Shown: positions 1 through 64,000 of the stretch, piece by piece | How positions within the stretch are numbered: position 1 is the stretch's first letter | Layout: each line of letters begins with the position of its first letter | Assembly: GCA_958296135.2 (NCBI GenBank) | Contig: CATQHZ020000001.1 | Coordinates: 192,001-256,000 of the forward strand | Reading direction: 5' to 3' | DNA: 64,000 nucleotides | Origin: an uncultured Poribacteria bacterium | Lineage (GTDB): Bacteria > Poribacteria > WGA-4E > WGA-3G | Program-made: the position numbers and the translations under genes | The notes under the pieces: model-generated | Database searches by the model: none | Told to the model about the DNA's origin: nothing | Seen by the model: only the letters and a program-made list of their open reading frames with translations

Positions 1-1104
1 ATCTACCTTCTGGGGCGAACGCAGCGGTGTCCCTATAGTGTCGGCATCGTTGGCGTAAAGAGCATCACGCAGTTGAACTATGACAGGACGATTTCTCCGT
101 TCAATATTCAGGATGAATTCCACCTGCCGAATTTCACGTTGGCGGAGGTGCGAGAACTGCTTGGGCAGTATACAGCAGAAGTGGGTCAGGTTTTTGCGCC
201 GGCGGTTCATGCCACCCTTCATAGGCAGACAGGTGGGCAGCCGTTCCTTGTGAACCGGCTTGCGCAGATACTCACCGAGGAGATGGATATCCCGAAGACG
301 GAGCCGATTCACTTGGAACACTTTGCCGTGGCGCATCGGCACATCCTTCGGGAACGCAATGTCAACGTCCAGCATCTGACTACCAATATTCGGCGAGATC
401 CGCGCTTTCAACAGCGGCTGATGCAAATCACGGCTTACGATGAAGGCGTAGACTTCAATCTTGATGACGATGTTCTCAGTGAACTTGCGACGTATGGTGT
501 GATTGTAGCCGGTGAAGATGAGATGTGTGAGATTGCGAGTCCGATTTATCTTTACCGGATTTTGCGGGTGTTCCAACCGCTCATAAACGGGCTGGAGCAA
601 GAATACTATCGGCAAGATACGGGCAATGGGTATCATGCGTATCTCACTGCGTCAGGGGAGATTGCGATGGGGAGATTGCTGGATAACTTCCGTGATTTCA
701 TTGCGCGTGCTGGGTTCCGCATCTTGCAAGTGCCGGAGACGCCGCGGGAATATGTTGGGCAGTATCTGCTTTTTGCTTATCTAGACCAGTTTGTTCGGCA
801 AGTGCGGGGTGCGATGCATCTAGAAGTGCAGACTGGGCGGGGTCGCGCGGACTTGGTGATATTCCATGAGGGTAGGAAACATATAGTGGAGACGAAGCTT
901 TGGCAAGGTGCGTTGAGTTATGCGGCGGGCAAGGCGCAGCTGGCTGCGTATCTAACCTTAGAAGGCGTTCAGGAGGGCTACTACATCGTGTTCGATCACC
1001 GTGAGGTGCCGGTGCCGCGTTCGGAGACAGAGCGGGTATCTGGGGTGACGATTCGGAGTTATGTCATTCCGGTGCTGCAAGAGCGGCCCTCAACAGTGGG
1101 CTGA
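1..1104 (+). CDS. AAA-like ATPase with C-terminal PD-(D/E)XK nuclease domain (5'-partial)
   Basis: Frame is open from base 1 (IYLLGRTQRCPYSVGIVGVKSITQLNY...). Near-identical to the C-terminal two-thirds of 1142..2764. Has GRADL...IVETK and QLAAYL motifs. Confidence 0.8.
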   Translation: MYLLGRTQRCPYSVGIVGVKSITQLNYDRTISPFNIQDEFHLPNFTLAEVRELLGQYTAEVGQVFAPAVHATLHRQTGGQPFLVNRLAQILTEEMDIPKTEPIHLEHFAVAHRHILRERNVNVQHLTTNIRRDPRFQQRLMQITAYDEGVDFNLDDDVLSELATYGVIVAGEDEMCEIASPIYLYRILRVFQPLINGLEQEYYRQDTGNGYHAYLTASGEIAMGRLLDNFRDFIARAGFRILQVPETPREYVGQYLLFAYLDQFVRQVRGAMHLEVQTGRGRADLVIFHEGRKHIVETKLWQGALSYAAGKAQLAAYLTLEGVQEGYYIVFDHREVPVPRSETERVSGVTIRSYVIPVLQERPSTVG

Positions 1105-1141
1105 TGCTGTGAGCGGCTGTAAACGTTGAGAGGAGCGAGAG

Positions 1142-2764
1142 ATGAGATGGTTTGAAACGCGAGGGCCCGTGAACCCTGAGGATAACTATGTCGTTGTCCG
1201 TCCGAAGGAGACAGCGGATTTCATCAAGCGAGTGGAGCGGGGGCGCTATATCGTGCTGTTTGCGCCGCGGCAGACGGGGAAGACGACGTTCTTCAAGACA
1301 GTGCTTGAGCAGCTTGAAACCGCGGCAGCAGGTGCCTATTTCCCTATTCAACTCAATTTTGAGATTTATGAAGATTGGAGCGGTTCTGAATCGGAGTTTT
1401 ACGGCGTTTTCTACAAGCGCGTGTGCCAAGAAATTGCGAACGTTGCCCACGCGCGGAAACTGCAGACCGGTGAAGCCGCCTTAACGCAGTTTTTGGAGAA
1501 CACCCACATAACCGACCGGTTCTCACTGCTCGAGTTTTTTGAATCTCTCGGACAGTTGCTCAAAAACCTGCCGGTAGTCCTTATCATTGACGAGTTTGAC
1601 GCTATTCCGCCGACTGCAGTGAAAGGGTTTCTCCGCACTCTCCGGCACATCTATATCTCAGGCAAACCTCGGTGTCCGCACAGCGTCGCCATTGTCGGGG
1701 TGAAAAACATCACGCAGTTGAACTATGACAGGACGATTTCTCCGTTCAATATTCAGGATGAATTCCACCTGCCGAATTTCACGTTGGCGGAGGTGCGAGA
1801 ACTGCTTGGGCAGTATACAGCAGAAGTAGGTCAGGTTTTTGCGCCGGCGGTCCTCGCCACCCTTCATAGGCAGACAGGTGGGCAGCCGTTCCTTGTGAAC
1901 CGGCTTGCGCAGATACTCACCGAGGAGATGGACATTCCGAAGGCGGAGACGATTGCGATGCCGCACTTCGCAATGGCACACCAGCAACTCCTGGGCGAAG
2001 AGAACGTCAACCTTGTGCACCTCCGGACGAATGTCCGCCGAAATCCGCGCTTTCAACGTCGTCTGATGCAAATCACCTCCTATGATGAAGGCGTAGATTT
2101 CAATCTGGACGATGAGGTGCTCAGCGAATTGGCTACCTACGGTGTCATTGCAAAAGGGGCAGGCGGCCTGTGTGAGATTGCGAGTCCGATTTATCTTTAC
2201 CGGATTTTGCGGGTGTTCCAACCGCTCATAAACGGGCTGGAGCAAGAATACTATCCACAAGATACGGGCAATGGGTATCATGCGTATCTCACTGCGTCCG
2301 GGGAGATTGCGATGGAGCGGTTGCTGGATAACTTCCGTGATTTCATTGCGCGTGCTGGGTTCCGCATCTTGCAAGTGCCGTCGACGCCGCGGGAATATGT
2401 TGGGCAGTATCTGCTTTTTGCTTATCTGGACCAGTTTGTTCGGCAAGTGCGGGGTGCGATGCATCTAGAAGTGCAGACTGGGCGGGGTCGCGCGGACTTG
2501 GTGATATTCCATGAGGGTAGGAAACATATAGTGGAGACGAAGCTTTGGCAAGGTGCGTTGAGTTATGCGGCGGGCAAGGCGCAGCTAGCTGCGTATCTAA
2601 CCTTAGAAGGCGTTCAGGAGGGCTACTACATCGTGTTCGATCATCGTGAAACGCCGGTGCCGCGTGCGGAGACAGAGCGGGTATCTGGGGTGACGATTCG
2701 GAGTTACGTCATCCCGGTGATGCAGGAGCGGCCCTCAACACCGACAACGGAGGAAGTATCATGA
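1142..2764 (+). CDS. AAA-like ATPase / PD-(D/E)XK nuclease fusion protein
   Basis: Walker A APRQTGKTT, Walker B LIIDEFD, C-terminal GRADL..VETK..QLAAY nuclease motif, SD GAGGAG upstream. Confidence 0.85.
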   Translation: MRWFETRGPVNPEDNYVVVRPKETADFIKRVERGRYIVLFAPRQTGKTTFFKTVLEQLETAAAGAYFPIQLNFEIYEDWSGSESEFYGVFYKRVCQEIANVAHARKLQTGEAALTQFLENTHITDRFSLLEFFESLGQLLKNLPVVLIIDEFDAIPPTAVKGFLRTLRHIYISGKPRCPHSVAIVGVKNITQLNYDRTISPFNIQDEFHLPNFTLAEVRELLGQYTAEVGQVFAPAVLATLHRQTGGQPFLVNRLAQILTEEMDIPKAETIAMPHFAMAHQQLLGEENVNLVHLRTNVRRNPRFQRRLMQITSYDEGVDFNLDDEVLSELATYGVIAKGAGGLCEIASPIYLYRILRVFQPLINGLEQEYYPQDTGNGYHAYLTASGEIAMERLLDNFRDFIARAGFRILQVPSTPREYVGQYLLFAYLDQFVRQVRGAMHLEVQTGRGRADLVIFHEGRKHIVETKLWQGALSYAAGKAQLAAYLTLEGVQEGYYIVFDHRETPVPRAETERVSGVTIRSYVIPVMQERPSTPTTEEVS

Positions 2765-3246
2765 AGGGAATTATCGTGTTAAGTTTACTACTGTGCCTCG
2801 CCGCGTGCGGCCCGAAAAGCATTCCCTATTCGGACAGCACGGGCGCACCGGAACCCAGCGATGTCGCAAAATCGCACTACAACTGGGGCATGGAAGCCGC
2901 CCAAAATGGCGACCTGGCGCAAGCAATTATTGAACTGAAATTGGCGATTCAAAATGAACCGCGCTGGGCAATGCCCTATTTCTCCCTCGGGGTTGTCTAC
3001 GGAAATCAGGGAGAGCTCGACCGGGCTATCCCCGCGTGGGAGCGCGCAACCCAACTGGACACCGACTTTGCGAAGGCGCATTACAACCTCGCTGTCGCCT
3101 ACTCGGTGAAGAAACAGAAAACGTTGTCCGTTGCATCGCTGCGCGAAGCAGCGCGGTTAGATAAAGCGGCACTGTCTGCCGCGAAGGCGGAACCCGGATT
3201 TGATAACATCCGGGATATGCCGGAATATCAGGAATTGGTGCAATAG
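2761..3246 (+). CDS. TPR-repeat lipoprotein
   Basis: Lipobox LAAC and TPR consensus (YFSLGVVY..A..AWERA, AHYNLAVAY). Confidence 0.85.
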   Translation: MKGIIVLSLLLCLAACGPKSIPYSDSTGAPEPSDVAKSHYNWGMEAAQNGDLAQAIIELKLAIQNEPRWAMPYFSLGVVYGNQGELDRAIPAWERATQLDTDFAKAHYNLAVAYSVKKQKTLSVASLREAARLDKAALSAAKAEPGFDNIRDMPEYQELVQ

Positions 3247-3259
3247 GAGGCAACACAAC

Positions 3260-4704
3260 ATGAGAAATGCCCTCTACTTTGGCGATAACCTCCAGGTGAT
3301 GCGCGAGATGCAAACCGCACGCTACCACACCTGCTACCTCGATCCGCCGTTCAACAGCGGCCGCACCTACAACATCTTCCTCGCCGGCTCCAAGGCGCAA
3401 CGCAAAGCGTTTGATGATATCTGGCGGTGGGACGACGCGGCGCGCCAAAATCAAGACGCTGTCCTCCACTACGATGGGCGGCATCCCGAACTGGTTGAAA
3501 CGATGGACAATGTATCAGATTGTTTATCAGGGTTTAACTATTGGTTAACAAGGGGGGGGGTAAAGCAGGAGAATCGATGCGTGCCTATCTCGCCTTCATG
3601 GCACCGCGCCTGGCGGAGATTTGGCGGTTGCTGCGGCCGGACGGGTGTGTCTATTTACACTGCGATGCGCACGCCAGTCACTATCTGAAATGCATGATGG
3701 ATGCGATTTTTGGCGCGGCGCATTTCCGGAACGAGCTCGTGTGGGGATATCGGACAGGCGGCGTGAGTAAGAAGCACTGGCCCCGAAAACATGATACGCT
3801 GCTGTTCTATGTCAAGTCGGGTGCTTATCAGCACAACCCGTTGCAAGAGCGCATCTACTACGATAAGCCATTTTTCACGGCGCAACAAGATGAGCAAGGG
3901 CGTTACTACGCCGATGTGTTTGTCCGAGATGTGTGGGAGGACATCAAACCGCTCATTAATGTCTCCAAAGAGCGTCTCGGCTATCCGACGCAAAAGCCGC
4001 TCGCGCTTTTGGAACGCATCATCAAAGCCTCCACGAATCCCGGTGATATCGTCTTCGATCCGTTTTGTGGCTGCGGCACCGCGTTAGATGCAGCGCATGG
4101 CCTCAACCGGCACTGGGTAGGCATCGATTTGACGGTGCTCGCTTTGGAACCGATGGAGCGGCGGCTGCGCGAACGCCACGGGCTTGTCCCCAAAGTGGAT
4201 TACGACATTGAGGGATACCCAACAACGCGTCAGGATGCCATGCTGCTCGCTGAACAGAACCCACACGACTTTGCAAACTGGGCTGTCACCCGATTGGGAC
4301 TTGCGCCAACAGCTAACAGCAACGATGGCGGGTTCGATGGCACGGGGAAGGTGCTGCTTTGGGAAAACAGCAGCGCGGCGACGCAGCTGCCTGTCATCGC
4401 GGAAGTGAAATCGGGGAGGAGTCTGTCTCCCAATCAGGTGCGCGCGTTCCGCACGGCGATGCAGGATACGAACGCCGCCATCGGGATTTTCATTACGTTG
4501 CACCCTGTCACGCGCGGAATGCGGCATCTCGCCGAGGCAGAAGGTGCAATTGAGCATAACGGGCGACGGTATCCTCGGTTGCAATTTTGGCAGCTAACGG
4601 ATACCTATTTTGAGGCGGGCCTCATCCCCGTGAACTTGCCGTGGCAAGTAGATGAACGTCCAAAGGCCGAACGGCACTACGGTGCGGAGCAAACCTATTT
4701 CTGA
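3260..4704 (+). pseudogene. N6/N4 DNA methyltransferase with C-terminal Mrr-like endonuclease domain, frameshifted at G9 tract 3552-3560
   Basis: ATG 3260 follows AGGAGG. The first frame has LYFGDNL and YLDPPFNSG. The second frame has YPTQKP, DPFCGCGT and DGGFDG...EVKSG. G10 or G7 would join the frames. Confidence 0.85.
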
Positions 4705-5654
4705 TGGCGAATTACACCACACTTTCACCTACATCCCTCGCGGAAGTTGTGTCCCATTACACAATCGGCGAAGCGCAGCGGCTTGAAGAGATTCCCGGCG
4801 GATTCGGAAACAGCAACTTTAAGTTGACGACGACAGATGGCGCGTTTCTGCTGAAAATTTGTGATGAGAAAAATGCGGCGGAACTCCAGATACAACTCAA
4901 ACTGCTCGCGCATCTGCAGGAGCATGCTTATCCGACAGCGTATCCCATTTTGCAGAAGAACGGCGAGGCTGTCTACGTTAGCGCGCCCACAGAATACCGC
5001 ATCATGCTCTATCCGTTTTTGCCGGGGGGCACGCCGCAACTCTCACCAAAGGTGCTAGCGCAGCTCGGCGAGGCGTTGGCAAAACTGCATTGCATCCCGC
5101 CGATTGCAGGACTGCCGCGCTTTCCGATGGGAATGTCGCAAATCGTCCCTTTTTTAGTGGAAGTGCAAACGACACAATTTGCGGCGCACCCGTTTATCAA
5201 CTGGATGAACTCGCAGCTTGAATGGATGGAACCGCAACTCAATGAACCGTTGCCTACTGGGCTTTTGCACGGAGATCTTTTTGCAGATAATACCCTTTTT
5301 GAGGATGAGCAACTCGTCGCGATTCTTGACTTTGAGGAGGGGTGTCACGATACCTTGCTCATTGATGTCGGCATGACAATTGTCGGGTGCTGTTATTCGG
5401 AGCGGCATGAATTGCGCGCGGAATGGGCGCGCTGTTTTTTAACTGCCTACGATGCACTGCGTCCGTTAACGCCGCGCGAATGGGAATGTTTGGACTGTTT
5501 TGTTCGCTACGCCGCCCTTGCTATTGCTTTCTGGCGATTCCGACAATTCAACATCCGCCGCCCGGATGCGCGCCGCGCGGATATGTATCAGGAGATGGTA
5601 ACCCGCAGTGCCGCGTGGCATGCCGTTTTTCCAAAAACTCACAGACACCCATAG
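4704..5654 (+). CDS. thrB: Type II homoserine kinase / APH-family phosphotransferase
   Basis: N-terminal YT..L...Y.IG, NSNF, Brenner motif LHGDLFADN, ILDFE. Confidence 0.75.
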   Translation: MANYTTLSPTSLAEVVSHYTIGEAQRLEEIPGGFGNSNFKLTTTDGAFLLKICDEKNAAELQIQLKLLAHLQEHAYPTAYPILQKNGEAVYVSAPTEYRIMLYPFLPGGTPQLSPKVLAQLGEALAKLHCIPPIAGLPRFPMGMSQIVPFLVEVQTTQFAAHPFINWMNSQLEWMEPQLNEPLPTGLLHGDLFADNTLFEDEQLVAILDFEEGCHDTLLIDVGMTIVGCCYSERHELRAEWARCFLTAYDALRPLTPREWECLDCFVRYAALAIAFWRFRQFNIRRPDARRADMYQEMVTRSAAWHAVFPKTHRHP

Positions 5655-5656
5655 GG

Positions 5657-5858
5657 CACCGCTAGGAACGACAAAAAACCGATAGCCAAGGCTTGCTGAC
5701 AAGACGCATCCTATCTGCCCAGACGCAGTTGAACCACCGCTAGGAACAACAAAAAGCCGATAGCCAAGGTTTGCAAGTCTTGACAACGTCAAGACGGCCT
5801 GATAAGACGCATCCTATCTGCCCAGACGCAGTTGAACCACCGCTAGGAACAACAAAAG
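5657..5858. repeat. Imperfect tandem repeat (three CACCGCTAGGAAC copies) ending at the ABC-F start codon
   Basis: CACCGCTAGGAAC(G/A)ACAAAA occurs three times and AAGACGCATCCTATCTGCCCAGACGCAGTTGAAC twice. Confidence 0.85.
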
Positions 5859-5859
5859 T

Positions 5860-7584
5860 ATGTCACTCATTCATTTAGAACACGTCACGAAATTATATGA
5901 TCCGGCACTCATTTTGGACGATATTTCTGTCTCAATTGAGCACGGAGACCGGATTGGGTTAATTGGCCGTAACGGAACCGGAAAAACAACGTTAGTTAAA
6001 ATTATCGGGAGAGAGCTGCACGATTTTAAAGGGCGCGTTACCGCGTCAAAAGGATTGCGCATCGGCTACCTGAGTCAAGAGGCAGAGTTTGAGCACGACC
6101 GGACGCTGCGGCAGGAAATGCTGCAGGTGTTTGAGGCGCGGCGCACGCTAGAAGATGAGATGCTCCTGCTCGCAGAGGAAATGGAGATAGAAGATAACCC
6201 ATCGCTACTAGCGCAATATGCGCAGCTGCAGGAAAAGCACGAACGCCTCGGCGGCTATGACTATGAGGCTCAGATAAACCGAATCCTCGGCGGCTTGGGG
6301 TTCAGCGAATTGGATTTCACGCTACCCCTGCGGGTCCTCAGCGGCGGCCAGAAAAGCCGCGCGATGCTCGCAAAACTGCTCTTGGAAACACCAGACCTGT
6401 TGCTTTTTGACGAACCGACGAACCATCTCGACATCAACGGGATTCAGTGGCTCGAAAATTACCTGAATACCGAATACACCGGCGCGGTTCTTGTTGTGTC
6501 GCACGACAGGTATTTTTTAGATAAGGTTATTCGGAAGGTCTGGGAATTAGAGGCGCACTCCATCAAGATATACCGCGGGAATTATTCAAAATATGTGGAG
6601 ACCAAGGCGGTGGAGCAGTTAGTCGGCGCGCGCGCGTTCAAGAAGCAGGAGGCGTTTATCGCGCACGAGGAAGATTTTATCCGCCGCAACCTCGCAGGAC
6701 AGCGCACCCGCGAGGCACAAGGCAGACGCAAAAAATTGGCGCGGTTGGCGCGAGTTGAAAAACCGAGGGCTGACTCGCCGACACTCAAACTTGACTTTAC
6801 GCCGAAGACCCGAGGAGGGAATGATATTCTGCGATGCCAAAACGTCGGCAAACAGTTCGGCGATAAGGTGGTTTTCACGGGGCTGGATTGTGAAGTGTTC
6901 CGGCGCGATGTCATCGGGATCCTCGGCGCGAACGGCACCGGGAAAACGACGCTGTTCCGCATGATTTTAGGACAAGAATCGCCAACGCAGGGGGAACTCT
7001 GGGTAGGGCCAACGCTGAAGTTCGGGTATTACACACAAGAATTAGAAGGGCTCAATCCGGACAATGAAATCATTGAAGAGATTTCAGAGCACCGGCCGAA
7101 GTGGACACTAGGGGAACTCCGCAGTTTTTTAGCCCGGTTCCTCTTCATCGGCGATGAGGTGTTCAAACGGGTGGGTGATTTAAGCGGCGGCGAACAGAGC
7201 CGCGTGTCGCTCGCGAAGTTGCTGTTAGAGAACGCGAACGTCCTGCTACTCGATGAACCGACGAACCACTTGGACATCCCGGCGCGCGAGGCACTGGAAT
7301 CCGCACTCGCCGAGTATCCGGCCACGCTTTTCATCATCTCGCATGACAGGTATCTCTTGAACGCGCTCGCAACAAAACTGCTCATTTTTGAGAAGGGCAC
7401 CGCGGCCCTTTTTAAAGGCACCTACGCCGACTATGAGGCGCAACAGCAACAAACCGCCGTGAAAAAGGTGAGCGCGGAAGTTGCGCAGCAACCGCAGCCG
7501 AAACGCGTGCCACTCGCAAAACGGAAGTCAAAATCCAAGCGAAAACGACATATTAAGGCGCAACGTTTGATCGATAGCGATTAA
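5860..7584 (+). CDS. ABC-F family ATP-binding protein (Uup/YheS-like)
   Basis: Two ABC cassettes (GRNGTGKT/LSGGQ/DEPTNHLD and GANGTGKT/LSGGE/DEPTNHLD), no TM segments. Confidence 0.9.
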   Translation: MSLIHLEHVTKLYDPALILDDISVSIEHGDRIGLIGRNGTGKTTLVKIIGRELHDFKGRVTASKGLRIGYLSQEAEFEHDRTLRQEMLQVFEARRTLEDEMLLLAEEMEIEDNPSLLAQYAQLQEKHERLGGYDYEAQINRILGGLGFSELDFTLPLRVLSGGQKSRAMLAKLLLETPDLLLFDEPTNHLDINGIQWLENYLNTEYTGAVLVVSHDRYFLDKVIRKVWELEAHSIKIYRGNYSKYVETKAVEQLVGARAFKKQEAFIAHEEDFIRRNLAGQRTREAQGRRKKLARLARVEKPRADSPTLKLDFTPKTRGGNDILRCQNVGKQFGDKVVFTGLDCEVFRRDVIGILGANGTGKTTLFRMILGQESPTQGELWVGPTLKFGYYTQELEGLNPDNEIIEEISEHRPKWTLGELRSFLARFLFIGDEVFKRVGDLSGGEQSRVSLAKLLLENANVLLLDEPTNHLDIPAREALESALAEYPATLFIISHDRYLLNALATKLLIFEKGTAALFKGTYADYEAQQQQTAVKKVSAEVAQQPQPKRVPLAKRKSKSKRKRHIKAQRLIDSD

Positions 7585-7649
7585 AAAGGGCGGAAATTTT
7601 GAAAAATGCGCCGAATTTGTCAAAAAAGAGATGTTTTTTGCATTTTAAT

Positions 7650-7692
7650 TTGACATTCGGCGAAAAATCGTGTATAATTATATCGTATACGA
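7650..7692 (+). promoter_or_regulatory. Sigma70 promoter with downstream palindrome (possible MarR operator)
   Basis: TTGACA-N17-TATAAT at 7650-7678 and palindrome TCGTATACGA at 7683-7692. Confidence 0.65.
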
Positions 7693-7768
7693 CGGATTTA
7701 CTTCGGATATAGGACGTTTTTTAGGTTCGGGCTGAAGTCTCGCTTCTAGCCCATATTGCGAGGAAAGG

Positions 7769-8632
7769 ATGTCTAAAGATAGGGAGTTTCATCAGGAAAT
7801 TGATGTTGTGATACGCGTGATGCGTCACGCGCAAGCAGCAGTCAAATCCCGGTTCATTCAGGAAGTCGTCCCCAATCGGCTGACGATTGTCCAATTCAAC
7901 GCGCTGCAACACTTGCACTGGTACGGACGTAATGCCGGCATGTCTGTCAGCGAATTAGGCGAGCACCTGGGGCTCGCGCATAATACCGCCTCCGGGCTCA
8001 TCGACCGGCTCGAACGGCACGGTTGGGTTGTCCGTCGTAAATGTCAAGAAGACCGGCGGCGGAGCCGCATTGAGCTCACACCGCAGGCTACGGAGCTTTT
8101 CCGTGAACAAGTGGAACATGCAACGAACTTTTGGCACTGCACCTTCGGGCAGCTCTCAGCCGAAGAGCAGACGAACCTGATTGAAAGCCTGAAACGGCTG
8201 AAGCAGGTGATGGCGCAACCAGTGTGGCCAAGTTACGCCCAGTTACACCCGCGCGATGCAGCGCATGTGCAAGAACGGTTTGAAACCGAACTTGACGCGC
8301 TCGCACAGGCGAAACTCAAACTCATCGGAATGCGGTTCATCCTCGCGCATCTCGCCGAACGGCGGAATGAACATGAACTCGCAGCATACCTGAATCAGGC
8401 AGCCTCCGAGGAAATTCGCCATACAAACCAGCTGTTTGCGACGCTCGGCCATGGAGAAAATTTCGAGACGCTCCTCGCCGCGCTCGTTCAGGAAGACCGG
8501 GTAGTCTACGAGGAAATGCTCTCCCTACTCGAAGGTGCACCGGATGCCCAAGAAAAGAGTGAGGAGATCACACTCCTCCAACAGATGGCTCAAGATAGCG
8601 AACGTTATAGCCGTTGGTTTCGCACGGCTTGA
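7769..8632 (+). CDS. MarR-family regulator with ferritin/rubrerythrin-like C-terminal domain
   Basis: LTIVQFNAL..SVSELGEHL..LIDRLE..EDRR wHTH. Helical C-terminal region has AAYLNQAASEEIRH. Confidence 0.8.
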   Translation: MSKDREFHQEIDVVIRVMRHAQAAVKSRFIQEVVPNRLTIVQFNALQHLHWYGRNAGMSVSELGEHLGLAHNTASGLIDRLERHGWVVRRKCQEDRRRSRIELTPQATELFREQVEHATNFWHCTFGQLSAEEQTNLIESLKRLKQVMAQPVWPSYAQLHPRDAAHVQERFETELDALAQAKLKLIGMRFILAHLAERRNEHELAAYLNQAASEEIRHTNQLFATLGHGENFETLLAALVQEDRVVYEEMLSLLEGAPDAQEKSEEITLLQQMAQDSERYSRWFRTA

Positions 8633-8904
8633 TTTCTTGTATTGGCGCAAAGCGTTCAAGGATAGTTTCTTGTGCAAAGCAAAGCCGTCTTCACAGTAGT
8701 CACAGAGAAGACTCGCCCGTTTTTGTCGCTTCACCTGAGAAGCTCAAAAACCGAAAACTAAATGTCTCTGTGTCGCCGGATAAGAAGGGCAAACAACCTA
8801 GTCATCATCAACGACGATGACGACAACGGGAAGACAACCGCCACAGCACCAGAAATCCCCGCCGAACGTCTTGCGAACCACAGAAAAGGTTTATAGAGGA
8901 AAAT

Positions 8905-9528
8905 ATGCAGTCCCAAAGCCCCGAAAGTCTCCCTCCAGAGTGTTACGATGATGCCGAACTGATTGAGCAGTTTCAGAACGGCGATACCGACGTGTTTGAC
9001 ACGCTTTTCACCCGATACCAGAAACGGACGTATCGCCTCGTGCAGCGGTTCGTCTCTAACCATGAAGATGCCCGCGATCTGACGCAAGACGCGTTCATCC
9101 GCGCCTACCAGGGGCTCGCTGATTTCAAGTGCCAGTGCCAGTTTTACAGCTGGCTCTACCGCATTACGGTGAATCTCTGTATCGATTTCTTACGGAAACA
9201 GGCGCGCTCGGAAGTGATGCTTTACGAGTCCGATGAATCCGAGGAATTGCCGATGGCAAGTGTCCCCGACCTACGCTCCGAATCGCCTTCCAAGGCACTG
9301 GAGAATAAGGAATTGCGGGCGCAACTTCGGAAAGCCATCCGGCGACTCCCGCCGAAGCAACGCCAGATCTTCACCTTGCGACACTGGGACGGGTTATCGC
9401 TGAAGGACATTGCGGCTACCGTCGGCCGGTCGGATGGAACCGTCAAGGCACATCTGTTCCATGCACACCGGAATCTCCGCAAACATCTGCGTTCTTACGT
9501 GCAGGAAGCCGGGCTGCTGTCAAAGTGA
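8905..9528 (+). CDS. ECF RNA polymerase sigma factor
   Basis: DAELI, DLTQDAFIRAY, SWLYRITVNLCID, LPPKQR..GTVKAHL. Confidence 0.9.
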   Translation: MQSQSPESLPPECYDDAELIEQFQNGDTDVFDTLFTRYQKRTYRLVQRFVSNHEDARDLTQDAFIRAYQGLADFKCQCQFYSWLYRITVNLCIDFLRKQARSEVMLYESDESEELPMASVPDLRSESPSKALENKELRAQLRKAIRRLPPKQRQIFTLRHWDGLSLKDIAATVGRSDGTVKAHLFHAHRNLRKHLRSYVQEAGLLSK

Positions 9529-9602
9529 GTCGCCGCCCAGCAGGACAGAGCCATGCATAGGTAGAGCTCTCTCGAGAGCTCTACCAACGAAGGGTATCTG
9601 GA

Positions 9603-10628
9603 CTACGTCTCTGTCCCTTCCGATGCGAAGAGGGCAGCGACGAAGTCGGCAGCGGCGAAATCGCGCAAATCGTCAAGCCGCTCGCCAATGCCGATGAGTT
9701 TGACAGGCGCACCGATTTCTGCCTTCACAGCAATGACGATGCCGCCCTTGGCAGTACCGTCTAGTTTCGTCACGGCGACACCGGTAATCGGCACTGCTTC
9801 GTTGAATACCTTCGCTTGTATGAGCGCGTTCTGTCCAACGGTGCCGTCGATGACGAGGAGCACTTCGTGCGGCGCGCCTTCATGCGCACGCCCCATGACG
9901 CGCCCGATCTTCGCAAGTTCATCCATCAGTGGTTTTTTCGTGTGTAACCTGCCAGCAGTGTCTACTATCAGCACGTCGGCATCGCGATGTTGCGCCGCGT
10001 GAACCGCGTCAAAAACGACAGATGCCGGTTCTGCCTGCTCGCCGCCCCGGATAAGTTCTGCGCCCGCCCGTTCACACCAGATAGCGAGCTGGTCTTCGGC
10101 TGCAGCGCGGAAGGTATCGCCTGCCGCAACGATGACGTGCTGGCCCTCCGACCGGAAGCGGCTCGCCAGTTTCCCTATCGTCGTCGTTTTCCCCGCGCCG
10201 TTCACACCGAGGACTAAAATGGTATACGGACTCTCGGCTGGCACGCAAGCGAGCGGCGTGTCTTCGCCGAGCAGGTTGAGAATCTCCGCTTTGAGCACGC
10301 TTTCCAATTCCGAGGCATCGCCCAACCCTTTCGCCTTGACCGCGGCTCTAACGTTGTCCATAAGTCTCAGCGTCGTTTCTACCCCGACATCCGATTGGAT
10401 GAGAATCTCTTCGATCTCCTCCATCAGTTCTTCGTCAATCTTCCTGCCTATTTGGAGGAGGCCTGAAAGTCGCGAGAAAAGCTGCTTTCGGGTTTTTGCC
10501 AAACTTGACTTAAGGCGTTGAAACCAGCCGCCTTGTTGCGCGCCGCTCTCCGGCGCGGCTTGAGACGAATCGCCACCCTCCGCCGCCGCGCGACTTTTAT
10601 CCCTGCGTTTCAATAAGTTTTTGAGCAT
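9603..10628 (-). CDS. ftsY: Signal recognition particle receptor FtsY
   Basis: GVNGAGKTTT, DTFRAAA, DTAGR, TKLDGTAKGG. Confidence 0.95.
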   Translation of the reverse strand: MLKNLLKRRDKSRAAAEGGDSSQAAPESGAQQGGWFQRLKSSLAKTRKQLFSRLSGLLQIGRKIDEELMEEIEEILIQSDVGVETTLRLMDNVRAAVKAKGLGDASELESVLKAEILNLLGEDTPLACVPAESPYTILVLGVNGAGKTTTIGKLASRFRSEGQHVIVAAGDTFRAAAEDQLAIWCERAGAELIRGGEQAEPASVVFDAVHAAQHRDADVLIVDTAGRLHTKKPLMDELAKIGRVMGRAHEGAPHEVLLVIDGTVGQNALIQAKVFNEAVPITGVAVTKLDGTAKGGIVIAVKAEIGAPVKLIGIGERLDDLRDFAAADFVAALFASEGTET

Positions 10629-11106
10629 GCATGCATCTCCTTTTTGCCAATTTTAATGCCTATATGATATAATAACGTAACGGAATCCGAAAAGGCAAAC
10701 GAAAATGTGTCAGAAGCATGTAGTTTATCCCAGGGCTGGCGTTCGGGGCCGCAACCCGCCGATGTGAATCACATCGGGATTACGCACGCTCAGGCGAGCT
10801 GGGTTCCCTACAAAGGCAAAAATTTGAAAACTGAATCGCGCTGAAAATGTGTTGACTCGTTTGCACTTCCGGGCTATACTGAAGCAAGATAGGAAAAGAA
10901 ACCATGCCGATAAACGTGCTTTATGAAGTTTCAGTAATTAAGGGGCTCGGTGCAGTGGCGAGAACTCTATGAGAATCTAGCAGAACCTACCCTAATCTAT
11001 CTCCGATTTTTGCGCAGTGTCATTCGCAAAGCCGAATGACACATCTTCGGCATGCTTGGCTTTCGCAAGCATGCCTACGCAAAAATCGGCAGATGTGCAT
11101 TTTGAC

Positions 11107-11135
11107 TTGCAGTCGGCTTGGATTTGTGGTAGAAT
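11107..11135 (+). promoter_or_regulatory. Sigma70 promoter of the tnpB element
   Basis: TTGCAG-N17-TAGAAT with extended TG. Conserved as TTGCAT-N17-TATAAT in copy 2. Confidence 0.7.
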
Positions 11136-11138
11136 ATA

Positions 11139-11233
11139 GTTACCGTTGTGGGCGAGACATCCAAGCACGGCATCCCGCCGTGTCTCTCGCCCAACCTACC
11201 TTGGATGGAGGTTAACCAACGGCGAACGGTGAC
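11139..11233 (+). ncRNA. Conserved structured 5' leader RNA upstream of tnpB (unassigned family)
   Basis: Homologous to 47599-47693 (minus strand) with compensatory changes: CATCCAAG/CTTGGATG vs CTGCTAGG/TCTAGCAG, and AACCT/AGGTT vs CACCT/AGGTG. Confidence 0.7.
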
Positions 11234-11238
11234 GCTCT

Positions 11239-12483
11239 ATGACATTGAAAACGCATTTAATGGCGTTGGACCCGAATAATAAGCAGGCGACGCTGCTTGC
11301 AAAGCACTGCGGCTATGCCCGCGTGGCACGTAACCATGCGCTCTCGGAATTCAAGGCAGGACTCGACCGCGATGAATTCCTATCCGATATGGACTTGCGC
11401 AAACGGTTCAACGCCGTGAAAGATGAACGCTACCCGTGGTGCCGCGAGCTCAGTCAAAATGCATCGAAGAATGGGATTTGCAACCTCGGTGATGCAGTGA
11501 AACGCTGGATATCTAAACAAAACCGTTTCCCGCGCTATAAGAACCGATCTGGTAGGAGTTCCTACCAAGCTGACAACGGCGCAGGCACGGTAAAGGTGGA
11601 GAAAAAGCGTGTCAACCTTCCGAAGATAGGCTGGGTTCGGATGCGCGAGAAGTTGCGTTGGCGTGGCGAGATTCGGCGGTGTGTCGTCTCAAAACGTGCG
11701 GGCAGGTGGTTTCTATCGGTTCTCGTGAAGGTGGTTTCCGACAGTGCACCACGTGTGCGTTCTCCGCGCGGTCCTGTGCGTGTGGTTGGTGTCGATGTTG
11801 GCATCAAGACACTTGCTGTGACATCCGATGGTGTTGAGTTTGAAAACCCGAAGGCATTGTATCGATACCTGCGGAAGTTGCGGCGTGCGCAGCGTCAGCT
11901 CTCTCGTTCGGTTTACCGAAGCAGGAATTGGTATCGGAAGCAGGTGCGCGTGCAGCAGATTCACTATCGTATCTGCTGTCTGCGTGAGGATGCCCATCAC
12001 AAGGCAAGCACGGCGATTGTAAAGTCGGCTGACGTTCTCGGCATCGAGAGTCTTCGTGTGGCAGGCTTGTTGAAAAACCGCCGTCTTGCAAAGGCGTTGA
12101 GCGATGCGTCATTAAGTGGTTTCCTGACGATGCTTCGGTATAAGGCGGAGGCGCGTGGTGTTGAGATTATCGAAGCACCGTTGAACTTCCCGTCATCGAA
12201 GACGTGCAGTGCTTGCGGGAAGAAGAAGACGAAGTTGTCCCTCTCGGAGCGGACATATCACTGCGAGGCATGTGGCGCGGTCCTCGACCGCGACTTGAAT
12301 GCCGCGTATAATTTAAGAAACCTCGCCGCGAGCTTGACGGAGAGGGAAAACGGCTGCGGAGCGACTATAAGCCCTCATAGTAGGCACACCTCGTGTGTCT
12401 CGGAGGCACGCCGCATTGAAACAGCAACTACGACAGATAAGAGGACAGGTCAGCTTAGGATAGATTTGTCCAGAGGATCATAA
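11239..12483 (+). CDS. tnpB: RNA-guided endonuclease TnpB
   Basis: RuvC motifs GVDVG, IESL and DRDLNAA; Zn finger CSAC..CEAC; N-terminal HTH. Confidence 0.92.
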   Translation: MTLKTHLMALDPNNKQATLLAKHCGYARVARNHALSEFKAGLDRDEFLSDMDLRKRFNAVKDERYPWCRELSQNASKNGICNLGDAVKRWISKQNRFPRYKNRSGRSSYQADNGAGTVKVEKKRVNLPKIGWVRMREKLRWRGEIRRCVVSKRAGRWFLSVLVKVVSDSAPRVRSPRGPVRVVGVDVGIKTLAVTSDGVEFENPKALYRYLRKLRRAQRQLSRSVYRSRNWYRKQVRVQQIHYRICCLREDAHHKASTAIVKSADVLGIESLRVAGLLKNRRLAKALSDASLSGFLTMLRYKAEARGVEIIEAPLNFPSSKTCSACGKKKTKLSLSERTYHCEACGAVLDRDLNAAYNLRNLAASLTERENGCGATISPHSRHTSCVSEARRIETATTTDKRTGQLRIDLSRGS

Positions 12484-12623
12484 GTTCTAGGGAGCGGTTA
12501 TTTTCGCAACGCGCGCACGCTTGTGAGTGTAAGGGCGGATGTCTCTAACCGCCCGCCGGGAATGCCTTGTTCCTTTTCTGAATCTTCATTTAGCACTTAA
12601 TATCTATAGGGAAGGACTCCGAT

Positions 12624-13193
12624 ATGCGAGAACAAGCATTGAAAGCGTTCGCGAGCATCTGGCTGTTGCTCTGCTTCGCAATTTTTAACGCCTGCGTGGA
12701 AGAAAGCCGCGTAGAAGAAATCATCGATGAAACCGAAATAGCAACCGAACCTGTCGCCCCTGAAGAGGGAGCGATACCTGTCGTCGCCTTGCCAGGACTC
12801 CCTAACGATGTCGCCGGGTATGAAGGCTGGCTCAAACTCAACGCCGAACCGATACCGCCGGCCGCTGGCGGGGACCCGCACCGCGGCACCAAAAACGTCT
12901 ATGTCAACCAAGCGCGGGATGCCATCGCACCGAATGGCGAGCAAGTGTTTCCCTATCCCCATGGCAGCATTGTCGTGAAGGAGGCATACCGCCCAGGCAA
13001 GGATTACATCGGACTCATCGCTATCATGCGGAAAATTGCCGGGAGCGATGCCGAGCACAACGACTGGAAGTTCGTCGAATACACCCGAAATGCACCCGAT
13101 GCCGAATTCAGCATCATCGCCGCCGACGGCATCTGTTGGGGATGCCACGCACGCGTGGAAGATATTGACTACGTCTTTACCGAATTGGATTAA
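12624..13193 (+). CDS. Cytochrome P460-family lipoprotein
   Basis: Lipobox FNAC, VYVN..YPHGSIVVKE..MRK..W.FVEY and C-terminal CWGCH..DYVF. Confidence 0.75.
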   Translation: MREQALKAFASIWLLLCFAIFNACVEESRVEEIIDETEIATEPVAPEEGAIPVVALPGLPNDVAGYEGWLKLNAEPIPPAAGGDPHRGTKNVYVNQARDAIAPNGEQVFPYPHGSIVVKEAYRPGKDYIGLIAIMRKIAGSDAEHNDWKFVEYTRNAPDAEFSIIAADGICWGCHARVEDIDYVFTELD

Positions 13194-13342
13194 TTTGTAT
13201 GGGCCCAAGGCGTTTGGTAAGAGGCCCCGGTTTGATACCGCTGTCTTAACCGCTCGCGATGCCTACGTTCCCGGTAGCGCGCCGATAGGAGCGCGACGGC
13301 TACCGCCGAACACATTGCGACATACAAAAAAGGAGACTATTT

Positions 13343-14506
13343 TTGAAGATATATCACAATTGGATGCGAAAGGCGACGCTATTCTTGCTGTGTGTCTGCT
13401 TGTGGGGCCCGAACGCCGCGAACGCACGCCCCGAATTCGCCACAGAATTGGATAAGGACTGCAACTTTTGTCACATCGACCCGGGCGGCGGCGGACCCCG
13501 CAACCGCATCGGCGAAATTTTTGAGGAGAACTACTTTGAATTCCCCGAAGATTTTGACATTGCGGCAGTAACTGAAGAAGCAACAGAAATCGTCAAGAAG
13601 CTGACAACGTCGCTTGATTTGCAGACAGCGTTCATCAAAACGATGCACGTTGACGACGAGGAAAACACCCTCGCCTCCTGTAATTCGTGTCACTCCTCTG
13701 TTGACCGGTTTCTGCTGATGCAAGCCGAGGTCACCTTCAACGCGCAGGCATCGGAGCACGTGCGGTTGACGCTCTCGAACAATGCCGGCACAACGCTCAA
13801 CGCCTTCGCAACGGTGGATGCGATTCCAAAGCATCTCTACGTCAAGGTAGGGCAGTTTCGTCTCCCGTTCGGCATCAAGCAGAAGGACCACAATATGCTC
13901 GTCCGCGAAGGCTATGGCATCGGTTCTAACAAACGGGATGTCGGCGTGGAACTCGCAGGCACGGCCGGCAACGTTTTCTATAACGCCGCGTTTTTTAACG
14001 GCGGAAACGCAGCAGCGAACGGCGTGCTGGCAACCCTCGGCAGTTCACTCGGCCCAATGCGTGCCGGGGTCTCGGGAATTGTTGAACAGACGACTGAAGA
14101 CTGGCACCGCCACATCGGCGTATTCCTGACAGCCGCTTATGCCGGGGTAAGTGTGGAAGGAGAGTTCAACTTTGGCAACCTTGGAGAAGTGGGCTCGTTC
14201 TCACCGGAAGAGGTCGACTCCAAAGGTTACTACATCGGCGCGAAATACCGCGTGCATCCGCGCCTCACCCTCGGCGGACGCTACGGCCTCTTTGACCCGG
14301 ATCGGACTCTCAAAGGCGATGCAGCGCAGCGAATCACGCTGAATGCGCAATACAATTTCATGGAAAACGGCGCGATTTCCCTCTTTTTCTGGGAAAATAT
14401 CGCTAACCCCGACCGGGGGGCAGACGAGACGATTCGCGATAAAGGCAGGTTACGACAACTCCAAGGCACAAACCAGTTGATTGTAATGTCACGCTTCTGG
14501 TTTTAA
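13343..14506 (+). CDS. Cytochrome c-porin fusion (Cyc2-like N-terminus, two CxxCH)
   Basis: Signal peptide, RPEFA..CNFCH..N.IG.IF, second CNSCH, beta-barrel pattern (VKVGQFRLPFG, DVGVEL), C-terminal F. Confidence 0.65.
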   Translation: MKIYHNWMRKATLFLLCVCLWGPNAANARPEFATELDKDCNFCHIDPGGGGPRNRIGEIFEENYFEFPEDFDIAAVTEEATEIVKKLTTSLDLQTAFIKTMHVDDEENTLASCNSCHSSVDRFLLMQAEVTFNAQASEHVRLTLSNNAGTTLNAFATVDAIPKHLYVKVGQFRLPFGIKQKDHNMLVREGYGIGSNKRDVGVELAGTAGNVFYNAAFFNGGNAAANGVLATLGSSLGPMRAGVSGIVEQTTEDWHRHIGVFLTAAYAGVSVEGEFNFGNLGEVGSFSPEEVDSKGYYIGAKYRVHPRLTLGGRYGLFDPDRTLKGDAAQRITLNAQYNFMENGAISLFFWENIANPDRGADETIRDKGRLRQLQGTNQLIVMSRFWF

Positions 14507-14530
14507 TTTCTCGTCGGCGTTGCGTGGTCC

Positions 14531-14620
14531 TGTAGCGCGAGGGAGTCACTTTATCCCGTATCGCGAGGGAAAACCTGTCCCTCGCGTTTGCCCCGTATCG
14601 CGAGAGCCCGTCCCTCGCGC
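14531..14620. repeat. REP-like palindromic cluster (GTA(G/T)CGCGAG...CCCTCGCG)
   Basis: Three degenerate copies of the REP seen at 25884-26555. Confidence 0.6.
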
Positions 14621-14697
14621 TCAATAATCACAGAAACTACGTCAGGAGGCGTGCTTGCAAGGCAAACGTTATCAAGCACCTTGCACCAATACGAAAA

Positions 14698-17600
14698 ATG
14701 GTAACGAAACTCTCGAAAACATTCTTAATCGGTGTCATCGGATTGCTCTCACTGATTATCATCGCAGGCATCTTCTATATCGTGCGCGAAAATACCGGGA
14801 CTCAGACGCGCTACAGCGTCAACGCCTTCACCCCACAAGGCGATGTCCCGCAATGGGTAGATTTCTCGTGGACTTTTTCGGAACCGATTGTCGACAACGC
14901 TAGCATTGGAGCGGAAGTACCGCAGCACGCCATCCGCTTCACGCCGGCCGTGGAAGGAAAAGCGCGCTGGGTAGCCCGCGATAGCATCCGCTTCACACTG
15001 GATAGCCCGTTGGCACCTTCGGCGCGATACACGGTTGAACTCTCCTCACGCCTCAGCCCTTCTGGCAGTTTTGTGCTCACCGGGCGACGGCAGTTTGCCT
15101 TTGCAACACGGCGGTTTGAAGTCACAAACACCTCCTTTGAATTCCGATACAACGCCGGGAGACAGAAGGCGAATGCCATCGGCACCATCGCCTTTAACTA
15201 TCCTGTCAACATTGCCGATTTAAAGGCGCACCTATCTATCCTGCTTGATGGCGACACCGAAATTCCTTATCATCTGCTCACCGAGACATCAACCGCGCGC
15301 ACGGTAACGCTTGAAACCGGGGAAGTTGAACGCGGACGCGAAGACCGGGTGCTCACCGTGCGGATACAGAAGGATTTCAAATGCACCGGCGGACAACTCG
15401 GACTGGAGACAGCAAGCGTTACGCCGGTAATTCTGAGCGGCAGCGGCATCCTCGGCATCACCTATTGCAATGTGGAAGAAGAGGCAGGCAGGCCCTATAT
15501 CGCACTCCGATTCAGCACGCCTGTCCCACCACTCGCCGCTGCACCCTATCTCCAGCTCAAACAAGGCGATGCATCGAACGCTCTCCAAAACGTCCAGGTA
15601 GTTGAACAATACGGGGATATTCAGATTCACGGCGATTTCAAGCGGCGCGCAACTTACACCCTCACGATTCAGGAGGGACTGACAGCGCGCGACGACTCAG
15701 TGCTCAAAAAACCATACACCGCACGCCTCACTATTCCTGATCTACCGCCGACAGCGCGGTTCCTCGGCGGACACAGGGGCGGCGCAGGCTTCCTCGCAAG
15801 AGAAGGCGCCTTGAACATCGGCGTTGCAACCATTAATATCAACCGGCTAGAACTTGAAATCGAGAAGGTTTTCGCCAATAACCTCATCTATCTCGCCAAA
15901 GTAGAGGCGTGGAGCCGATGGAGCTCTCGGCACATCGGCACTCCCGTGCATGAAGAAATCCTCGCCGTGGACGCGCGATTAAACGAGGAGGTTACCACAC
16001 CCATCCCCCTCGGCAATTATCTAGCGGAAGACCCGGGCATTTTCAAAATCGTCGTGCGAGATGCTGAAGATAGAAGGGTGAGCGCAAACCAGTGGGTGCT
16101 CATCACCGACCTGGGACTGCTCGTCAAGCGCATCGGCGATTCGCTCTACGTCTGGGTGAAATCCTTGGAAACGCACGAACCGGTGCCAGCCGCACGCGTC
16201 AAACTCATCAGTGAGAACAACCAGACGCTCCTCACCGGCACCACAAACTGGGCCGGGTTTGTCAAGTTTACCCAAAACGTCGTCTTTGACACCCCCGAAA
16301 TGCAAGACTTGACAACGTCAAATCGGCCCGGTAAGGCCACGACATCAAACCAAAAACCTTTTATGCTCACCGTCGCGAAAGACGATGATCTGGCGTTTCT
16401 CCAACTCGACCGGGATGAGCGCGCCACCGCCGATTTCAACGTCGCCGGCCCCGCCTATCTCGAAAAGGGTTACGAAGCGTTCTTGTGGACAGGGCGCGGT
16501 GTCTATCGTCCGGGTGAGACAGTCGAACTTGCTGGCATTGTGCGAGGGCCGCAGCACACCATCCCGCCGCCTCTCCCCGTGCATCTTGAGGTGCTTGCCC
16601 CGGATGGCAGAATCTTGCGGGAAGCGCGCCTCAAGACATTGAAGAGCGGCGCGTGCGAGGTGCGCATCCAGATTCCGGCCTACGCGCAAACAGGCGGCTA
16701 CATCGCCACACTCCGCATCGCCGAAAAGGTGGTTGGGCGCACCCGCTTTCAAGTAGAAGAATTTATGCCAGACCGGATGAAAGTGAAGGTGACAACCGAC
16801 AAACCCGCTTATACGCTCGGCGATACCGTGGACGTTGAAGTCACCGCCGTTAACCTCTTCGGACCGCCTGCCGCCGAACGGCACGTAGAAGCGAATTGTG
16901 AACTGACCGCGGTGCCGCTGACGTTTGCAAACTGGGAAGGATTCACCTTCGGCGAACCTTTGAAAGAAGTTTTCGGGACGCAGCGCATTGCGTTAGGCGA
17001 AACAAAAACGGATGAAGTGGGGAAAGCGAGTTATCCGTGGAAAGTGCCGGAGATGCAACAGCCGCCGGCTCGGCTCCGCGGGGTAATGACTGCAACCGTG
17101 CGCGAAGTCGGCGGTAGAGCCGTCACTGCATCGCATGCTGTCGAGATCCATCCTTACTCGTACTACGTCGGGCTGCGCCGCGCCGCACCTGATGCGCAGG
17201 GTGAACCAAACACACCAATGGCCATAGATGTCATCGCTGTTGACGCGACCGGGGCAGGTGCCGAGGGGCGTACACTCACGCTCACGCTCCGCAAGGTACA
17301 GTGGAACACGCTCCTCCGGCAATCTGTGCAAGAATCGTATCGCCAGGGAACTTATGCCTATATCTCTGAAGCAGAAACGGAGGCAGTGGAGAAACGCACG
17401 ATAACCTCAGCGGCGCAGATAACCCGTGTGACGTTAACACCGCCCGATGCAGGCGACTATCGGGTGAGCGTGGTGGACACCGGCACCGGCGCACGAACCG
17501 AACTCGGCTTTTCTGTCGGTGGATGGGGGTGGATACCTGCAGCCATGTCACATCCGACACGGCTGGACATGTCGCTTGATAAACCGACGTACCGCCCAGG

Positions 17601-20301
17601 GCAAACGGCGAAACTGCGGATTCAGGCACCATTCCCCGGCACGCTCCTCCTCACTGTGGAACGTGAGAAACTGCTCAGTTACCGTACGGTAACGTTGACA
17701 GGCAACACCGCCACGCTGGACATCCCTGTCTGGCGCGGTTACGCACCGAACGTCTACCTCTCTGCTACCTTAATCCGAGCCGCACCAGCCCCGCAACCTG
17801 GCGAGGAAAACCTTAGCGACGGCGCAACCCGCGTAAGCGGAGACGCAGGGAACGTTACCCTGAAGAAACAAGCCTTTCCGAACGCTTGGCGAAACGACGA
17901 AAAACGCGCGTTTGGAGTTATCCCGTTGACACTCGATGCCGAACGCAACCGACTCTCGATTGAGATGGATATCCCCGAAGAAGTGCGGCCGAACAGCGAG
18001 GTGGAAATCGCCTTTCAAGTGAGAGGGACGCGGCGGCAGCAGTTCCATGTGTGTATCGCCGCTGTTGATGAAGGCATCCTCGCGTTGACAGATTTCCAAA
18101 CGCCGCGCCCGCACGACTATTTTTATCGGCAACGGGGACTGGAAACGCGCACGTTCGATCTGTATGGCGCACTTTTACCCGAACGTCCGGGCGCGGTGCA
18201 GCGCGTACCGCTGCACCCCGGTGGCGATAGTCAGGCGATGGCGCAGCAGCGGGTGCGGCGGCTCAGCACTGCAAGTGCCATGCGCGTCAAACCCGTTTCA
18301 CGTTGGGCAGGTATCGTGAAAACCGACACCCGCGGCCGGGGCACTGTCCGTTTCACACTGCCGCAATTCAACGGCACCCTGCGGCTCATGGCTGTCGCGT
18401 TCGCCGGCGCGACGTACGGTGCAGCAGAAGCATCGCTCCGCGTACGCGAACCCATTGTACTCACCCCGACGTTCCCGCGCTTCCTCGCCGGCGGCGATAA
18501 GATTCGCGTGCCGGTTACACTCGCTAATGGCACCGGGGCAGATGGCACGTTCACGGTGAAACTGACAGCAACCGGGGCAGTGCAGCTGCTGGATAGCGGC
18601 GAACACCAAGTTGCTGTTGCATCGGGTGCCGAAGGACACGTCGCTTTTGACGTGCGCGCACACGATGCGATAGACACTGTCGTTTTCACCCTAGTCGCAG
18701 CGGGCAATGCCCAGACAACACATCAGGAGGTGACACTACCGCTGCGTTCCGCTACACCGCCGATAACACAGACAGGACAAGGCGTTGTCCGCGCAGGCGA
18801 ATCCGGTGATTTCGTTTTCCCTTCAAACCTGATGGCAGAATCGTCCGAATTCTCGCTGACGCTCTCGCCGTTTCCGGCCGTAACGTTCGCGGAAAGCCTA
18901 CGATACCTAATCGGATATCCTTACGGATGCGTGGAACAGACGACGAGCCGGGTCTTCCCGCTCCTCTATTTCAGCCAGCTCGCAGAAGTGGTGGAACCCA
19001 CGCTTGCGAAAGATGGCAGCGTCGAACGTTACATTCGCACCGGCATCACCAAATTGGAGAGCATGCTCCTCTCTTCCCACCATTTCGCCTACTGGCCGAA
19101 TGGCACTTACGTCAACCCATGGAGCAGTCTCTATGCAGCGCACTTCCTCGTCGAAGCACGGAAAGCAGGCTATGCTGTAGCAGACCGGGTTTATGCTGAC
19201 ATGCTCCTCGGCATGCGAGCACTCGCAAAGTTGTCCACACTGCAGAACAAGGAACCGGCGATGGAGGAACTCTCTCTCGCCGCGTACGCCTGTTATGTCC
19301 TCGCCGCCGCAGGAAAGCCCGAAAAGGGCGCAATGCACTACCTGAAAGACCGGGGACTCAGCGGCCTCAGCCAATACAGCCATTTTCAACTCGCCGGCGC
19401 GTTTGCCCTCAGCGGCGGATTGGAGACAGCCCTCTCCATGCTCCCGGTTTCTGTCTCACCCCAAACCTCCAAGAGAGAGACTGGGGGGACACTCAACTCG
19501 CCAGTTCGAGCGCAAGCCATTATGTTGGATGTGCTAGCAGAGGTGAACGAAAACCATCCCTCACTTCCAACGCTCGTTAAGAATCTGGCAGATGCCGCAT
19601 CAAAAGGGAACCGGTGGGGCACGACACAAGAGAACGCCTTCGCCTTCCTCGCGCTCGGCAAAATTATGCAGAAACAAAAGTCGCGCGACATCACCGGCAC
19701 CCTCACCCTCAACGGCGAACATTTCGCTGAACTTGACGCTACAGAAAAGCGTTACACCGACGATGCTTGGGACGGAACGAAGGTGCAACTCACAGTTGAG
19801 GGTGAAGGAGACTGCTACTATTATTGGACTGCCTTCGGCATCCCGCGCGATTCGTTTATTGAGGAATACGCCCGCGAACTGCAGGCGCGACGCCGCTATT
19901 TTGACAAACATGGCGAAGAACTGACACACACCTTCCAGCACGGCACCCTGGTCGTGGCGGAAATTACCGTAAAGGCTCTCACTGAATCGCTAGAGAACGT
20001 CGTTGTCGTAGACATGGTGCCCGCGGGGTTCGAGATTGAGAATCCGCGGCTGGAATCGCGCGCCGAGATCCCGTGGATAAAAGCAGGCGAGTTCAAACCT
20101 GACTATGTGGACATCCGGGACGATAGGCTTATCTTCTTCGGCAACTTCCCGCGCCAACGCGAACGCAAATTCTATTACGCGCTTCGCGCTGTCACGCAAG
20201 GCGAATTTATCTTGCCACCGCTCGCAGCAGAGGCAATGTATGACGCGACAAAATCTGCTGTCGCTGGCAGTCGGCGAATTGAAATTGTTGCATCGGAATA
20301 A
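14698..20301 (+). CDS. Bacterial alpha-2-macroglobulin (YfhM-like)
   Basis: YRPGETV, VEEFMPDR, AAVDEG and thioester motif YPYGCVEQTTS. Located directly upstream of pbpC. Confidence 0.92.
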   Translation: MVTKLSKTFLIGVIGLLSLIIIAGIFYIVRENTGTQTRYSVNAFTPQGDVPQWVDFSWTFSEPIVDNASIGAEVPQHAIRFTPAVEGKARWVARDSIRFTLDSPLAPSARYTVELSSRLSPSGSFVLTGRRQFAFATRRFEVTNTSFEFRYNAGRQKANAIGTIAFNYPVNIADLKAHLSILLDGDTEIPYHLLTETSTARTVTLETGEVERGREDRVLTVRIQKDFKCTGGQLGLETASVTPVILSGSGILGITYCNVEEEAGRPYIALRFSTPVPPLAAAPYLQLKQGDASNALQNVQVVEQYGDIQIHGDFKRRATYTLTIQEGLTARDDSVLKKPYTARLTIPDLPPTARFLGGHRGGAGFLAREGALNIGVATININRLELEIEKVFANNLIYLAKVEAWSRWSSRHIGTPVHEEILAVDARLNEEVTTPIPLGNYLAEDPGIFKIVVRDAEDRRVSANQWVLITDLGLLVKRIGDSLYVWVKSLETHEPVPAARVKLISENNQTLLTGTTNWAGFVKFTQNVVFDTPEMQDLTTSNRPGKATTSNQKPFMLTVAKDDDLAFLQLDRDERATADFNVAGPAYLEKGYEAFLWTGRGVYRPGETVELAGIVRGPQHTIPPPLPVHLEVLAPDGRILREARLKTLKSGACEVRIQIPAYAQTGGYIATLRIAEKVVGRTRFQVEEFMPDRMKVKVTTDKPAYTLGDTVDVEVTAVNLFGPPAAERHVEANCELTAVPLTFANWEGFTFGEPLKEVFGTQRIALGETKTDEVGKASYPWKVPEMQQPPARLRGVMTATVREVGGRAVTASHAVEIHPYSYYVGLRRAAPDAQGEPNTPMAIDVIAVDATGAGAEGRTLTLTLRKVQWNTLLRQSVQESYRQGTYAYISEAETEAVEKRTITSAAQITRVTLTPPDAGDYRVSVVDTGTGARTELGFSVGGWGWIPAAMSHPTRLDMSLDKPTYRPGQTAKLRIQAPFPGTLLLTVEREKLLSYRTVTLTGNTATLDIPVWRGYAPNVYLSATLIRAAPAPQPGEENLSDGATRVSGDAGNVTLKKQAFPNAWRNDEKRAFGVIPLTLDAERNRLSIEMDIPEEVRPNSEVEIAFQVRGTRRQQFHVCIAAVDEGILALTDFQTPRPHDYFYRQRGLETRTFDLYGALLPERPGAVQRVPLHPGGDSQAMAQQRVRRLSTASAMRVKPVSRWAGIVKTDTRGRGTVRFTLPQFNGTLRLMAVAFAGATYGAAEASLRVREPIVLTPTFPRFLAGGDKIRVPVTLANGTGADGTFTVKLTATGAVQLLDSGEHQVAVASGAEGHVAFDVRAHDAIDTVVFTLVAAGNAQTTHQEVTLPLRSATPPITQTGQGVVRAGESGDFVFPSNLMAESSEFSLTLSPFPAVTFAESLRYLIGYPYGCVEQTTSRVFPLLYFSQLAEVVEPTLAKDGSVERYIRTGITKLESMLLSSHHFAYWPNGTYVNPWSSLYAAHFLVEARKAGYAVADRVYADMLLGMRALAKLSTLQNKEPAMEELSLAAYACYVLAAAGKPEKGAMHYLKDRGLSGLSQYSHFQLAGAFALSGGLETALSMLPVSVSPQTSKRETGGTLNSPVRAQAIMLDVLAEVNENHPSLPTLVKNLADAASKGNRWGTTQENAFAFLALGKIMQKQKSRDITGTLTLNGEHFAELDATEKRYTDDAWDGTKVQLTVEGEGDCYYYWTAFGIPRDSFIEEYARELQARRRYFDKHGEELTHTFQHGTLVVAEITVKALTESLENVVVVDMVPAGFEIENPRLESRAEIPWIKAGEFKPDYVDIRDDRLIFFGNFPRQRERKFYYALRAVTQGEFILPPLAAEAMYDATKSAVAGSRRIEIVASE

Positions 20302-20402
20302 TGTGGGAAAGGGCGATGGACGGATATGGACATCCGCCTTTACAGGGAAGTGTGTGGCAGAGGCGATGTATAATACCAAACGCCTTGCGAACAACGAAAA
20401 AC

Positions 20403-22796
20403 ATGAATTGGAAAAAATGCATCAGGATAGGTATATTTGTGGTTATCGGCGTGCCTGTGTTGCTGTTCGTCCTCTTGAACGCCTGCTTTCCATTACCGGC
20501 ACGCCGACTCCATCCCCCGCCATCCGCGCTCGTTTTGGACAGAAACGGACAGGGGCTCCGCGCCTTTTTAGCAACTGATGGCATGTGGCGGATGCCCGAA
20601 CCCGAACTCAGCCGCGTCTCACCGGGGCTCACGCAAGCGGCGTTAGCGGTGGAAGATAGATGGTTTCATTATCATTGGGGTATCAACCCGGTGTCCCTCG
20701 CCGGGGCAGCGTATGATAATCTTCGCGCAGGGAAGGTGGTGCGCGGCGGCTCAACGATTACGATGCAGCTCGCGCGTTTGATGGAACCGAAAGCGCGCAC
20801 ACTGCCCAATAAGTGTGTTGAGATGTTCCGCGCCCTCCAGTTAGAACTCACCTACTCCAAATCGGAAATTTTAACCTTTTACTTTAACATGCTCCCCTAC
20901 GGCGGCAACATCGTCGGTTCGGCGGCTGCGGCGCGGCTCTATTTTAACAAACCGCAGCAGGCGATGAGCCTTGGGGAGGCAGCCCTCCTCGCCAGCATCC
21001 CGAATGCGCCGGAACATTTGCGGCCCGACAGATTCCCAAAGCGCGCCCGAACGGCGCGGAATAAAGTGCTCGCCCTTCTCCTCGCACGCAGGCAGATTGC
21101 GCAAAGCCAATGGCACGAAGCACGGCAAGAACCGATTCCCACACGGCGGCATCCGTTGCCTTTCAAGGCACCGCATCTCGCGCGGCTGCTGGCGAAAAAG
21201 CAGACACGCAAAGACGGACGGATATATACCACGATTGATGCGCACATACAAGAGACTGCCGTTCGGATACTGCAGCAAGCAGTGGAAGCACAGTATAGAA
21301 CCGGCTCGCCTGAGCACGTTAACGCTTCCACCGGTGCAGTGGTTGTAATGGATACGCAGCATCGCGAGGTGTTGGCACTCGTCGGTTCTCACGATTTTTT
21401 TGACAGCACGGCTCTAGGACAAGTCAACGGCGCGCTCGCACCGCGCTCACCCGGCTCTGCACTGAAACCTTTCGTCTACGCGCTCGCCATCGAACGGGGG
21501 GTGATAACGCCAGAGACGTTGCTCTTCGATGTACCTGTCTCCTACCGCGGCTATCGGCCCGTGAATTACGATGGCACTTACAGCGGCTACGTCTCCGCGC
21601 GCGAAGCACTGGCGCGCTCGCTCAATGTCCCAGCGGTGAATCTCGCCGCACAACTGGACACGTCGCTGGAAGGATTTCTCAAGCAGGCAGGTATCTCAAC
21701 CCTATCCGATGCCAGACGGTATGGGCTCTCAATGGTTCTCGGCGGATGTGAGGTGAATCTGTTGGAGTTGACAACGCTCTACGCCGGATTGGCAAACATG
21801 GGCGAATTCGCGCCGTATCAGCTCAGGTTCTCTGGACACACCGGGCTACGGCTCGGCACAGGGATGAACGCCCACCCTACAGAGCAAAGCGGGCCATCCT
21901 TGCTCCGTCCTGAAACGTGTTATATAGTGCTAGAGATGTTGACGACACTAGAGCGTCCCGATTTTCCAAAAGCCTCTTTTGACAGAACAGTGAATCTCCC
22001 CAAAATCGCGTGGAAAACGGGGACATCCTTCGGGCATCGAGATGCATGGAGTCTCGGCACGTCTCCAGAGTTGACGATTGGCGTATGGCTCGGCAATTTC
22101 AGTGGGAAGGGCGCGCCGAATCTCAGCGGCGCGGAAGCAGCAACGCCAATTCTCTTTGCACTTTTCAACGCGCTCACGGCGGAGAAAACACACCGATGGT
22201 TTCCGCAACCCGAAGGCGGACTCCGAGAACGGCAGGTGTGCGCGCTGAGTGGACAGCCCCCCTCAGCACAGTGTCCAGCACAGAAAACCGATGTCTATAT
22301 GCCGGGGGTTTCACCCGTCAATGTCTGTTCATTGCATCAACAGGTGTGGGTAGATAAGGCTACAGGGTATAGCGTCTGTCCGCAGTGTGCCAGTCCGAAG
22401 AATGAGAAACCTGGGAATTATGAGGAACGAGTGCTGACAGAATGGCCCGCCGAGGCGGCGACATGGTTGGCCGAAAACGGGTTTGCGGTGCCCGTGTTTC
22501 CGCCTCATAACCCCCGCTGCACCGCGCCGCGGCCCGGGGATGCTCCGGTTATCCTGTCGCCGGAAGAGGATACCGTCTATACCCTTCGCACAGGCGTGCC
22601 ACGAGAGTATCAGAAGATTCGGCTCGCTGCATCGATTTCTAATCGGACACAGGAACTTTTTTGGTTCCTTGATGGCGAGTTAGTTTCAACCGCGCCGACG
22701 TTTTTTCTCATGCCGGTTGTCGGACAGCACACGGTGACGTGTGTTGATGGCGATGGGCGCGCGACGAGTCGTCACCTTGTTATCAAAACGTGGTAG
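20403..22796 (+). CDS. pbpC: Penicillin-binding protein 1C
   Basis: EDRWF..H.G, GGSTITMQLAR, SALK, SLN, KTGTS, C-terminal PBP1C domain. ATG 20403 is preferred over 20301 because the upstream segment is REP-derived. Confidence 0.92.
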   Translation: MNWKKCIRIGIFVVIGVPVLLFVLLNACFPLPARRLHPPPSALVLDRNGQGLRAFLATDGMWRMPEPELSRVSPGLTQAALAVEDRWFHYHWGINPVSLAGAAYDNLRAGKVVRGGSTITMQLARLMEPKARTLPNKCVEMFRALQLELTYSKSEILTFYFNMLPYGGNIVGSAAAARLYFNKPQQAMSLGEAALLASIPNAPEHLRPDRFPKRARTARNKVLALLLARRQIAQSQWHEARQEPIPTRRHPLPFKAPHLARLLAKKQTRKDGRIYTTIDAHIQETAVRILQQAVEAQYRTGSPEHVNASTGAVVVMDTQHREVLALVGSHDFFDSTALGQVNGALAPRSPGSALKPFVYALAIERGVITPETLLFDVPVSYRGYRPVNYDGTYSGYVSAREALARSLNVPAVNLAAQLDTSLEGFLKQAGISTLSDARRYGLSMVLGGCEVNLLELTTLYAGLANMGEFAPYQLRFSGHTGLRLGTGMNAHPTEQSGPSLLRPETCYIVLEMLTTLERPDFPKASFDRTVNLPKIAWKTGTSFGHRDAWSLGTSPELTIGVWLGNFSGKGAPNLSGAEAATPILFALFNALTAEKTHRWFPQPEGGLRERQVCALSGQPPSAQCPAQKTDVYMPGVSPVNVCSLHQQVWVDKATGYSVCPQCASPKNEKPGNYEERVLTEWPAEAATWLAENGFAVPVFPPHNPRCTAPRPGDAPVILSPEEDTVYTLRTGVPREYQKIRLAASISNRTQELFWFLDGELVSTAPTFFLMPVVGQHTVTCVDGDGRATSRHLVIKTW

Positions 22797-22850
22797 GAGA
22801 GCTCTCCCGGTCCTGATACCGACGCGTCAAAACCGGGAGGCCTCTCCTAC
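22793..22850. repeat. REP doublet GTAGGAGAG...CTCTCCTAC between convergent genes
   Basis: Inverted pair GTAGGAGAGCTCTCCCGGT / ACCGGGAGGCCTCTCCTAC. Confidence 0.6.
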
Positions 22851-22863
22851 AGCAACATTGGGA

Positions 22864-23616
22864 CTACTGAGATTTCAACCGTCCCCAAGTCGTTGTCACC
22901 TTCCCGCGGGCGTTGACAGCGAGGGCCTTCTCCATGTTTGCCGTCACCTCTTCTGCGGTGAGCGCGACGCTCCAAATCTTGAATTCGTCTATCATGCCGT
23001 TGAAGAAGTTGGCGTTCCCTTGATTCGCGGCGATAGACATGCCTTGCGTGCCGAAGTCCATCCGCGCAGCACCGCCGGACTTCGCCTCGCCATCCACTTC
23101 GCCGTTGATATACATCACCGCATTGCTCTTGTCCTGCGTACCGACGAAGTAGTGCCATTCCGGTTCAAACCCGATTTTCTGGGTGAGTGCCTCTAACTCT
23201 GCGCCTTGCGTCGCAAAGTAGAAGCCGAATAAAACGCCGCCGCGGTTGAAGGTAATATGCGGCCGCCCACCCCCCGTGAGACGATACAGCAAATCGATGC
23301 GGTTGCCGCCCTCAATCTTGTCGTCCGGTTTGAACCAGAACTCTACCGTCATCTCCTTCGGCTCGTCAATCTTGAGCGCATCGACGTTGACGCTGCCGTT
23401 GTCAAAATGAAGGGCCTGCCCGACGACACCCTCCACCCAATCGGCGTTTTTGATGTCGCCGGTGAAGCCGTGCGGGCCGGTGTCTTCAGCTTTGTTCCCC
23501 TTCCCTTCATCGAACGGGAAATAGAGGAGGATGTCTGTGGCTTCATCGGCGGCGTGCGCATGTGTCAAGCACAGCAGGAACACAGCCGCGGTAAATAAAA
23601 AGAGAATTTTTTGCAT
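22864..23616 (-). CDS. Secreted LamG-like jellyroll protein
   Basis: Signal peptide, LYFPFDEGKG, W.....G.AL.F, WHY, MYINGE, F.G.IDEF and C-terminal TTTWG motif. Confidence 0.85.
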   Translation of the reverse strand: MQKILFLFTAAVFLLCLTHAHAADEATDILLYFPFDEGKGNKAEDTGPHGFTGDIKNADWVEGVVGQALHFDNGSVNVDALKIDEPKEMTVEFWFKPDDKIEGGNRIDLLYRLTGGGRPHITFNRGGVLFGFYFATQGAELEALTQKIGFEPEWHYFVGTQDKSNAVMYINGEVDGEAKSGGAARMDFGTQGMSIAANQGNANFFNGMIDEFKIWSVALTAEEVTANMEKALAVNARGKVTTTWGRLKSQ

Positions 23617-23653
23617 TTTCACTCCTATAAACATGTCGTGCCTAACGGCACTG

Positions 23654-24490
23654 TTATTGAACGCGCTTCAGGTGTCCCCACGTCGTCGTTAATTTCCCTG
23701 TGGGTTCAACCGCTAGCACTTCAGGGACATAATAGTTGACAATAAATTCACCCATAATCTTGCCCCAGGAAACGCCGGGGTGCGGGACATCGCCGACGTA
23801 AGCCTGCACGAAGATGCCGAGGCGGCCACCTGTGTCCTCGTTGATTAAGACAGCGGGTTCAACACGCGGGTCTTCATCGTTATTCTCGGCGAGCGCGATG
23901 TCAAGTTTCCACGCCGTCTTCGCGTAATCGTCAAGATGAAACGGATACGAGGTGTTGTACTTTTTGAGGCTCGGCACATACTTTTCGCCTTCAGCGGTGG
24001 GTGTCATCTCCACCGGATTTTCTTGCCAATTGTCGGGTCCTTTGCCTTGCCAGACGAAGGCGTTAGGAACATCAATGATGTTCGGTAAGCCTTGTTGTCC
24101 GTTCGTTTCAGCGGGGCCTTCAGACGTGTAGAAGGTATACTCGCCGGTGTTGAAAATCGTGTTGCCGGCATCGAGGAATTCTTCCAGAAGAGAACCGTCG
24201 GGTTTGGCGTTACCGGGCGGATAAATCGTTGACGGCGTAATGCCGGTGAGAATCAGCGTGTTACCGCCGCCATCGGTATGTTCTTCTACCCATTTCGCTA
24301 ACCCCTTGATATCCTTCGGGTCAAACACCGCGAGGTTTTCTCCATCAAGAATTTTGATGAGCGTGTCGATTTCCTTTTGCGCGCCTTTCGCGTCTTCGCG
24401 TGCCCACGGATGTGAGTCTGTATGTAGCGCGAAGTCGAATCCTGTGGAAAGGACGACAAACAAGAAAAGTAAACTCAGTTTTCTAGTCAT
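23654..24490 (-). CDS. Secreted hypothetical protein with C-terminal AVEPTGKLTTTWG motif
   Basis: Long ORF, signal peptide, SD GGAGG, shared C-terminal motif. Confidence 0.75.
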   Translation of the reverse strand: MTRKLSLLFLFVVLSTGFDFALHTDSHPWAREDAKGAQKEIDTLIKILDGENLAVFDPKDIKGLAKWVEEHTDGGGNTLILTGITPSTIYPPGNAKPDGSLLEEFLDAGNTIFNTGEYTFYTSEGPAETNGQQGLPNIIDVPNAFVWQGKGPDNWQENPVEMTPTAEGEKYVPSLKKYNTSYPFHLDDYAKTAWKLDIALAENNDEDPRVEPAVLINEDTGGRLGIFVQAYVGDVPHPGVSWGKIMGEFIVNYYVPEVLAVEPTGKLTTTWGHLKRVQ

Positions 24491-24573
24491 CTTCGCCTCC
24501 TATAAACATGCAGTCCGAATGGCATCGCGGGCGGAGATAGAAAGAAATCCGCCCTTACACTCGGGGTTGGACT

Positions 24574-25251
24574 TCATTGGTGTTTCAAGGCACCCCATGT
24601 GACAGCCAGTTTCCCTACCGGTTCGACGGCCGTTGGCGGAATGCCGGGTCCGTTGATTTCAACGTATTCATAAAGCACTGTTGAATCCCTACCGCCGAGC
24701 CCCGGACGGCCTTCGGCGTAGGTTTTATCCTCTGATTCAACCATCTGTTTCCCATCGATGTAGGTTCTGAGGGTTTGACCTTGGGTTTCAAAGACGAGGG
24801 TGTAAGCATCGCCGCCTTTGGTATCTTTCGAGTCTGGGCGTTGGGGACGCGGCCCGCCGGTAATCTCGTTCGCATTCCCACCTTCAAACATGAACAGCGA
24901 GGTGGTATGCGAGTTGTAACTAATTTCCATAAAATAGAAATCGACGTTGGGTTCTTGCGTCCGAACAAACAGATGGAAATAGGGCCCAGCCAGTTTTCGG
25001 GCTCGGACTTCCATGCGATAATCGGTCCAGTCATCTTCGCCGAAATAGATGCCGGAGTTTTGTCCGCCGCCGACGATGAGTTCAAGGGCACCGTTTTTCA
25101 CCTTGGCGGTTGCCTGCGGGCCCAGTTCCCAATCGGCAATCTCTTTGTCGCTGTCGAATTCGTAGCGAATTGCCTGTGCGGTATGTGCCATCAGCATGAT
25201 GAAGCACAAGCATCCGAATAGGCACAGCCGTTGGATATCATGTCTTTTCAT
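24574..25251 (-). CDS. Secreted concanavalin/DUF1080-like beta-sandwich protein
   Basis: Signal peptide, WTDY..E, YIDGK, D.TY..G..GLG and C-terminal AVEPVGKLAVTWG. Confidence 0.7.
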   Translation of the reverse strand: MKRHDIQRLCLFGCLCFIMLMAHTAQAIRYEFDSDKEIADWELGPQATAKVKNGALELIVGGGQNSGIYFGEDDWTDYRMEVRARKLAGPYFHLFVRTQEPNVDFYFMEISYNSHTTSLFMFEGGNANEITGGPRPQRPDSKDTKGGDAYTLVFETQGQTLRTYIDGKQMVESEDKTYAEGRPGLGGRDSTVLYEYVEINGPGIPPTAVEPVGKLAVTWGALKHQ

Positions 25252-25485
25252 CGCAATGTCCTCCTTTGTCAATAGGACTGACGCGGCACCACCCCCTACC
25301 GGGGCTTGTAGGTTTTTGCGTCAGGCCTGGCCAGTGAGAGAGATAACTTTTCAGTTCATGCCGTGAAAAATTGAGACATCGTTTGAACAGCGCGCTGTAA
25401 ATGCAACTACAACGCGAGGTTGATACGTTAATTTACCAAAAAACGCAATTAACGTCAACATGAAATTGCCGCAGCCCCTATCCCC

Positions 25486-25854
25486 TCATTGCCGCAGGGC
25501 GGCTATCATCAGACATGCCCATCCGGCAATGAATGCCAGGCCGCCAATCGGCGTAATTGCCCCAAGCCAGCGAATACCGGTGAGACTCAGCACGTAGAGA
25601 CTCCCTGAGAAAATCAGGATGCCGACGATAAAGCACCATCCCGATGCAGTGATGAACGGTGTCTGCCATTGCGTGTCTGCCCACGCAGCGGCGATGAGGG
25701 CAAGGCTATGATACATCTGATAACGGACTGCGACTTCAAACGTCTCCAGCATTTCGGGTGACAGCGTATTGCGGAGCGCGTGCGCGCCAAACGCGCCAAA
25801 AACAACGGCGAGCAACCCGAAACCTGAACCGAATATAAATAAAAGGTTGGGCAT
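25486..25854 (-). CDS. DUF423 (YgdD/TMEM256) membrane protein
   Basis: GAFGAH, YQMYH, FSGSLY, LGAITPIGG. Confidence 0.9.
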   Translation of the reverse strand: MPNLLFIFGSGFGLLAVVFGAFGAHALRNTLSPEMLETFEVAVRYQMYHSLALIAAAWADTQWQTPFITASGWCFIVGILIFSGSLYVLSLTGIRWLGAITPIGGLAFIAGWACLMIAALRQ

Positions 25855-25883
25855 TGTTTCTTCTCCTTAACCACCTCGTGGCC

Positions 25884-26555
25884 TGTAGCGCGAGGACCAA
25901 TCCCCCGCGAGTGCCGTTCTTCGTCCCGTAGCGCGAGGGCCCGGCGATCGCAAATCGCCGAGGGTTTCCCTCGCGATCCCCCGACCTGAGCGAAAACCGT
26001 CCGCATCCCCGCGGCCCCTGCCGTTTTCTGGTGCGATCGATGCCTGGCGAGGGACAGGCCCTCGCCCTACGGTATCAATGGCTTGTTCTGTTCCGTAGGG
26101 CGAGGGCCCGGCGATCGCGAATCGCCGAGGGTTTCCCTCGCGATCCCCCGACCTGAGCGAAAACCGTCCGCATCCCCGCGGCCCCTGCCGTTTTCTGTGA
26201 CGCTCGCTGCCTGGCGAGGGACAGTGGACATCTCTGCAGCGAGGCGGCAGAGATGACAACGTTTCGGCGTGACGGCCCTCGCCCTACGGTATCAATGGCT
26301 TGTTCTGTTCCAGAGCGCGAGGGCCCGGCGATCGCGAATCGCCGAGGGTTTCCCTCGCGATCCCCCGACCTGAGCGAAAACCGTCCGCATCCCCGAGGCC
26401 CCTGCCGTTTTCTGGTGCGATCGATGCATGGCGAGGGACAGTGGACATCTCTGCAGCGAGGCGGCAGAGATGACAACGTTTCGGCGTGACGGCCCTCGCC
26501 CTACGGTATCAATGGCTTGTTCTGTTCCAGAGCGCGAGGGCCTGTCCCTCGCAAT
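25884..26555. repeat. REPIN/BIME-like array (about three units of 170-220 bp)
   Basis: Repeated GTAGCGCGAGGGCC...TCCCTCGCGATC and inverted GGCGAGGGACAG...GCCCTCGCCCTAC with conserved linkers. Confidence 0.9.
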
Positions 26556-26687
26556 CCCTCCACCTGAATGGCGGTTAATGCTATTATACCTTAAATCGGC
26601 AGCATTTACCAAAAAAATCTTGACATTTTCGTCACACTTTGCTAAAATAGATTAGTTTAATAGCAAAAGGAGAAATTTTTAACCCGC

Positions 26688-28757
26688 ATGAAACAATACA
26701 GGACGGACCAGATCCGAAACATTGGCATCATCGCGCACTCCGGCGCGGGCAAGACATCCCTCGTTGAAGCGATGCTCTTCAACGGGGGAACCATTGAGCG
26801 CATGGGTGCCGTCGATAACGGAAATTCCGTTGCGGACTACGCCGACGACGAAATCGAACGCAAAACGACTCTCAACTGCTCCGTGTGTATCGCCGAGTGG
26901 GAAGGACAGAAACTCAATCTGATTGATACCCCCGGCGCAGCGGATTTTTACGGAGACCTGCACAGCGTCCTACGCATCGTCGATGCCGTCATCGTCGTCG
27001 TTGATGCAACAACCGGCGTTGAAGGCGGAACTGAAAAGGTCTGGGAGATAGCCGATAAGTATGAACTGCCACGGCTGATCTTTATCAATAAGATGGATAA
27101 AGAGAACGCCAGCTTTGAAAACGCACTCGCAAGCATCGAGGAGATTCTTGAGACACGGGCAGTCCCGATCCAACTGCCGATTGGGGAAGAGGCGCAGTTT
27201 TCGGGCATCGTTGACTTCGTGCAGATGGGCGCATTCCTGCAACCCGATAGCAGCAAGCGCACCGCCAAAACGGACATTCCAGAACCACTCGTAGCACCAG
27301 CCGAAGAAGCACGCGAAGCACTCGTGGAAGTCGCCGCCGAAAGCGACGACGCGCTAATCGAAAAGTTTTTTGAAGGCGAACTCTCCGACGAAGAAATTCA
27401 GACCGGCCTAAAAATAGGAATTTTCGAGAACCAGTTTGTCCCCGTACTCTGCGGCTCCGCCTTGGAGAATATCGGCGTGCAGCAAGTCATGGATATGCTG
27501 ATTAACTGCCTCCCGTCGCCCGTGGATGCCGGCGCAGTTGAAGGCATTGCTGATTCCGAAACGCGCGAACCCTCCACCGATGAACCGATGGCAGCCTTGG
27601 TGTTCAAAACCATCGCAGACCCGTTCGCGGGGCAATTGAGCTTCTTCCGCGTCTACTCCGGCACATTGCACGGAGATTCCCAAGTCAGCAATTCAACACG
27701 GGAACAGATAGAACGCCTCGGCAAGACAACGTTCATGAACGGGAATAGCCCGATTAACACGGCGCACGTCCAAGCAGGCGATATCGGCGCACTGACGAAA
27801 CTCTCTGTCACCCAAACCGGCGATACACTCTGTGATAGAGATGCACCGATTCAGCTACCCGGTGTTGAGTTCCCGCCATCGGTTATCTCTTACGCCATCC
27901 GGCCGACACGCGATGGCGAAGATGAAAAAATGATCAGCGCGCTCACCCGCATGTCCGAAGAAGACCCGGTTTTCAGAATCGAACGCGACGAAGAAACGAA
28001 GCAACTCCGCATCTCCGGACTCGGGGACCTGCACCTCACCGTCAACCGCGCACGGATGACTGATAAGTTCGGCGTGCAAACAGAGCTCTCGCCACCGAAA
28101 GTACCGTATCGCGAGACAATTCGCCGAAGCGTCCGGAACATCAACGGCAGACATAAACGGCAGTCTGGTGGTAGAGGGCAATTCGGCGATGTCTGGATTA
28201 ACCTCGCACCGGCTCAGCGCGGCGAAGGATTTGAATTTATCAATAACATTGTCGGCGGCTCCATTCCGCGCAACTATATCCCCGCGGTTGAGAAGGGCAT
28301 CCGTGAAAGAATGGAGCGAGGACTTGTCGCCGGGTATCCCGTGGTAGATCTCCAGATCGACCTTTACGATGGCAAGCATCACCCGGTGGACTCATCAGAT
28401 ATGGCGTTCCAGATCGCTGGTTCTATCGCCTTTGCGGAGGCAGCGGAACAGTCAGACCCGGCATTGCTGGAGCCGATCATGAACGTCACGATTACGGTGC
28501 CGGAGCAATTTATGGGGAGCATCATCGGCGACTTGAACGGCCGGCGTGGGCAGGTGATGGGAGTGGAGCAAATAGGCAAGCGGCAGGTAATCCAGGCGCA
28601 TGTACCGTTAGCGGAGATGCTTCGTTACTCGATCGACCTGAAATCGATGACGAGTGCGCGTGGCAGTTTCACGATGGAATTCGCGCGTTATGAAATCGCG
28701 CCGGATGATGTGGCGCAGAAAGTGATTACTGCTTCAAAGGCTGAAGCGGAGGAGTAA
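26688..28757 (+). CDS. fusA: Elongation factor G paralog (EF-G II-like)
   Basis: IRNIGIIAHSGAGKTS, DTPG, NKMD, GLGDLHL, QSGGRGQFG, VDSSDMAF. Divergent G1/G2 motifs suggest the second EF-G. Confidence 0.88.
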   Translation: MKQYRTDQIRNIGIIAHSGAGKTSLVEAMLFNGGTIERMGAVDNGNSVADYADDEIERKTTLNCSVCIAEWEGQKLNLIDTPGAADFYGDLHSVLRIVDAVIVVVDATTGVEGGTEKVWEIADKYELPRLIFINKMDKENASFENALASIEEILETRAVPIQLPIGEEAQFSGIVDFVQMGAFLQPDSSKRTAKTDIPEPLVAPAEEAREALVEVAAESDDALIEKFFEGELSDEEIQTGLKIGIFENQFVPVLCGSALENIGVQQVMDMLINCLPSPVDAGAVEGIADSETREPSTDEPMAALVFKTIADPFAGQLSFFRVYSGTLHGDSQVSNSTREQIERLGKTTFMNGNSPINTAHVQAGDIGALTKLSVTQTGDTLCDRDAPIQLPGVEFPPSVISYAIRPTRDGEDEKMISALTRMSEEDPVFRIERDEETKQLRISGLGDLHLTVNRARMTDKFGVQTELSPPKVPYRETIRRSVRNINGRHKRQSGGRGQFGDVWINLAPAQRGEGFEFINNIVGGSIPRNYIPAVEKGIRERMERGLVAGYPVVDLQIDLYDGKHHPVDSSDMAFQIAGSIAFAEAAEQSDPALLEPIMNVTITVPEQFMGSIIGDLNGRRGQVMGVEQIGKRQVIQAHVPLAEMLRYSIDLKSMTSARGSFTMEFARYEIAPDDVAQKVITASKAEAEE

Positions 28758-28774
28758 GTGATTTAGCGGAACGT

Positions 28775-29420
28775 CGCGCGGGGGCCCGGCGAGCGCGAAT
28801 CGCCGAGGGTTCCCCCCGCGATCCCCCGACCTGCCCGGAAACCGCCACTTATTACGTAGCGCGAGGGCCGTTACGCCGAAACGTTGTCATCTCTGCAGTC
28901 CCGCTGCAGAGATGTCCACTGTCCCTCGCGATCTCCCGACCTGAACGAAAAACGCCCGCAACCCAGAGGCCACGAACGCTTTCTAGTGCGATCGATGCAC
29001 GGCGAGGCACAGGACCTCGCCCTACGGTTTGAGCGGCACTTTTAGTCCCCGTAGCGCGACGGAAAACCTGTCCCTCGCGATCTCCCGACCTGAACGAAAA
29101 ACGCCTGCAGCCCAGCGGCCGCGGACGCTTTCTGATGCGATCGCTGCACGGCGAGGGCCTGTCCCCCGCGATCGCCTCTCACTACCGTAGCGCGAGGGCC
29201 TGTCCCTCGCGATCTCTCGACCTACGCGAAAACCGTCCGCAGCTCAGAGGCCCCGGACGGTTTTTCTTTAGACCGATGCCTGGCGAGGCACAGGACCTCG
29301 CCCTACGGGCTGCGGGGCCGCTTTGCTTCCGCTCATCGAAACGGAAAACGCCTGCAGCCCAGCGGCCGCGAACGTTTTTTGATGCGATCGAGCCTGGCGA
29401 GGCACAAGACCTCGCCCTAC
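28775..29420. repeat. REPIN/BIME-like array
   Basis: Same REP arms and linkers as 25884-26555. Confidence 0.88.
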
Positions 29421-29438
29421 GGTAACAGTGGCGTTTTC

Positions 29439-31985
29439 CTACTTCCGAATTACCAGCTTCCGCGTCGCCGAGAAATCTCCGGCCTGCAGCGTGTAGAAAT
29501 ACACGCCACTCGCAACCGGCTCTCCCTGTGCATTGCGGCCATCCCAATACGCGGCGCGGGACTTGCCCGAATATACGCCCGCCGGAACTTGGCCCAACTC
29601 CAAGGTGCGTACCAGTTTCCCATCCGATGCGTGAATCCTGACGGTGACCTCCGCAGCCTTTGCCAACTGATACGGTATCCACGTTTCCGGGTTAAACGGA
29701 TTCGGATAGTTGGCAAGCAGCGCGGTTTGTTTCGGCGTTAGACTTGCGAGGAGCTGCTGCAGCACGGCAATGCCGCGCCGATACACAGGGTTTGCGCTGT
29801 CCAGCCGTTGCGCCTGCGCGAGCCACTGTTGCACATCCGCCGCCCGTAGGAGAGACCTCCCGGTCTCGATTTCCCCTTGTAGGAGAGCCCTCCCTGTCTC
29901 GATGCTCCTCCCTGTCCCGATATGCCACCGCGCGAACCCCGGCGCGCCCGCTGCCTCCCCAAACGCCGCTGCCACCAACACCAAATCCTGAATGTTGACA
30001 ACGCCATCACCGTTGACATCAGCGGGATTATCTTCACTTGTCTGTCCGAACTGCGCGGCGACAAGCGTTAAGTCCAGAATGTCCACCACGCCATCGCCGT
30101 TGATATCTGCGGCGACTTGCACCGGTGTGGGTGCAGACGGTGCGATGTCCCAGAGGAGCACCGTGCCGTCCCAACTGCCAGTGGCGAGTGTGTTTCCATC
30201 GGGGCTGAACGCAACGCTCTCGACATCGTCCGTATGTCCGGTGAGTGTGTTTAGTGTGTCGCCGGTGACCACATCCCACAGACGGATGGTTTTGTCATAA
30301 CTCGCACTTGCGAGTGTGTTTCCATCTGGGCTGAACGCAACGCTCTCGACACCGTCCGTATGGCCGGCGAGTGTGTTTAGTGTGTCGCCGGTGACCACAT
30401 CCCACAGACGGATTTCTGCATAACTGCCACTTGCGAGTGTGTTTCCATCTGGGCTGAACGCAACGCTATAGACATACCAGGTATGGCCGGTGAGTGTTTG
30501 GCGTGTGTCGCCGGTGGCGACATCCCACAGCCGGATGGTGTAGTCCCAACTCGCACTTGCGAGAGTGTTTCCATCCGGGCTGAACGCAACGCTATTGACA
30601 CTAGAGGTATGGCCGGTGAGTGTGTTTAGTGTGTCGCCGGTGACGACATCCCACAGACGGACGGTGCTCCCACTCCCACTTGCGAGCGTGTTTCCATCCG
30701 GGCTGAACGCAACGCTATTGACACTAGAGGTATGGCCGGTGAGTGTTTGGCGTGTGTCGCCGGTGGCGACATCCCACAGACGGACGGTTCTGTCATAACT
30801 CGCACTTGCGAGTGTGTTTCCATCTGGGCTGAACGCAACGCTAACGACATCCCAGGTATGTCCGGCGAGTGTGTTTAGTGTGTCGCCGGTGGCCACATCC
30901 CACAGCCGGACGGTGTCGTCATAACTCGCACTTGCGAGTGTGTTTCCATCCGGGCTGAACGCAACGCTATAGACACCGCTCGTATGGCCGGTGAGTGTGT
31001 TTAGTGTGTCGCCGGTGGCGACATCCCACAGACGGACGGTGTCGTCCCAACTGCCACTTGCGAGCGTGTTTCCATCGGGGCTGAACGCAACGCTTCTGAC
31101 CCAGTCCGTATGTCCGGTGAGTGTGTTTAGTGTCTCGCCGGTGGCGACATCCCACAGCCGGACGGTGTCGTCCCCACTCGCACTTGCGAGCGTGTTTCCA
31201 TCAGGGCTGAACGCAACGCTATAGACATTGTCCGTATGGCCGGTGAGTGTGTTTAGTGTGTCGCCGGTGACCACATCCCACAGACGGACGGTGTCGTCCC
31301 CACTCGCACTTGCGAGTGTGTTTCCATCCGGGCTGAACGCAACGCTATAGACACCGCTCGTATGGCCGGTGAGTGTGTTTAGTGTGTCGCCGGTGGCGAC
31401 ATCCCACAGACGGACGGAGCCGTCCCAACTGCCACTTGCGAGCGTGTTTCCATCGGGGCTGAACGCAACGCTTCTGACCCAGTCCGTATGGCCGGTGAGT
31501 GTGTTTAGTGTGTCGCCGGTGACCACATCCCACAGACGGACGGTGTCGTCCCAACTGCCACTTGCGAGTGTGTTTCCATCCGGGCTGAACGCAACGCTCC
31601 TGACATTGCCCGTATGTCCGGTGAGTGTGTTTAGTGTCTCGCCGGTGGCGACATCCCACAGACGGACGGTGTCGTCCCAACTGCCACTTGCGAGTGTGTT
31701 TCCATCGGGACTGAACGCAACGCTAATGACAGAGCCCGTATGGCCGGTGAGCAGTGCTACTTCTTGGTAAGTTGCGGTATCGTAGAGCCAAATCCCGATG
31801 GAACTTGCAACCGCTAGCAGGGTGCCATCGGGAGAATACACAATCTCGTTGATCCAGCCTTTGCCGAGGCGTAAGGTTGCACCTTCGGGTAAGTGCCACT
31901 GTGGAGAATCTTGGGCGGTGGCGGGTGTCAGTGCCAAGGTGGCGGTTAATAGCAGGGTTAAGGTTAAAAGCGTTAATGTTTTCAT
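29439..31985 (-). CDS. Secreted WD40-repeat protein with dockerin-like and C-terminal FlgD-Ig/T9SS-like domain (paralog 1)
   Basis: Signal peptide, 13 near-identical GHT..V.SVAFSPDGNTLAS..WD repeats plus one degenerate repeat, DINGDGVVDILD/DVNGDGVVNIQD, NYPNPFNP...SGVYFY. Confidence 0.92.
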   Translation of the reverse strand: MKTLTLLTLTLLLTATLALTPATAQDSPQWHLPEGATLRLGKGWINEIVYSPDGTLLAVASSIGIWLYDTATYQEVALLTGHTGSVISVAFSPDGNTLASGSWDDTVRLWDVATGETLNTLTGHTGNVRSVAFSPDGNTLASGSWDDTVRLWDVVTGDTLNTLTGHTDWVRSVAFSPDGNTLASGSWDGSVRLWDVATGDTLNTLTGHTSGVYSVAFSPDGNTLASASGDDTVRLWDVVTGDTLNTLTGHTDNVYSVAFSPDGNTLASASGDDTVRLWDVATGETLNTLTGHTDWVRSVAFSPDGNTLASGSWDDTVRLWDVATGDTLNTLTGHTSGVYSVAFSPDGNTLASASYDDTVRLWDVATGDTLNTLAGHTWDVVSVAFSPDGNTLASASYDRTVRLWDVATGDTRQTLTGHTSSVNSVAFSPDGNTLASGSGSTVRLWDVVTGDTLNTLTGHTSSVNSVAFSPDGNTLASASWDYTIRLWDVATGDTRQTLTGHTWYVYSVAFSPDGNTLASGSYAEIRLWDVVTGDTLNTLAGHTDGVESVAFSPDGNTLASASYDKTIRLWDVVTGDTLNTLTGHTDDVESVAFSPDGNTLATGSWDGTVLLWDIAPSAPTPVQVAADINGDGVVDILDLTLVAAQFGQTSEDNPADVNGDGVVNIQDLVLVAAAFGEAAGAPGFARWHIGTGRSIETGRALLQGEIETGRSLLRAADVQQWLAQAQRLDSANPVYRRGIAVLQQLLASLTPKQTALLANYPNPFNPETWIPYQLAKAAEVTVRIHASDGKLVRTLELGQVPAGVYSGKSRAAYWDGRNAQGEPVASGVYFYTLQAGDFSATRKLVIRK

Positions 31986-32149
31986 TGGATTTCTCCTTTT
32001 GGGTATCGGGACCAGATGTCCCTCTTACTGAGTTGTGGGCGGGCTGGTGTGCCTGCCCGTGTGTTGCGTCTCATCTTGGACAGATTGTAGCAGCTGCCGC
32101 GTTTTTTTTGTCAACGTATTTTTGAGAACAATCGAAAACCGCCGCTTTC

Positions 32150-32560
32150 ACCGTAGGGCGAGGGAAAACCCGGCGCGCGCGAATCGGCGCGGGTTCCCCC
32201 CGCGAACGCCCGACCTGCCCGGAAAACGCCTGCAGCCCCGCGGCCGCGAAGGCTTTCTGATGCGACCGATGCCTGGCGAGGGACAGGCCCTCGCCCTACG
32301 GGCTGCGGGGCGATTTGCCTCTCACTACCGTAGCGCGAGGGCCGTCACGCCGAAACGCTATCATCTCTGCAGCCTCGCTGCAGAGATGTCCACTGTCCCT
32401 CGCGATCCCTCAACGAAACGGAAACCGTCCCTTTCACCGTAGCGCGGTGGCCTGTCCGCCGCGATCCCTCGACCTGAACGAAAAACGCCCGCAACCCTGA
32501 GGCCGCGGACGCTTTCTGATGCGATCGATGCATGGCGAGGCACAGGACCTCGCCCTACGG
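32150..32560. repeat. REPIN/BIME-like array between the WD40 paralogs
   Basis: Same REP family as the other arrays. Confidence 0.85.
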
Positions 32561-32576
32561 TAACAGTGGCGTTTTC

Positions 32577-35123
32577 CTACTTCCGTATCACCATCTTTCG
32601 CGTCGCCGAGAAATCACCCGCGGACAGCGTGTAGAAATACACGCCACTCGCAACCGGCTCTCCCTGCGCATTGCGGCCATCCCAATACGCGGCGCGGGAC
32701 TTGCCCGAATATACGCCAGCCGGAACTTGGCCCACCTCCAAGGTGCGTACCAGTTTCCCATCCGATGCGTGAATCCTGACGGTGACCTCTGCGGCCTGTG
32801 CCAATGCATACGGTATCCACGTTTCCGGGTTGAACGGATTCGGATAGTTGGCAAGCAATGCGGTTTGTTTCGGCGTTAGACTTGCGAGGAGCTGCTGCAG
32901 CACGGCAATGCCGCGTTGATACGCAGGGTTTGCGAGATCTAGCCGTTGCGCCTGCGCGAGCCACTGTTGCACATCCGCCGCCCGTAGGAGAGACCTCCCG
33001 GTCTCGATTTCCCCTTGTAGGAGAGCCCTCCCTGTCTCGATGCTCCCTGTCCCGATATGCCCCTGCGCGAACCCCGGCGCGCCAGCTGCCTCCCCAAAGG
33101 CCCCCGCCACCAACACCAGATCCTGAATGTTGACAACGCCATCGCCGTTGACATCGGCCGGATTGTCTGCACTTGTCTGTCCGAACTGCGCGGCGACAAG
33201 CGTTAAGTCCAGAATGTCCACCACGCCATCGCCGTTGATATCTGCGGCGATTTGCACCGGTGTGGGTGCAGACGGTGCAATGTCCCAGAGGAGCACGGTG
33301 CCATCATCACTGCTACTGGCGAGTGTGTTTCCATCGGGGCTGAACGCAACGCTCCAGACATAGTGCGTATGTCCGGTGAGTGTGTTTAGTGTGTCGCCGG
33401 TGACCACATCCCACAGCCGGACGGTGTCGTCCTCACTCGCACTGGCGAGCGTGTTTCCATCGGGGCTGAACGCAACGCTAAAGACATTGTCCGTATGTCC
33501 GGTGAGTGTGTTTAGTGTGTCGCCGGTGACGACATCCCACAGACGGACGGTGCTCCCACTCCCACTTGCGAGCGTGTTTCCATCTGGGCTGAACGCAACG
33601 CTATTGACACTAGAGGTATGTCCGGTGAGTGTTTGGCGTGTGTCGCCGGTGGCGACATCCCACAGACGGACGGTGGTGTCCCTACTCGCACTTGCGAGTG
33701 TGTTTCCATCCGGGCTGAACGCAACGCTCCTGACATTGCCCGTATGTCCGGTGAGTGTTTGGCGTGTATTGCCGGTGGCGATATCCCACAGACGGAGGGT
33801 TTCGTCCGAACTCGCACTGGCGAGCGTGTGTCCATCAGGGCTGAACGCAACGCTCCTGACACCGCCCGTATGGCCGGTGAGTGTGTTTAGTGTGTCGCCG
33901 GTGGCCACATCCCACAGCCGGACGGTGTCGTCCCAACTGCCACTTGCGAGTGTGTTTCCATCTGGGCTGAACGCAACGCTCCAGACATAGTGCGTATGGC
34001 CGGTGAGTGTGTTTAGTGTGTCGCCGGTGGCGACATCCCACAGCCGGACGGTGTTGTCCTCACTCCCATCACTTGCGAGTGTGTTTCCATCCGGGCTGAA
34101 CGCAACGCTCCAGACCCAGCGCGTATGGCCGGTGAGTGTTTGGCGTGTTTCACCGGTGGCCACATCCCACAGCCGGACGGTGGTGTCAAAACTCCTACTT
34201 GCGAGTGTGTTTCCATCGGGGCTGAACGCAACGCTAATGACATTGTCCGTATGGCCGGTGAGTGTTTGGCGTGTCTCGCCGGTGACCACATCCCACAGCC
34301 GGACGGTGTAGTCCGCACTCGCACTTGCGAGTGTGTTTCCATCCGGGCTGAACGCAACGCTATAGACATTCAAGGTATGTCCGGTGAGTGTGTTTAGTGT
34401 GTCGCCGGTGGCGACATCCCACAGACGGACGGTGGTGTCCCTACTCGCACTTGCGAGTGTGTTTCCATCCGGGCTGAACGCAACGCTATAGACCCAGTGC
34501 GTATGTCCGGTGAGTGTTTGGCGTGTATCGCCGGTGGCGACATCCCACAGACGGATGGTTTCGTCCCAACTGCCACTTGCGAGTGTGTTTCCATCGGGAC
34601 TGAACGCAACGCTAGAGACCACCCAGGTATGTCCGGCGAGTGTGTTTAGTGTGTCGCCGGTGGCCACATCCCACAGCCGGACGGTGTCAAAACTCCCACT
34701 TGCGAGCGTGTTTCCATCCGGGCTGAACGCAACGCTAATGACATTGTCCGTATGGCCGGTGAGTGTTTGGCGTGTGTCGCCGGTGGCGACATCCCACAGC
34801 CGGACGGTGTTGTCATCACTCGCACTTGCGAGCGTGTTTCCATCCGGGCTGAACGCAACGCTCAAGACAACGCCCGTATGCCCAGTGAGCAGTGCCACTT
34901 CTTGGTAAGTTGCGGTATCGTAGAGCCAAATCCCGATGGAACTCGCAACCGCTAGCAGGGTGCCATCGGGAGAATACGCAATCTCGCGGATGCGGCCTTT
35001 GCCGAGGCGTAAGGTGGCCCCTTCGGGTAAGTGCCACTGTGGAGAATCTTGGGCGGTGGCGGGTGTCAGTGCCATCGCGGCGGTTAATAGCAGGGTTAAG
35101 GTTAAAAGCGTTAATGTTTTCAT
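32577..35123 (-). CDS. Secreted WD40-repeat protein with dockerin-like and FlgD-Ig/T9SS-like domain (paralog 2)
   Basis: Same architecture and length (848 aa) as 29439..31985. Confidence 0.92.
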   Translation of the reverse strand: MKTLTLLTLTLLLTAAMALTPATAQDSPQWHLPEGATLRLGKGRIREIAYSPDGTLLAVASSIGIWLYDTATYQEVALLTGHTGVVLSVAFSPDGNTLASASDDNTVRLWDVATGDTRQTLTGHTDNVISVAFSPDGNTLASGSFDTVRLWDVATGDTLNTLAGHTWVVSSVAFSPDGNTLASGSWDETIRLWDVATGDTRQTLTGHTHWVYSVAFSPDGNTLASASRDTTVRLWDVATGDTLNTLTGHTLNVYSVAFSPDGNTLASASADYTVRLWDVVTGETRQTLTGHTDNVISVAFSPDGNTLASRSFDTTVRLWDVATGETRQTLTGHTRWVWSVAFSPDGNTLASDGSEDNTVRLWDVATGDTLNTLTGHTHYVWSVAFSPDGNTLASGSWDDTVRLWDVATGDTLNTLTGHTGGVRSVAFSPDGHTLASASSDETLRLWDIATGNTRQTLTGHTGNVRSVAFSPDGNTLASASRDTTVRLWDVATGDTRQTLTGHTSSVNSVAFSPDGNTLASGSGSTVRLWDVVTGDTLNTLTGHTDNVFSVAFSPDGNTLASASEDDTVRLWDVVTGDTLNTLTGHTHYVWSVAFSPDGNTLASSSDDGTVLLWDIAPSAPTPVQIAADINGDGVVDILDLTLVAAQFGQTSADNPADVNGDGVVNIQDLVLVAGAFGEAAGAPGFAQGHIGTGSIETGRALLQGEIETGRSLLRAADVQQWLAQAQRLDLANPAYQRGIAVLQQLLASLTPKQTALLANYPNPFNPETWIPYALAQAAEVTVRIHASDGKLVRTLEVGQVPAGVYSGKSRAAYWDGRNAQGEPVASGVYFYTLSAGDFSATRKMVIRK

Positions 35124-35287
35124 TGGATTTCTCCTTTTGGGTATCGGGACCAGATGTCCCTCTTACTGAGTTGTGGGCGGGCTGGTGTGCCTGCCCGTGT
35201 GTTGCGTCTCATCTTGGACAGATTGTAGCAGCTGCCGCGTTTTTTTGTCAACGTATTTTTGAGAACAATCGAGAACCGCCGCTTTCA

Positions 35288-35795
35288 CCGTGGGGCGAGG
35301 GGAAACCCGGCGCGCGCGAATCGCCGAGGGTTCCCCCCGCGAACGCCCGACCTGCCCGGAAACCGCTTACAACCCCGCGGCCGCGAAGGCTTTCTGATGC
35401 GATCGAGCCTGGCGAGGCACAGGACCTCGCCCTACGGTTTGAGCGGCATTTTTAGTCCCCGTAGCGCGAGGGCCGTTACGCCGAAACGTTGTCCTCTCTG
35501 CCGCCTCGCTGCAGAGATGTCCACTGTCCCTCGCGATCCCTCGACCTGAACGAAAAACGCCCGCAGCCCAGCGGCCGCGAACGTTTTTTGATGCGATCGC
35601 TGCACGGCGAGGCACAAGACCTCGCCCTACGGTTTGAGCGGCATTTTTAGTCCCCGTAGCGCGAGGGCCTGTCCCTCGCGATCCTCCGACCTGACTGGAA
35701 AACGGCCTTTTCACCGTAGCGCGAGGGAAAACCCGGCGATCGCGAATCGCCGAGGGTTCCCCCCGCGAACGCCCGACCGGCACGAAAAACGTCCG
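35288..35795. repeat. REPIN/BIME-like array
   Basis: Same REP family as the other arrays. Confidence 0.85.
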
Positions 35796-35858
35796 AAGCC
35801 CAAGACTCTTGAACGTAGTTGTTCAGGGCTAAGTCACGGTGCTCGGCCCTGAAATTAC

Positions 35859-37277
35859 CTACCCATCCAGATGGAAAATCGCCATCTTCACCTCGGTCAT
35901 CTCCTCAATCGCGTACTTCGGACCCTCTTTGCCCATCCCGCTCTCTTTGATACCGCCATACGGCATCAAATCGGCGCGCCACTGCGTACCCCAGTTTACC
36001 ATCAAGTTGCCAGACTCTACCTCGCGCACGAACCGCATCGCCCAATCGACGTTCTGCGTGAAAATCGCCGCGCTCAACCCGTAATGCGTATCGTTGGCGA
36101 GGGCAATCGCCTCGTCGATATCGTTGACGCGCGTCACGCCGACAGCCGGCCCGAAGACTTCATCGCAGGAAATTTTCATCTCCGGTTTAACGTTGGCGAG
36201 GATAGCGGGGGTGACAAACTGAGCCTGCTTCTCGCCGCCGGTGAGCAGTTCAGCACCGTCAGAGACTGCTTCCTGAATCCATTCGCTGACGCGCGCCGCG
36301 TCCGTTTCGCGAATCATCGGCCCCATGCGGACACCCTCCTCCAACGGGTTACCGATGCCGATTTGCGCAACTTCGGCTTGGAACGCATCCAAGAAATCAC
36401 CGTAGATTTTCTCGTGCGCGATGACGCGCTGCGTTGAGATACACACCTGTCCAGCGTTAGAATAGCCGGATGCTGCAGCAGCGCGGGCAACCTTCCCCGG
36501 GTCCGCGTCCGGCATCACGATGAGCGGCGAATTGGAACCGAGCTCCATCGTGACGCGCTTCAACCCGGCAGTGTGACAGATGCGTTCGCCGATGTCGCGG
36601 CTGCCCGTGAAGGTAATCTTTCGGACGCGCCGATCGGCACAGAGGGCATCGCCGATGTCGCCGCCGGGGCCCGTCAAACACTGAATCGCCTCGGGCGGCG
36701 TGCCTGCCTCTAAAAAGAGTTCTACCAATTTCAACGCCGAGAGCGGGGTATCGGTGGCAGGTTTGATGATAATCGCGTTGCCGCCGGCGATGGCCGGACC
36801 CGCTTTGTGGCAGACGAGATGCAGTGGGAAGTTGAACGGGCTAATCCCGACGACGATGCCGCACGGCACTCGCACGGTGAAGCCGAGTCTGCCTTTCACG
36901 CCAGGCGCGCCTTCAAGCGGAATCGTTTCGCCGGTTAAGCGTTTTGATTCTTCGGCCGAGAGCGCGATGATCTCCGACGCGCGCGTCGCCTCAATCGTCG
37001 CTTCTGCCAATATCTTGCCCTCTTCCCGGGTGATGACTTCGGCGAGCTCCGCAGAACGTGCCACCATCAAGTCAGCGACTTTGCGCAGGATTTCATACCG
37101 TTCATAGCCGGTTAACCCTGCCATGATTTTCGCGCCGCGCTCAGCGGTTTGAAGCGCAGTCTCCACGTCACCTGCATCGCCACGCGGGACAGTATCGACA
37201 ACCGAGCCGTCAAAAGGACTCAGGACATCAATTTTATTGGATTTGTCAATCCATTCTCCACCTACATGCATTCGCAT
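35859..37277 (-). CDS. Aldehyde dehydrogenase family protein
   Basis: ISPFNFP, FTGS, MELG, NAGQVCIS, EVFGP, PYGGIKESG. Confidence 0.92.
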   Translation of the reverse strand: MRMHVGGEWIDKSNKIDVLSPFDGSVVDTVPRGDAGDVETALQTAERGAKIMAGLTGYERYEILRKVADLMVARSAELAEVITREEGKILAEATIEATRASEIIALSAEESKRLTGETIPLEGAPGVKGRLGFTVRVPCGIVVGISPFNFPLHLVCHKAGPAIAGGNAIIIKPATDTPLSALKLVELFLEAGTPPEAIQCLTGPGGDIGDALCADRRVRKITFTGSRDIGERICHTAGLKRVTMELGSNSPLIVMPDADPGKVARAAAASGYSNAGQVCISTQRVIAHEKIYGDFLDAFQAEVAQIGIGNPLEEGVRMGPMIRETDAARVSEWIQEAVSDGAELLTGGEKQAQFVTPAILANVKPEMKISCDEVFGPAVGVTRVNDIDEAIALANDTHYGLSAAIFTQNVDWAMRFVREVESGNLMVNWGTQWRADLMPYGGIKESGMGKEGPKYAIEEMTEVKMAIFHLDG

Positions 37278-37340
37278 AATTCCGTTTTCCTCCGTTTTTG
37301 GTCTGGACAGACACATACACACATACTGCCAGTATGTGTG

Positions 37341-37367
37341 GTAGACGCGGTTTCCAACCGCGCCTAC
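37341..37367. repeat. REP palindrome GTAG(G/A)CGCGGTTTCCAACCGCGCCTAC (related copies near 38970, 51493, 59441, 62551)
   Basis: Recurrent intergenic hairpin bounded by GTAG/CTAC. Confidence 0.65.
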
Positions 37368-37394
37368 TGAGGTGCTGCGTCGGCCCTTTTGGTT

Positions 37395-38162
37395 TCAATT
37401 TCTCGTTTTCAGCGCCGCCCAAGTTGTCGCCGCTTTTCCTGCGGCGGTGACAGCGGCGTAACCTGCCAACCCGTTGTCCATCACATCGTTCAAGTCAGCT
37501 TCAGAGAGTGCTTCTGTGAAGAATCCGACTTCGTCAAAGAGTCCAGTGGCGGCAACATCGCCAGGGCGCGCCCCGAGCCAGATTGGGCTTTCACTTGTAT
37601 CCAGCGTGCCACCGCTTGGTTGCTCACCATCAAGTTCGCCATCGATGAACATCTGCACATTCTTGCCATCGTAGACTTTGGCGATGTGATGCCACTCGCC
37701 ATCAGCAACCGGCGTCTGTCCATCAATGCGGCCGACGGTGCCTTTGACGTGCCACATGAAGACAGGGTAGTCGGCATCATGGATCCAGATATCGAGATGC
37801 CGCACCTCTTCTGCCTCCGGCCAGACATCGCCGTTGCGCCAGACGACATACTGCCACGAGGCTTCTTCCAATTTTACCCACGCGACGAACGTGTAGGCAT
37901 CGGCGTTGAAAACATCATCGTGCTCAATGCGGACGTAACTATCGCCTTGCCCTGGGAATGCCAACGCGCCGCCAAATTTACCGTCGCGCACCCATTTCAG
38001 AGCCCCTTTGATGTCGCCATCGTGCCCACTGACGATGTCGCGGGCAACCTTGCCGCTATTCTCTTCAAACAGCCATGCACTGGCTAGACCGAGTTCTGCG
38101 GCATCAATCGGCACGCATGCACCGATGATGAGAATGCTTAAAATCAAGAGCATTGTTTTCAT
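37395..38162 (-). CDS. Secreted LamG-like jellyroll protein
   Basis: WLFEE..G, GKFGGAL, WHHIA.VYDG, FIDGE, DEV and C-terminal GKAATTWAALK. Confidence 0.85.
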   Translation of the reverse strand: MKTMLLILSILIIGACVPIDAAELGLASAWLFEENSGKVARDIVSGHDGDIKGALKWVRDGKFGGALAFPGQGDSYVRIEHDDVFNADAYTFVAWVKLEEASWQYVVWRNGDVWPEAEEVRHLDIWIHDADYPVFMWHVKGTVGRIDGQTPVADGEWHHIAKVYDGKNVQMFIDGELDGEQPSGGTLDTSESPIWLGARPGDVAATGLFDEVGFFTEALSEADLNDVMDNGLAGYAAVTAAGKAATTWAALKTRN

Positions 38163-38280
38163 TCGGTTTCTCCTTAGGATACCAAATTCCTGTCTGTCGT
38201 TCGGACGAACCCCATAGGCGCGCCCACGGTGGATTACACGGTTTCAAACCGCGCACACAGTTACGTGTGGGTTTTCGCTA

Positions 38281-38763
38281 TTACTCGTCCCGGCGGATCC
38301 AACTGACTACGTCTTCTGCCTCCCCGGTGCCGCCTTCAAGCCCATCGCTACCGAAGGACAGAAGGTCATAACCGTAAGAGTCATGCACACCGGGCCGGAT
38401 GTAGACGTAGGGGTTGCCCCAAGGATCTACCGTAATCGGGATGTTGATGTAGGGCTCAGTCCAGTTGACCGGGAGTGGCGATGCTTCAGGTTTCTCCCAA
38501 AGGGCATTAAGCCCCTGTTCAGTTGAGGGATAATCGCCGTTATCTTTGGCGTATCGATCGAGCGCGATGCCGAGCGTCTCGATTTCTTCAGCGGCCTGTG
38601 CTTGGAGAGCGCGGCCCGCTTGTCCTAGCAACCGAGGTGCCAACAGCACCGCCGCAATAATTCCGATGATGGCAACGACAACGATGATTTGGACAGATGT
38701 TAAGCCGGCTTGACTCCGCAATAGCGGCTTGCAAACTGCGTCTTTAAAATCAATTTGTTTCAC
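38281..38763 (-). CDS. gspG: Type II secretion major pseudopilin GspG-like
   Basis: Prepilin-like hydrophobic N-terminus, ALDRY..D.G.YPSTEQGL.AL, DPWGNPY.Y, S.GSDG..GG.GE.ED. Confidence 0.8.
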   Translation of the reverse strand: MKQIDFKDAVCKPLLRSQAGLTSVQIIVVVAIIGIIAAVLLAPRLLGQAGRALQAQAAEEIETLGIALDRYAKDNGDYPSTEQGLNALWEKPEASPLPVNWTEPYINIPITVDPWGNPYVYIRPGVHDSYGYDLLSFGSDGLEGGTGEAEDVVSWIRRDE

Positions 38764-39066
38764 GTATGTGCCTCCGCTAATCTGTTTCACCCGCCTCTCA
38801 TATCGGGCGGTTTCAAAAAATTGTATCATATCTCGCGAATTGTGTCAAGGCGAAAATCTGAATATCTCTCGTTTAATTGTTGACACAATTTGCATTCTTA
38901 ACTATAATAAATGAAGAGGGACGCAACCTCAAGCCGGAGGCGCGCTTTGTAAGCGCGCAACGTAGTTCGTGCGCGGTTGCAAACCGCGCCTACCGGTGGA
39001 GGATGAGCGCACTTGCGTGTGTCCTGAAAGGCTATAGTCTCAAAACAGGAGAGGAGGAACCCCACA

Positions 39067-40278
39067 ATGGCGAAAACGGTGTGCATTGTCGGGACGATGG
39101 ATACAAAAGGACTTGAATTTGCATTCATCAAAACGCAAATCGAATCAAGCGGTGTCTCAACGTGCGTTGTGAATACCGGGATTATGGGCGAACCGCAGCT
39201 GGAGCCAGATGTCCCAGCTGATGAAGTCGCGCGGAAGGCAGGCTCATCGCTGCAAGTACTGCGCAACGAAGGCGACCGGGGCAATAGCGTCGCTGTCATG
39301 GCACAGGGCGCAGCGGCAATCGTTGCAGAAAAACAGACAGCAGGCGAAATCGATGGCATCATCTCACTAGGCGGCTCCGCAGGAACAACTATCGGGACAA
39401 CAGCGATGCAGGCACTGCCGGTGGGCGTTCCGAAAATAATGGTGTCTACCCTCGCATCGGGCGATACAAGCCCTTATGTGCAGTCCAAAGATATTTGTAT
39501 GATGTATTCGGTGGTAGACATTGCCGGCATCAACCGCTTATCGAGACAGATTTTGGCGAACGCCGCCGGCGCAATCGTCGGAATGGTGAACGCAGCAGCA
39601 CCCGCTGCAGCAGAAGCCGATAAACCCCTCATCGCCGCCACCATGTTCGGCGTAACCACGCCGTGCGTCACGAAAGCGCGCGAAATTCTTGAAGCCGCCG
39701 GCTACGAAGTACTCGTTTTTCATGCTACCGGCACCGGCGGACAGGCGATGGAAGACCTGGGCAAAGGCGGCTTCCTCGCCGGCGTGTTAGACGTGACAAC
39801 AACAGAACTCGCCGACGAACTCGTCGGCGGTGTCCTCAGCGCAGGACCGGATAGACTGGAAGCCGCAGGACAAGCCGGATTACCGCAAGTCATCGCGCCC
39901 GGCGCACTAGATATGGTGAATTTCGGACCGCGGGATACCGTACCTGAGAAATTCCGCGACCGGCTGTTCTATCAGCACAACCCAACGGTGACGTTGATGC
40001 GGACAACCACAGAAGAAATGGCCGAATTAGGGAGAATCATGGCGCGCAAACTGAACCAAGCGCGGGGGACCACGACGGTTATCATTCCGACACGAGGCGT
40101 ATCCGCAATTGACATGACAGAACAACCTTTCGATGCTCCCGAAGCGCGCGCTGCATGGCGCGAGAATTTGAAGGCGCACATCGGAAGCAACGTTACCGTC
40201 ATTGAGATGGACGCGCACATCAACGATGATGCGTTCGCAACGAAACTCGCGGAGACATTGTTGGAGAGTCTGCAATAA
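39067..40278 (+). CDS. UPF0261 / Tm-1-like ATP-binding protein
   Basis: GTMDTKG.E, GGSAGT, TMFGVTTPCV, GALDMVNFG, HNP.VTLMRT. Confidence 0.9.
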   Translation: MAKTVCIVGTMDTKGLEFAFIKTQIESSGVSTCVVNTGIMGEPQLEPDVPADEVARKAGSSLQVLRNEGDRGNSVAVMAQGAAAIVAEKQTAGEIDGIISLGGSAGTTIGTTAMQALPVGVPKIMVSTLASGDTSPYVQSKDICMMYSVVDIAGINRLSRQILANAAGAIVGMVNAAAPAAAEADKPLIAATMFGVTTPCVTKAREILEAAGYEVLVFHATGTGGQAMEDLGKGGFLAGVLDVTTTELADELVGGVLSAGPDRLEAAGQAGLPQVIAPGALDMVNFGPRDTVPEKFRDRLFYQHNPTVTLMRTTTEEMAELGRIMARKLNQARGTTTVIIPTRGVSAIDMTEQPFDAPEARAAWRENLKAHIGSNVTVIEMDAHINDDAFATKLAETLLESLQ

Positions 40279-40325
40279 CGGACGGATAGGGACATCCGCC
40301 CTGACGCGCTTTTTGGAGGAAACCA

Positions 40326-41216
40326 ATGGAGACTAAAACGGACAAAACCCTTACCGAAGCAGAGATTAACCATTTCATTGAGAAAGGGCATATTATCCTG
40401 AGAGACTGCTTCCCGCAGGAATTGGCAGAAAAGTGGAGAACGTTCGCCTATAAACGGCTCGGTTATTCTCCAGACGATTCGGCGACGTGGGAGATGCCGC
40501 GCATCCACCTGCCTTCAATGAATCGGGTGCCGATTAAAGACGTGGCACCGCGGGCGTGGCGTGCTATCTGTGAACTGCTCGGCGGCGAAGAGCGCATCGC
40601 CGGTTCCGAACCGTCGTGGGGCGATGGATTTATCATCAACTTCTCACTCGGCGCGGATTCGCCGTGGCAACCGCCTTCTCCAGAAGTCGGCGGTTGGCAT
40701 AAAGATGGCGATTTCTTCCGCCATTTCTTGGATAGCCCCGAGCAAGGGCTCCTGACGATTGTCGCCTGGTCGGATATTTATCCGAAGAGTGGGGGAACCT
40801 TTGTGGCCTGCGATTCTGTCCAGCACGTCGCGCGGCGGTTGTCCGAGCATCCGGAAGGATTGCTCCCAAGCGGGTTTGGCGGGCTCATTGAGAAGTGCAA
40901 GGATTTCGTCGAAATCACGGGGAAAGCCGGGGATGTTGTCCTCTTGCATCCGTTCATCTTACACGCCGCGTCGCAGAATCCGTCGAAACGCGCCCGGTTT
41001 ATCACGAATCCGCCTGTCCATCTCAAAGAGCCGATGAATTTCAACCGCGAGCATCCAGACGATTTTTCGCCGGTGGAATTAGGGGTGTTACGCGGGTTGG
41101 GGAAGAGCCGTCTGGATTTCAAACCGACTGCACCGCGGGAACGTTTGGTGCCAGAGCGCGTCAAACGCCAGCAGAAAATGTTGGAGGAGCAGAAAAAGCG
41201 GCTGGCGGTGGCGTAA
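40326..41216 (+). CDS. Phytanoyl-CoA dioxygenase-like 2OG-Fe(II) oxygenase
   Basis: WHKDGD, GGT, GDVVLLHP..LHAAS. Confidence 0.75.
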   Translation: METKTDKTLTEAEINHFIEKGHIILRDCFPQELAEKWRTFAYKRLGYSPDDSATWEMPRIHLPSMNRVPIKDVAPRAWRAICELLGGEERIAGSEPSWGDGFIINFSLGADSPWQPPSPEVGGWHKDGDFFRHFLDSPEQGLLTIVAWSDIYPKSGGTFVACDSVQHVARRLSEHPEGLLPSGFGGLIEKCKDFVEITGKAGDVVLLHPFILHAASQNPSKRARFITNPPVHLKEPMNFNREHPDDFSPVELGVLRGLGKSRLDFKPTAPRERLVPERVKRQQKMLEEQKKRLAVA

Positions 41217-41227
41217 TTTTTCACTAA

Positions 41228-41445
41228 GCGGCCCCGCAGCCCGTAGTGCGCGGTCCTGTGCCGCGCCATATCTTCACGGTTCCCGTAGAGCGCGGTCCTG
41301 TGCCGCGCCATATCTTCACGGTTCCCGTAGGGCGCGGTCCTGTGCCGCGCCATGCCACAAGCGGCCCCGCAGCCCGTAGTGCGCGGTCCTGTGCCGCGCC
41401 ATATCTTCACGGTTCCCGTAGGGCGCGGTCCTGTGCCGCGCCATG
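41228..41445. repeat. Tandem REP array (five GTAG.GCGCGGTCCTGTGCCGCGCCAT copies)
   Basis: About 41-bp units with repeated linkers. Confidence 0.85.
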
Positions 41446-41727
41446 CCTGCTGACGTGAGGAAAGCTATGCAATTTCAAGACATCGCGAACACCTATTGGC
41501 GAAACATTCAGCAAACCCGACGCGAAGCTGAGGCAACCACAGAACTCTCTTTGCATACGCATCTCAAGACGTTTTTGGAACAAGCCGCGGCGCACTTAGG
41601 AGCACTATCGGAGCATGTTGGTTGCAATCGCAGAGACGCTCAGCATCATGGCAAAATTGGATACGGCTTGCTAGGGCCCGACCGGTCGCGAACGGACAAA
41701 GAAGAGGCACTGCCCGGAAGGGCTCTC

Positions 41728-42081
41728 CTACCGGTGTTCTTCATCGTAGATGAGAAATTCGATAACCTTCTCCGCGGTTTGGGGGGTTAAGCCGGAGCCC
41801 GGTTTTCGCATCATTTTGTAGACGTAGGTTCGCCATTCCTCTGGTTCAAAATCAGAGTTAATCGGGCGCGCAAGAGTGTGGCATCGGCTACACTTGCGCG
41901 CAAATACCTCGTAGGCAGCCTGCATTTTCTGCGGATAGGCGGAAACGTCAATGAAGTTCGGGCCTTTATCCGCCGGATAGGTTTTCAGCACAGCGCGCGG
42001 GGCACGCAGCGCGAAGATTATCCCGATGCCAACCAGCACGATGACACCGAGGACGACTATCCAAACAATTGCGCGTTGCAT
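41728..42081 (-). CDS. Membrane-anchored monoheme c-type cytochrome
   Basis: N-terminal TM helix, KCSRCH, W..YV.KMMRKP. Confidence 0.8.
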   Translation of the reverse strand: MQRAIVWIVVLGVIVLVGIGIIFALRAPRAVLKTYPADKGPNFIDVSAYPQKMQAAYEVFARKCSRCHTLARPINSDFEPEEWRTYVYKMMRKPGSGLTPQTAEKVIEFLIYDEEHR

Positions 42082-42186
42082 CTGTGCGTAAACTCCATTC
42101 TCTTCTCCGGGCCGGGTTTACGGAAGCCTGTCAATCGTCACACGCCCACCCGTTACAACGTCTAACGTCACAGCCCCGCCATGGAA

Positions 42187-42456
42187 TCATGATGTCGGTG
42201 CTGAAATCCTAAAGCCGATTCGATGAACGGATCGGGCTCCTATGCGGAGACTGTAGATGACTGCTACGGGACGTTTTTCGAGCAGACTCGTCATGGAAGT
42301 CAACTCGTCATCGTCAATTTCGTAGTCACCTGTTTCAATATCGAGCGCAAGAAACCTGCCTTTATGCTGAGGTTCAACTTTGGCGCGGAGTTGCTGCCGA
42401 TAAAGTTCTTCTCCCTTGCTTCCGACAGTTTCGGAGGTATAATTGGCATACGCCAT
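42187..42456 (-). CDS. Small hypothetical protein (DUF5678-like)
   Basis: G.F.ALDIETGDYE...RIG pattern, SD AGGAG. Confidence 0.6.
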   Translation of the reverse strand: MAYANYTSETVGSKGEELYRQQLRAKVEPQHKGRFLALDIETGDYEIDDDELTSMTSLLEKRPVAVIYSLRIGARSVHRIGFRISAPTS

Positions 42457-42542
42457 GCTCATTCTCCTATTTGCAACAAGACTGACGCAAATTCTTTTCC
42501 GCCGGTAGGCGCGCTTTGCTGTCCTGAGCGGTGAATTGGGTG

Positions 42543-44390
42543 TCAGATAATCGCCTTTATCTTCCGCACGATAGCGTCCGCACTGATGCCATGGCGTTCA
42601 AGCAGTTCCTCTGGTTTGCCAGAACGCGGCATCCCCGTGACTGCAAGTTTGTGGACGCGAATACCTGCCGTTGCAACAGCATCTAGCACAGCATCGCCGA
42701 GCCCGCCTTCCGGATAATGGTCTTCAACGGTGACGAGGGTGCCGTTCGTATCTGCAGCTGCTTTGCGGAGTGCCGCCGCGTCAATCGGCTTCACAGAGTA
42801 TACGTCTATCACGCGGATAGAGATGCCCTCATCGCGAAGCGCATCGTGTGCCTTTAACGCCTCGTGAAGCGTCACACCAGCCGCGACAACGGTGACGCTG
42901 TCGTTTTCACACTCGCGCACCACCTTGCTGCCGCCGATGGAGAACTGTGCCTCGTTTCTATAGAGTATCGCCGTTTTCGGACGCGACGTGCGGATGTAAA
43001 CAATGCCTTCATGCGCAGCGGCTTCGGCGACGAGACGTTCGGCGGAGACTGCATCACTCGGATACAGCACCACTGAACCCGGAATCGCACGGAACATGGC
43101 GATGTCCTCTAAGCCCATCTGCGAAGGACCATCTTCGCCGATGGAGACACCGCAATGTGAGCCGACGTACTTAATGTTCGCCTGAGAAATGGCGGACATC
43201 CGAACCTGATCATAGGCACGGGACAAAAACGCCGCAAATGTCGAGACGAACGGAATCTTACCGCGCTTGGCTAACCCAATCCCCGTCCCTACCAAATTCT
43301 GCTCGGCGATGAACATCTCAAAATACCGGTTAGGATAGAGTGCCATGAATTGCTCGGCATAGGTGGAGTTTTTGGTATCGCCATCTAAAGCGACAACGTT
43401 GAGATTCGCGCCGCCGACTTTGGCGAGGCCGGTGCCGTAGCCGCCCCGCGTCGCAACCTCTTCATCGGGTTGGTAGGCAGGTGGTTCGCACGGGCTCGGT
43501 TGCAAACCACGGCTACCGTCTGTGTTCACGGGCGTAGGTGCTTCAATCTGGACGTTGCCGTTTGTTTGCAGCGGCTCGAGTTCAGCCAACGCTTTGTCCA
43601 ATTCTTCGCCTTTGGCGAGAGCCTTTCCGTGCCAGCCATCTGCGTTTTCAAGGAAAGAAACGCCTTTGCCCTTGAAAGTCTTCGCGACTATCATCGTCGG
43701 TTTATCGGCGGATGCTTTCGCCTGCGCCAGCGCGGGCAAGATGTCGTCAAAATCGTGCCCATCAATGCCGATGGCGTTCCAGCCGAACGCTTCAAAACGG
43801 CGGCAGTACGTCTCGATATCAAACGCGTACATGGTGCGTTGACTCTGCCCGAGCGCGTTGACATCGACAATCCCGATGAGGTTGTTGAGTTGGTAATGCG
43901 ATGCCAGTGCTGCCGCTTCCCACACGCTCCCCTCCGCGATTTCGCCATCGCCGAGGAGGACGTAGACGCGGTAATCGGCGTTGTCGAGGTATTTGCAGCT
44001 GAGTGCCATGCCGAGGCCGAGCGACAATCCCTGTCCGAGTGAACCTGTCGCCACTTCTGTCCAATCAAACCTCGGGGTAGGATGTCCTTCAAGGATACTG
44101 TCGATTTGGCGCAGCGTGAGCAACGCTTCGGGGGCAAGGATGCCGGCCTCCGCGTAGGCGGCGTAAAGCAGTGGGGCGGCGTGTCCCTTGGATAAGATGA
44201 ACCTATCGTTGTTCGGGTGCTGTGCATCGCCCGGTTCATAGCGCATCGCGTGAAAGAAGAGCGCGGAAACGATGTCCGCGGACGAGAGGCACGTCGTCGG
44301 ATGCCCAGAGCCTGCCTCCGCTGTGGAGACAAGCGAGTGGATGCGTAAGTTAGTCGCTTTCTGTGTTAGAAAATGTTTCAGGTTTTCCAC
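42543..44390 (-). CDS. tkt: Transketolase
   Basis: SGHPT, DRFILSKGHAAP, GSLGQG, GDGE..EG, IAEQN, GEDGPSQ. Confidence 0.93.
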   Translation of the reverse strand: MENLKHFLTQKATNLRIHSLVSTAEAGSGHPTTCLSSADIVSALFFHAMRYEPGDAQHPNNDRFILSKGHAAPLLYAAYAEAGILAPEALLTLRQIDSILEGHPTPRFDWTEVATGSLGQGLSLGLGMALSCKYLDNADYRVYVLLGDGEIAEGSVWEAAALASHYQLNNLIGIVDVNALGQSQRTMYAFDIETYCRRFEAFGWNAIGIDGHDFDDILPALAQAKASADKPTMIVAKTFKGKGVSFLENADGWHGKALAKGEELDKALAELEPLQTNGNVQIEAPTPVNTDGSRGLQPSPCEPPAYQPDEEVATRGGYGTGLAKVGGANLNVVALDGDTKNSTYAEQFMALYPNRYFEMFIAEQNLVGTGIGLAKRGKIPFVSTFAAFLSRAYDQVRMSAISQANIKYVGSHCGVSIGEDGPSQMGLEDIAMFRAIPGSVVLYPSDAVSAERLVAEAAAHEGIVYIRTSRPKTAILYRNEAQFSIGGSKVVRECENDSVTVVAAGVTLHEALKAHDALRDEGISIRVIDVYSVKPIDAAALRKAAADTNGTLVTVEDHYPEGGLGDAVLDAVATAGIRVHKLAVTGMPRSGKPEELLERHGISADAIVRKIKAII

Positions 44391-44468
44391 AAATGCTTTC
44401 CTATCGGTTCTTCAGAACAGACGCAGACGTGTGGGAAGGCTTTTCTGCATCCATCCTGCAAAAGATTG

Positions 44469-45098
44469 TCATTCGCGCCGTGTTTTCAACGTTTCAAGGC
44501 GCCGTTGCGCAGCGACAACGAGGTAATGCCCGCCGCCTCGGTTTGCGAAGAGGGCGATGAGGGATTCAAGCACTTCAGCCGCCTGCTGGAAATCCTCGGT
44601 TTTGACGTAGGACTCCGCCTGCCAATACATTGATTTTGCAATAATTGCGTTCGGCGCACCGGTGCCGCGTCTCCGCTCGTTTTCGATGGCAGCTTGGAAT
44701 TTCCCGATTGCCTCTTCGTAATTTTTCTCTTCGTAATAGGCGGTGACCGCGTCGGCATAGGCGAAGTTACCTATTTCACGTGGCCGAAACTGCTGAATTT
44801 CAACAGGCGGTTCTTCTACCGGCGGAGAGAAATCGTCTTCCGCTGCCTCTACCGATTCGCTGTAGGCATCGTCTTCGTCCTCCTCGTCCTCTTCATCCTC
44901 TTCGTCCTCTTCATCGTCCCCGTAGGGGTAGTCCGGTTCTTCCTCGTCGTCTTCGTCCCCAAAGTCGGCGAGTTCTTCGGGGGGGATGGAAGGATCGAAT
45001 ATCACCTCAGGCGGCAGGAGTGATTTCTCTTTATCTGCCTCGCGCGGATGCTCGATGTTATCGAATTCTTTGATGAGTTCACCAAAGTTGCGTGCCAT
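44469..45098 (-). CDS. Acidic N-terminus TPR-domain protein
   Basis: D/E-rich tract and C-terminal TPR-like helices (A..YY....YEEAI, SMYWQAESY). Confidence 0.7.
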   Translation of the reverse strand: MARNFGELIKEFDNIEHPREADKEKSLLPPEVIFDPSIPPEELADFGDEDDEEEPDYPYGDDEEDEEDEEDEEDEDDAYSESVEAAEDDFSPPVEEPPVEIQQFRPREIGNFAYADAVTAYYEEKNYEEAIGKFQAAIENERRRGTGAPNAIIAKSMYWQAESYVKTEDFQQAAEVLESLIALFANRGGGHYLVVAAQRRLETLKTRRE

Positions 45099-45450
45099 TT
45101 GAGTGCCTTTCCTATTTTACCCTACCGGCAGTTTTGAAAACGTCCAGGCGGGCTGCTAATACCAAATGAGGTTGATGCGTCTCGCCTCAAATGGTGTAAG
45201 TCAACGTCATTCGCCAATAAGCCGTTGAACAACGCGTTGCGAACAACAAAACATCGTGCTGCGTCAAACTCGCCGGTGGTTAAGTGCCGACGAGAGTGAC
45301 ACAGTCAGATACGGCGGCCGCTGGGAGGTTGGAACTCCACTTTGCGGCCGCGCAGAAAATTTCATCAGGACTTATGCAAACGCCTAAAACACCTGTCCGG
45401 TAGCCATGTTTTGTAAGCGCGCCTACAGGGTTTGTTCTGCGTCTGTCCTA

Positions 45451-46263
45451 TTAATACTTGACTTTTACGTCTGCCCAGGTGGTAGTCATTTTGTCGGCCG
45501 GCTCGACTGCCAGCACGGCGAAATAGAGTCCATCTTTCATGAGTTTCTGGATATCCTCTTCCGCGAGAGCGACGCTGAAGATTGCGACTTCGTCGATGAG
45601 GACTTCCCCGAACCGCGCACCGCCGCAGCAATCGTCAAAGCCGATATTGACGGGGCCGGAATCCAGATCGATCGGATTTTTGGCGAGATCCATCGCGCTC
45701 GCCTCTTCCCCATCGATGTAGATATACCACTCGCCGGTTTTGCTATTAAACGTAGTGGTATACATGTGCCATTCGGTAATATCTTTGGGGCCGATTTCGC
45801 CATCGCGCCAGCCGCCGGGTTTATTCCAGCATCCGCCATTGCAAATCGGCCAGGAAACGTTTTTGGTGCCCTGGTTCGGATGAATGATGTAGGCGTTCCG
45901 TTTTTCCACCATAAATCCGTGCTGATTCCAGGTATCGGTGAGGCTTTTCACCCAGATAGATACCGTAATCTCTGCAGTGGAGTTCTCGTGGTCTGGAATT
46001 TGAACGTAGGCACCTTGGCCATCGAGTTCAAGGCCTTCGCCAAACTTGCCCTTCACCCATTTCGGCTTGCCTTGGAGCTCACCGTCGAGGCCATTTCCGG
46101 ACGCATCCGTGGCGATTTTGCCTTGGCCTTCATCGAAAAGCCAGAGGCCGACGACGGTATCCGCATCGATGGCGGCGGGTGCGTTCGCGGTGAACCAAAT
46201 GCCTCCGCCTGCAAAAATGATGCCGATGCAGGCGAGAAAAACGCTTTTAACGCTAAAGTTCAT
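45451..46263 (-). CDS. Secreted LamG-like jellyroll protein
   Basis: GLWLFDEGQG, W..GKFG..L, YIDGE, IDEVAIF and C-terminal AVEPADKMTTTWA. Confidence 0.85.
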   Translation of the reverse strand: MNFSVKSVFLACIGIIFAGGGIWFTANAPAAIDADTVVGLWLFDEGQGKIATDASGNGLDGELQGKPKWVKGKFGEGLELDGQGAYVQIPDHENSTAEITVSIWVKSLTDTWNQHGFMVEKRNAYIIHPNQGTKNVSWPICNGGCWNKPGGWRDGEIGPKDITEWHMYTTTFNSKTGEWYIYIDGEEASAMDLAKNPIDLDSGPVNIGFDDCCGGARFGEVLIDEVAIFSVALAEEDIQKLMKDGLYFAVLAVEPADKMTTTWADVKVKY

Positions 46264-46380
46264 TCTAATGTTACCTCCTGTTCGCGCTTATTTCTCAGGA
46301 CGATTCAGTTTTCAAATGTGCGCCAGTTCTTGCCGCACTACATAACCTATGAGAATCTCGTCAAATGTAGACTTATCTGC

Positions 46381-47595
46381 CTATGCAAAGTCTACGAGTC
46401 TCTGTTCGGTCAGCGGTTTCCTGCTTCTTCCGCGCACACGCGGGTTCTGATGCCAGCCTACCAAAGTAGGTGTTACAGCATCTCCACAGGCGTTTTGGCT
46501 CTCCTCAGTGCTTGAGGCGAGCTGTCGAAGGTTTATAGCGGCGTTAACGTCTCTGTCCTCTACCAATCCGCAGATACCGCAGTGATATTCTCTGTCCTTG
46601 AGCGTCAGTTTGAATTCGCCACGTTTGACGTAGCCACAGGAACTGCATCGCTGTGTTGACGGCCAGAACTTATCTGCCGACACAATGCGGATGCCGCGCC
46701 ACACCGCCTTGTATTTGAGTTTGACGAGGAAGCCGCCAAGACTTGCATCGGCGAGTGCCTTGCTCAGCTTGCGGTTCTTCATCAAACCTTTCACGGTGAG
46801 GCTTTCAATGCCAAGTGCCGAGATGCCTTGCAGGATGCGATGTGTCACCTGATGATGGGCATCGGTTCTCACATTGGCGATACGGGCATGCAGGCGGGCG
46901 AGGCGTTCCTTCGCCTTCCACCAGTTTTTGCTCATGAACGTCTTGCGGGCGAGTGCCTTATTTGCACGGCGTAGTTTGCGTTCATTGACACGCAAGGCAC
47001 GCGGATTTTCGTAGACAGTGCCATCGTCCATCGTAGCGAGGGCAGAGATGCCGACATCACAACCTGCAGGGGGCAGTGCTGACGTGTCGGGCGGTTCCGG
47101 TTCATTAACTTCGACAAGGATGCTGAGATACCATCGATGTGCGATTCGCTTAACGAAAGCACGGCGAACTTCACCTGTCCATCGAGGGTTTTCATGCAAC
47201 CTAACCTGTCCAATTATCGGAAGGACGACGTGTTTACCGTCCGCCGTCATTTTGACAGTATTGACACCATTATCAATCTGGAACGCAGGGGCAGACTTAT
47301 GCGTCTTCCGTTTGGGCGCACCATTCTGTCCCGATTTGTATCTGGCGATAGCATCACCGAAAGCGTGGATAGCAGTCTTGCCTGCGTTTTGAGAACACGC
47401 GGCGAATTCGGGGAACACCTCGCGCTTCCGTGAGTTGAAGATTTTCTTCAAATCGTAGAGAGAGTTACGGCGGTCGGCGTTCCAATCAGAATGTGCGGCA
47501 TTATATGCAACACGGGCGAAATCCACGTGACGACAGAACATCGCAACTTGTTCCTCGCTAGGGTTGAGTGCTATCTTCTGGGCTCGTAGTGCCAT
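46381..47595 (-). CDS. tnpB: RNA-guided endonuclease TnpB
   Basis: GCDVG, IESL and DRDVNAA RuvC motifs; CSSC..CGIC Zn finger. ATG 47595 is at the same position as the copy 1 start. Confidence 0.92.
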   Translation of the reverse strand: MALRAQKIALNPSEEQVAMFCRHVDFARVAYNAAHSDWNADRRNSLYDLKKIFNSRKREVFPEFAACSQNAGKTAIHAFGDAIARYKSGQNGAPKRKTHKSAPAFQIDNGVNTVKMTADGKHVVLPIIGQVRLHENPRWTGEVRRAFVKRIAHRWYLSILVEVNEPEPPDTSALPPAGCDVGISALATMDDGTVYENPRALRVNERKLRRANKALARKTFMSKNWWKAKERLARLHARIANVRTDAHHQVTHRILQGISALGIESLTVKGLMKNRKLSKALADASLGGFLVKLKYKAVWRGIRIVSADKFWPSTQRCSSCGYVKRGEFKLTLKDREYHCGICGLVEDRDVNAAINLRQLASSTEESQNACGDAVTPTLVGWHQNPRVRGRSRKPLTEQRLVDFA

Positions 47596-47598
47596 AGA

Positions 47599-47693
47599 GT
47601 CACCGTTCCCGTTGGGTGTCACCTGCTGCTAGATAGGTGGGGCGAGAGACACGGCGGGAAGCCGCGCCTAGCAGTCTCGCCCCCAACGGTAAC
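47599..47693 (-). ncRNA. Conserved structured 5' leader RNA upstream of tnpB (copy 2)
   Basis: Homologous to 11139-11233 with compensatory substitutions. Starts just after TTGCAT-N17-TATAAT. Confidence 0.7.
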
Positions 47694-48064
47694 TATATTA
47701 TACCACAAAATCAAGCGGAATGCAAGTCAAAATGCACACTGTTAGATTAGGGCAGATACTCCTAGTATCTCATAGAGTTATCGTCACTGCACCGAGCCCT
47801 ATTGAACGTGCCCGATGCCGATACGATGACAGTTGAGCGAACTGAATCGTTCTGGGCTTATCTATAGAAAATCTGCCAACAACATTTCAATACGTCTATG
47901 ATAACAAATTTTCAGAAATATGTCAAGAGAAAAAAACGAAAAAAGTTGACAGCAAATCGATTTCTGTCTATAATAAATGATAAAGGCATGATACGAGAAG
48001 TTCCAAGTTTTAAAAGGAGCAGATTTGCCGTATTTTCAGGAAAGGACACACGCTTAACAGGGAT

Positions 48065-49117
48065 ATGAAGCGAATAGGACTGATTTTTTTATTTTTGATG
48101 CTCTGTGGGAGTGCCGCGCGCGCGCGCGGCGAAACTGTCTTTATTGCGCAGGCGGAACCACAGGCGGTAACCGAACCGGCAGTGCAAACGCCCCACACGG
48201 TGCCAAAGCTGGAGACAGAAGAAACGGCGGAAGTCAGCGGCGCGCCGGTGGAGACTTCGGCCGCGATGCCGCCGGCAGTTGAAGAACCTGTCGCAACAGA
48301 ACCGCCGTGGGAGGGAAAGCGGCGTGTGCTAAAAATCGTTAACGATTATCGGTTGGCGGCGGACGAAGTGGTGACGACGCTCATCATCATCGCCGGGAAC
48401 GCGACGCTACACGGGACAGTCACCGGGAATGTGCTGGTGCTTGGCGGCGATGTGGCACTCGCACCGATGGCACAGATACATGGGACGCTGCGCGTTATCG
48501 GTGGGCAAGTGAGTGGCGGCACCGGAATGGAGCGGCATATCTACGTCCACAACGGCTGGCGCGCGGTGCCGGCGGGAACGCGTCTCCTCATGCAGCCGCA
48601 CACTGTCTGGGGAATTAGCAAGCGCGGCAACTTGTGGTTAACCATCGCAAAGTTTGCGATTTCCACGCTTACCTATCTGCTATTGGCAATCGTTTTCTCA
48701 CGGCAGGTTCAGCGAATGGAGAGGCGGATGAGCGAACATCCCATCGGGACAGTGCTGTTTGGCATCCTGATGCTCGTCTTTATGCCAGTGCTGCTCGCTG
48801 TGTTGACGCTATCAATTGTCGGCATCCCATGCCTGTTCCTGGTTTTAGGCGTGTTGTTTAGCCTAGCGATTTACGGGAAGACAGCAATTTTCCTCTTGAT
48901 AGGGGGCACCTTGCTGTCGGGACGTTTGAAACCGCTCGCTGTCATTTTCGGCTACCTCCTCTATTTTATGGCGACTTCGGTGCCTTATATTGATTGGGTA
49001 ACGTTTCTGGTTGTCAATTCCATCGCAATCGGCAGCTGCTTGCTGAGTGGTGCTGGAAAAAACGCACCGCGGCTGAGCAGGCATGCTTATACGCCTCAAA
49101 CGGCTGTCCATTACTAG
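48065..49117 (+). CDS. Membrane protein with bactofilin-like beta-helix and multi-TM C-terminus
   Basis: GNATLHGTVTGNVLVLGGDV..IHG.L..IGG repeats, then several TM helices (LSIVGIP). Confidence 0.7.
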   Translation: MKRIGLIFLFLMLCGSAARARGETVFIAQAEPQAVTEPAVQTPHTVPKLETEETAEVSGAPVETSAAMPPAVEEPVATEPPWEGKRRVLKIVNDYRLAADEVVTTLIIIAGNATLHGTVTGNVLVLGGDVALAPMAQIHGTLRVIGGQVSGGTGMERHIYVHNGWRAVPAGTRLLMQPHTVWGISKRGNLWLTIAKFAISTLTYLLLAIVFSRQVQRMERRMSEHPIGTVLFGILMLVFMPVLLAVLTLSIVGIPCLFLVLGVLFSLAIYGKTAIFLLIGGTLLSGRLKPLAVIFGYLLYFMATSVPYIDWVTFLVVNSIAIGSCLLSGAGKNAPRLSRHAYTPQTAVHY

Positions 49118-49217
49118 CTGCATGGGATTTCTCCCACAGAAACGTAACGTCAAGACAGCCTGATAGACGAAGTTGCCATCACAGACGTTGTGGAACAACG
49201 CGCCGCGAACAACAAAA

Positions 49218-50219
49218 ATGGGATTCAAGACACCTCTTTTTTTAACGCTGCTCATTGTATTGCCGGTGTTGGGCGGCTATTTGTGGTGGATGCGCCGTGG
49301 CAGGCGTGCCATCGCGCCGATGCGCATGAATTTTTCGGACATTGGCGCAATGCAGCAACTACCGAAAACGGTGGCTGTGAAAGCACTCCCACTACTGAAG
49401 GTGCTCAGATTGAGTGCCGTGGCACTACTCATCTGTGCCCTCGCGCAACCGCAGCTCTCGCAAAGCCGTGAACAGAAATTCTATGAGGGCATTGATATTT
49501 TACTCGTGCTTGACATCTCGGAGAGCATGCGCGCCGAGGATTTTCAAAACGCGAATAGAATCCAGACTGCGAAAACTGTCATCACCGATTTCTTGGAAAA
49601 CCGCAAAAATGACCGGATTGGGTTAGTCGTTTTCTCCGGTGAAAGTTTCACGCTGTGTCCGTTAACGCTGGATTATCCAATACTAATCGAACTGCTCCGC
49701 GAAGTGAAAATCGGGCAACTGGCAGATGGCACCGCCATCGGCGATGCAATTGCGACTGCCACGCATCGGCTCCGCACCTCCGATGCAAAGAGCAAAATCG
49801 TCATCCTGTTAACGGATGGAGAAAACAACGCCGGCACAATTCAGCCGAATGCAGCAGCAGAACTGGCGGCATCCCTCGGCATTAAAGTCTATACTATTGG
49901 CATGGGCAAGGAGGGCGGCGCGCTGATTCCTTATGAGGATACCACCTTCGGCAAACGCTACCGCGAGGTATTGACGTATCTTGACGAGGATACCCTCACA
50001 CAGATTGCTGGCATGACACGCGGCCGCTATTTTCGTGCCACCGACACGCAATCGCTGACAAATATATACGCCGAGATTGATAGGTTTGAGAAGACGAAGT
50101 TTGAGGTTGTCACATCGGTAGACTACAAAGCACTCGCGCCCTATTTCTTAATGCCGGCAGTGTTGCTGTTGGGTTTGGAGATGCTGCTGAGCAACACGGT
50201 GCTGCGGAAAATTCCGTAA
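49218..50219 (+). CDS. BatA-like von Willebrand factor A domain protein
   Basis: ALAQPQ, MIDAS DISESM, DRIGLVVF, PLTLD, GTAIGDA, LLTDGENN. Confidence 0.88.
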   Translation: MGFKTPLFLTLLIVLPVLGGYLWWMRRGRRAIAPMRMNFSDIGAMQQLPKTVAVKALPLLKVLRLSAVALLICALAQPQLSQSREQKFYEGIDILLVLDISESMRAEDFQNANRIQTAKTVITDFLENRKNDRIGLVVFSGESFTLCPLTLDYPILIELLREVKIGQLADGTAIGDAIATATHRLRTSDAKSKIVILLTDGENNAGTIQPNAAAELAASLGIKVYTIGMGKEGGALIPYEDTTFGKRYREVLTYLDEDTLTQIAGMTRGRYFRATDTQSLTNIYAEIDRFEKTKFEVVTSVDYKALAPYFLMPAVLLLGLEMLLSNTVLRKIP

Positions 50220-50314
50220 CCCACTGGTGTCCGTAGGACGAGGGCTGCTCACCTGCTGATGTCCGTAGGACGAGGGCCTGTCCCTCGTCATGCCCCGTGT
50301 TTAGGAGAGAAAAT

Positions 50315-51076
50315 ATGAAAAATATCATTGCATGCAATTTAGGAAGTTACAGACAGTTTCGCGAGCGTGCCTATCCGCACTTGGCTGAAATCGGGCTCAC
50401 CAATGTGGAAATCGGCGTGCCTTCCGCCGATGCGGTAGCGGCCGTCCAATCGGAATTGGACGCGCATGGACTGACTGCCACCAGCCTGCTCGGCAGTTGT
50501 GATGTGCAGTCAGAAACGGTTGTCTCGGATTTTCAGACGACGCTGGAAATCGCCGATAAGATGGACGTGAAGGTTATCTTCGTGAGCGTCCATGCCGGCG
50601 AGACTGCCCGGCACGTTGTCTATGAACGCCTCCGCGCCATCGGTGAGAATGCCGCGCCATCGGGCATTAAGGTGTGCCTGGAGACGCACCCAGATCTGGC
50701 GCACAACGGCGACATCGCGCTGGAGACGATGAAGGCCGTCGGGCAGCCAAACATCTGCCTCAATTTTGACACCGGAAACGTCTATTACTACAACCACAAC
50801 GTGACAGCGACTACGGAAGTTCAGAAAGTGCTCCCGCACGTCGGTGCCGTGCATCTGAAGGATACGAACGGCGGCTACCGGACGTGGCATTTCCCAACGC
50901 TCGGCGAAGGCGTTGTCGCTTTCAAAGCCGTATTCCAAACGCTCAACGATGCAGGTTTCTACGGGCCCTTCACTATGGAATTAGAAGGGGTTGAGGGTGA
51001 AAACCTTAACGAAGCCGGTGCAAAAGCGCGCATCGCCGATTCGCTGCAACACCTCAAAGATATCGGAGTGATATAA
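50315..51076 (+). CDS. Sugar phosphate isomerase/epimerase (TIM barrel)
   Basis: LETH, NFDTGN, VHLKD, GEG, ELE. Confidence 0.85.
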   Translation: MKNIIACNLGSYRQFRERAYPHLAEIGLTNVEIGVPSADAVAAVQSELDAHGLTATSLLGSCDVQSETVVSDFQTTLEIADKMDVKVIFVSVHAGETARHVVYERLRAIGENAAPSGIKVCLETHPDLAHNGDIALETMKAVGQPNICLNFDTGNVYYYNHNVTATTEVQKVLPHVGAVHLKDTNGGYRTWHFPTLGEGVVAFKAVFQTLNDAGFYGPFTMELEGVEGENLNEAGAKARIADSLQHLKDIGVI

Positions 51077-51435
51077 TGGATACGAACGCGTGTATTATCA
51101 GACTGGGTGCGGGGGAACGCGTCAGCGAAGCACTCGGAAAAATGTTAGATACGCCGGATATGACGACGATAGGGGCCTTCGCCGTTTCCAAGGAAAACCC
51201 TACCGAACTTCACTATCACGACTACGATGAGTATTGGTATTTTACCGAAGGGACGACAACGGTAACACTCCGTACGGCTGAGGGACAGCGCGCCTCTTAC
51301 CGCATCGGCGCGGGCGAGCTGGTTGTCACGCCCAAGGGGATTGAGCATGGGCATGTGCCGGACGATGTCGTGAAAGGCGTGCAGTGGGTGAGCGTGATTC
51401 ACCCGGCGGCACGCCGCGGGCATTTATATCGATAA
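51076..51435 (+). CDS. Cupin domain protein
   Basis: HYHDYDEYW..EG and P.GIEH motifs. Confidence 0.85.
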   Translation: MDTNACIIRLGAGERVSEALGKMLDTPDMTTIGAFAVSKENPTELHYHDYDEYWYFTEGTTTVTLRTAEGQRASYRIGAGELVVTPKGIEHGHVPDDVVKGVQWVSVIHPAARRGHLYR

Positions 51436-51537
51436 GAGGCGCGAGCTCCCCACGGGCCTGTAAAAATAGGCCCTCGCGAAACTCACCCGGGCGGCGCGGT
51501 CTTGAACCGCGCCGACTAGACAGAAGGAGATGAGACG

Positions 51538-52443
51538 ATGGCAACACAAACAACCTTGATGCCGATGCGGCGGTTGGGAAGAACCGACTTGAAAATCACA
51601 TGCCTCGGCATGGGCGGTGCAGGCATCGGCCGTGCCGATGTCACGGATGACGAGGCGGTTGAAGCTGTTCGCCGCGCGATTGAACTCGGCATCAACTACC
51701 TGGACACCGCGCCGCTCTACGGTGAAAGTGAACGGCGCGTCGGGCTCGCACTGGCAGACGGCTGGCGCGAGAAGATTTTTCTCGCCACCAAAACTGGCAC
51801 ACACCCCGAATGGCGCGGCGACTTCAGCGGTGCCGGCACCCGCCGAAGTGTCGAAAATAGCCTCCAACTGTTAGGCACGGATACCCTCGATGTCTGCCTC
51901 GTGCATGACCCGGGGAGTATGGCACCGGTCGTTGCGAAAGGCGGCGCGTTGGATGAACTGCAACGGATGCGCGAGGAAGGATTAGTCCAATTCATCGGAC
52001 TCGGCGTGCGGCAACACGAATTCCATAAAATCGCCATCCAGACCGGCGTGGTAGACGTGATTTTGACGTATCTCGATTACACGCTACTTAGCCAAACCGC
52101 CGATGAATGGTTGCTGCTGCTTGCAGCGAAGAACGACATCGGCGTTATCAACGGAAGCCCCATCGCAATGGGGCTGCTTGCCGGCGGGGAACCTGATGTA
52201 GCGAAAACTTTGCAGAACGTCCATATTGCAACGGAGGGCGAAAAGGCGCATCGCTTGTGGGAGTGGGCGGTAAAAAATGATTTGAATCTGCTGAACCTCG
52301 CCATCCAATTCTGTATCCGGCAACCGCGCATCGCAATGAATCTGACAGGTGCCAAGAATGCAACGGAGGTGGAGCAGAATTTCGCCGCCGCGACGACACC
52401 GGTACCGGCCGAAGTGTGGGAATTATTGAGTGAGCTGAAGTGA
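51538..52443 (+). CDS. Aldo/keto reductase
   Basis: LGRTDL, GINYLDTAPLYG.SE, ATK, SL..LG.D.LD...HD. Confidence 0.9.
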   Translation: MATQTTLMPMRRLGRTDLKITCLGMGGAGIGRADVTDDEAVEAVRRAIELGINYLDTAPLYGESERRVGLALADGWREKIFLATKTGTHPEWRGDFSGAGTRRSVENSLQLLGTDTLDVCLVHDPGSMAPVVAKGGALDELQRMREEGLVQFIGLGVRQHEFHKIAIQTGVVDVILTYLDYTLLSQTADEWLLLLAAKNDIGVINGSPIAMGLLAGGEPDVAKTLQNVHIATEGEKAHRLWEWAVKNDLNLLNLAIQFCIRQPRIAMNLTGAKNATEVEQNFAAATTPVPAEVWELLSELK

Positions 52444-52618
52444 TACCCAATGACGTTGATTTGTCAGCACGGATGTCTATATCCTCTGTTGCGAGTGGAT
52501 AGGGCAGTATCTACGCCCAGGGGACGGCTTAAGTCCCCACCTACCCTGTGGAGGAAGAAACTGGCTAAGGTTTCTGCCGAGTTTCCTGAAGGAAACCTGG
52601 GTTTCTTAAACTTATCTG

Positions 52619-53368
52619 ATGAAATTTGAGGGAAGAATCGCGTTGGTAACCGGCGCGAGCCGCGGCATCGGCAAAGCAACCGCGCTGAAACTGGCCAGCG
52701 AAGGCGCAAACGTCGCCGTGCATTACATGAACTCTTCGGACAAAGCCGCGGCGGTATGCGAACAAATTCGGGCCCTTGGCCGGAACGCAATCCCAATTCA
52801 GGCGGATATCGCCGAACGAGCCGCTGTCAACCGAATGGTAACGCAGGTTACCGAAGAACTCGGAACAATTGAGTTGCTCGTCAACAACGCCGGTGATGTC
52901 GGAGCCGTAGCATTTGCGGCACTCACACCGGCACACTGGGATAGGATTGTCGCCGTGAACTTGACAGGCCCGTTTAACGTGCTGTGGGCTGTGAAGCCGG
53001 GGATGATTGCGCAGCGGTTTGGACGCATCGTCAACGTTGCGTCCATCGCCGCGTTGGCGGTGCGCCCAACTCAGATGCCTTATGCAGCGGCGAAAGCCGG
53101 GGTTATCTCACTGACGAAGTCGTGTTGCGGGCCGCTTGCACCGCACAACATCCGAGTCAATTCGGTGGCACCTGGCGCCATCGCCACGGATATGCTCGGT
53201 GAAGTCACGCCGGAATTCGCTGAACAACTTCGGGCCACTACGCCCCTCGGCCGGCTCGGGGAACCGGAAGAGATGGCGAATGTCATCGCGTTTTTGCTGA
53301 GCGAGGAATCGAGTTATATGACTGGCGCGACGGTGATTGCTAGCGGGGGACGAATTCTCATTCCGTAA
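52619..53368 (+). CDS. Short-chain dehydrogenase/reductase (FabG-like)
   Basis: TGASRGIG, NNAG, YAAAK, VAPG. Confidence 0.9.
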   Translation: MKFEGRIALVTGASRGIGKATALKLASEGANVAVHYMNSSDKAAAVCEQIRALGRNAIPIQADIAERAAVNRMVTQVTEELGTIELLVNNAGDVGAVAFAALTPAHWDRIVAVNLTGPFNVLWAVKPGMIAQRFGRIVNVASIAALAVRPTQMPYAAAKAGVISLTKSCCGPLAPHNIRVNSVAPGAIATDMLGEVTPEFAEQLRATTPLGRLGEPEEMANVIAFLLSEESSYMTGATVIASGGRILIP

Positions 53369-53403
53369 ACGGGCAGAAACCAGAGAAATATGCCCTTACA
53401 GCG

Positions 53404-56065
53404 TTACACTTCATACACCTTCAGCACCTCATCGCCGTAATGGTTAATCACCTTCACGGCGATTTTGCCACCTGCAGGACGCGCAAACGGCAGACTCGCT
53501 GTCCGATACAGACTTGCCCACGCAGATGCGTCAATATCGTCACCCAACGTCTGCTGCAGTTTCTTGTAGGGCTCATCCGTGCCCGTGAAATAAGCGTGAC
53601 GCACGAAGAACGCCTCCTCGTCGTAGTTCGTGTCGATGAACCAACAGGCGATTGCGCCCGGGTTATCGGAACGCACCAAGCCTTGCCGCGCATCAAACAC
53701 ATCTACGCCGAGCAGTGTCACGACAAGCGTGTCGTCAGGCTGACGGTGAATCTTGATATCGGGTTCGCCGAAGTTCATGAAGAGGTTGCCCGCGCCGGTG
53801 TTTTTGAGTTCGCCTATCATTAATTCAGGACTCATCTTGATAGGGAGGATGGGGAGGCTGCCCATGCGTGTTCGCGCATCCGCCGTGTAACCTTCAAAGG
53901 TGAAACCGAGGACAATCAGTAGATCGAACTTGGAAAGGCACCGCGCGGCTTCTTTGACAGCAGCACCCATCCACTGCCGGCCGACTGTCTCATACTGCGG
54001 CCCGATGCTAATTGCGACGCGCTGTGAGTCGCCATTTTCATCGGTGTACGCACCCTCGGCGTGGAGATATTCGCCGGGGAAGGACGATATCCAGTCGAAC
54101 GTGAGGCGGTGTTGCACGCCGGCTGTTTTCAGATGTTCCAAGATGTGCGTGTGAAAGTTTTGGGACGCATCGGGCCCGGCGGGCTCTCCGACTGTATCTT
54201 GCACGCGGTGCGGCGATAAACTCTCAACGGTAAACGGACCCGTCACGCGCGTCCGCTTCCGCACTTCACGCGGCTGATCGTGGAGGATTTCGTTAGTCGC
54301 GCGACGTGCAGTGGAGGCATCCATCTCCGCCTGCCGCTCGCGCATGAGGGAAAGCCACTGCTGGTGCAACCGCTGCGTCTCCACGCTCCACGAAGGCTCT
54401 GTTTCTTGAGGGATGTCCCATTCTTCCCACTTTCGCCCCCCCCCAACTTACGTTAAGTTTTTTACGAATCTCGTCTAACCTCGGCGCATACGCGGCATGG
54501 ATGTCGTCAATCTCAAGGTTGTTCGCCATATCCGAGAGGCTGATATAGGGCGCGGTTTTGTAGACAAATCCCTGCTTGATGTCCGCTGCATCCTGCAACT
54601 GATAATAGGGATACACAGCAGACATGAGTCGGGTGCGCGCCAAGGCGAGCGCAACACGGGAGGTATCTATCGTTATCCATCGTCTGCCCCACTGTTCAGC
54701 AACGTAAGCGGTGGTGCCGCTGCCGCACGTCGGATCGAGGACGAGCTCGCCCGGGTCGCTTGTCATCAGCATACATCGTTGGATGACTTTCGGCTGAGTT
54801 TCAACGACGTAGGTTTTCCCCGAGCGTCCGCCGGCGGTATCTGTCCAAAGGTTGGTAATCGCGCGGCCGGGAGAGTCAGTGGCGTATCGAATATAGCGCA
54901 AAGATGTCCCTGGCGCAAAAAGTCTGCCTTGCTTTGCGAGTCTGTCTAATCCTTCGCGACTTGTTGCCCAACCTCTATCGCTTGTCGGCGTGAAAGGTTT
55001 GCCTTCAAACTCATATACGTAAGTGGCACTGCCTCCCGTCTGAGAGGTGACTGAATAATCGACAAATCGTCGACTGCCTTCAGGCAGGAGAGCTGGATTT
55101 TCTTTTTCAAGGTTTGTCATCCGACGGTGTGTTCCATCCGGCAGTTTGACCCGCGTATAAGATTCAAGGAGCGGGTCTGGTTGACGTTCGTCCCATTTGA
55201 TGTGGAGTGGCCGATACTTCATTCGTCCCCGGTCTTTGGCATACCAGAGGAGATAGTCAAATACCGACGAGATGGAGGTGGTAGAAGAAGTCATCTCCCC
55301 GCGAGTCCATGCAATTGTAGAGACGAAGTTGGCACTGCCGAAAACCTCGTCTAACAGCGACCGGACGAGGTGGACGTTCTCATCGCTGATTTGGACGAAG
55401 ATGCTGCCGCTGTCGGTGAGCAGCTCGCTGGCGACGGTGAGCCGGTCGCGCAGGTACGCCAAGTAGGAGTGAATGCCGAGCTCCCACGTATCGCGGAACG
55501 CGCGAATCTGTTCCGGTTGGAGCGTCACGTCTTCCGTTTTCGTATCACCGACGTTCGGTTTGCGCGTGCTGACTTGCCAGTTGCTCCCGAATTTGATGCC
55601 GTAGGGCGGATCGAAGTATATCGTCTGCACTTGGCTTTTGAGCCCCTCTTTCTCAGCGAGGGAATTCATGACGAGGAGGGAATCGCCCAGGATAAAGCGG
55701 TTGTGCCAGTTCTGTTCGTGCTGATAGAACTCGACCCGGGCCTCCAGTGCAAGGGTACTGAATTCTTCAAAGAGCAGTTCGGTCTGGCTGTTTTCCTCTG
55801 TCGCCTTTTTGCGAAGTGTTTGGATGATGGCTTCGGATTGGATGTGTTCCTGTGCGTAAATCGGCACGGCGTGAACGCCGAGGGCATCGCTATTCTGTTC
55901 GTCTTTGCCTTTCCAGACGAGCTGCGGATCCAGCGCGATATCGCGCGGGTAGCGGGTGGTGTCGGGTTGCGTTTCCGCGTCTGCCGCCAGCCCGCTGAGT
56001 TCCTGGGTAGGGATGTTGGTGCGTTTATGGGGGTGTTGATAATGGTCTGTCGATTTTTTTGGCAT
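53404..56065 (-). pseudogene. Type III Mod-like adenine DNA methyltransferase, frameshifted at G9 tract (C9 at 54436-54444 on + strand)
   Basis: ATG 56065 follows AGGAG. First frame has DPPYG and DPTCGSGTT. Second frame has KWEEWDIPQE...GPFTVESL...IAVKVINHYGDE. G8 or G11 would join the frames. Confidence 0.85.
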
Positions 56066-56144
56066 CGTATGTCTCCTATCAACGGTGAAGGTGCCGTGCG
56101 GCGCGAAGTTAGGCGCGCCGCACGGCACTGACGCGTCTTGCGGC

Positions 56145-56480
56145 TTATTGCGACTCGTTCTCATTCTGCTGCGCCTTCTGGTTTTCCAGTTCGGCGATGC
56201 GCTCAACTAGCCGCTCGCTTGCTTTATCGCGTGCTTCAAGTTCAGCGATGCGCGATGTCTTTTCTGCATCACGTGCTTCGAGTTCGATGATGCGCTCGAT
56301 TAACCGTTCGCGTTCTCTGATTCTGAACAACACTTTTTGAGTCCCCCAGTGTATGAGTGCGGCGAGTAAAGTGCGAGTAGCGGGCCGCCACTGCTCTCTA
56401 AGTATCGCCCACTTGCCCCGGGCTTTTCTGTTTGCTGCATCGTCTCCCCCAATGGTTTCTTTTCCGCTTTTCGTGGCCAT
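56145..56480 (-). pseudogene. Internally deleted tandem copy of the 56552..57028 gene
   Basis: Near-identical DNA but lacking the 139 nt equivalent to 56819-56957. Confidence 0.65.
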
Positions 56481-56551
56481 TCCCCTGAACGGTGAAGGTG
56501 CCGTGCGGCGCGAAGTTAGGCGCGCCGCACTTTACCGATGCGTCTTTCGGC

Positions 56552-57028
56552 TTATTGCGGCTCGTTCTCCTTCTGCTGCGCCTGTTGGTTTTCCAGTTCG
56601 GCGATGCGCGATGTCTGTTCGGCAATGCGCGATGTCTGTTCGGCGATGCGCGCAGTCTTTTCTGCATCACGTGCCTCGAGTTCGGTGATGCGATGGGCTA
56701 ACTGCTCGCGCTCTCTATCGCGTGTTTCAAGTTCGATGATGCGCTCGATTAACCGTTCGCGTTCTCTGATTTTGAACAACACTTTTTGAGTCCCCCAGTG
56801 TATGAGTGCGGCGAGTAAGACGGCTGCAATAGAGACAGCTTGCGCCGCGCTGCTGTGCTTCTGCAGGGTGTCAACGAGGGTGACACTCGTCTGGGTGGTA
56901 ATGTTTTCTTGATGATGGACATAAGCCAGATACCCGATAAAGGTAAGCAGTCCGATGAGTGCGAGTAGCGGGCCGCCACTGCTCTCTAAGTATCGCCCAC
57001 TTGCCCCGGGCTTTTCTGTTTGCTGCAT
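56552..57028 (-). CDS. Two-TM membrane protein with C-terminal coiled coil
   Basis: SD GGAG before MQQTEK, two hydrophobic helices, heptad RIAEQTS/RIAELE repeats. Confidence 0.65.
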   Translation of the reverse strand: MQQTEKPGASGRYLESSGGPLLALIGLLTFIGYLAYVHHQENITTQTSVTLVDTLQKHSSAAQAVSIAAVLLAALIHWGTQKVLFKIRERERLIERIIELETRDREREQLAHRITELEARDAEKTARIAEQTSRIAEQTSRIAELENQQAQQKENEPQ

Positions 57029-57313
57029 CGTCTCCCCCAATGGTTTCTTTTCCGCTTTTCGTGGCCATTCCCCTGAACGGTGAAAGCGCAGCTCAACGCA
57101 TCGCGCTTGTGTCTTTAATGATACCACACATCCACCGAAATGTCAAATTGACCGGGGGGGGGACCCGGAGGTTAACACCCTCCGGCTATAGAAATCCGCC
57201 CTTACAGGTGAGCGCGATGGCCGCAGCGTTGCCGCAGGCGGGCTGCCCGGAAAAATTGTCCGATTTCATACTGAAACTTCAGGCGAGCCCGAACGACAGA
57301 AGTTCATTTGGGA

Positions 57314-58438
57314 TTACACACAAAACCTATCAACAAAACGGCTGAAAATGGTAACGCCTTTGTCAAACTGGTCCAACGCCATCCACTCATCAACGGTATG
57401 TGCTTGTAGAATGCTCCCCGGCCCGATGATGACAATTTCCATGTGCTGCGCGAAGGCGGTAGCATCCGTGCCGTAGGCGACAGTACGCGGGGCCGTCTCG
57501 CCGGTAATCTCAAGGGCGGCTTGGATAATCTCCGCATCGGGCTCGGTGCGCACCGGTGGCCCCCCGATTAACATCTCAAAATCTAACCCGTGTCGTTCGG
57601 CGGACTCGCGCGCGCGGTTCACCCACGCCTGCGTATCGTGCCCCGGCATCGGACGGTAGTTGATATTGCACACACTGCGCGGCGCAGTGATGTTCGCCGC
57701 ACACTCGCCATCGCTGAGCGTGATGTTCCAATCCGTAAAAGGCGGCGAGAATTCGGAATTGAAATACCGCGAATCCGTAGTCAATTCGTGATAAATCTCA
57801 CGCATTTCGGCGAGGAACGGAATCATCTTGAGATTGGCATTGTCGCCTTTGCCGGTGCTGCTGTGCGCGGCGTATCCGTGCGCAGTAACAGTAAAGCGGC
57901 AGACCCCTTTGTGCCCATACACGGCGTGCAGCTCCGTCGGTTCGCCGACAACGCCATAGCAGGGGAACCCATGCCGTTTGAACATCTCCGATTTTTCGAC
58001 AACCGCTGTCGCACCGAGATAGCCTACCTCTTCATCGGCGGTGATGACGACATACAACGGCGCGGTGAGTTCTGACGCTGCGTATCGGGACGCTACTTCT
58101 ATCATACAGGCGACGCTCCCTTTCATATCGCAACTACCGCGCCCATACATCTTTCCATCGATAATCCGCGCCTCAAACGGATTTTCCGACCAGGCGATAG
58201 CGGGCACCGTGTCTATATGCCCAAGCAGGGCCAGCCCGCGTTCACCTGTGTTCGTTCGTCCCTTGCGCCCAATCAGATTCACCTTCAGCACACCACCCGG
58301 GTCGGTGTAGGCCACCCGTTCCACTTCGCAACCGATAGATTCCAGCGTTTCTGTCAGGAAATCCATCACCTCAACGTTGCTCCGCGTGCTGACCGTATTG
58401 TAACTAATGAGGGTTTTCGTCAGTTCTTTTGCATCCAT
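57314..58438 (-). CDS. argE: Acetylornithine deacetylase / M20 peptidase
   Basis: GHIDTVP, GRGSCDMKG, DEE, GEPT, AHSS, GPGSI.QAH. Confidence 0.82.
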   Translation of the reverse strand: MDAKELTKTLISYNTVSTRSNVEVMDFLTETLESIGCEVERVAYTDPGGVLKVNLIGRKGRTNTGERGLALLGHIDTVPAIAWSENPFEARIIDGKMYGRGSCDMKGSVACMIEVASRYAASELTAPLYVVITADEEVGYLGATAVVEKSEMFKRHGFPCYGVVGEPTELHAVYGHKGVCRFTVTAHGYAAHSSTGKGDNANLKMIPFLAEMREIYHELTTDSRYFNSEFSPPFTDWNITLSDGECAANITAPRSVCNINYRPMPGHDTQAWVNRARESAERHGLDFEMLIGGPPVRTEPDAEIIQAALEITGETAPRTVAYGTDATAFAQHMEIVIIGPGSILQAHTVDEWMALDQFDKGVTIFSRFVDRFCV

Positions 58439-58564
58439 GTGATTTATTTTACAACAAGCGGCGAATTTTGTCAAGGCCCTTTCGTTTCCGGCCCAAGAAC
58501 GATTCAGTTATCCGTTTTTGACATCACCCGTGAAAATGAACAACGCGCCTCTCCCGATGCCCCA

Positions 58565-58620
58565 GTAGGAGAGCCCTCCCGGGCTCGATACCCCGGTAGG
58601 AGAGCCCTCCCGGTCTCGAC
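58565..58620. repeat. Tandem REP pair GTAGGAGAGCCCTCCCGG(G/T)CTCGA
   Basis: Two direct copies. The same family occurs inside the WD40 ORFs. Confidence 0.7.
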
Positions 58621-58690
58621 ACTCAATCCTCCTACAAAACGTAACCCAAATTTGATAAAACGCCGAAAACCATTAAAATTATATTTTAAT

Positions 58691-58769
58691 TTGACATAAC
58701 GCGCGTAAATGTGGTATAATTTTGTTTAGTAATGATAATTTGACATAACGCGCGTAAATGTGGTATACT
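58691..58769 (+). promoter_or_regulatory. Tandemly duplicated sigma70 promoter
   Basis: TTGACATAACGCGCGTAAATGTGGTATA(A/C)T occurs twice, 49 bp apart. Confidence 0.75.
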
Positions 58770-58924
58770 GTTTAGTAATGATTAGTGATCCCATTACGGG
58801 CACTGTCAAACTGTTTTTAGTCTCGGCGTATGGCTACACTACCGCCATCGTCCCCAAAAATGATGATTGGTTCGCGGAGGACGCGCGATGCGTCCCCCGC
58901 ATCTTAACATAGGAGGTTTTTGAA

Positions 58925-59290
58925 ATGAACGAAACGCAAACTGGTGACGTTTTAGCCGGCGGCGACATGAGCGATTTGTATAAAGCTGAGCTGTTGGGCA
59001 AGACAGAAGCATCGCGATATAATCGGTTCTGGTGGTTTTTCTGGGGGGTGTTCACCGGGTTTTTCGCTATCCCGTTCGTCTACTGGGTGCGAGTCAAACC
59101 CAAGGGCCGCCATTCCAGCTATCAGGAGCTTGACAACGAGATGACGAAGCACGCCTATCTCAATGGTTACCAAGCCGAGGTGAAAAGACGCCGGCTATGG
59201 GCGAGTCTCTTGGGGAGCGTGTGTGCACTCGTTGTGATACCCGGGATGGTTCTTCTCGTGTTGCTCATTGCCGGCATGGTAGCTGGATAA
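58925..59290 (+). CDS. Hypothetical two-TM membrane protein
   Basis: SD AGGAGG and two hydrophobic segments. Confidence 0.7.
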   Translation: MNETQTGDVLAGGDMSDLYKAELLGKTEASRYNRFWWFFWGVFTGFFAIPFVYWVRVKPKGRHSSYQELDNEMTKHAYLNGYQAEVKRRRLWASLLGSVCALVVIPGMVLLVLLIAGMVAG

Positions 59291-59548
59291 GCGGCGCAAC
59301 TGGCTGAGAACCACTGGAGGGGGATGCGCGGATGCATCCCCCAAACTCAGCGGCATTCCGTTTTCTATGGGGTGCTTGCTGGGCAGTGACGAACGCTTCT
59401 GATTCATTTCGTATCACGCAATTTTTAAAATTGTGTGAGAATAGGCGCGGTTTCAAACCGCGCCTACCGTCACGTCTCTTGCCAACTGCCTGCGTTGCAT
59501 CGCAAAAACAGCATACCTATGAAAGTGTTTCTGTGTCAGGCATGCTGC

Positions 59549-61906
59549 CTAAAAATTAACTTTATACAGCAACTTAACATTCCGACCCGGGGCCGGCATC
59601 ACCGATTTAATGCGCGAGAGATGCTCGTGATAGGCGCTATCCAAGAGGTTCTCAATCTCAAAGACTACCAAATGTTGCAGTTCCCACCACGGTAGACTGA
59701 GATACCCCCCTGCATCATAGATGAGATACCCGTCTGTCGGTTCTTCAAATTCACCGAGCCGCGTTTGGCCCGCGGAAAAGCGGGTTGTGAAGTGGATATC
59801 AACATCAAGCGTTTCGCGCGCGAATAACTCGCCGCGCACGCGGCATTTGCCATTGAGCGGCGGCATCCGCTCCAACGGCTGTCCACTCGCAACAATTGTG
59901 CCGTTGACATAACTTATATCTAGCTGCGCATGAAGGCGAGGTAGCACTTCGGCCTCAAGGCGCATTTCCACGCCATCCATGATAACATCGTGTCCCATGT
60001 ATTGATAAATCCACAGCCATCCTGCTGCGCCGCTGCCCCATTCTTTCTCGCCGGTGTTCATCGGGATGAGATACCCTTGAATCTGGTTTCGGAAAAGCGC
60101 GAGGTTCAGTTTCAGTCTGTCGGCGGCATACCGCGCGAACACTTCGCTGCCGTAACCGTGCTCCGCTTCAAGCACCGCATTGCCGATTTCATAAGAATAG
60201 ACTGCGAGATGTGGGCCATCGGAGAAGAGCTCCTCTATGCCGGGCGCGCGAAACGTCTTCATTAACGTCACGCCGGTGCTGAACCTGTCATGCCAATGGT
60301 AAATCCCGGAAGCCGCGCCGGATCCCCCGTGAAAATCGCGCCGTTTCACAAGTCCCGCACGGATGACTGTGCCGGGCCGGAACGGCTCCGCGCGCCTGAT
60401 GTCGTAACGGATAGCACCTTGCAAGGTAAACCGGGCGAAGTTTCGTTGGTTCAGATAGAAGCCGGCGAGCGCGAATTCGCGGGTGTGCGGTGTCCAATAA
60501 AACCCGCCGGTAGCGTGGTCCCGATATTCTCCCCACACGCCCGCGATAGCACTGTCTAGCATGTAAGCCATCACCGAAACGTTATAGGTAAGCACGCCGA
60601 ATTCCACGCCGAGGTTGCCATTGGATTCCAACTCTTGATGCTGATAACGGGTGTAGGCAGTCTGGAGTTTTATCTTCTTAATCCACGCAGGCGAAGAGAG
60701 ACGTTTCACAGCCTCGGCACCCTCACCCGCTGAAGGGGCAGTGCCAAAATTGTATGCTAATTGCCCTTCATACCGCTGCCGGTTCAACGCGATGTTCACA
60801 CCGCTGAGATGCCCTTCAGGCGAACCGGGGATGCCGTAAGCTGAACGGTAACTGCCGCCCGAGATGCCAGCATATCCCCACGGCTTAACGAACGATGCCC
60901 CTGTCGAGAAATTGAGATTGGAGAGGGACGTGTTCTCCAACGTGCCGAGGGGGGTTTGTGTATCCGCCGCAATCCGTCGGTTCCACGCTAATGCCCCGAC
61001 AAAATCGCCGAGCGGCACAACGAAACCGGTGTTGGCAGTTTTCCCAGAATTGACAGATTCTCCTTGGAAGGTGAGGCGGATATCGGCGCGTTTCGGCACA
61101 ACATCAGGAATGCTGTTGTGTTTGACATTGACAACGCCGCCGAGGGTGCTAGAGCCGTAGATGAGAGAGGCAGGACCGCGCGTAATCTCAACGCGCGCGG
61201 CAGAAACCGGGTCAAATGCGACGGCGTGGTCTGCGCTAGAAGCCGATTTGTCGCCGGTGCGTGCACCGTTTTCAAGGATGAGCAGCCTATCGCCGCCCAA
61301 TCCGCGGATGACCGGGCGCGCGACGGCACGTCCCATCGTCCGTTGCGCGATGCCGACTTCGTCTGCCAGCGTATCCGCCAAGGTCATCCCTAGTTGTCTC
61401 TGGAGAGATACCTCACTCAACTCCAGATCAGTTGTCTTCTCAAACTGCGAAGTATCACCGCGTGAACCGGAAACCTGCACCCTCTCCAACTGAAAAGGGG
61501 CTCGCTTTAACGCAATCTGGATTTCAGGCGTAGCCTCACCGACATCAACTCCCTGCTCAAACTCCTGATAGTCATGCAGTGCGAACTGGAGCGTCTGTTG
61601 TCCTTCTGGAACGTCGCCAAGTTGGAATCTGCCACCCGCGTTGGTGTGTGTCGTCATTGGCGGGCTGCGCCTGCCGTTCCTGACGCTAACGGTAACCCCG
61701 GCGAGAGGTTCGCGGCTCCGTTCGTCAAGCACCTGCCCGTGAAGCGTCCACGTTTTCACCTCACTGCCTTGGGCGTTCCTGAGGTAGCAGAGCAGACACA
61801 CTATCCCCAAGCCGAGCAAAAATCGCCGCCAATGGGACCAAGCGCAAGTGCAGAAGGAGGCGCGCCGGCAAGGCACGCCTCCCGAAAACGGAAAATGATT
61901 TCGCAT
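59549..61906 (-). CDS. TonB-dependent receptor (ZnuD-like metal uptake)
   Basis: N-terminal carboxypeptidase-regulatory-like domain, plug RPVIRGL..DHA..GPASLIYG, EELFSDGPH, C-terminal PGRN...F. Confidence 0.88.
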   Translation of the reverse strand: MRNHFPFSGGVPCRRASFCTCAWSHWRRFLLGLGIVCLLCYLRNAQGSEVKTWTLHGQVLDERSREPLAGVTVSVRNGRRSPPMTTHTNAGGRFQLGDVPEGQQTLQFALHDYQEFEQGVDVGEATPEIQIALKRAPFQLERVQVSGSRGDTSQFEKTTDLELSEVSLQRQLGMTLADTLADEVGIAQRTMGRAVARPVIRGLGGDRLLILENGARTGDKSASSADHAVAFDPVSAARVEITRGPASLIYGSSTLGGVVNVKHNSIPDVVPKRADIRLTFQGESVNSGKTANTGFVVPLGDFVGALAWNRRIAADTQTPLGTLENTSLSNLNFSTGASFVKPWGYAGISGGSYRSAYGIPGSPEGHLSGVNIALNRQRYEGQLAYNFGTAPSAGEGAEAVKRLSSPAWIKKIKLQTAYTRYQHQELESNGNLGVEFGVLTYNVSVMAYMLDSAIAGVWGEYRDHATGGFYWTPHTREFALAGFYLNQRNFARFTLQGAIRYDIRRAEPFRPGTVIRAGLVKRRDFHGGSGAASGIYHWHDRFSTGVTLMKTFRAPGIEELFSDGPHLAVYSYEIGNAVLEAEHGYGSEVFARYAADRLKLNLALFRNQIQGYLIPMNTGEKEWGSGAAGWLWIYQYMGHDVIMDGVEMRLEAEVLPRLHAQLDISYVNGTIVASGQPLERMPPLNGKCRVRGELFARETLDVDIHFTTRFSAGQTRLGEFEEPTDGYLIYDAGGYLSLPWWELQHLVVFEIENLLDSAYHEHLSRIKSVMPAPGRNVKLLYKVNF

Positions 61907-61918
61907 GCGGAGTTCTCC

Positions 61919-62515
61919 CTATTCCACCGTTATCGGAATCGGGAGTGCGGCGGTGAAATCGGCGTGAGCACCATGAAAAAGTTGAAGTGTGATGTGCGTC
62001 GTGCCGGCTTTCACCCCAACGACTTCAAAAGTCCACCCTTCACCTTCCTCATGCGCGTCCGCCTCGGGCTCACCGTGCGCGTCCTCTTCATGTGCTACCT
62101 CATGAAGATGGACCTCGGCGATGGCGGTATCGTAGCCGGTTAAACCCAAGACGAACATCTCTTCCTCGGCGTGTTCATGGCTGTCGGCTTCCTCTTCCTC
62201 AGCCGGTGCCGGTGTGAATACCGCGCCATCGGGATTGAGAAATTCGACATGCACCTCAATCTCCTCGCCAACTCCGACGGTGATGCCGCCGGTATGAGCA
62301 CCTTGGAACTGCCGGTAGACTGCCACGCCATCCACCTCTAGGACAAAACCGTCGGCATCGGCGTGATAAGGTGCCTGTTCTTCGTCTTCAGATGTGTCAA
62401 TAATAGGGTTATCCTCTTCGCCGCAACCGCCGAAAAACAGTGCAGCGGCAAAAGCGACGAGTGTCAGTGCAACAAATGCGACAGAAGTGTCGCGGCTCAA
62501 AAATTTCGTAAACAT
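61919..62515 (-). CDS. His/Glu-rich lipoprotein (putative metal binding)
   Basis: Lipobox FGGC, H/E-rich loops, C-terminal H..HADF. Confidence 0.75.
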   Translation of the reverse strand: MFTKFLSRDTSVAFVALTLVAFAAALFFGGCGEEDNPIIDTSEDEEQAPYHADADGFVLEVDGVAVYRQFQGAHTGGITVGVGEEIEVHVEFLNPDGAVFTPAPAEEEEADSHEHAEEEMFVLGLTGYDTAIAEVHLHEVAHEEDAHGEPEADAHEEGEGWTFEVVGVKAGTTHITLQLFHGAHADFTAALPIPITVE

Positions 62516-62732
62516 CGTATCCTCCAAAATGACGTTGATGCGTTTCTCCGGTAGGCGCGGTTGCAAACCACACCTACGGAAGTGCTAAAGGCGCGCAAAG
62601 ACAAGCGGCAACGTTACGTCTATCGCCGTTCCGGTGTTTTAGGCCCATTCAGGGCGGCATGTTAAAGGCGCGCCGAAAAGCCGGACATGCGCAAAAAAAG
62701 GATTTTCCGCGCAAAACAGAAATGAATATGCG

Positions 62733-63029
62733 TTAGGAGGAGACGGGGGGCGCGCGAATGAGCGTGTTCTGCGGAAGTCTCAAAGGAAGGATGACTACCT
62801 CATAACGCCGCGGGGGAGCGAAGGAAATGGCAGGAGAAACGAGCGCGAAGGTTTGGATTTCAACGCCGACGGCATGCGCGTTGTAAAAGCAAGCCGAGCA
62901 CCTACTTTCCGAATGGAATGGCGCGTCAACGCTATAGATATGCGCTAGCGCGGTAAGACTGAGCACCACGACATACCCACAGATGCCTAATAAGATGAGC
63001 AGGCGAGTCAAAATTTTATCGTTTTTCAC
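62733..63029 (-). CDS. DUF2946-like leader protein (CxxC...RAPP)
   Basis: N-terminal TM segment, CSAC, C-terminal IRAPP. Confidence 0.7.
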   Translation of the reverse strand: MKNDKILTRLLILLGICGYVVVLSLTALAHIYSVDAPFHSESRCSACFYNAHAVGVEIQTFALVSPAISFAPPRRYEVVILPLRLPQNTLIRAPPVSS

Positions 63030-63189
63030 AATTCCAAGAATCCTCTTCGCGCAACCCGAGATGATTGGTAGTCAACTTGCAAAATATTATACCACACTTT
63101 TGCGTTAATGTCAAGAAAATTTTTGCGGTTGACATTCGTTTGCGTTTTCGTTTATACTTAAACTTAAATAACATAGATGGAGAACCTGA

Positions 63190-63624
63190 ATGACATTCAC
63201 CTATCGATTCTATCTGCGCGGTGGCGTGACGTTCGCCAGCCTGCTTATCATCGCAGCGTTACTCATCGGGTGCAGCACGAAAACTGGGACGCAGGAAAGT
63301 GCCGCTATGCAGCAGCTTTCTGCCACCCTCACTGAAATCGATGACCACGGTAACGCTGTCACCGGTCTGCTCAGTGAGGCGTTCACCGCGCGCGGGTGGC
63401 AACTCGGCGACACGCTGGAGGCAACATTTGCAACCGGACAGACAATCCAGCTCAAGTTCGTTGAGAACTACGGCGACGTCCCAGTCGGCAACTACTTGGG
63501 CCGATTTTCTACCTCCACGGGCCGGTTTAAGATTGCGATTAACCGTGGTGACATCGCTGAAACGTTGCAGCTAAAAAGCGCGAGCAAAGTGACGCTCCGA
63601 AAAGTAGCGCAACCGGCGCAGTAA
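63190..63624 (+). CDS. Lipoprotein with SAM hydroxide adenosyltransferase C-terminal-like domain
   Basis: Lipobox LIGC and ID.HGN...YGDVP.G...IAINRG...L.L motif. Confidence 0.65.
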   Translation: MTFTYRFYLRGGVTFASLLIIAALLIGCSTKTGTQESAAMQQLSATLTEIDDHGNAVTGLLSEAFTARGWQLGDTLEATFATGQTIQLKFVENYGDVPVGNYLGRFSTSTGRFKIAINRGDIAETLQLKSASKVTLRKVAQPAQ

Positions 63625-63663
63625 GCAGAACTTCCATCTCATTTGGAGGCGAAAGGACCGGAA

Positions 63664-64000
63664 ATGCTTCTCACACTGAAACAGGCAAGCGAATGGGCAT
63701 CGCAACACCTACGGAAAAACGTCACACCCGCAAACATCACCTATCTTATCCAATACGGACGGATTGAATCTGTTGTTGAAAACGGCGTAACGTTGATTCC
63801 CAAGGAAAGCCTCGTCGGTTACTACAACGCTTCCCTCAAACAGCGAAAGGCACGCTGGAAAACCGAACTCGGCGATGACTTGAACTGGGCGTTGTCCTTT
63901 GAACAGGTAAAGGAAGCGGAAACCACGAAGCATGTCCATCGACTGCACCCCTACAAAGGAAAATTCATCCCGCAACTGGTAGCGTATTTTTTGGACACGC
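63664..64000 (+). CDS. DNA methyltransferase (3'-partial)
   Basis: Open frame MLLTLKQASEWA...LNWALSF...TKHVHRLHPYKGKFIPQLV runs off the window. The HRLHPYKGKFIPQLV motif is typical of N4/N6 MTases. Confidence 0.7.
   Translation, partial: MLLTLKQASEWASQHLRKNVTPANITYLIQYGRIESVVENGVTLIPKESLVGYYNASLKQRKARWKTELGDDLNWALSFEQVKEAETTKHVHRLHPYKGKFIPQLVAYFLDT

Follow-up and report, generated by a model that had tools for sequence, protein, structure and literature searches.

The window analysed here, a stretch of 64,000 nucleotides from the genome of an uncultured Poribacteria bacterium, contains two diverged tnpB elements, in both of which about 100 nt of alignable sequence lie between a promoter-like site and the tnpB start codon. 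To our knowledge, the control of TnpB expression has been little explored, and the guide RNA of TnpB is well studied. The locus raises the question of whether this segment is a folded RNA in its own right and, if so, what it does in front of tnpB. A sequence-only reading of the window had described it as a pseudoknotted leader whose 5' end could pair in two ways, and had suggested a riboswitch-like, autoregulatory or ribozyme-like RNA that gates TnpB translation. These proposals were followed up by computational analysis.

The tnpB element and the fold of its leader

The positions of the leader, its helices and the surrounding element are given in Table 1. The TnpB proteins of copy 1 and copy 2 are 45% identical, and about 200 nt upstream of the genes are nearly unchanged in the alignment; the mean column identity over the copy 1/copy 2 alignment, which includes the flank and the gene start, was 76%.

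Table 1. Features of the leader and of the two tnpB elements (window coordinates)
Feature	Position	Strand	Remarks
Left-end segment of copy 1	10943-10999	+	starts with GGGCTCGGTGCAG; homology among 21 copies begins here, flanks all differ
94-nt palindromic repeat	11001-11094	+	between left-end segment and promoter, outside the leader; in 3 of 21 copies
Promoter-like site	11107-11135	+	TTGCAG, 17-nt spacer, TAGAAT; TG at 11127-11128 (-15/-14); read from the sequence
Leader of copy 1	11139-11238	+
X, 5' strand of closing helix	11139-11148	+	GTTACCGTTG; at the predicted transcript start
H1	11150-11192	+	GGGCGAGA (11150-11157) / TCTCGCCC (11185-11192); encloses the pseudoknot 5' strand, H3 and a TC bulge
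Pseudoknot	11158-11165 / 11200-11207	+	CATCCAAG / CTTGGATG; 3' strand is the H4 loop
Hairpin H3	11166-11182	+	CACGGC (11166-11171) / GCCGTG (11177-11182)
Hairpin H4	11193-11213	+	AACCT (11193-11197) / AGGTT (11209-11213)
X'1, proximal partner of X	11217-11222	+	CAACGG; pairing with X would leave the ribosome site free
X'2, distal partner of X	11225-11233	+	AACGGTGAC; holds the SD-like GGTGA; ends 5 nt before ATG
ATG of tnpB copy 1	11239	+
tnpB copy 1	11239-12483	+	414 aa; Pfam OrfB_IS605, Cas12f1-like TNB, HTH_OrfB
Conserved 3' region to right end	12270-12497	+	...AGGGAGCGG ending at 12497; start approximate
Whole element, copy 2	46333-47799	-	left end 47799, tnpB 47595-46381, right end 46333
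Leader of copy 2 (type A)	47693-47596	-	before tnpB 47595-46381

The left end and the leader occur in 21 copies in the window's genome, each followed by a tnpB-like ORF (16 of 404-419 aa, three of 366-372 aa, and two cut to 276 and 186 aa). The leader follows the promoter, about 105-195 nt into the element from its left end. The right end (...GCGG) is 14 nt past the stop codon, GG is found at both element ends, and the sequences preceding the left ends of the 21 copies showed no conserved target word. In addition, the last ~230 nt of the element are conserved within each subfamily, and this 3' region is presumably the ordinary omegaRNA scaffold. Taken as such, it sets the leader apart from the omegaRNA: the conserved 3' region runs to the right end and the leader lies 5' of the ATG, in agreement with the earlier suggestion of a separate structured RNA in cis.

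The elements carry tnpB only. The adjacent serine-recombinase tnpA of IS607 elements was found at none of the 21 copies, and the genome's three Resolvase-domain genes all lie elsewhere; neither of its two Y1_Tnp hits adjoins any copy. The tnpB elements may be mobilised in trans. The 94-nt palindromic repeat of copy 1 is identical in two other elements and gave 23 BLAST hit rows genome-wide (72-100% identity); it resembles a repeat family of the MITE or REP type. Immediately beyond the left end of copy 1, a further promoter-like site points inward (10852-10880, plus strand; TTGACT, 17 nt, TATACT; 10/12 consensus), so that read-through into the element is conceivable.

The leaders of the window's genome fall into types A, B and C, which are distinguished by compensatory substitutions in H1, H4 and the pseudoknot. 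A third TnpB subfamily (MKTHNIALRPT...) is preceded, at G000:C1:961314-961401 (-) and 1521835-1521922 (+), by a leader shortened to 88 nt, in which H3 is very small and whose final bases ahead of the ATG (GGAACACCTCATGAAA) agree with those of small-protein modules in another genus.

Other features of the window and genome are recorded here as separate observations. Two paralogous 848-aa proteins with TolB-like beta-propeller repeats and a C-terminal T9SS type A sorting domain are encoded at 29439-31985 (-) and 32577-35123 (-). A 1867-aa ORF with no NCBIfam match (14698-20301, +) is directly followed by a gene for a PBP1C-type penicillin-binding protein (20301-22796), and a 637-aa ORF (54293-56206, -), whose C-terminal stretch resembles adenine-specific DNA methyltransferases, has no leader motif ahead of it. 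Contig C2 of G000 (143,886 bases) has a G+C content of 36.8%, versus 54.4% for the main contig, and may be a foreign replicon or contamination.

The leader folds into a three-way junction made of the closing helix, an arm of H1 and H3, and the H4 hairpin, in which the H4 loop pairs with the internal loop between H1 and H3 to form a pseudoknot. All helices named in the sequence-only reading were found at the positions that it had given, and in copy 2 the long-range helix indeed has four compensated pairs, with one further G-C pair turned into G-U. The minimum-free-energy folds of the three leader types were better than those of dinucleotide shuffles, with z scores of -4.17 (0/200 shuffles as good), -2.88 (1/200) and -4.87 (0/200). 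Note that the H3 loop is variable between subtypes and that the junction strands are short.

Distribution, covariation and downstream genes

A first covariance model was built from the 20 distinct leaders of the window's own genome. Of 36 other genomes from the same family, 9 contained matches to it; the 24 genomes searched from three sister families contained none. A second model was built from these matches and used at a threshold of E <= 0.01. With it, the motif was detected in 90 of the family's 111 other genomes, distributed by genus as 64/65 (g5), 24/40 (g2), 1/1 (g3), 1/2 (g4), 0/2 (g1) and 0/1 (g6). A single genome contained as many as 26 matches; 150 matches were listed and 446 further ones were counted, giving about 600 matches in 91 of the 112 family genomes. 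When 150 other genomes of the phylum were searched, matches were present in 80 of 99 genomes of the family and 7 of 26 of a second family, and in none of 25 genomes of seven further families. Some of the second-family matches lie on short contigs (4.9, 18.8 and 141 kb). Outside these genomes, a blastn search of a plasmid collection returned no match to the element or to the small-protein module described below, two pattern scans of viral contigs gave 0 and 4 pattern matches, with 0 of the 4 confirmed by the model, and a narrow pattern, of little weight for the range of the motif, gave 28 matches in metagenome contigs, of which 4 were confirmed by the model at E <= 0.01, one of them at 62 bits. 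A search for related loci in genome contigs with the window TnpB retrieved only 2 distant loci.

Covariation was assessed on 77 matches (74 distinct) aligned to the second model, with pairs counted over the five-helix structure. Standard pairs filled 93.8% of cells in the 74 distinct leaders, as compared with 72.7% in shuffled alignments (0/500 reached the observed value) and 37-54% in controls with slid helices. Cells altered on both sides numbered 474 (139 shuffled, 50-68 slid), and the covariation score was 0.541 (0.181 shuffled, 0.055-0.084 slid). Note that these shuffle statistics overstate independence, because the sequences are kin and many come from one genus; the signal nevertheless recurs among leaders with quite different helix sequences. 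Specifically, 97.6% of cells were paired in H1, with both-side changes in 6 of 8 pairs, 95.7% in H3 (6 of 6), 97.6% in H4 (4 of 4), and 89.2% in the closing helix in its distal register (9 of 9). These four helices were part of the search model, so that their counts lean towards it. The pseudoknot was outside the model, yet 91.5% of its cells were paired and 5 of its 8 pairs had changed on both sides, which bears out the pseudoknot that had been proposed from the two window copies.

An alignment made without the model gave a similar result. On a MAFFT alignment of 18 diverse leaders, 91.7% of cells in H1, H3, H4 and the pseudoknot were paired, versus 73.1% in shuffles and 37-49% in slid controls, and the pseudoknot taken separately was 93.0% paired. 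RNAalifold recovered unaided only H1 and H3 from this alignment; it missed H4 and the closing helix owing to misalignment and the pseudoknot, and the pairs were therefore counted separately. Wobble pairs were frequent and all fit the sense strand (28 G-U cells at pair 33-52 and 22 at pair 3-110). Since these cells would read as A-C mismatches on the opposite strand, an RNA of the sense strand is favoured. Judged by this pattern, the segment is a genuine folded RNA leader, and its covariation is strong and extends to every helix.

The leader matched no named family. With Rfam 15, the 64-kb window gave 0 matches at gathering score, the stretch 10700-12900 gave 4 weak matches at E <= 10, none of them on the leader, and nine diverse homologous loci gave 0 matches at E <= 1, as the sequence-only reading had anticipated when it recognised no family. 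Four known RNAs were considered by name and rejected. A TnpB omegaRNA does not fit a leader that lies 5' of the ATG in an element whose separate conserved 3' region reaches the right end. For the omegaRNA of IscB/IsrB (HEARO) there was no Rfam match, and the genes downstream are TnpB and others. A group I intron of the IStron kind was dismissed in view of the absence of an Intron_gpI match and the leader's length of only ~100 nt. HDV-like ribozymes have a nested double pseudoknot with P1.1 and a catalytic C; no HDV-type family matched, and the 3' strand of the leader's pseudoknot sits in a hairpin loop.

A motif called Poribacteria-1 was reportedly described by Weinberg et al. in 2017. It may share a lineage with the leader; if it is contained in Rfam 15, it gave no match to the leader loci. 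Since the leader is absent from Rfam though abundant, it would constitute a new RNA family. Within a comparison that covered Rfam 15 and the accessible literature, it appears to be a real, abundant and undescribed RNA motif. We found no description of a TnpB 5' leader or of the motif in the literature as far as the accessible texts go; the supplement of PMC5737381 may list a Poribacteria motif, and the word Poribacteria-1 is absent from the accessible portion of that paper's main text and from the other papers searched.

The ORF after the leader was read for 140 matches (77 + 63; 137 distinct), which comprised the best-scoring listed matches and all own-genome copies, a sample biased towards the seed types. 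Simple rules assigned 56 of the 137 distinct leaders to small proteins beginning MKTIL..., 33 to TnpB, 8 to methyltransferases and 22 to other proteins; the remaining 18 had only an ORF of less than 80 aa. Thus, 104 of the 137 sampled leaders precede non-TnpB genes or only short ORFs. Among the 122 proteins of at least 80 aa, Pfam detected OrfB_IS605 in 36, N6_N4_Mtase in 7, two proteins each with MethyltransfD12, HNH and T5orf172 (one of the last also with GIY-YIG), and one each with AbiTii, Hypoth_Ymh, Endonuc-BglII and TIR_2. The tnpB genes that carry the leader belong to at least five TnpB subfamilies. Overall, the units that carry the module are numerous, unrelated and mostly composed of a single gene, and they include genes without element ends. 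Because several tnpB subfamilies share it with restriction-modification, abortive-infection and homing-type genes, a common post-transcriptional control of selfish and defence genes within one lineage is suggested.

By inspection, the small proteins begin with a signal-peptide-like segment, continue with a middle part that resembles a coiled coil and have a hydrophobic stretch at the C terminus; no Pfam family was found in them above threshold. This family (MKTILxLSILF..., 100-150 aa; L056, L027, L114 and ~50 others) is the commonest leader gene in one genus, and its copies are sometimes in tandem, 635 nt apart (L114). It has 248 relatives at E <= 0.001; the few rows with names carry either a generic label or the description of a hypothetical protein from Candidatus Poribacteria, and an organism is given for 2 of the 120 listed rows, in both cases Candidatus Poribacteria bacterium. 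A Protein Atlas search with a small protein gave only weak rows, below 0.9. Separately, a conserved ORF of 29-33 aa (MTGKPYFFEKSIQQK...) follows the leader in three genomes (L133, L140, L150) and may be a real small protein.

Two closing registers next to the start codon

The position of the leader relative to its promoter bears on what the transcript contains. The sequence-only reading had placed a sigma70 promoter before the leader, and a promoter-like site is present there; its choice of TTGACT as the -35 element was wrong, as that word lies 22 nt from the -10 box, and TTGCAG takes its place. With this -35 element, the copy 1 promoter was not called by a consensus promoter scan. Across the motif, a TANNNT hexamer ends 12-29 nt before H1 in 135 of 137 leaders (15-18 nt in 123), TG is present at -15/-14 in 116, and TTGnnn is found at 16-19 nt spacing in 108. 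Conservation upstream of the leader ends at about the -35 region, indicating that promoter, leader and start codon together form the common unit. About 4-9 nt separate the end of the -10 box from X, so that most of X should lie in the native RNA, and from this position the RNA is predicted to begin at or just before X; the transcript start would accordingly fall at X or within a few bases of it. No terminator-like site was found between the leader and the ATG.

The 16S rRNA 3' end in the window's genome reads ...GGATCACCTCCTT, and GGAG or GAGG precedes 39.9% of 2109 crude ORF starts in this genome, as compared with 10.2% in a control window, indicating that SD pairing is in use. In the window copies, GGTGA lies within X'2, the distal partner of X, at 5-6 nt from the ATG.

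X has two ungapped 3' partners in tandem, the proximal X'1 and the distal X'2. The proximal site ends 11-18 nt 5' of the start codon in nearly all leaders, and the distal site ends 2-9 nt from it. Since X'1 pairs with the 3' part of X and X'2 with its 5' part, the two helices are mutually exclusive. The registers were tested by an ungapped-helix scan of each sequence. Both helices reached at least 5 bp in 129 of 137 leaders (31.7% of shuffles), at least 6 bp in 102 (5.6%) and at least 7 bp in 77 (0.6%); in 8 of the 137, one of the two was missing at 5 bp. A second helix of -4 kcal/mol or better on the same X core was found in 62 of 74 leaders, versus 655 of 7400 shuffles that retained the best site. 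On fixed alignment columns, the proximal register was only 70.5% paired; as the subtypes differ by one column, the per-sequence scan is the better test.

The three strands co-vary across at least ten distinct X sequences. For example, CCAGCTT occurs with AAGCTGG and AGCTGG, ATCACGT with ACGTGAT twice, and TCACGGT with GCCGTGA twice. Both of the ways in which the 5' end can pair, seen earlier as a possibility in the window copies, are therefore conserved, and both covary over at least ten 5'-strand sequences. In the 62 leaders with a second helix, the predicted energy difference between the registers averaged -0.14 kcal/mol (sd 2.44), and the energies were within 2 kcal/mol of each other in 39 and within 3 kcal/mol in 46. 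This balance did not differ clearly between gene classes (means of -0.94 to +1.40 kcal/mol, sd 2.3-3.7). In the commonest subtype (CCAGTT), the distal site has no SD-like word; in that subtype, occlusion would thus act only via structure near the start codon.

Possible modes of action and comparison with known systems

Taking the above together, we think it probable that the leader is part of a portable promoter-leader module acting as a bistable translational switch. The promoter, folded leader and start codon would form an expression module whose RNA starts at or near X and folds into a compact three-way junction locked by the pseudoknot. Through the tandem duplicate of the 3' partner of X, the junction could close in two mutually exclusive registers. 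In the proximal register (X-X'1), the last ~12-15 nt before the start codon would be single-stranded, so that ribosomes could load (ON). In the distal register (X-X'2), the helix would reach to 2-9 nt before the start codon and, in the window copies, bury the SD-like GGUGA (OFF). With so little energy separating the registers, even a modest signal acting on the folded core might be enough to favour one of them; candidate inputs are a ligand, a protein, the ribosome itself, temperature and folding kinetics. Both partners are conserved, although the proximal one alone would suffice for a stabiliser and the distal one alone for a mask, from which we infer that both states are in use. The fold, the two registers, the position of the promoter and the range of genes served are documented in the sequences; the transcript start, the effect on translation and the existence of a trigger are what this arrangement leads us to expect.

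The switch may take the sharper form of a true riboswitch, in which a small molecule or ion binds the junction, stabilises the proximal helix and turns translation ON. The leader has a conserved structured domain in the 5' UTR and mutually exclusive pairings that tie this domain to the ribosome site, as riboswitches do, and its junction, tertiary contact and closing helix set against ribosome-site occlusion fit the architecture of translational ON riboswitches. The near-equal registers are as expected if a few kcal/mol of binding energy decide between them, and the motif is abundant, occurring many times per genome. However, the downstream genes share no metabolic theme or pathway that would hint at a ligand among the 122 proteins scanned (36 TnpB, 9 DNA methyltransferases, about 56 small membrane proteins and a few HNH, TIR, AbiTii and BglII proteins), and the short junction strands and the variation of the H3 loop by subtype also speak against it, no ligand being nameable. 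We thus regard a small-molecule riboswitch as possible, if rather doubtful. On a related and similarly tentative reading, to which we give slightly more credit, the leaders would form an orphan riboswitch-like class dedicated to the mobilome: the junction would be the sensor and the duplicated closing strand the whole expression platform, so that the selfish and defence genes of one uncultured lineage, namely those for TnpB, orphan or R-M methyltransferases, Abi, TIR and HNH proteins and small membrane proteins, would respond to a shared cellular signal by turning on translation in concert.

Alternatively, the leader could be a static 5' stabiliser or expression enhancer without regulation, its duplicate strand serving only to keep the fold while a ribosome occupies the start. 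A closing helix that starts at the predicted 5' end would suit this role, as would the many unrelated, mostly single-gene units, expected of a generic expression cassette. On the other hand, one closing helix would suffice for this purpose, the junction and pseudoknot exceed what 5' protection needs, and the conserved, covarying complementarity beside the start codon argues that masking has been selected. This explanation seems unlikely to us.

The other alternatives fare worse. Self-cleavage that trims the 5' ends of transcripts is very improbable: the compact pseudoknotted fold on mobile elements, with a strand order (H1 5', pseudoknot 5', hairpin, H1 3', pseudoknot 3') loosely recalling nested double-pseudoknot ribozymes, is offset by the lack of any Rfam ribozyme match at E <= 10 (window stretch) or E <= 1 (nine loci), by a promoter that abuts the fold and leaves little to remove, and by the hairpin-loop position of the pseudoknot 3' strand, unlike in HDV-type folds. 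The ribozyme-like option of the sequence-only reading was thus left with nothing in the sequence that would indicate cleavage. Its proposal of a TnpB-specific, autoregulatory device was not supported either. TnpB binds pseudoknotted RNA, as in published omegaRNA structures, and the leader is on tnpB mRNAs of several subfamilies, so that a binding site for TnpB or the TnpB-omegaRNA complex could be imagined through which tnpB translation is autoregulated. The same promoter-leader module, however, precedes unrelated genes, most of the sampled leaders standing before something other than tnpB, and in the window's genome the leader types and the two TnpB subfamilies occur in mixed combinations (e.g., L009, L011, L012), which makes autoregulation extremely unlikely. 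From the genes it precedes, the leader is not a TnpB device, and its tie to TnpB is incidental. Just as hard to credit is a single-stranded DNA structure or recombination site for the mobility of the element or cassette, which would agree with the place of the leader near the left end and with the difficulty of distinguishing RNA from ssDNA motifs by sequence (accessible part of PMC5737381), but not with its distance from that end downstream of a promoter, its conservation in the 3 of 21 copies where the 94-nt insertion parts it from the left-end segment, its occurrence before genes without element ends, the stop of upstream conservation near -35, or the frequent sense-strand wobbles.

The bistable switch that we favour is of unusually simple design, consisting of a tandem duplicate of the closing strand and two registers of equal energy, and its modular promoter-leader-start codon form could serve as a compact engineered translational switch. 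Measured against Rfam 15 and the accessible literature, the leader would represent a new family among the cis-acting leader switches, one whose platform is unusual.

Among RNAs of the same element, the omegaRNA is like the leader in being a pseudoknotted non-coding RNA. The omegaRNA, however, occupies the 3' end and continues into the flank beyond the right end, whereas the leader is at the 5' end, has no adjacent guide and also occurs without TnpB. The leaders of IS10, IS50 and IS200 are simple fold-backs that sequester the ribosome-binding site, some of them only in read-through transcripts. As in our leader, an upstream sequence pairs with the ribosome site on a transposon mRNA, holding translation down. 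The present leader differs in that its 5' strand is at the predicted start of the element's own transcript, and in that it has a covarying pseudoknotted junction shared with non-transposon genes. The adenine (add) riboswitch is a translational ON riboswitch built on a three-way junction. Riboswitches of this type resemble the leader in their place in the 5' UTR, their closing helix, two arms and tertiary contact, and in the competition of the closing helix with a pairing that hides the ribosome site. Their sequences and junction are unrelated to those of the leader, whose tertiary contact is a pseudoknot of 8-9 bp between an internal loop and a hairpin loop, whose 3' strand is duplicated in tandem instead of being followed by a separate expression platform, and whose genes have no common pathway. 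By the tests run, the leader is thus a member of neither the ON riboswitches nor the IS leaders, and it resembles both in the way it would work.

Follow-up and report, generated by a model that had tools for sequence, protein, structure and literature searches.

A pseudoknotted 5' leader with two candidate closing helices precedes tnpB on a multicopy insertion sequence and recurs upstream of other genes in Poribacteria

The window analysed here is a 64,000-nt stretch (C1:192001-256000) of the 5.19-Mb genome of an uncultured Poribacteria bacterium, and positions are counted from its first letter. It contains a TnpB-only insertion sequence of about 1.47 kb, referred to as copy B (46333..47800), the ends of which were set by homology. 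Copy B and all of its features described below lie on the minus strand. The tnpB coding sequence (46381..47595) specifies a 404-aa protein matching Pfam OrfB_IS605 (8.9e-25) and Cas12f1-like TNB (2.1e-18), and a second ORF is absent from the element. This association of an OrfB_IS605 (RuvC) domain with a zinc-ribbon/TNB domain is that of IS200/IS605-IS607 elements. The motifs GCDVGIS, GIESL and DRDVNAA, which we take to be the catalytic motifs of these TnpBs, are visible in the TnpB alignment with their D, E and D residues. A canonical small Y1 TnpA was not found in the host genome, where two weak Y1_Tnp matches fell in frames of 274 and 226 aa.

The left end of the element, 211 nt long, occurs in 21 copies in the host genome, 11 with a B-type and 10 with an A-type TnpB. 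Homology with the ten other B-type copies (84.7-93.8% identity) begins and ends at 47800 and 46333, and the copies lose similarity in their flanks immediately before (A/G)GGGCTCGG and immediately after ...GTAGTGCGG. The element is multicopy and has defined ends, as is characteristic of an insertion sequence. In public contigs, depth steps of 10- to 50-fold were found in the bins 46292-46355 and 47764-47827, and the flanks of other copies diverged at 47800/47801. An empty site was found in none of the four public contig runs aligned to the window, which displayed only repeat-type depth steps and end points; a contig joint between 47134 and 47294 is unreliable, one of its sides being 20.

The terminal left-end block (AGGGCTCGGTGCAGTG..., 47743..47800) lies 5' of the promoter, is kept in 21/21 copies and is presumed to be the recombination site. 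At the other extremity, the right end (46333..46490), conserved up to ...GTTATGTAGTGCGG in 11 copies, presumably holds a guide-RNA scaffold. The sole Rfam similarity near the element is located there, a sub-threshold match to RAGATH-18 at 46418-46490 (17.3 bits for a gathering score of 44.9, E = 7.3); no RAGATH-18 match at the Rfam threshold, such as an IS607 TnpB with a RAGATH-18 reRNA would have, was detected downstream of tnpB. According to PMC11061315, IS607-type TnpBs use guide RNAs derived from RAGATH-18 and have an AG-rich TAM adjoining the left end. The base preceding GGGCTC is A or G in 20/21 copies, which is only suggestive with regard to such a TAM, and the RAGATH-18 similarity is a lead on the type of element and nothing beyond. 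The host genome also displays HIP1-like GCGATCGC repeats; phycobilisome genes were not found in it.

The window holds a second element, copy A (10942..12497, plus strand), with an A-type TnpB and a right end reading ...GGGAGCGG at 12497. All copy A features are on the plus strand. Its left-end block (10942-10999, matching copy B by BLAST over 10943-10999) is separated from the promoter by a palindromic insert of 94 nt (11000-11093). The leader follows at 11139-11238, within a BLAST match with copy B that spans 11094-11244, and then the tnpB coding sequence at 11239-12483 (414 aa).

An earlier note on this DNA had read, upstream of copy B tnpB, a minus-strand promoter TTGCAT-N17-TATAAT followed by a leader and the ATG; these letters matched exactly and their coordinates were confirmed. 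The promoter (47697..47725) is kept in the 21 copies and comprises the -35 hexamer TTGCAT (47725-47720), a 17-nt spacer and a perfect, extended -10, TGgTATAAT (47705-47697; TG at 47705-47704, TATAAT at 47702-47697). It was absent from the list of the promoter scanner because the -35 matches TTGACA at only 3/6 positions. The structured 5' leader (98 nt, 47596..47693) is directly followed by the tnpB start ATG (47595-47593). It is a full-length match to two covariance models: R1, built from the 21 host leaders, and R2, built from the sequences that R1 found. Its scores were 119.4 bits (R1) and 90.9 bits (R2), with the whole model length covered. Upon folding, the sense strand reached -49.3 kcal/mol (z = -3.25) and the antisense strand -43.6 kcal/mol (z = -1.84), indicating that the sense strand folds better.

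The order of strands is the same in all instances of the leader: P0 5', H1 5', H3 5', H2 hairpin, H1 3', H5 5', H3 3' and H5 3', after which come a distal repeat, a proximal repeat, 3-9 nt and the start codon. In the RNAalifold consensus, the P0 5' strand of copy B (GTTACCGTT, 47685..47693), at the predicted transcript 5' end, pairs with the proximal repeat (AACGGTGAC, 47599..47607), which occupies -12 to -4 from the ATG; in other copies the 5' strand shows G.U-compatible variants. H1 is formed by GGGGCGAGA (47675..47683) and TCTCGCCCC (47647-47639), and H2 is the hairpin GCGCGGC-TTCCC-GCCGTGT (47649..47667). The H3 5' strand, CTGCTAG (47668..47674), is located in the internal loop of H1/H2, and its pseudoknot partner, CTAGCAG (47626..47632), within the loop of H5. 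H3 crosses H1, and the covariance model was not fitted to it. The H5 hairpin itself (CACCT ... AGGTG, 47620..47639) is weakly supported.

Pairing was assayed over 103 distinct homologues. Paired cells amounted to 86.6%, against 69.1% after shuffling, and 0/500 shuffles reached 86.6%; since the homologues are mutually related, these shuffle statistics overstate independence. The covariation score was 0.426, compared with 0.04-0.07 for slid partners, and 33/36 pairs displayed changes on both sides. P0 was paired in 89.9% of cells (9/9 pairs changing on both sides), H1 in 98.7% and H2 in 95.1% (7/7 pairs changing on both sides). H5 scored weakly on fixed columns (pairing in 52% of cells with the register held fixed), as did the alternative closing helix P0' described below, because their registers slip or drift. 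Alignment-free swap tests were therefore applied, giving for H5 5 bp with its own partner and 4 bp with swapped ones. For H2, these values were 7 bp and 4 bp. H3 proved to be partner-specific, with a median of 8 bp (own) versus 4 bp (swapped) and at least 6 bp in 91% versus 23%. Moreover, 31 distinct H3 strand pairs of at least 8 bp, counted from the listed sequences, were present in 83/103 homologues. Thus P0, H1, H2 and H3 covary. The junction is nearly invariant: a G.U pair is kept in 98/103 homologues and an A-U pair in 102/103, UCUG is conserved, and the core also contains a bulged C and a C-G pair. Wobble pairs numbered 256 G.U against 54 A.C, which favours the sense strand.

Within the host genome, the 21 leaders fall into three types (8, 4 and 9 copies) that differ in H1 and H3 by paired changes. 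In type-3 copies, H1 is compensated as GGAGGTGAGA/TCTCACCTCC, and H3 reads CCTACTAAG/CTTAGTAGG. The leader types are shuffled against the two TnpB types.

With two copies in the window, the earlier note had described the leader as better conserved than the coding sequence. This held true: the leaders are 79% (global) or 83% (BLAST) identical, the terminal blocks 86% and the promoters 82%, whereas the tnpB coding sequences are only 57.7% identical as DNA and the TnpBs 45% as protein. The related statement that most differences fall in paired positions does not amount to an enrichment there (differing columns: 13/72 paired, 18%; 9/23 unpaired, 39%; 4/8 in the duplicated strand described below), but the point of importance is that substitutions in H2, H3 and H5 compensate one another. 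Indeed, H3 reads CTGCTAG/CTAGCAG in copy B and CATCCAAG/CTTGGATG in copy A, and H5 reads CACCT/AGGTG in copy B and AACCT/AGGTT in copy A. Compensatory evidence is thus present in the second copy, but two copies by themselves are weak. What decides in favour of the structure is the set of 21 copies in the genome together with some 100 distant homologues. Pairing, covariation, partner specificity of H3, wobbles and the adjoining promoter all agree, and selection on the RNA-level structure of the leader, as originally suggested, is strongly supported.

It might be argued that the conserved structure belongs to the DNA, namely a single-stranded structure of the left end bound by the transposase, or that the insertion sequence copies were homogenised by recombination without any structural selection. 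The leader does lie within a 211-nt left end common to two TnpB subfamilies, with leader and TnpB types shuffled. However, left-end subterminal DNA hairpins of IS200/IS605 are terminal and confined to IS ends, and the leader is neither: it is situated 108-205 nt inside the end, 3' of the promoter, and is also found before non-IS genes of the chromosome, whose promoters and ends are unrelated. In other TnpB elements it follows end hairpins of a quite different, unrelated kind, the host genome is without a canonical small Y1 TnpA, and homologues too diverged for BLAST retain the helices. A DNA-level or homogenisation origin is, in our opinion, extremely improbable.

In the closing helix, the 3' strand is present as a tandem duplication, each copy of which covaries with the 5' strand. 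The alternative helix of 8 bp proposed in the earlier note was found: in copy B, CCGTTGGG (47689-47682) pairs with the distal repeat CCCAACGG (47609..47616, that is 47616-47609 on the strand read) to form the alternative closing P0'. The complementarity is present as described, and the picture is wider than first noted, with P0' as one of two conserved closings that exist because the 3' strand is tandemly duplicated. Three-way matches include a 5' strand CCAGTT with two copies of AACTGG, TATCGCGT with two of ACGCGATA, TCACGG with two of CCGTGA and CCGTT with two of AACGG. Altogether, there are at least 7 different types of 5' strand, each matching both repeats, and P0 and P0' each reach at least 5 bp in 94/103 homologues. 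On fixed columns, the support for P0' is modest (73.0% paired versus 65.3% shuffled), and a -1 slide is equal on covariation.

The two closings are also close in energy. Over 104 sequences, in a nested model that ignores the pseudoknot, the difference between P0 and P0' had a mean of 0.08 kcal/mol, a standard deviation of 1.95 and a median of 0. P0 was the more stable by more than 0.5 kcal/mol in 36 sequences and P0' in 41, the remaining 27 being within 0.5. With the other closing blocked, each conformer formed in 90/104. For copy B, the conformers were calculated at -48.2 (P0) and -46.9 kcal/mol (P0'), again with an energy model that ignores the pseudoknot. As regards the repeats themselves, CsrA-type GGA sites were considered and dropped, since the repeats of the TnpB class are without GGA.

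The distribution of the leader was then established by covariance models. BLAST of the left end gave no useful match in 40 relatives and nothing detectable in 24 genomes from the same family as the host, so that covariance models were needed. With R1, full-length matches of 28-54 bits were detected in 28/99 other genomes of the family; the 51 genomes examined from eight further families gave none. R2 extended this to 91/111 other genomes of the family (92/112 with the host), for a total of 814 matches (150 listed and 664 more, the 21 host copies included) and up to 32 per genome. In a phylum-level sample, R2 found matches in 81/99 genomes of the host's family and 7/26 genomes of a second family, and in 0/25 genomes of seven other families. 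A strict core pattern searched through the genomes of 185,579 species returned 43 stretches, 41 of which bear Candidatus or uncultured Poribacteria in their titles and 2 'uncultured bacterium'; viral contigs gave 0 matches. Judged from these sequence comparisons, the leader belongs to a family of pseudoknotted leaders, about 100 nt long, that is widespread in Poribacteria and restricted to them. The object is thus larger than the TnpB leader first noted, with 21 copies of the family on the host's TnpB elements.

Genes downstream of the leader were surveyed in a census of 104 matches in 100 loci, which is biased to top scores and holds 4/21 host copies. The downstream ORFs comprised 59 small signal-peptide proteins, 24 TnpBs and 7 restriction-modification proteins (5 N6/N4 methyltransferases, one of them an HNH fusion, 1 D12 methyltransferase and 1 BglII-type endonuclease). 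The remainder consisted of 8 unnamed singletons and 6 matches without an ORF of at least 30 aa. The genes that follow the R1 matches encode divergent TnpBs of several lineages, one DNA methyltransferase, and a small protein of 109-139 aa in which a signal peptide and a coiled coil are combined with a membrane segment at the C-terminus. The small protein gave nothing above the cut-off against Pfam, and its best ESM Atlas score, 0.87, is only a lead. In the host genome, its relatives are distant and all without the leader motif, and 21/21 leader matches precede tnpB.

The designation as a TnpB leader is therefore correct at this locus but too narrow as a frame, 80/104 sampled instances not preceding TnpB; since it is also found before non-transposon genes, the family is not TnpB-specific. 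This bears on the idea that the tnpB mRNA is regulated by TnpB or by the guide RNA through a binding site in the leader. The host copies, together with at least 4 further TnpB lineages that carry the leader in other genomes, are in line with it. The 80 instances located elsewhere are not, and neither is the position of the guide scaffolds of TnpB, which lie at the 3' end according to PMC11061315; a conserved 3' end is present here as well. We consider such a TnpB-linked site very improbable.

The position of the leader relative to the transcript was also examined. A sigma-70-like site with at least 9/12 matches lies directly upstream in 57/103 instances, as against 3/103 control windows, and in 48 of these 57 the helix has its first base 7-8 nt after the end of the -10. 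Promoter sequence varies with the class of downstream gene. As the promoter directly adjoins the first helix, the fold should begin at the transcript 5' end, and the leader is probably transcribed from the predicted start. On the other side, the start codon is at a fixed distance downstream in most instances, and most members are devoid of an obvious Shine-Dalgarno sequence. Integron attC sites were dropped as candidates, given that each instance has its own promoter and that the core sites are wrong.

We favour, as the probable role of the leader, bistable control of translation in cis on the tnpB mRNA. This reading follows from a fold that begins at the predicted transcription start and ends at the start codon, from four covarying helices and from two closings of equal energy beside the start codon. 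Intrinsic-terminator attenuation was dropped: the terminator scan detected no terminator-like site within the leader, and transcription attenuation is consequently unlikely. In the proposed mechanism, pairing of the transcript 5' end with the segment immediately preceding the AUG (P0; -12 to -4 for copy B) would bury the ribosome landing zone. In P0', the 5' end would instead pair with the adjacent tandem repeat and stack on the pseudoknotted core, leaving the landing zone free. The conserved core and its invariant junction (G.U, bulged C, A-U, C-G) may be the site where a ligand, a protein or folding kinetics bias the equilibrium. On the insertion sequence, TnpB synthesis would then share its control with the regulon genes of the host itself. 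We infer both translational control by the switch and an effector acting on it; what P0 occludes is likewise deduced, because of the scarcity of obvious Shine-Dalgarno sequences. A tandem-duplicated closing strand with two registers of equal energy would be a simple and unusual switch design.

The same module could instead be constitutive and never switch, a compact fold shielding the mRNA against 5'-end-dependent decay or serving as a ribosome standby or enhancer site for genes without a Shine-Dalgarno sequence, the duplicated strand adding robustness only. A fold starting at the predicted transcript 5' end, the unrelated genes downstream and the lack of an evident Shine-Dalgarno in most members would all suit such a module. 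In the host, moreover, the leader accompanies tnpB only and the relatives of the small protein are without it, so that it works outside the context of a dedicated regulon. A simple protective hairpin, however, could do without a pseudoknot that covaries and has an invariant junction, and without nearly isoenergetic closings kept by three-way covariation, and we regard this explanation as unlikely.

Bacterial ribozymes are often found near mobile and defence genes, and HDV-like ribozymes occur in the 5' UTRs of retrotransposons. The leader could accordingly be a processing element, that is, a self-cleaving ribozyme trimming the 5' strand and thereby exposing the start region, or else a stable trans-acting RNA of about 100 nt. 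Its association with mobile and defence genes fits, and its strands succeed one another as H1a-H3a-H2-H1b-H3b, which is how the nested pseudoknot of HDV-like ribozymes is laid out. These ribozymes have a nested double pseudoknot with a short P3, an L3 forming P1.1 and a catalytic C in J4/2; H2, by contrast, is 5-7 bp with variable, often GNRA-like loops, a poor fit to such a P3 and L3, and no Rfam ribozyme family, HDV included, matches even at E<=10 over both elements. A small RNA would lack a terminator for its release, and for both forms of this proposal the position fixed relative to the start codon is unexpected. Such a function seems quite improbable.

Returning to bistable translational control, the leader might belong to a new, Poribacteria-confined class of riboswitch-like sensors, in which a signal or the binding of a protein flips P0 and P0' and so coordinates the translation of TnpB, restriction-modification enzymes and a multigene family of small envelope proteins, the mobile elements having captured a host control module. 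As in riboswitches, a conserved structured domain with covariation is present. No single coherent pathway was found among the genes of the census (n=104); they have no obvious physiology in common and point to no metabolite. This broader proposal is tentative, and we hold it to be rather doubtful. If it is true, the signal would be a metabolite, a second messenger, an ion or a dedicated protein. The association of one leader with transposon nucleases, restriction-modification genes and small envelope proteins suggests that mobile and defence functions are controlled jointly, an idea that is approachable in vitro without culturing the organism.

The leader was also compared with known RNA families. 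Rfam 15 (4227 models) gave 0 matches at the gathering threshold over the whole window, nothing on the leader at E<=10 over both elements, and nothing on the motif at E<=1 over 13 foreign loci. The fold defines an RNA family that is abundant in an uncultured phylum of sponge symbionts and missing from Rfam 15. The supplement of Weinberg et al. (2017) is said to name a 'Poribacteria-1' motif, and the leader could be identical with this orphan candidate, a possibility to which we give clearly less than even weight. The word 'Poribacteria-1' is missing from the main text of PMC5737381, and searches of the literature for it, or for a Poribacteria RNA motif, yielded no paper. Among the Rfam entries looked up, RF03025 is RT-4, RF03018 is RT-15, RF03010 is mcrA and RF03014 is Transposase-1, none being 'Poribacteria-1'. 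IS605-orfB-I (RF03065) and the motifs of Weinberg 2017 are likewise orphan structured-RNA candidates from comparative genomics, some of them near IS605 orfB; RF03065 is included in Rfam 15 according to PMC11701678, and its model has no match to the leader. A literature search for a pseudoknotted tnpB leader found no such paper, the matches being unrelated as judged from their listings. To our knowledge, the RNA biology of TnpB consists so far of the 3' guide RNA, and a structured, apparently regulated 5' leader on tnpB would be an addition to it. The guide RNAs of TnpB (omegaRNA, or the RAGATH-18 reRNA of IS607 TnpB) are likewise structured RNAs of the same element; as described in PMC11061315, their scaffolds are downstream of, or overlap, the tnpB 3' end and abut the right end, whereas the leader is 5' and also occurs without tnpB.

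Three known regulatory systems also resemble the leader. The tnpA 5' UTR stem-loop of IS200 and the fold-back inhibition of IS10 are transposase leaders that sequester the ribosome binding site. There too, a 5' structure of an IS gene pairs the region before the start codon and plausibly limits translation; these are single stems, each in one IS, whereas the Poribacteria leader is a pseudoknot of about 100 nt with two closings, found in two families and before non-IS genes as well. The c-di-GMP-I riboswitches are multicopy and stand before heterogeneous genes. Many copies before mixed genes and a conserved junction are features that the leader shares with them, and it has a candidate expression platform. 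However, it has no Rfam riboswitch match, no ligand is indicated, and its genes are mobile, defence-type or code for small membrane proteins. Finally, the translational operators of E. coli rpsO/S15 and of the alpha operon/S4 are pseudoknots in equilibrium with alternative folds. They function in a ribosomal-protein context, whereas the Poribacteria leader has no such context and is multicopy, with up to 32 per genome; as in these operators, the candidate switch would be bistable around the start site, with one conformer a pseudoknot that an effector could stabilise.

The 94-nt insert of copy A, the A-type TnpB element on the plus strand, is palindromic and separates the promoter from the left-end block (11000-11093), with a fold of -50.5 kcal/mol. 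It constitutes an independent repeat element: a BLAST search of the host genome gave 25 matches at 71-100% identity. Three insertion sequence (IS) copies carry it, and its sequence is 100% identical among them, indicating that an insert-bearing IS went on multiplying. Other repeats were also seen in the window. GC-rich hairpin repeats (CCGTAGCGCGAGGGCC...) form dense families at 25880-35830 and 41226-41450, and two paralogous ORFs of 848 aa each (29439-31985 and 32577-35123, minus strand) are built of 126-nt tandem units. In contig C2 of the host genome (143,886 bases), the G+C content is 36.8%, whereas the main contig has 54.4%; C2 could be a replicon of foreign origin or a contaminant introduced by binning.

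The host genome also contains a B-type tnpB copy with 86% identity (C1:3726568-3727840). The match begins at the start codon, and both the left end and the leader are absent; this copy is probably a 5'-truncated element. About 100 nt beyond the left end of copy B, the TnpB-only IS on the minus strand, a strong promoter-like site, TTGACA-17-TATCAT, is directed into the element (47898-47926, minus strand; 11/12, with TG). Read-through from this predicted promoter would add extra 5' sequence before the copy B leader. The small signal-peptide protein family, which bears the same leader, is multicopy and partly tandem, with one leader per gene. At one locus of another Poribacteria genome (L098), two motif copies (251-353 and 886-988) lie 635 nt apart, and downstream of each comes a separate small signal-peptide protein gene.

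In copy B, CTATGAGA in the left-end block (47768-47775) and TCTCATAG close to the right end (46347-46354, both minus strand) are reverse complements of each other; a weaker match of this type is found in A-type elements. The 3' end of tnpB shows RAGATH-18-like similarity below threshold at 46418-46490 (minus strand; 17.3 bits, E = 7.3), each end of the element has GG, and the base before the left end is A or G. Together, these features hint at an IS607-type TnpB. In five TnpB elements of other Poribacteria (L041, L045, L047, L049 and L051), the same leader follows quite different left ends; therefore, TnpB elements of two or more kinds have gained it. Upstream of their promoters, these five elements carry CCCAA...TTGGG hairpins, which are typical of IS200/IS605 ends.
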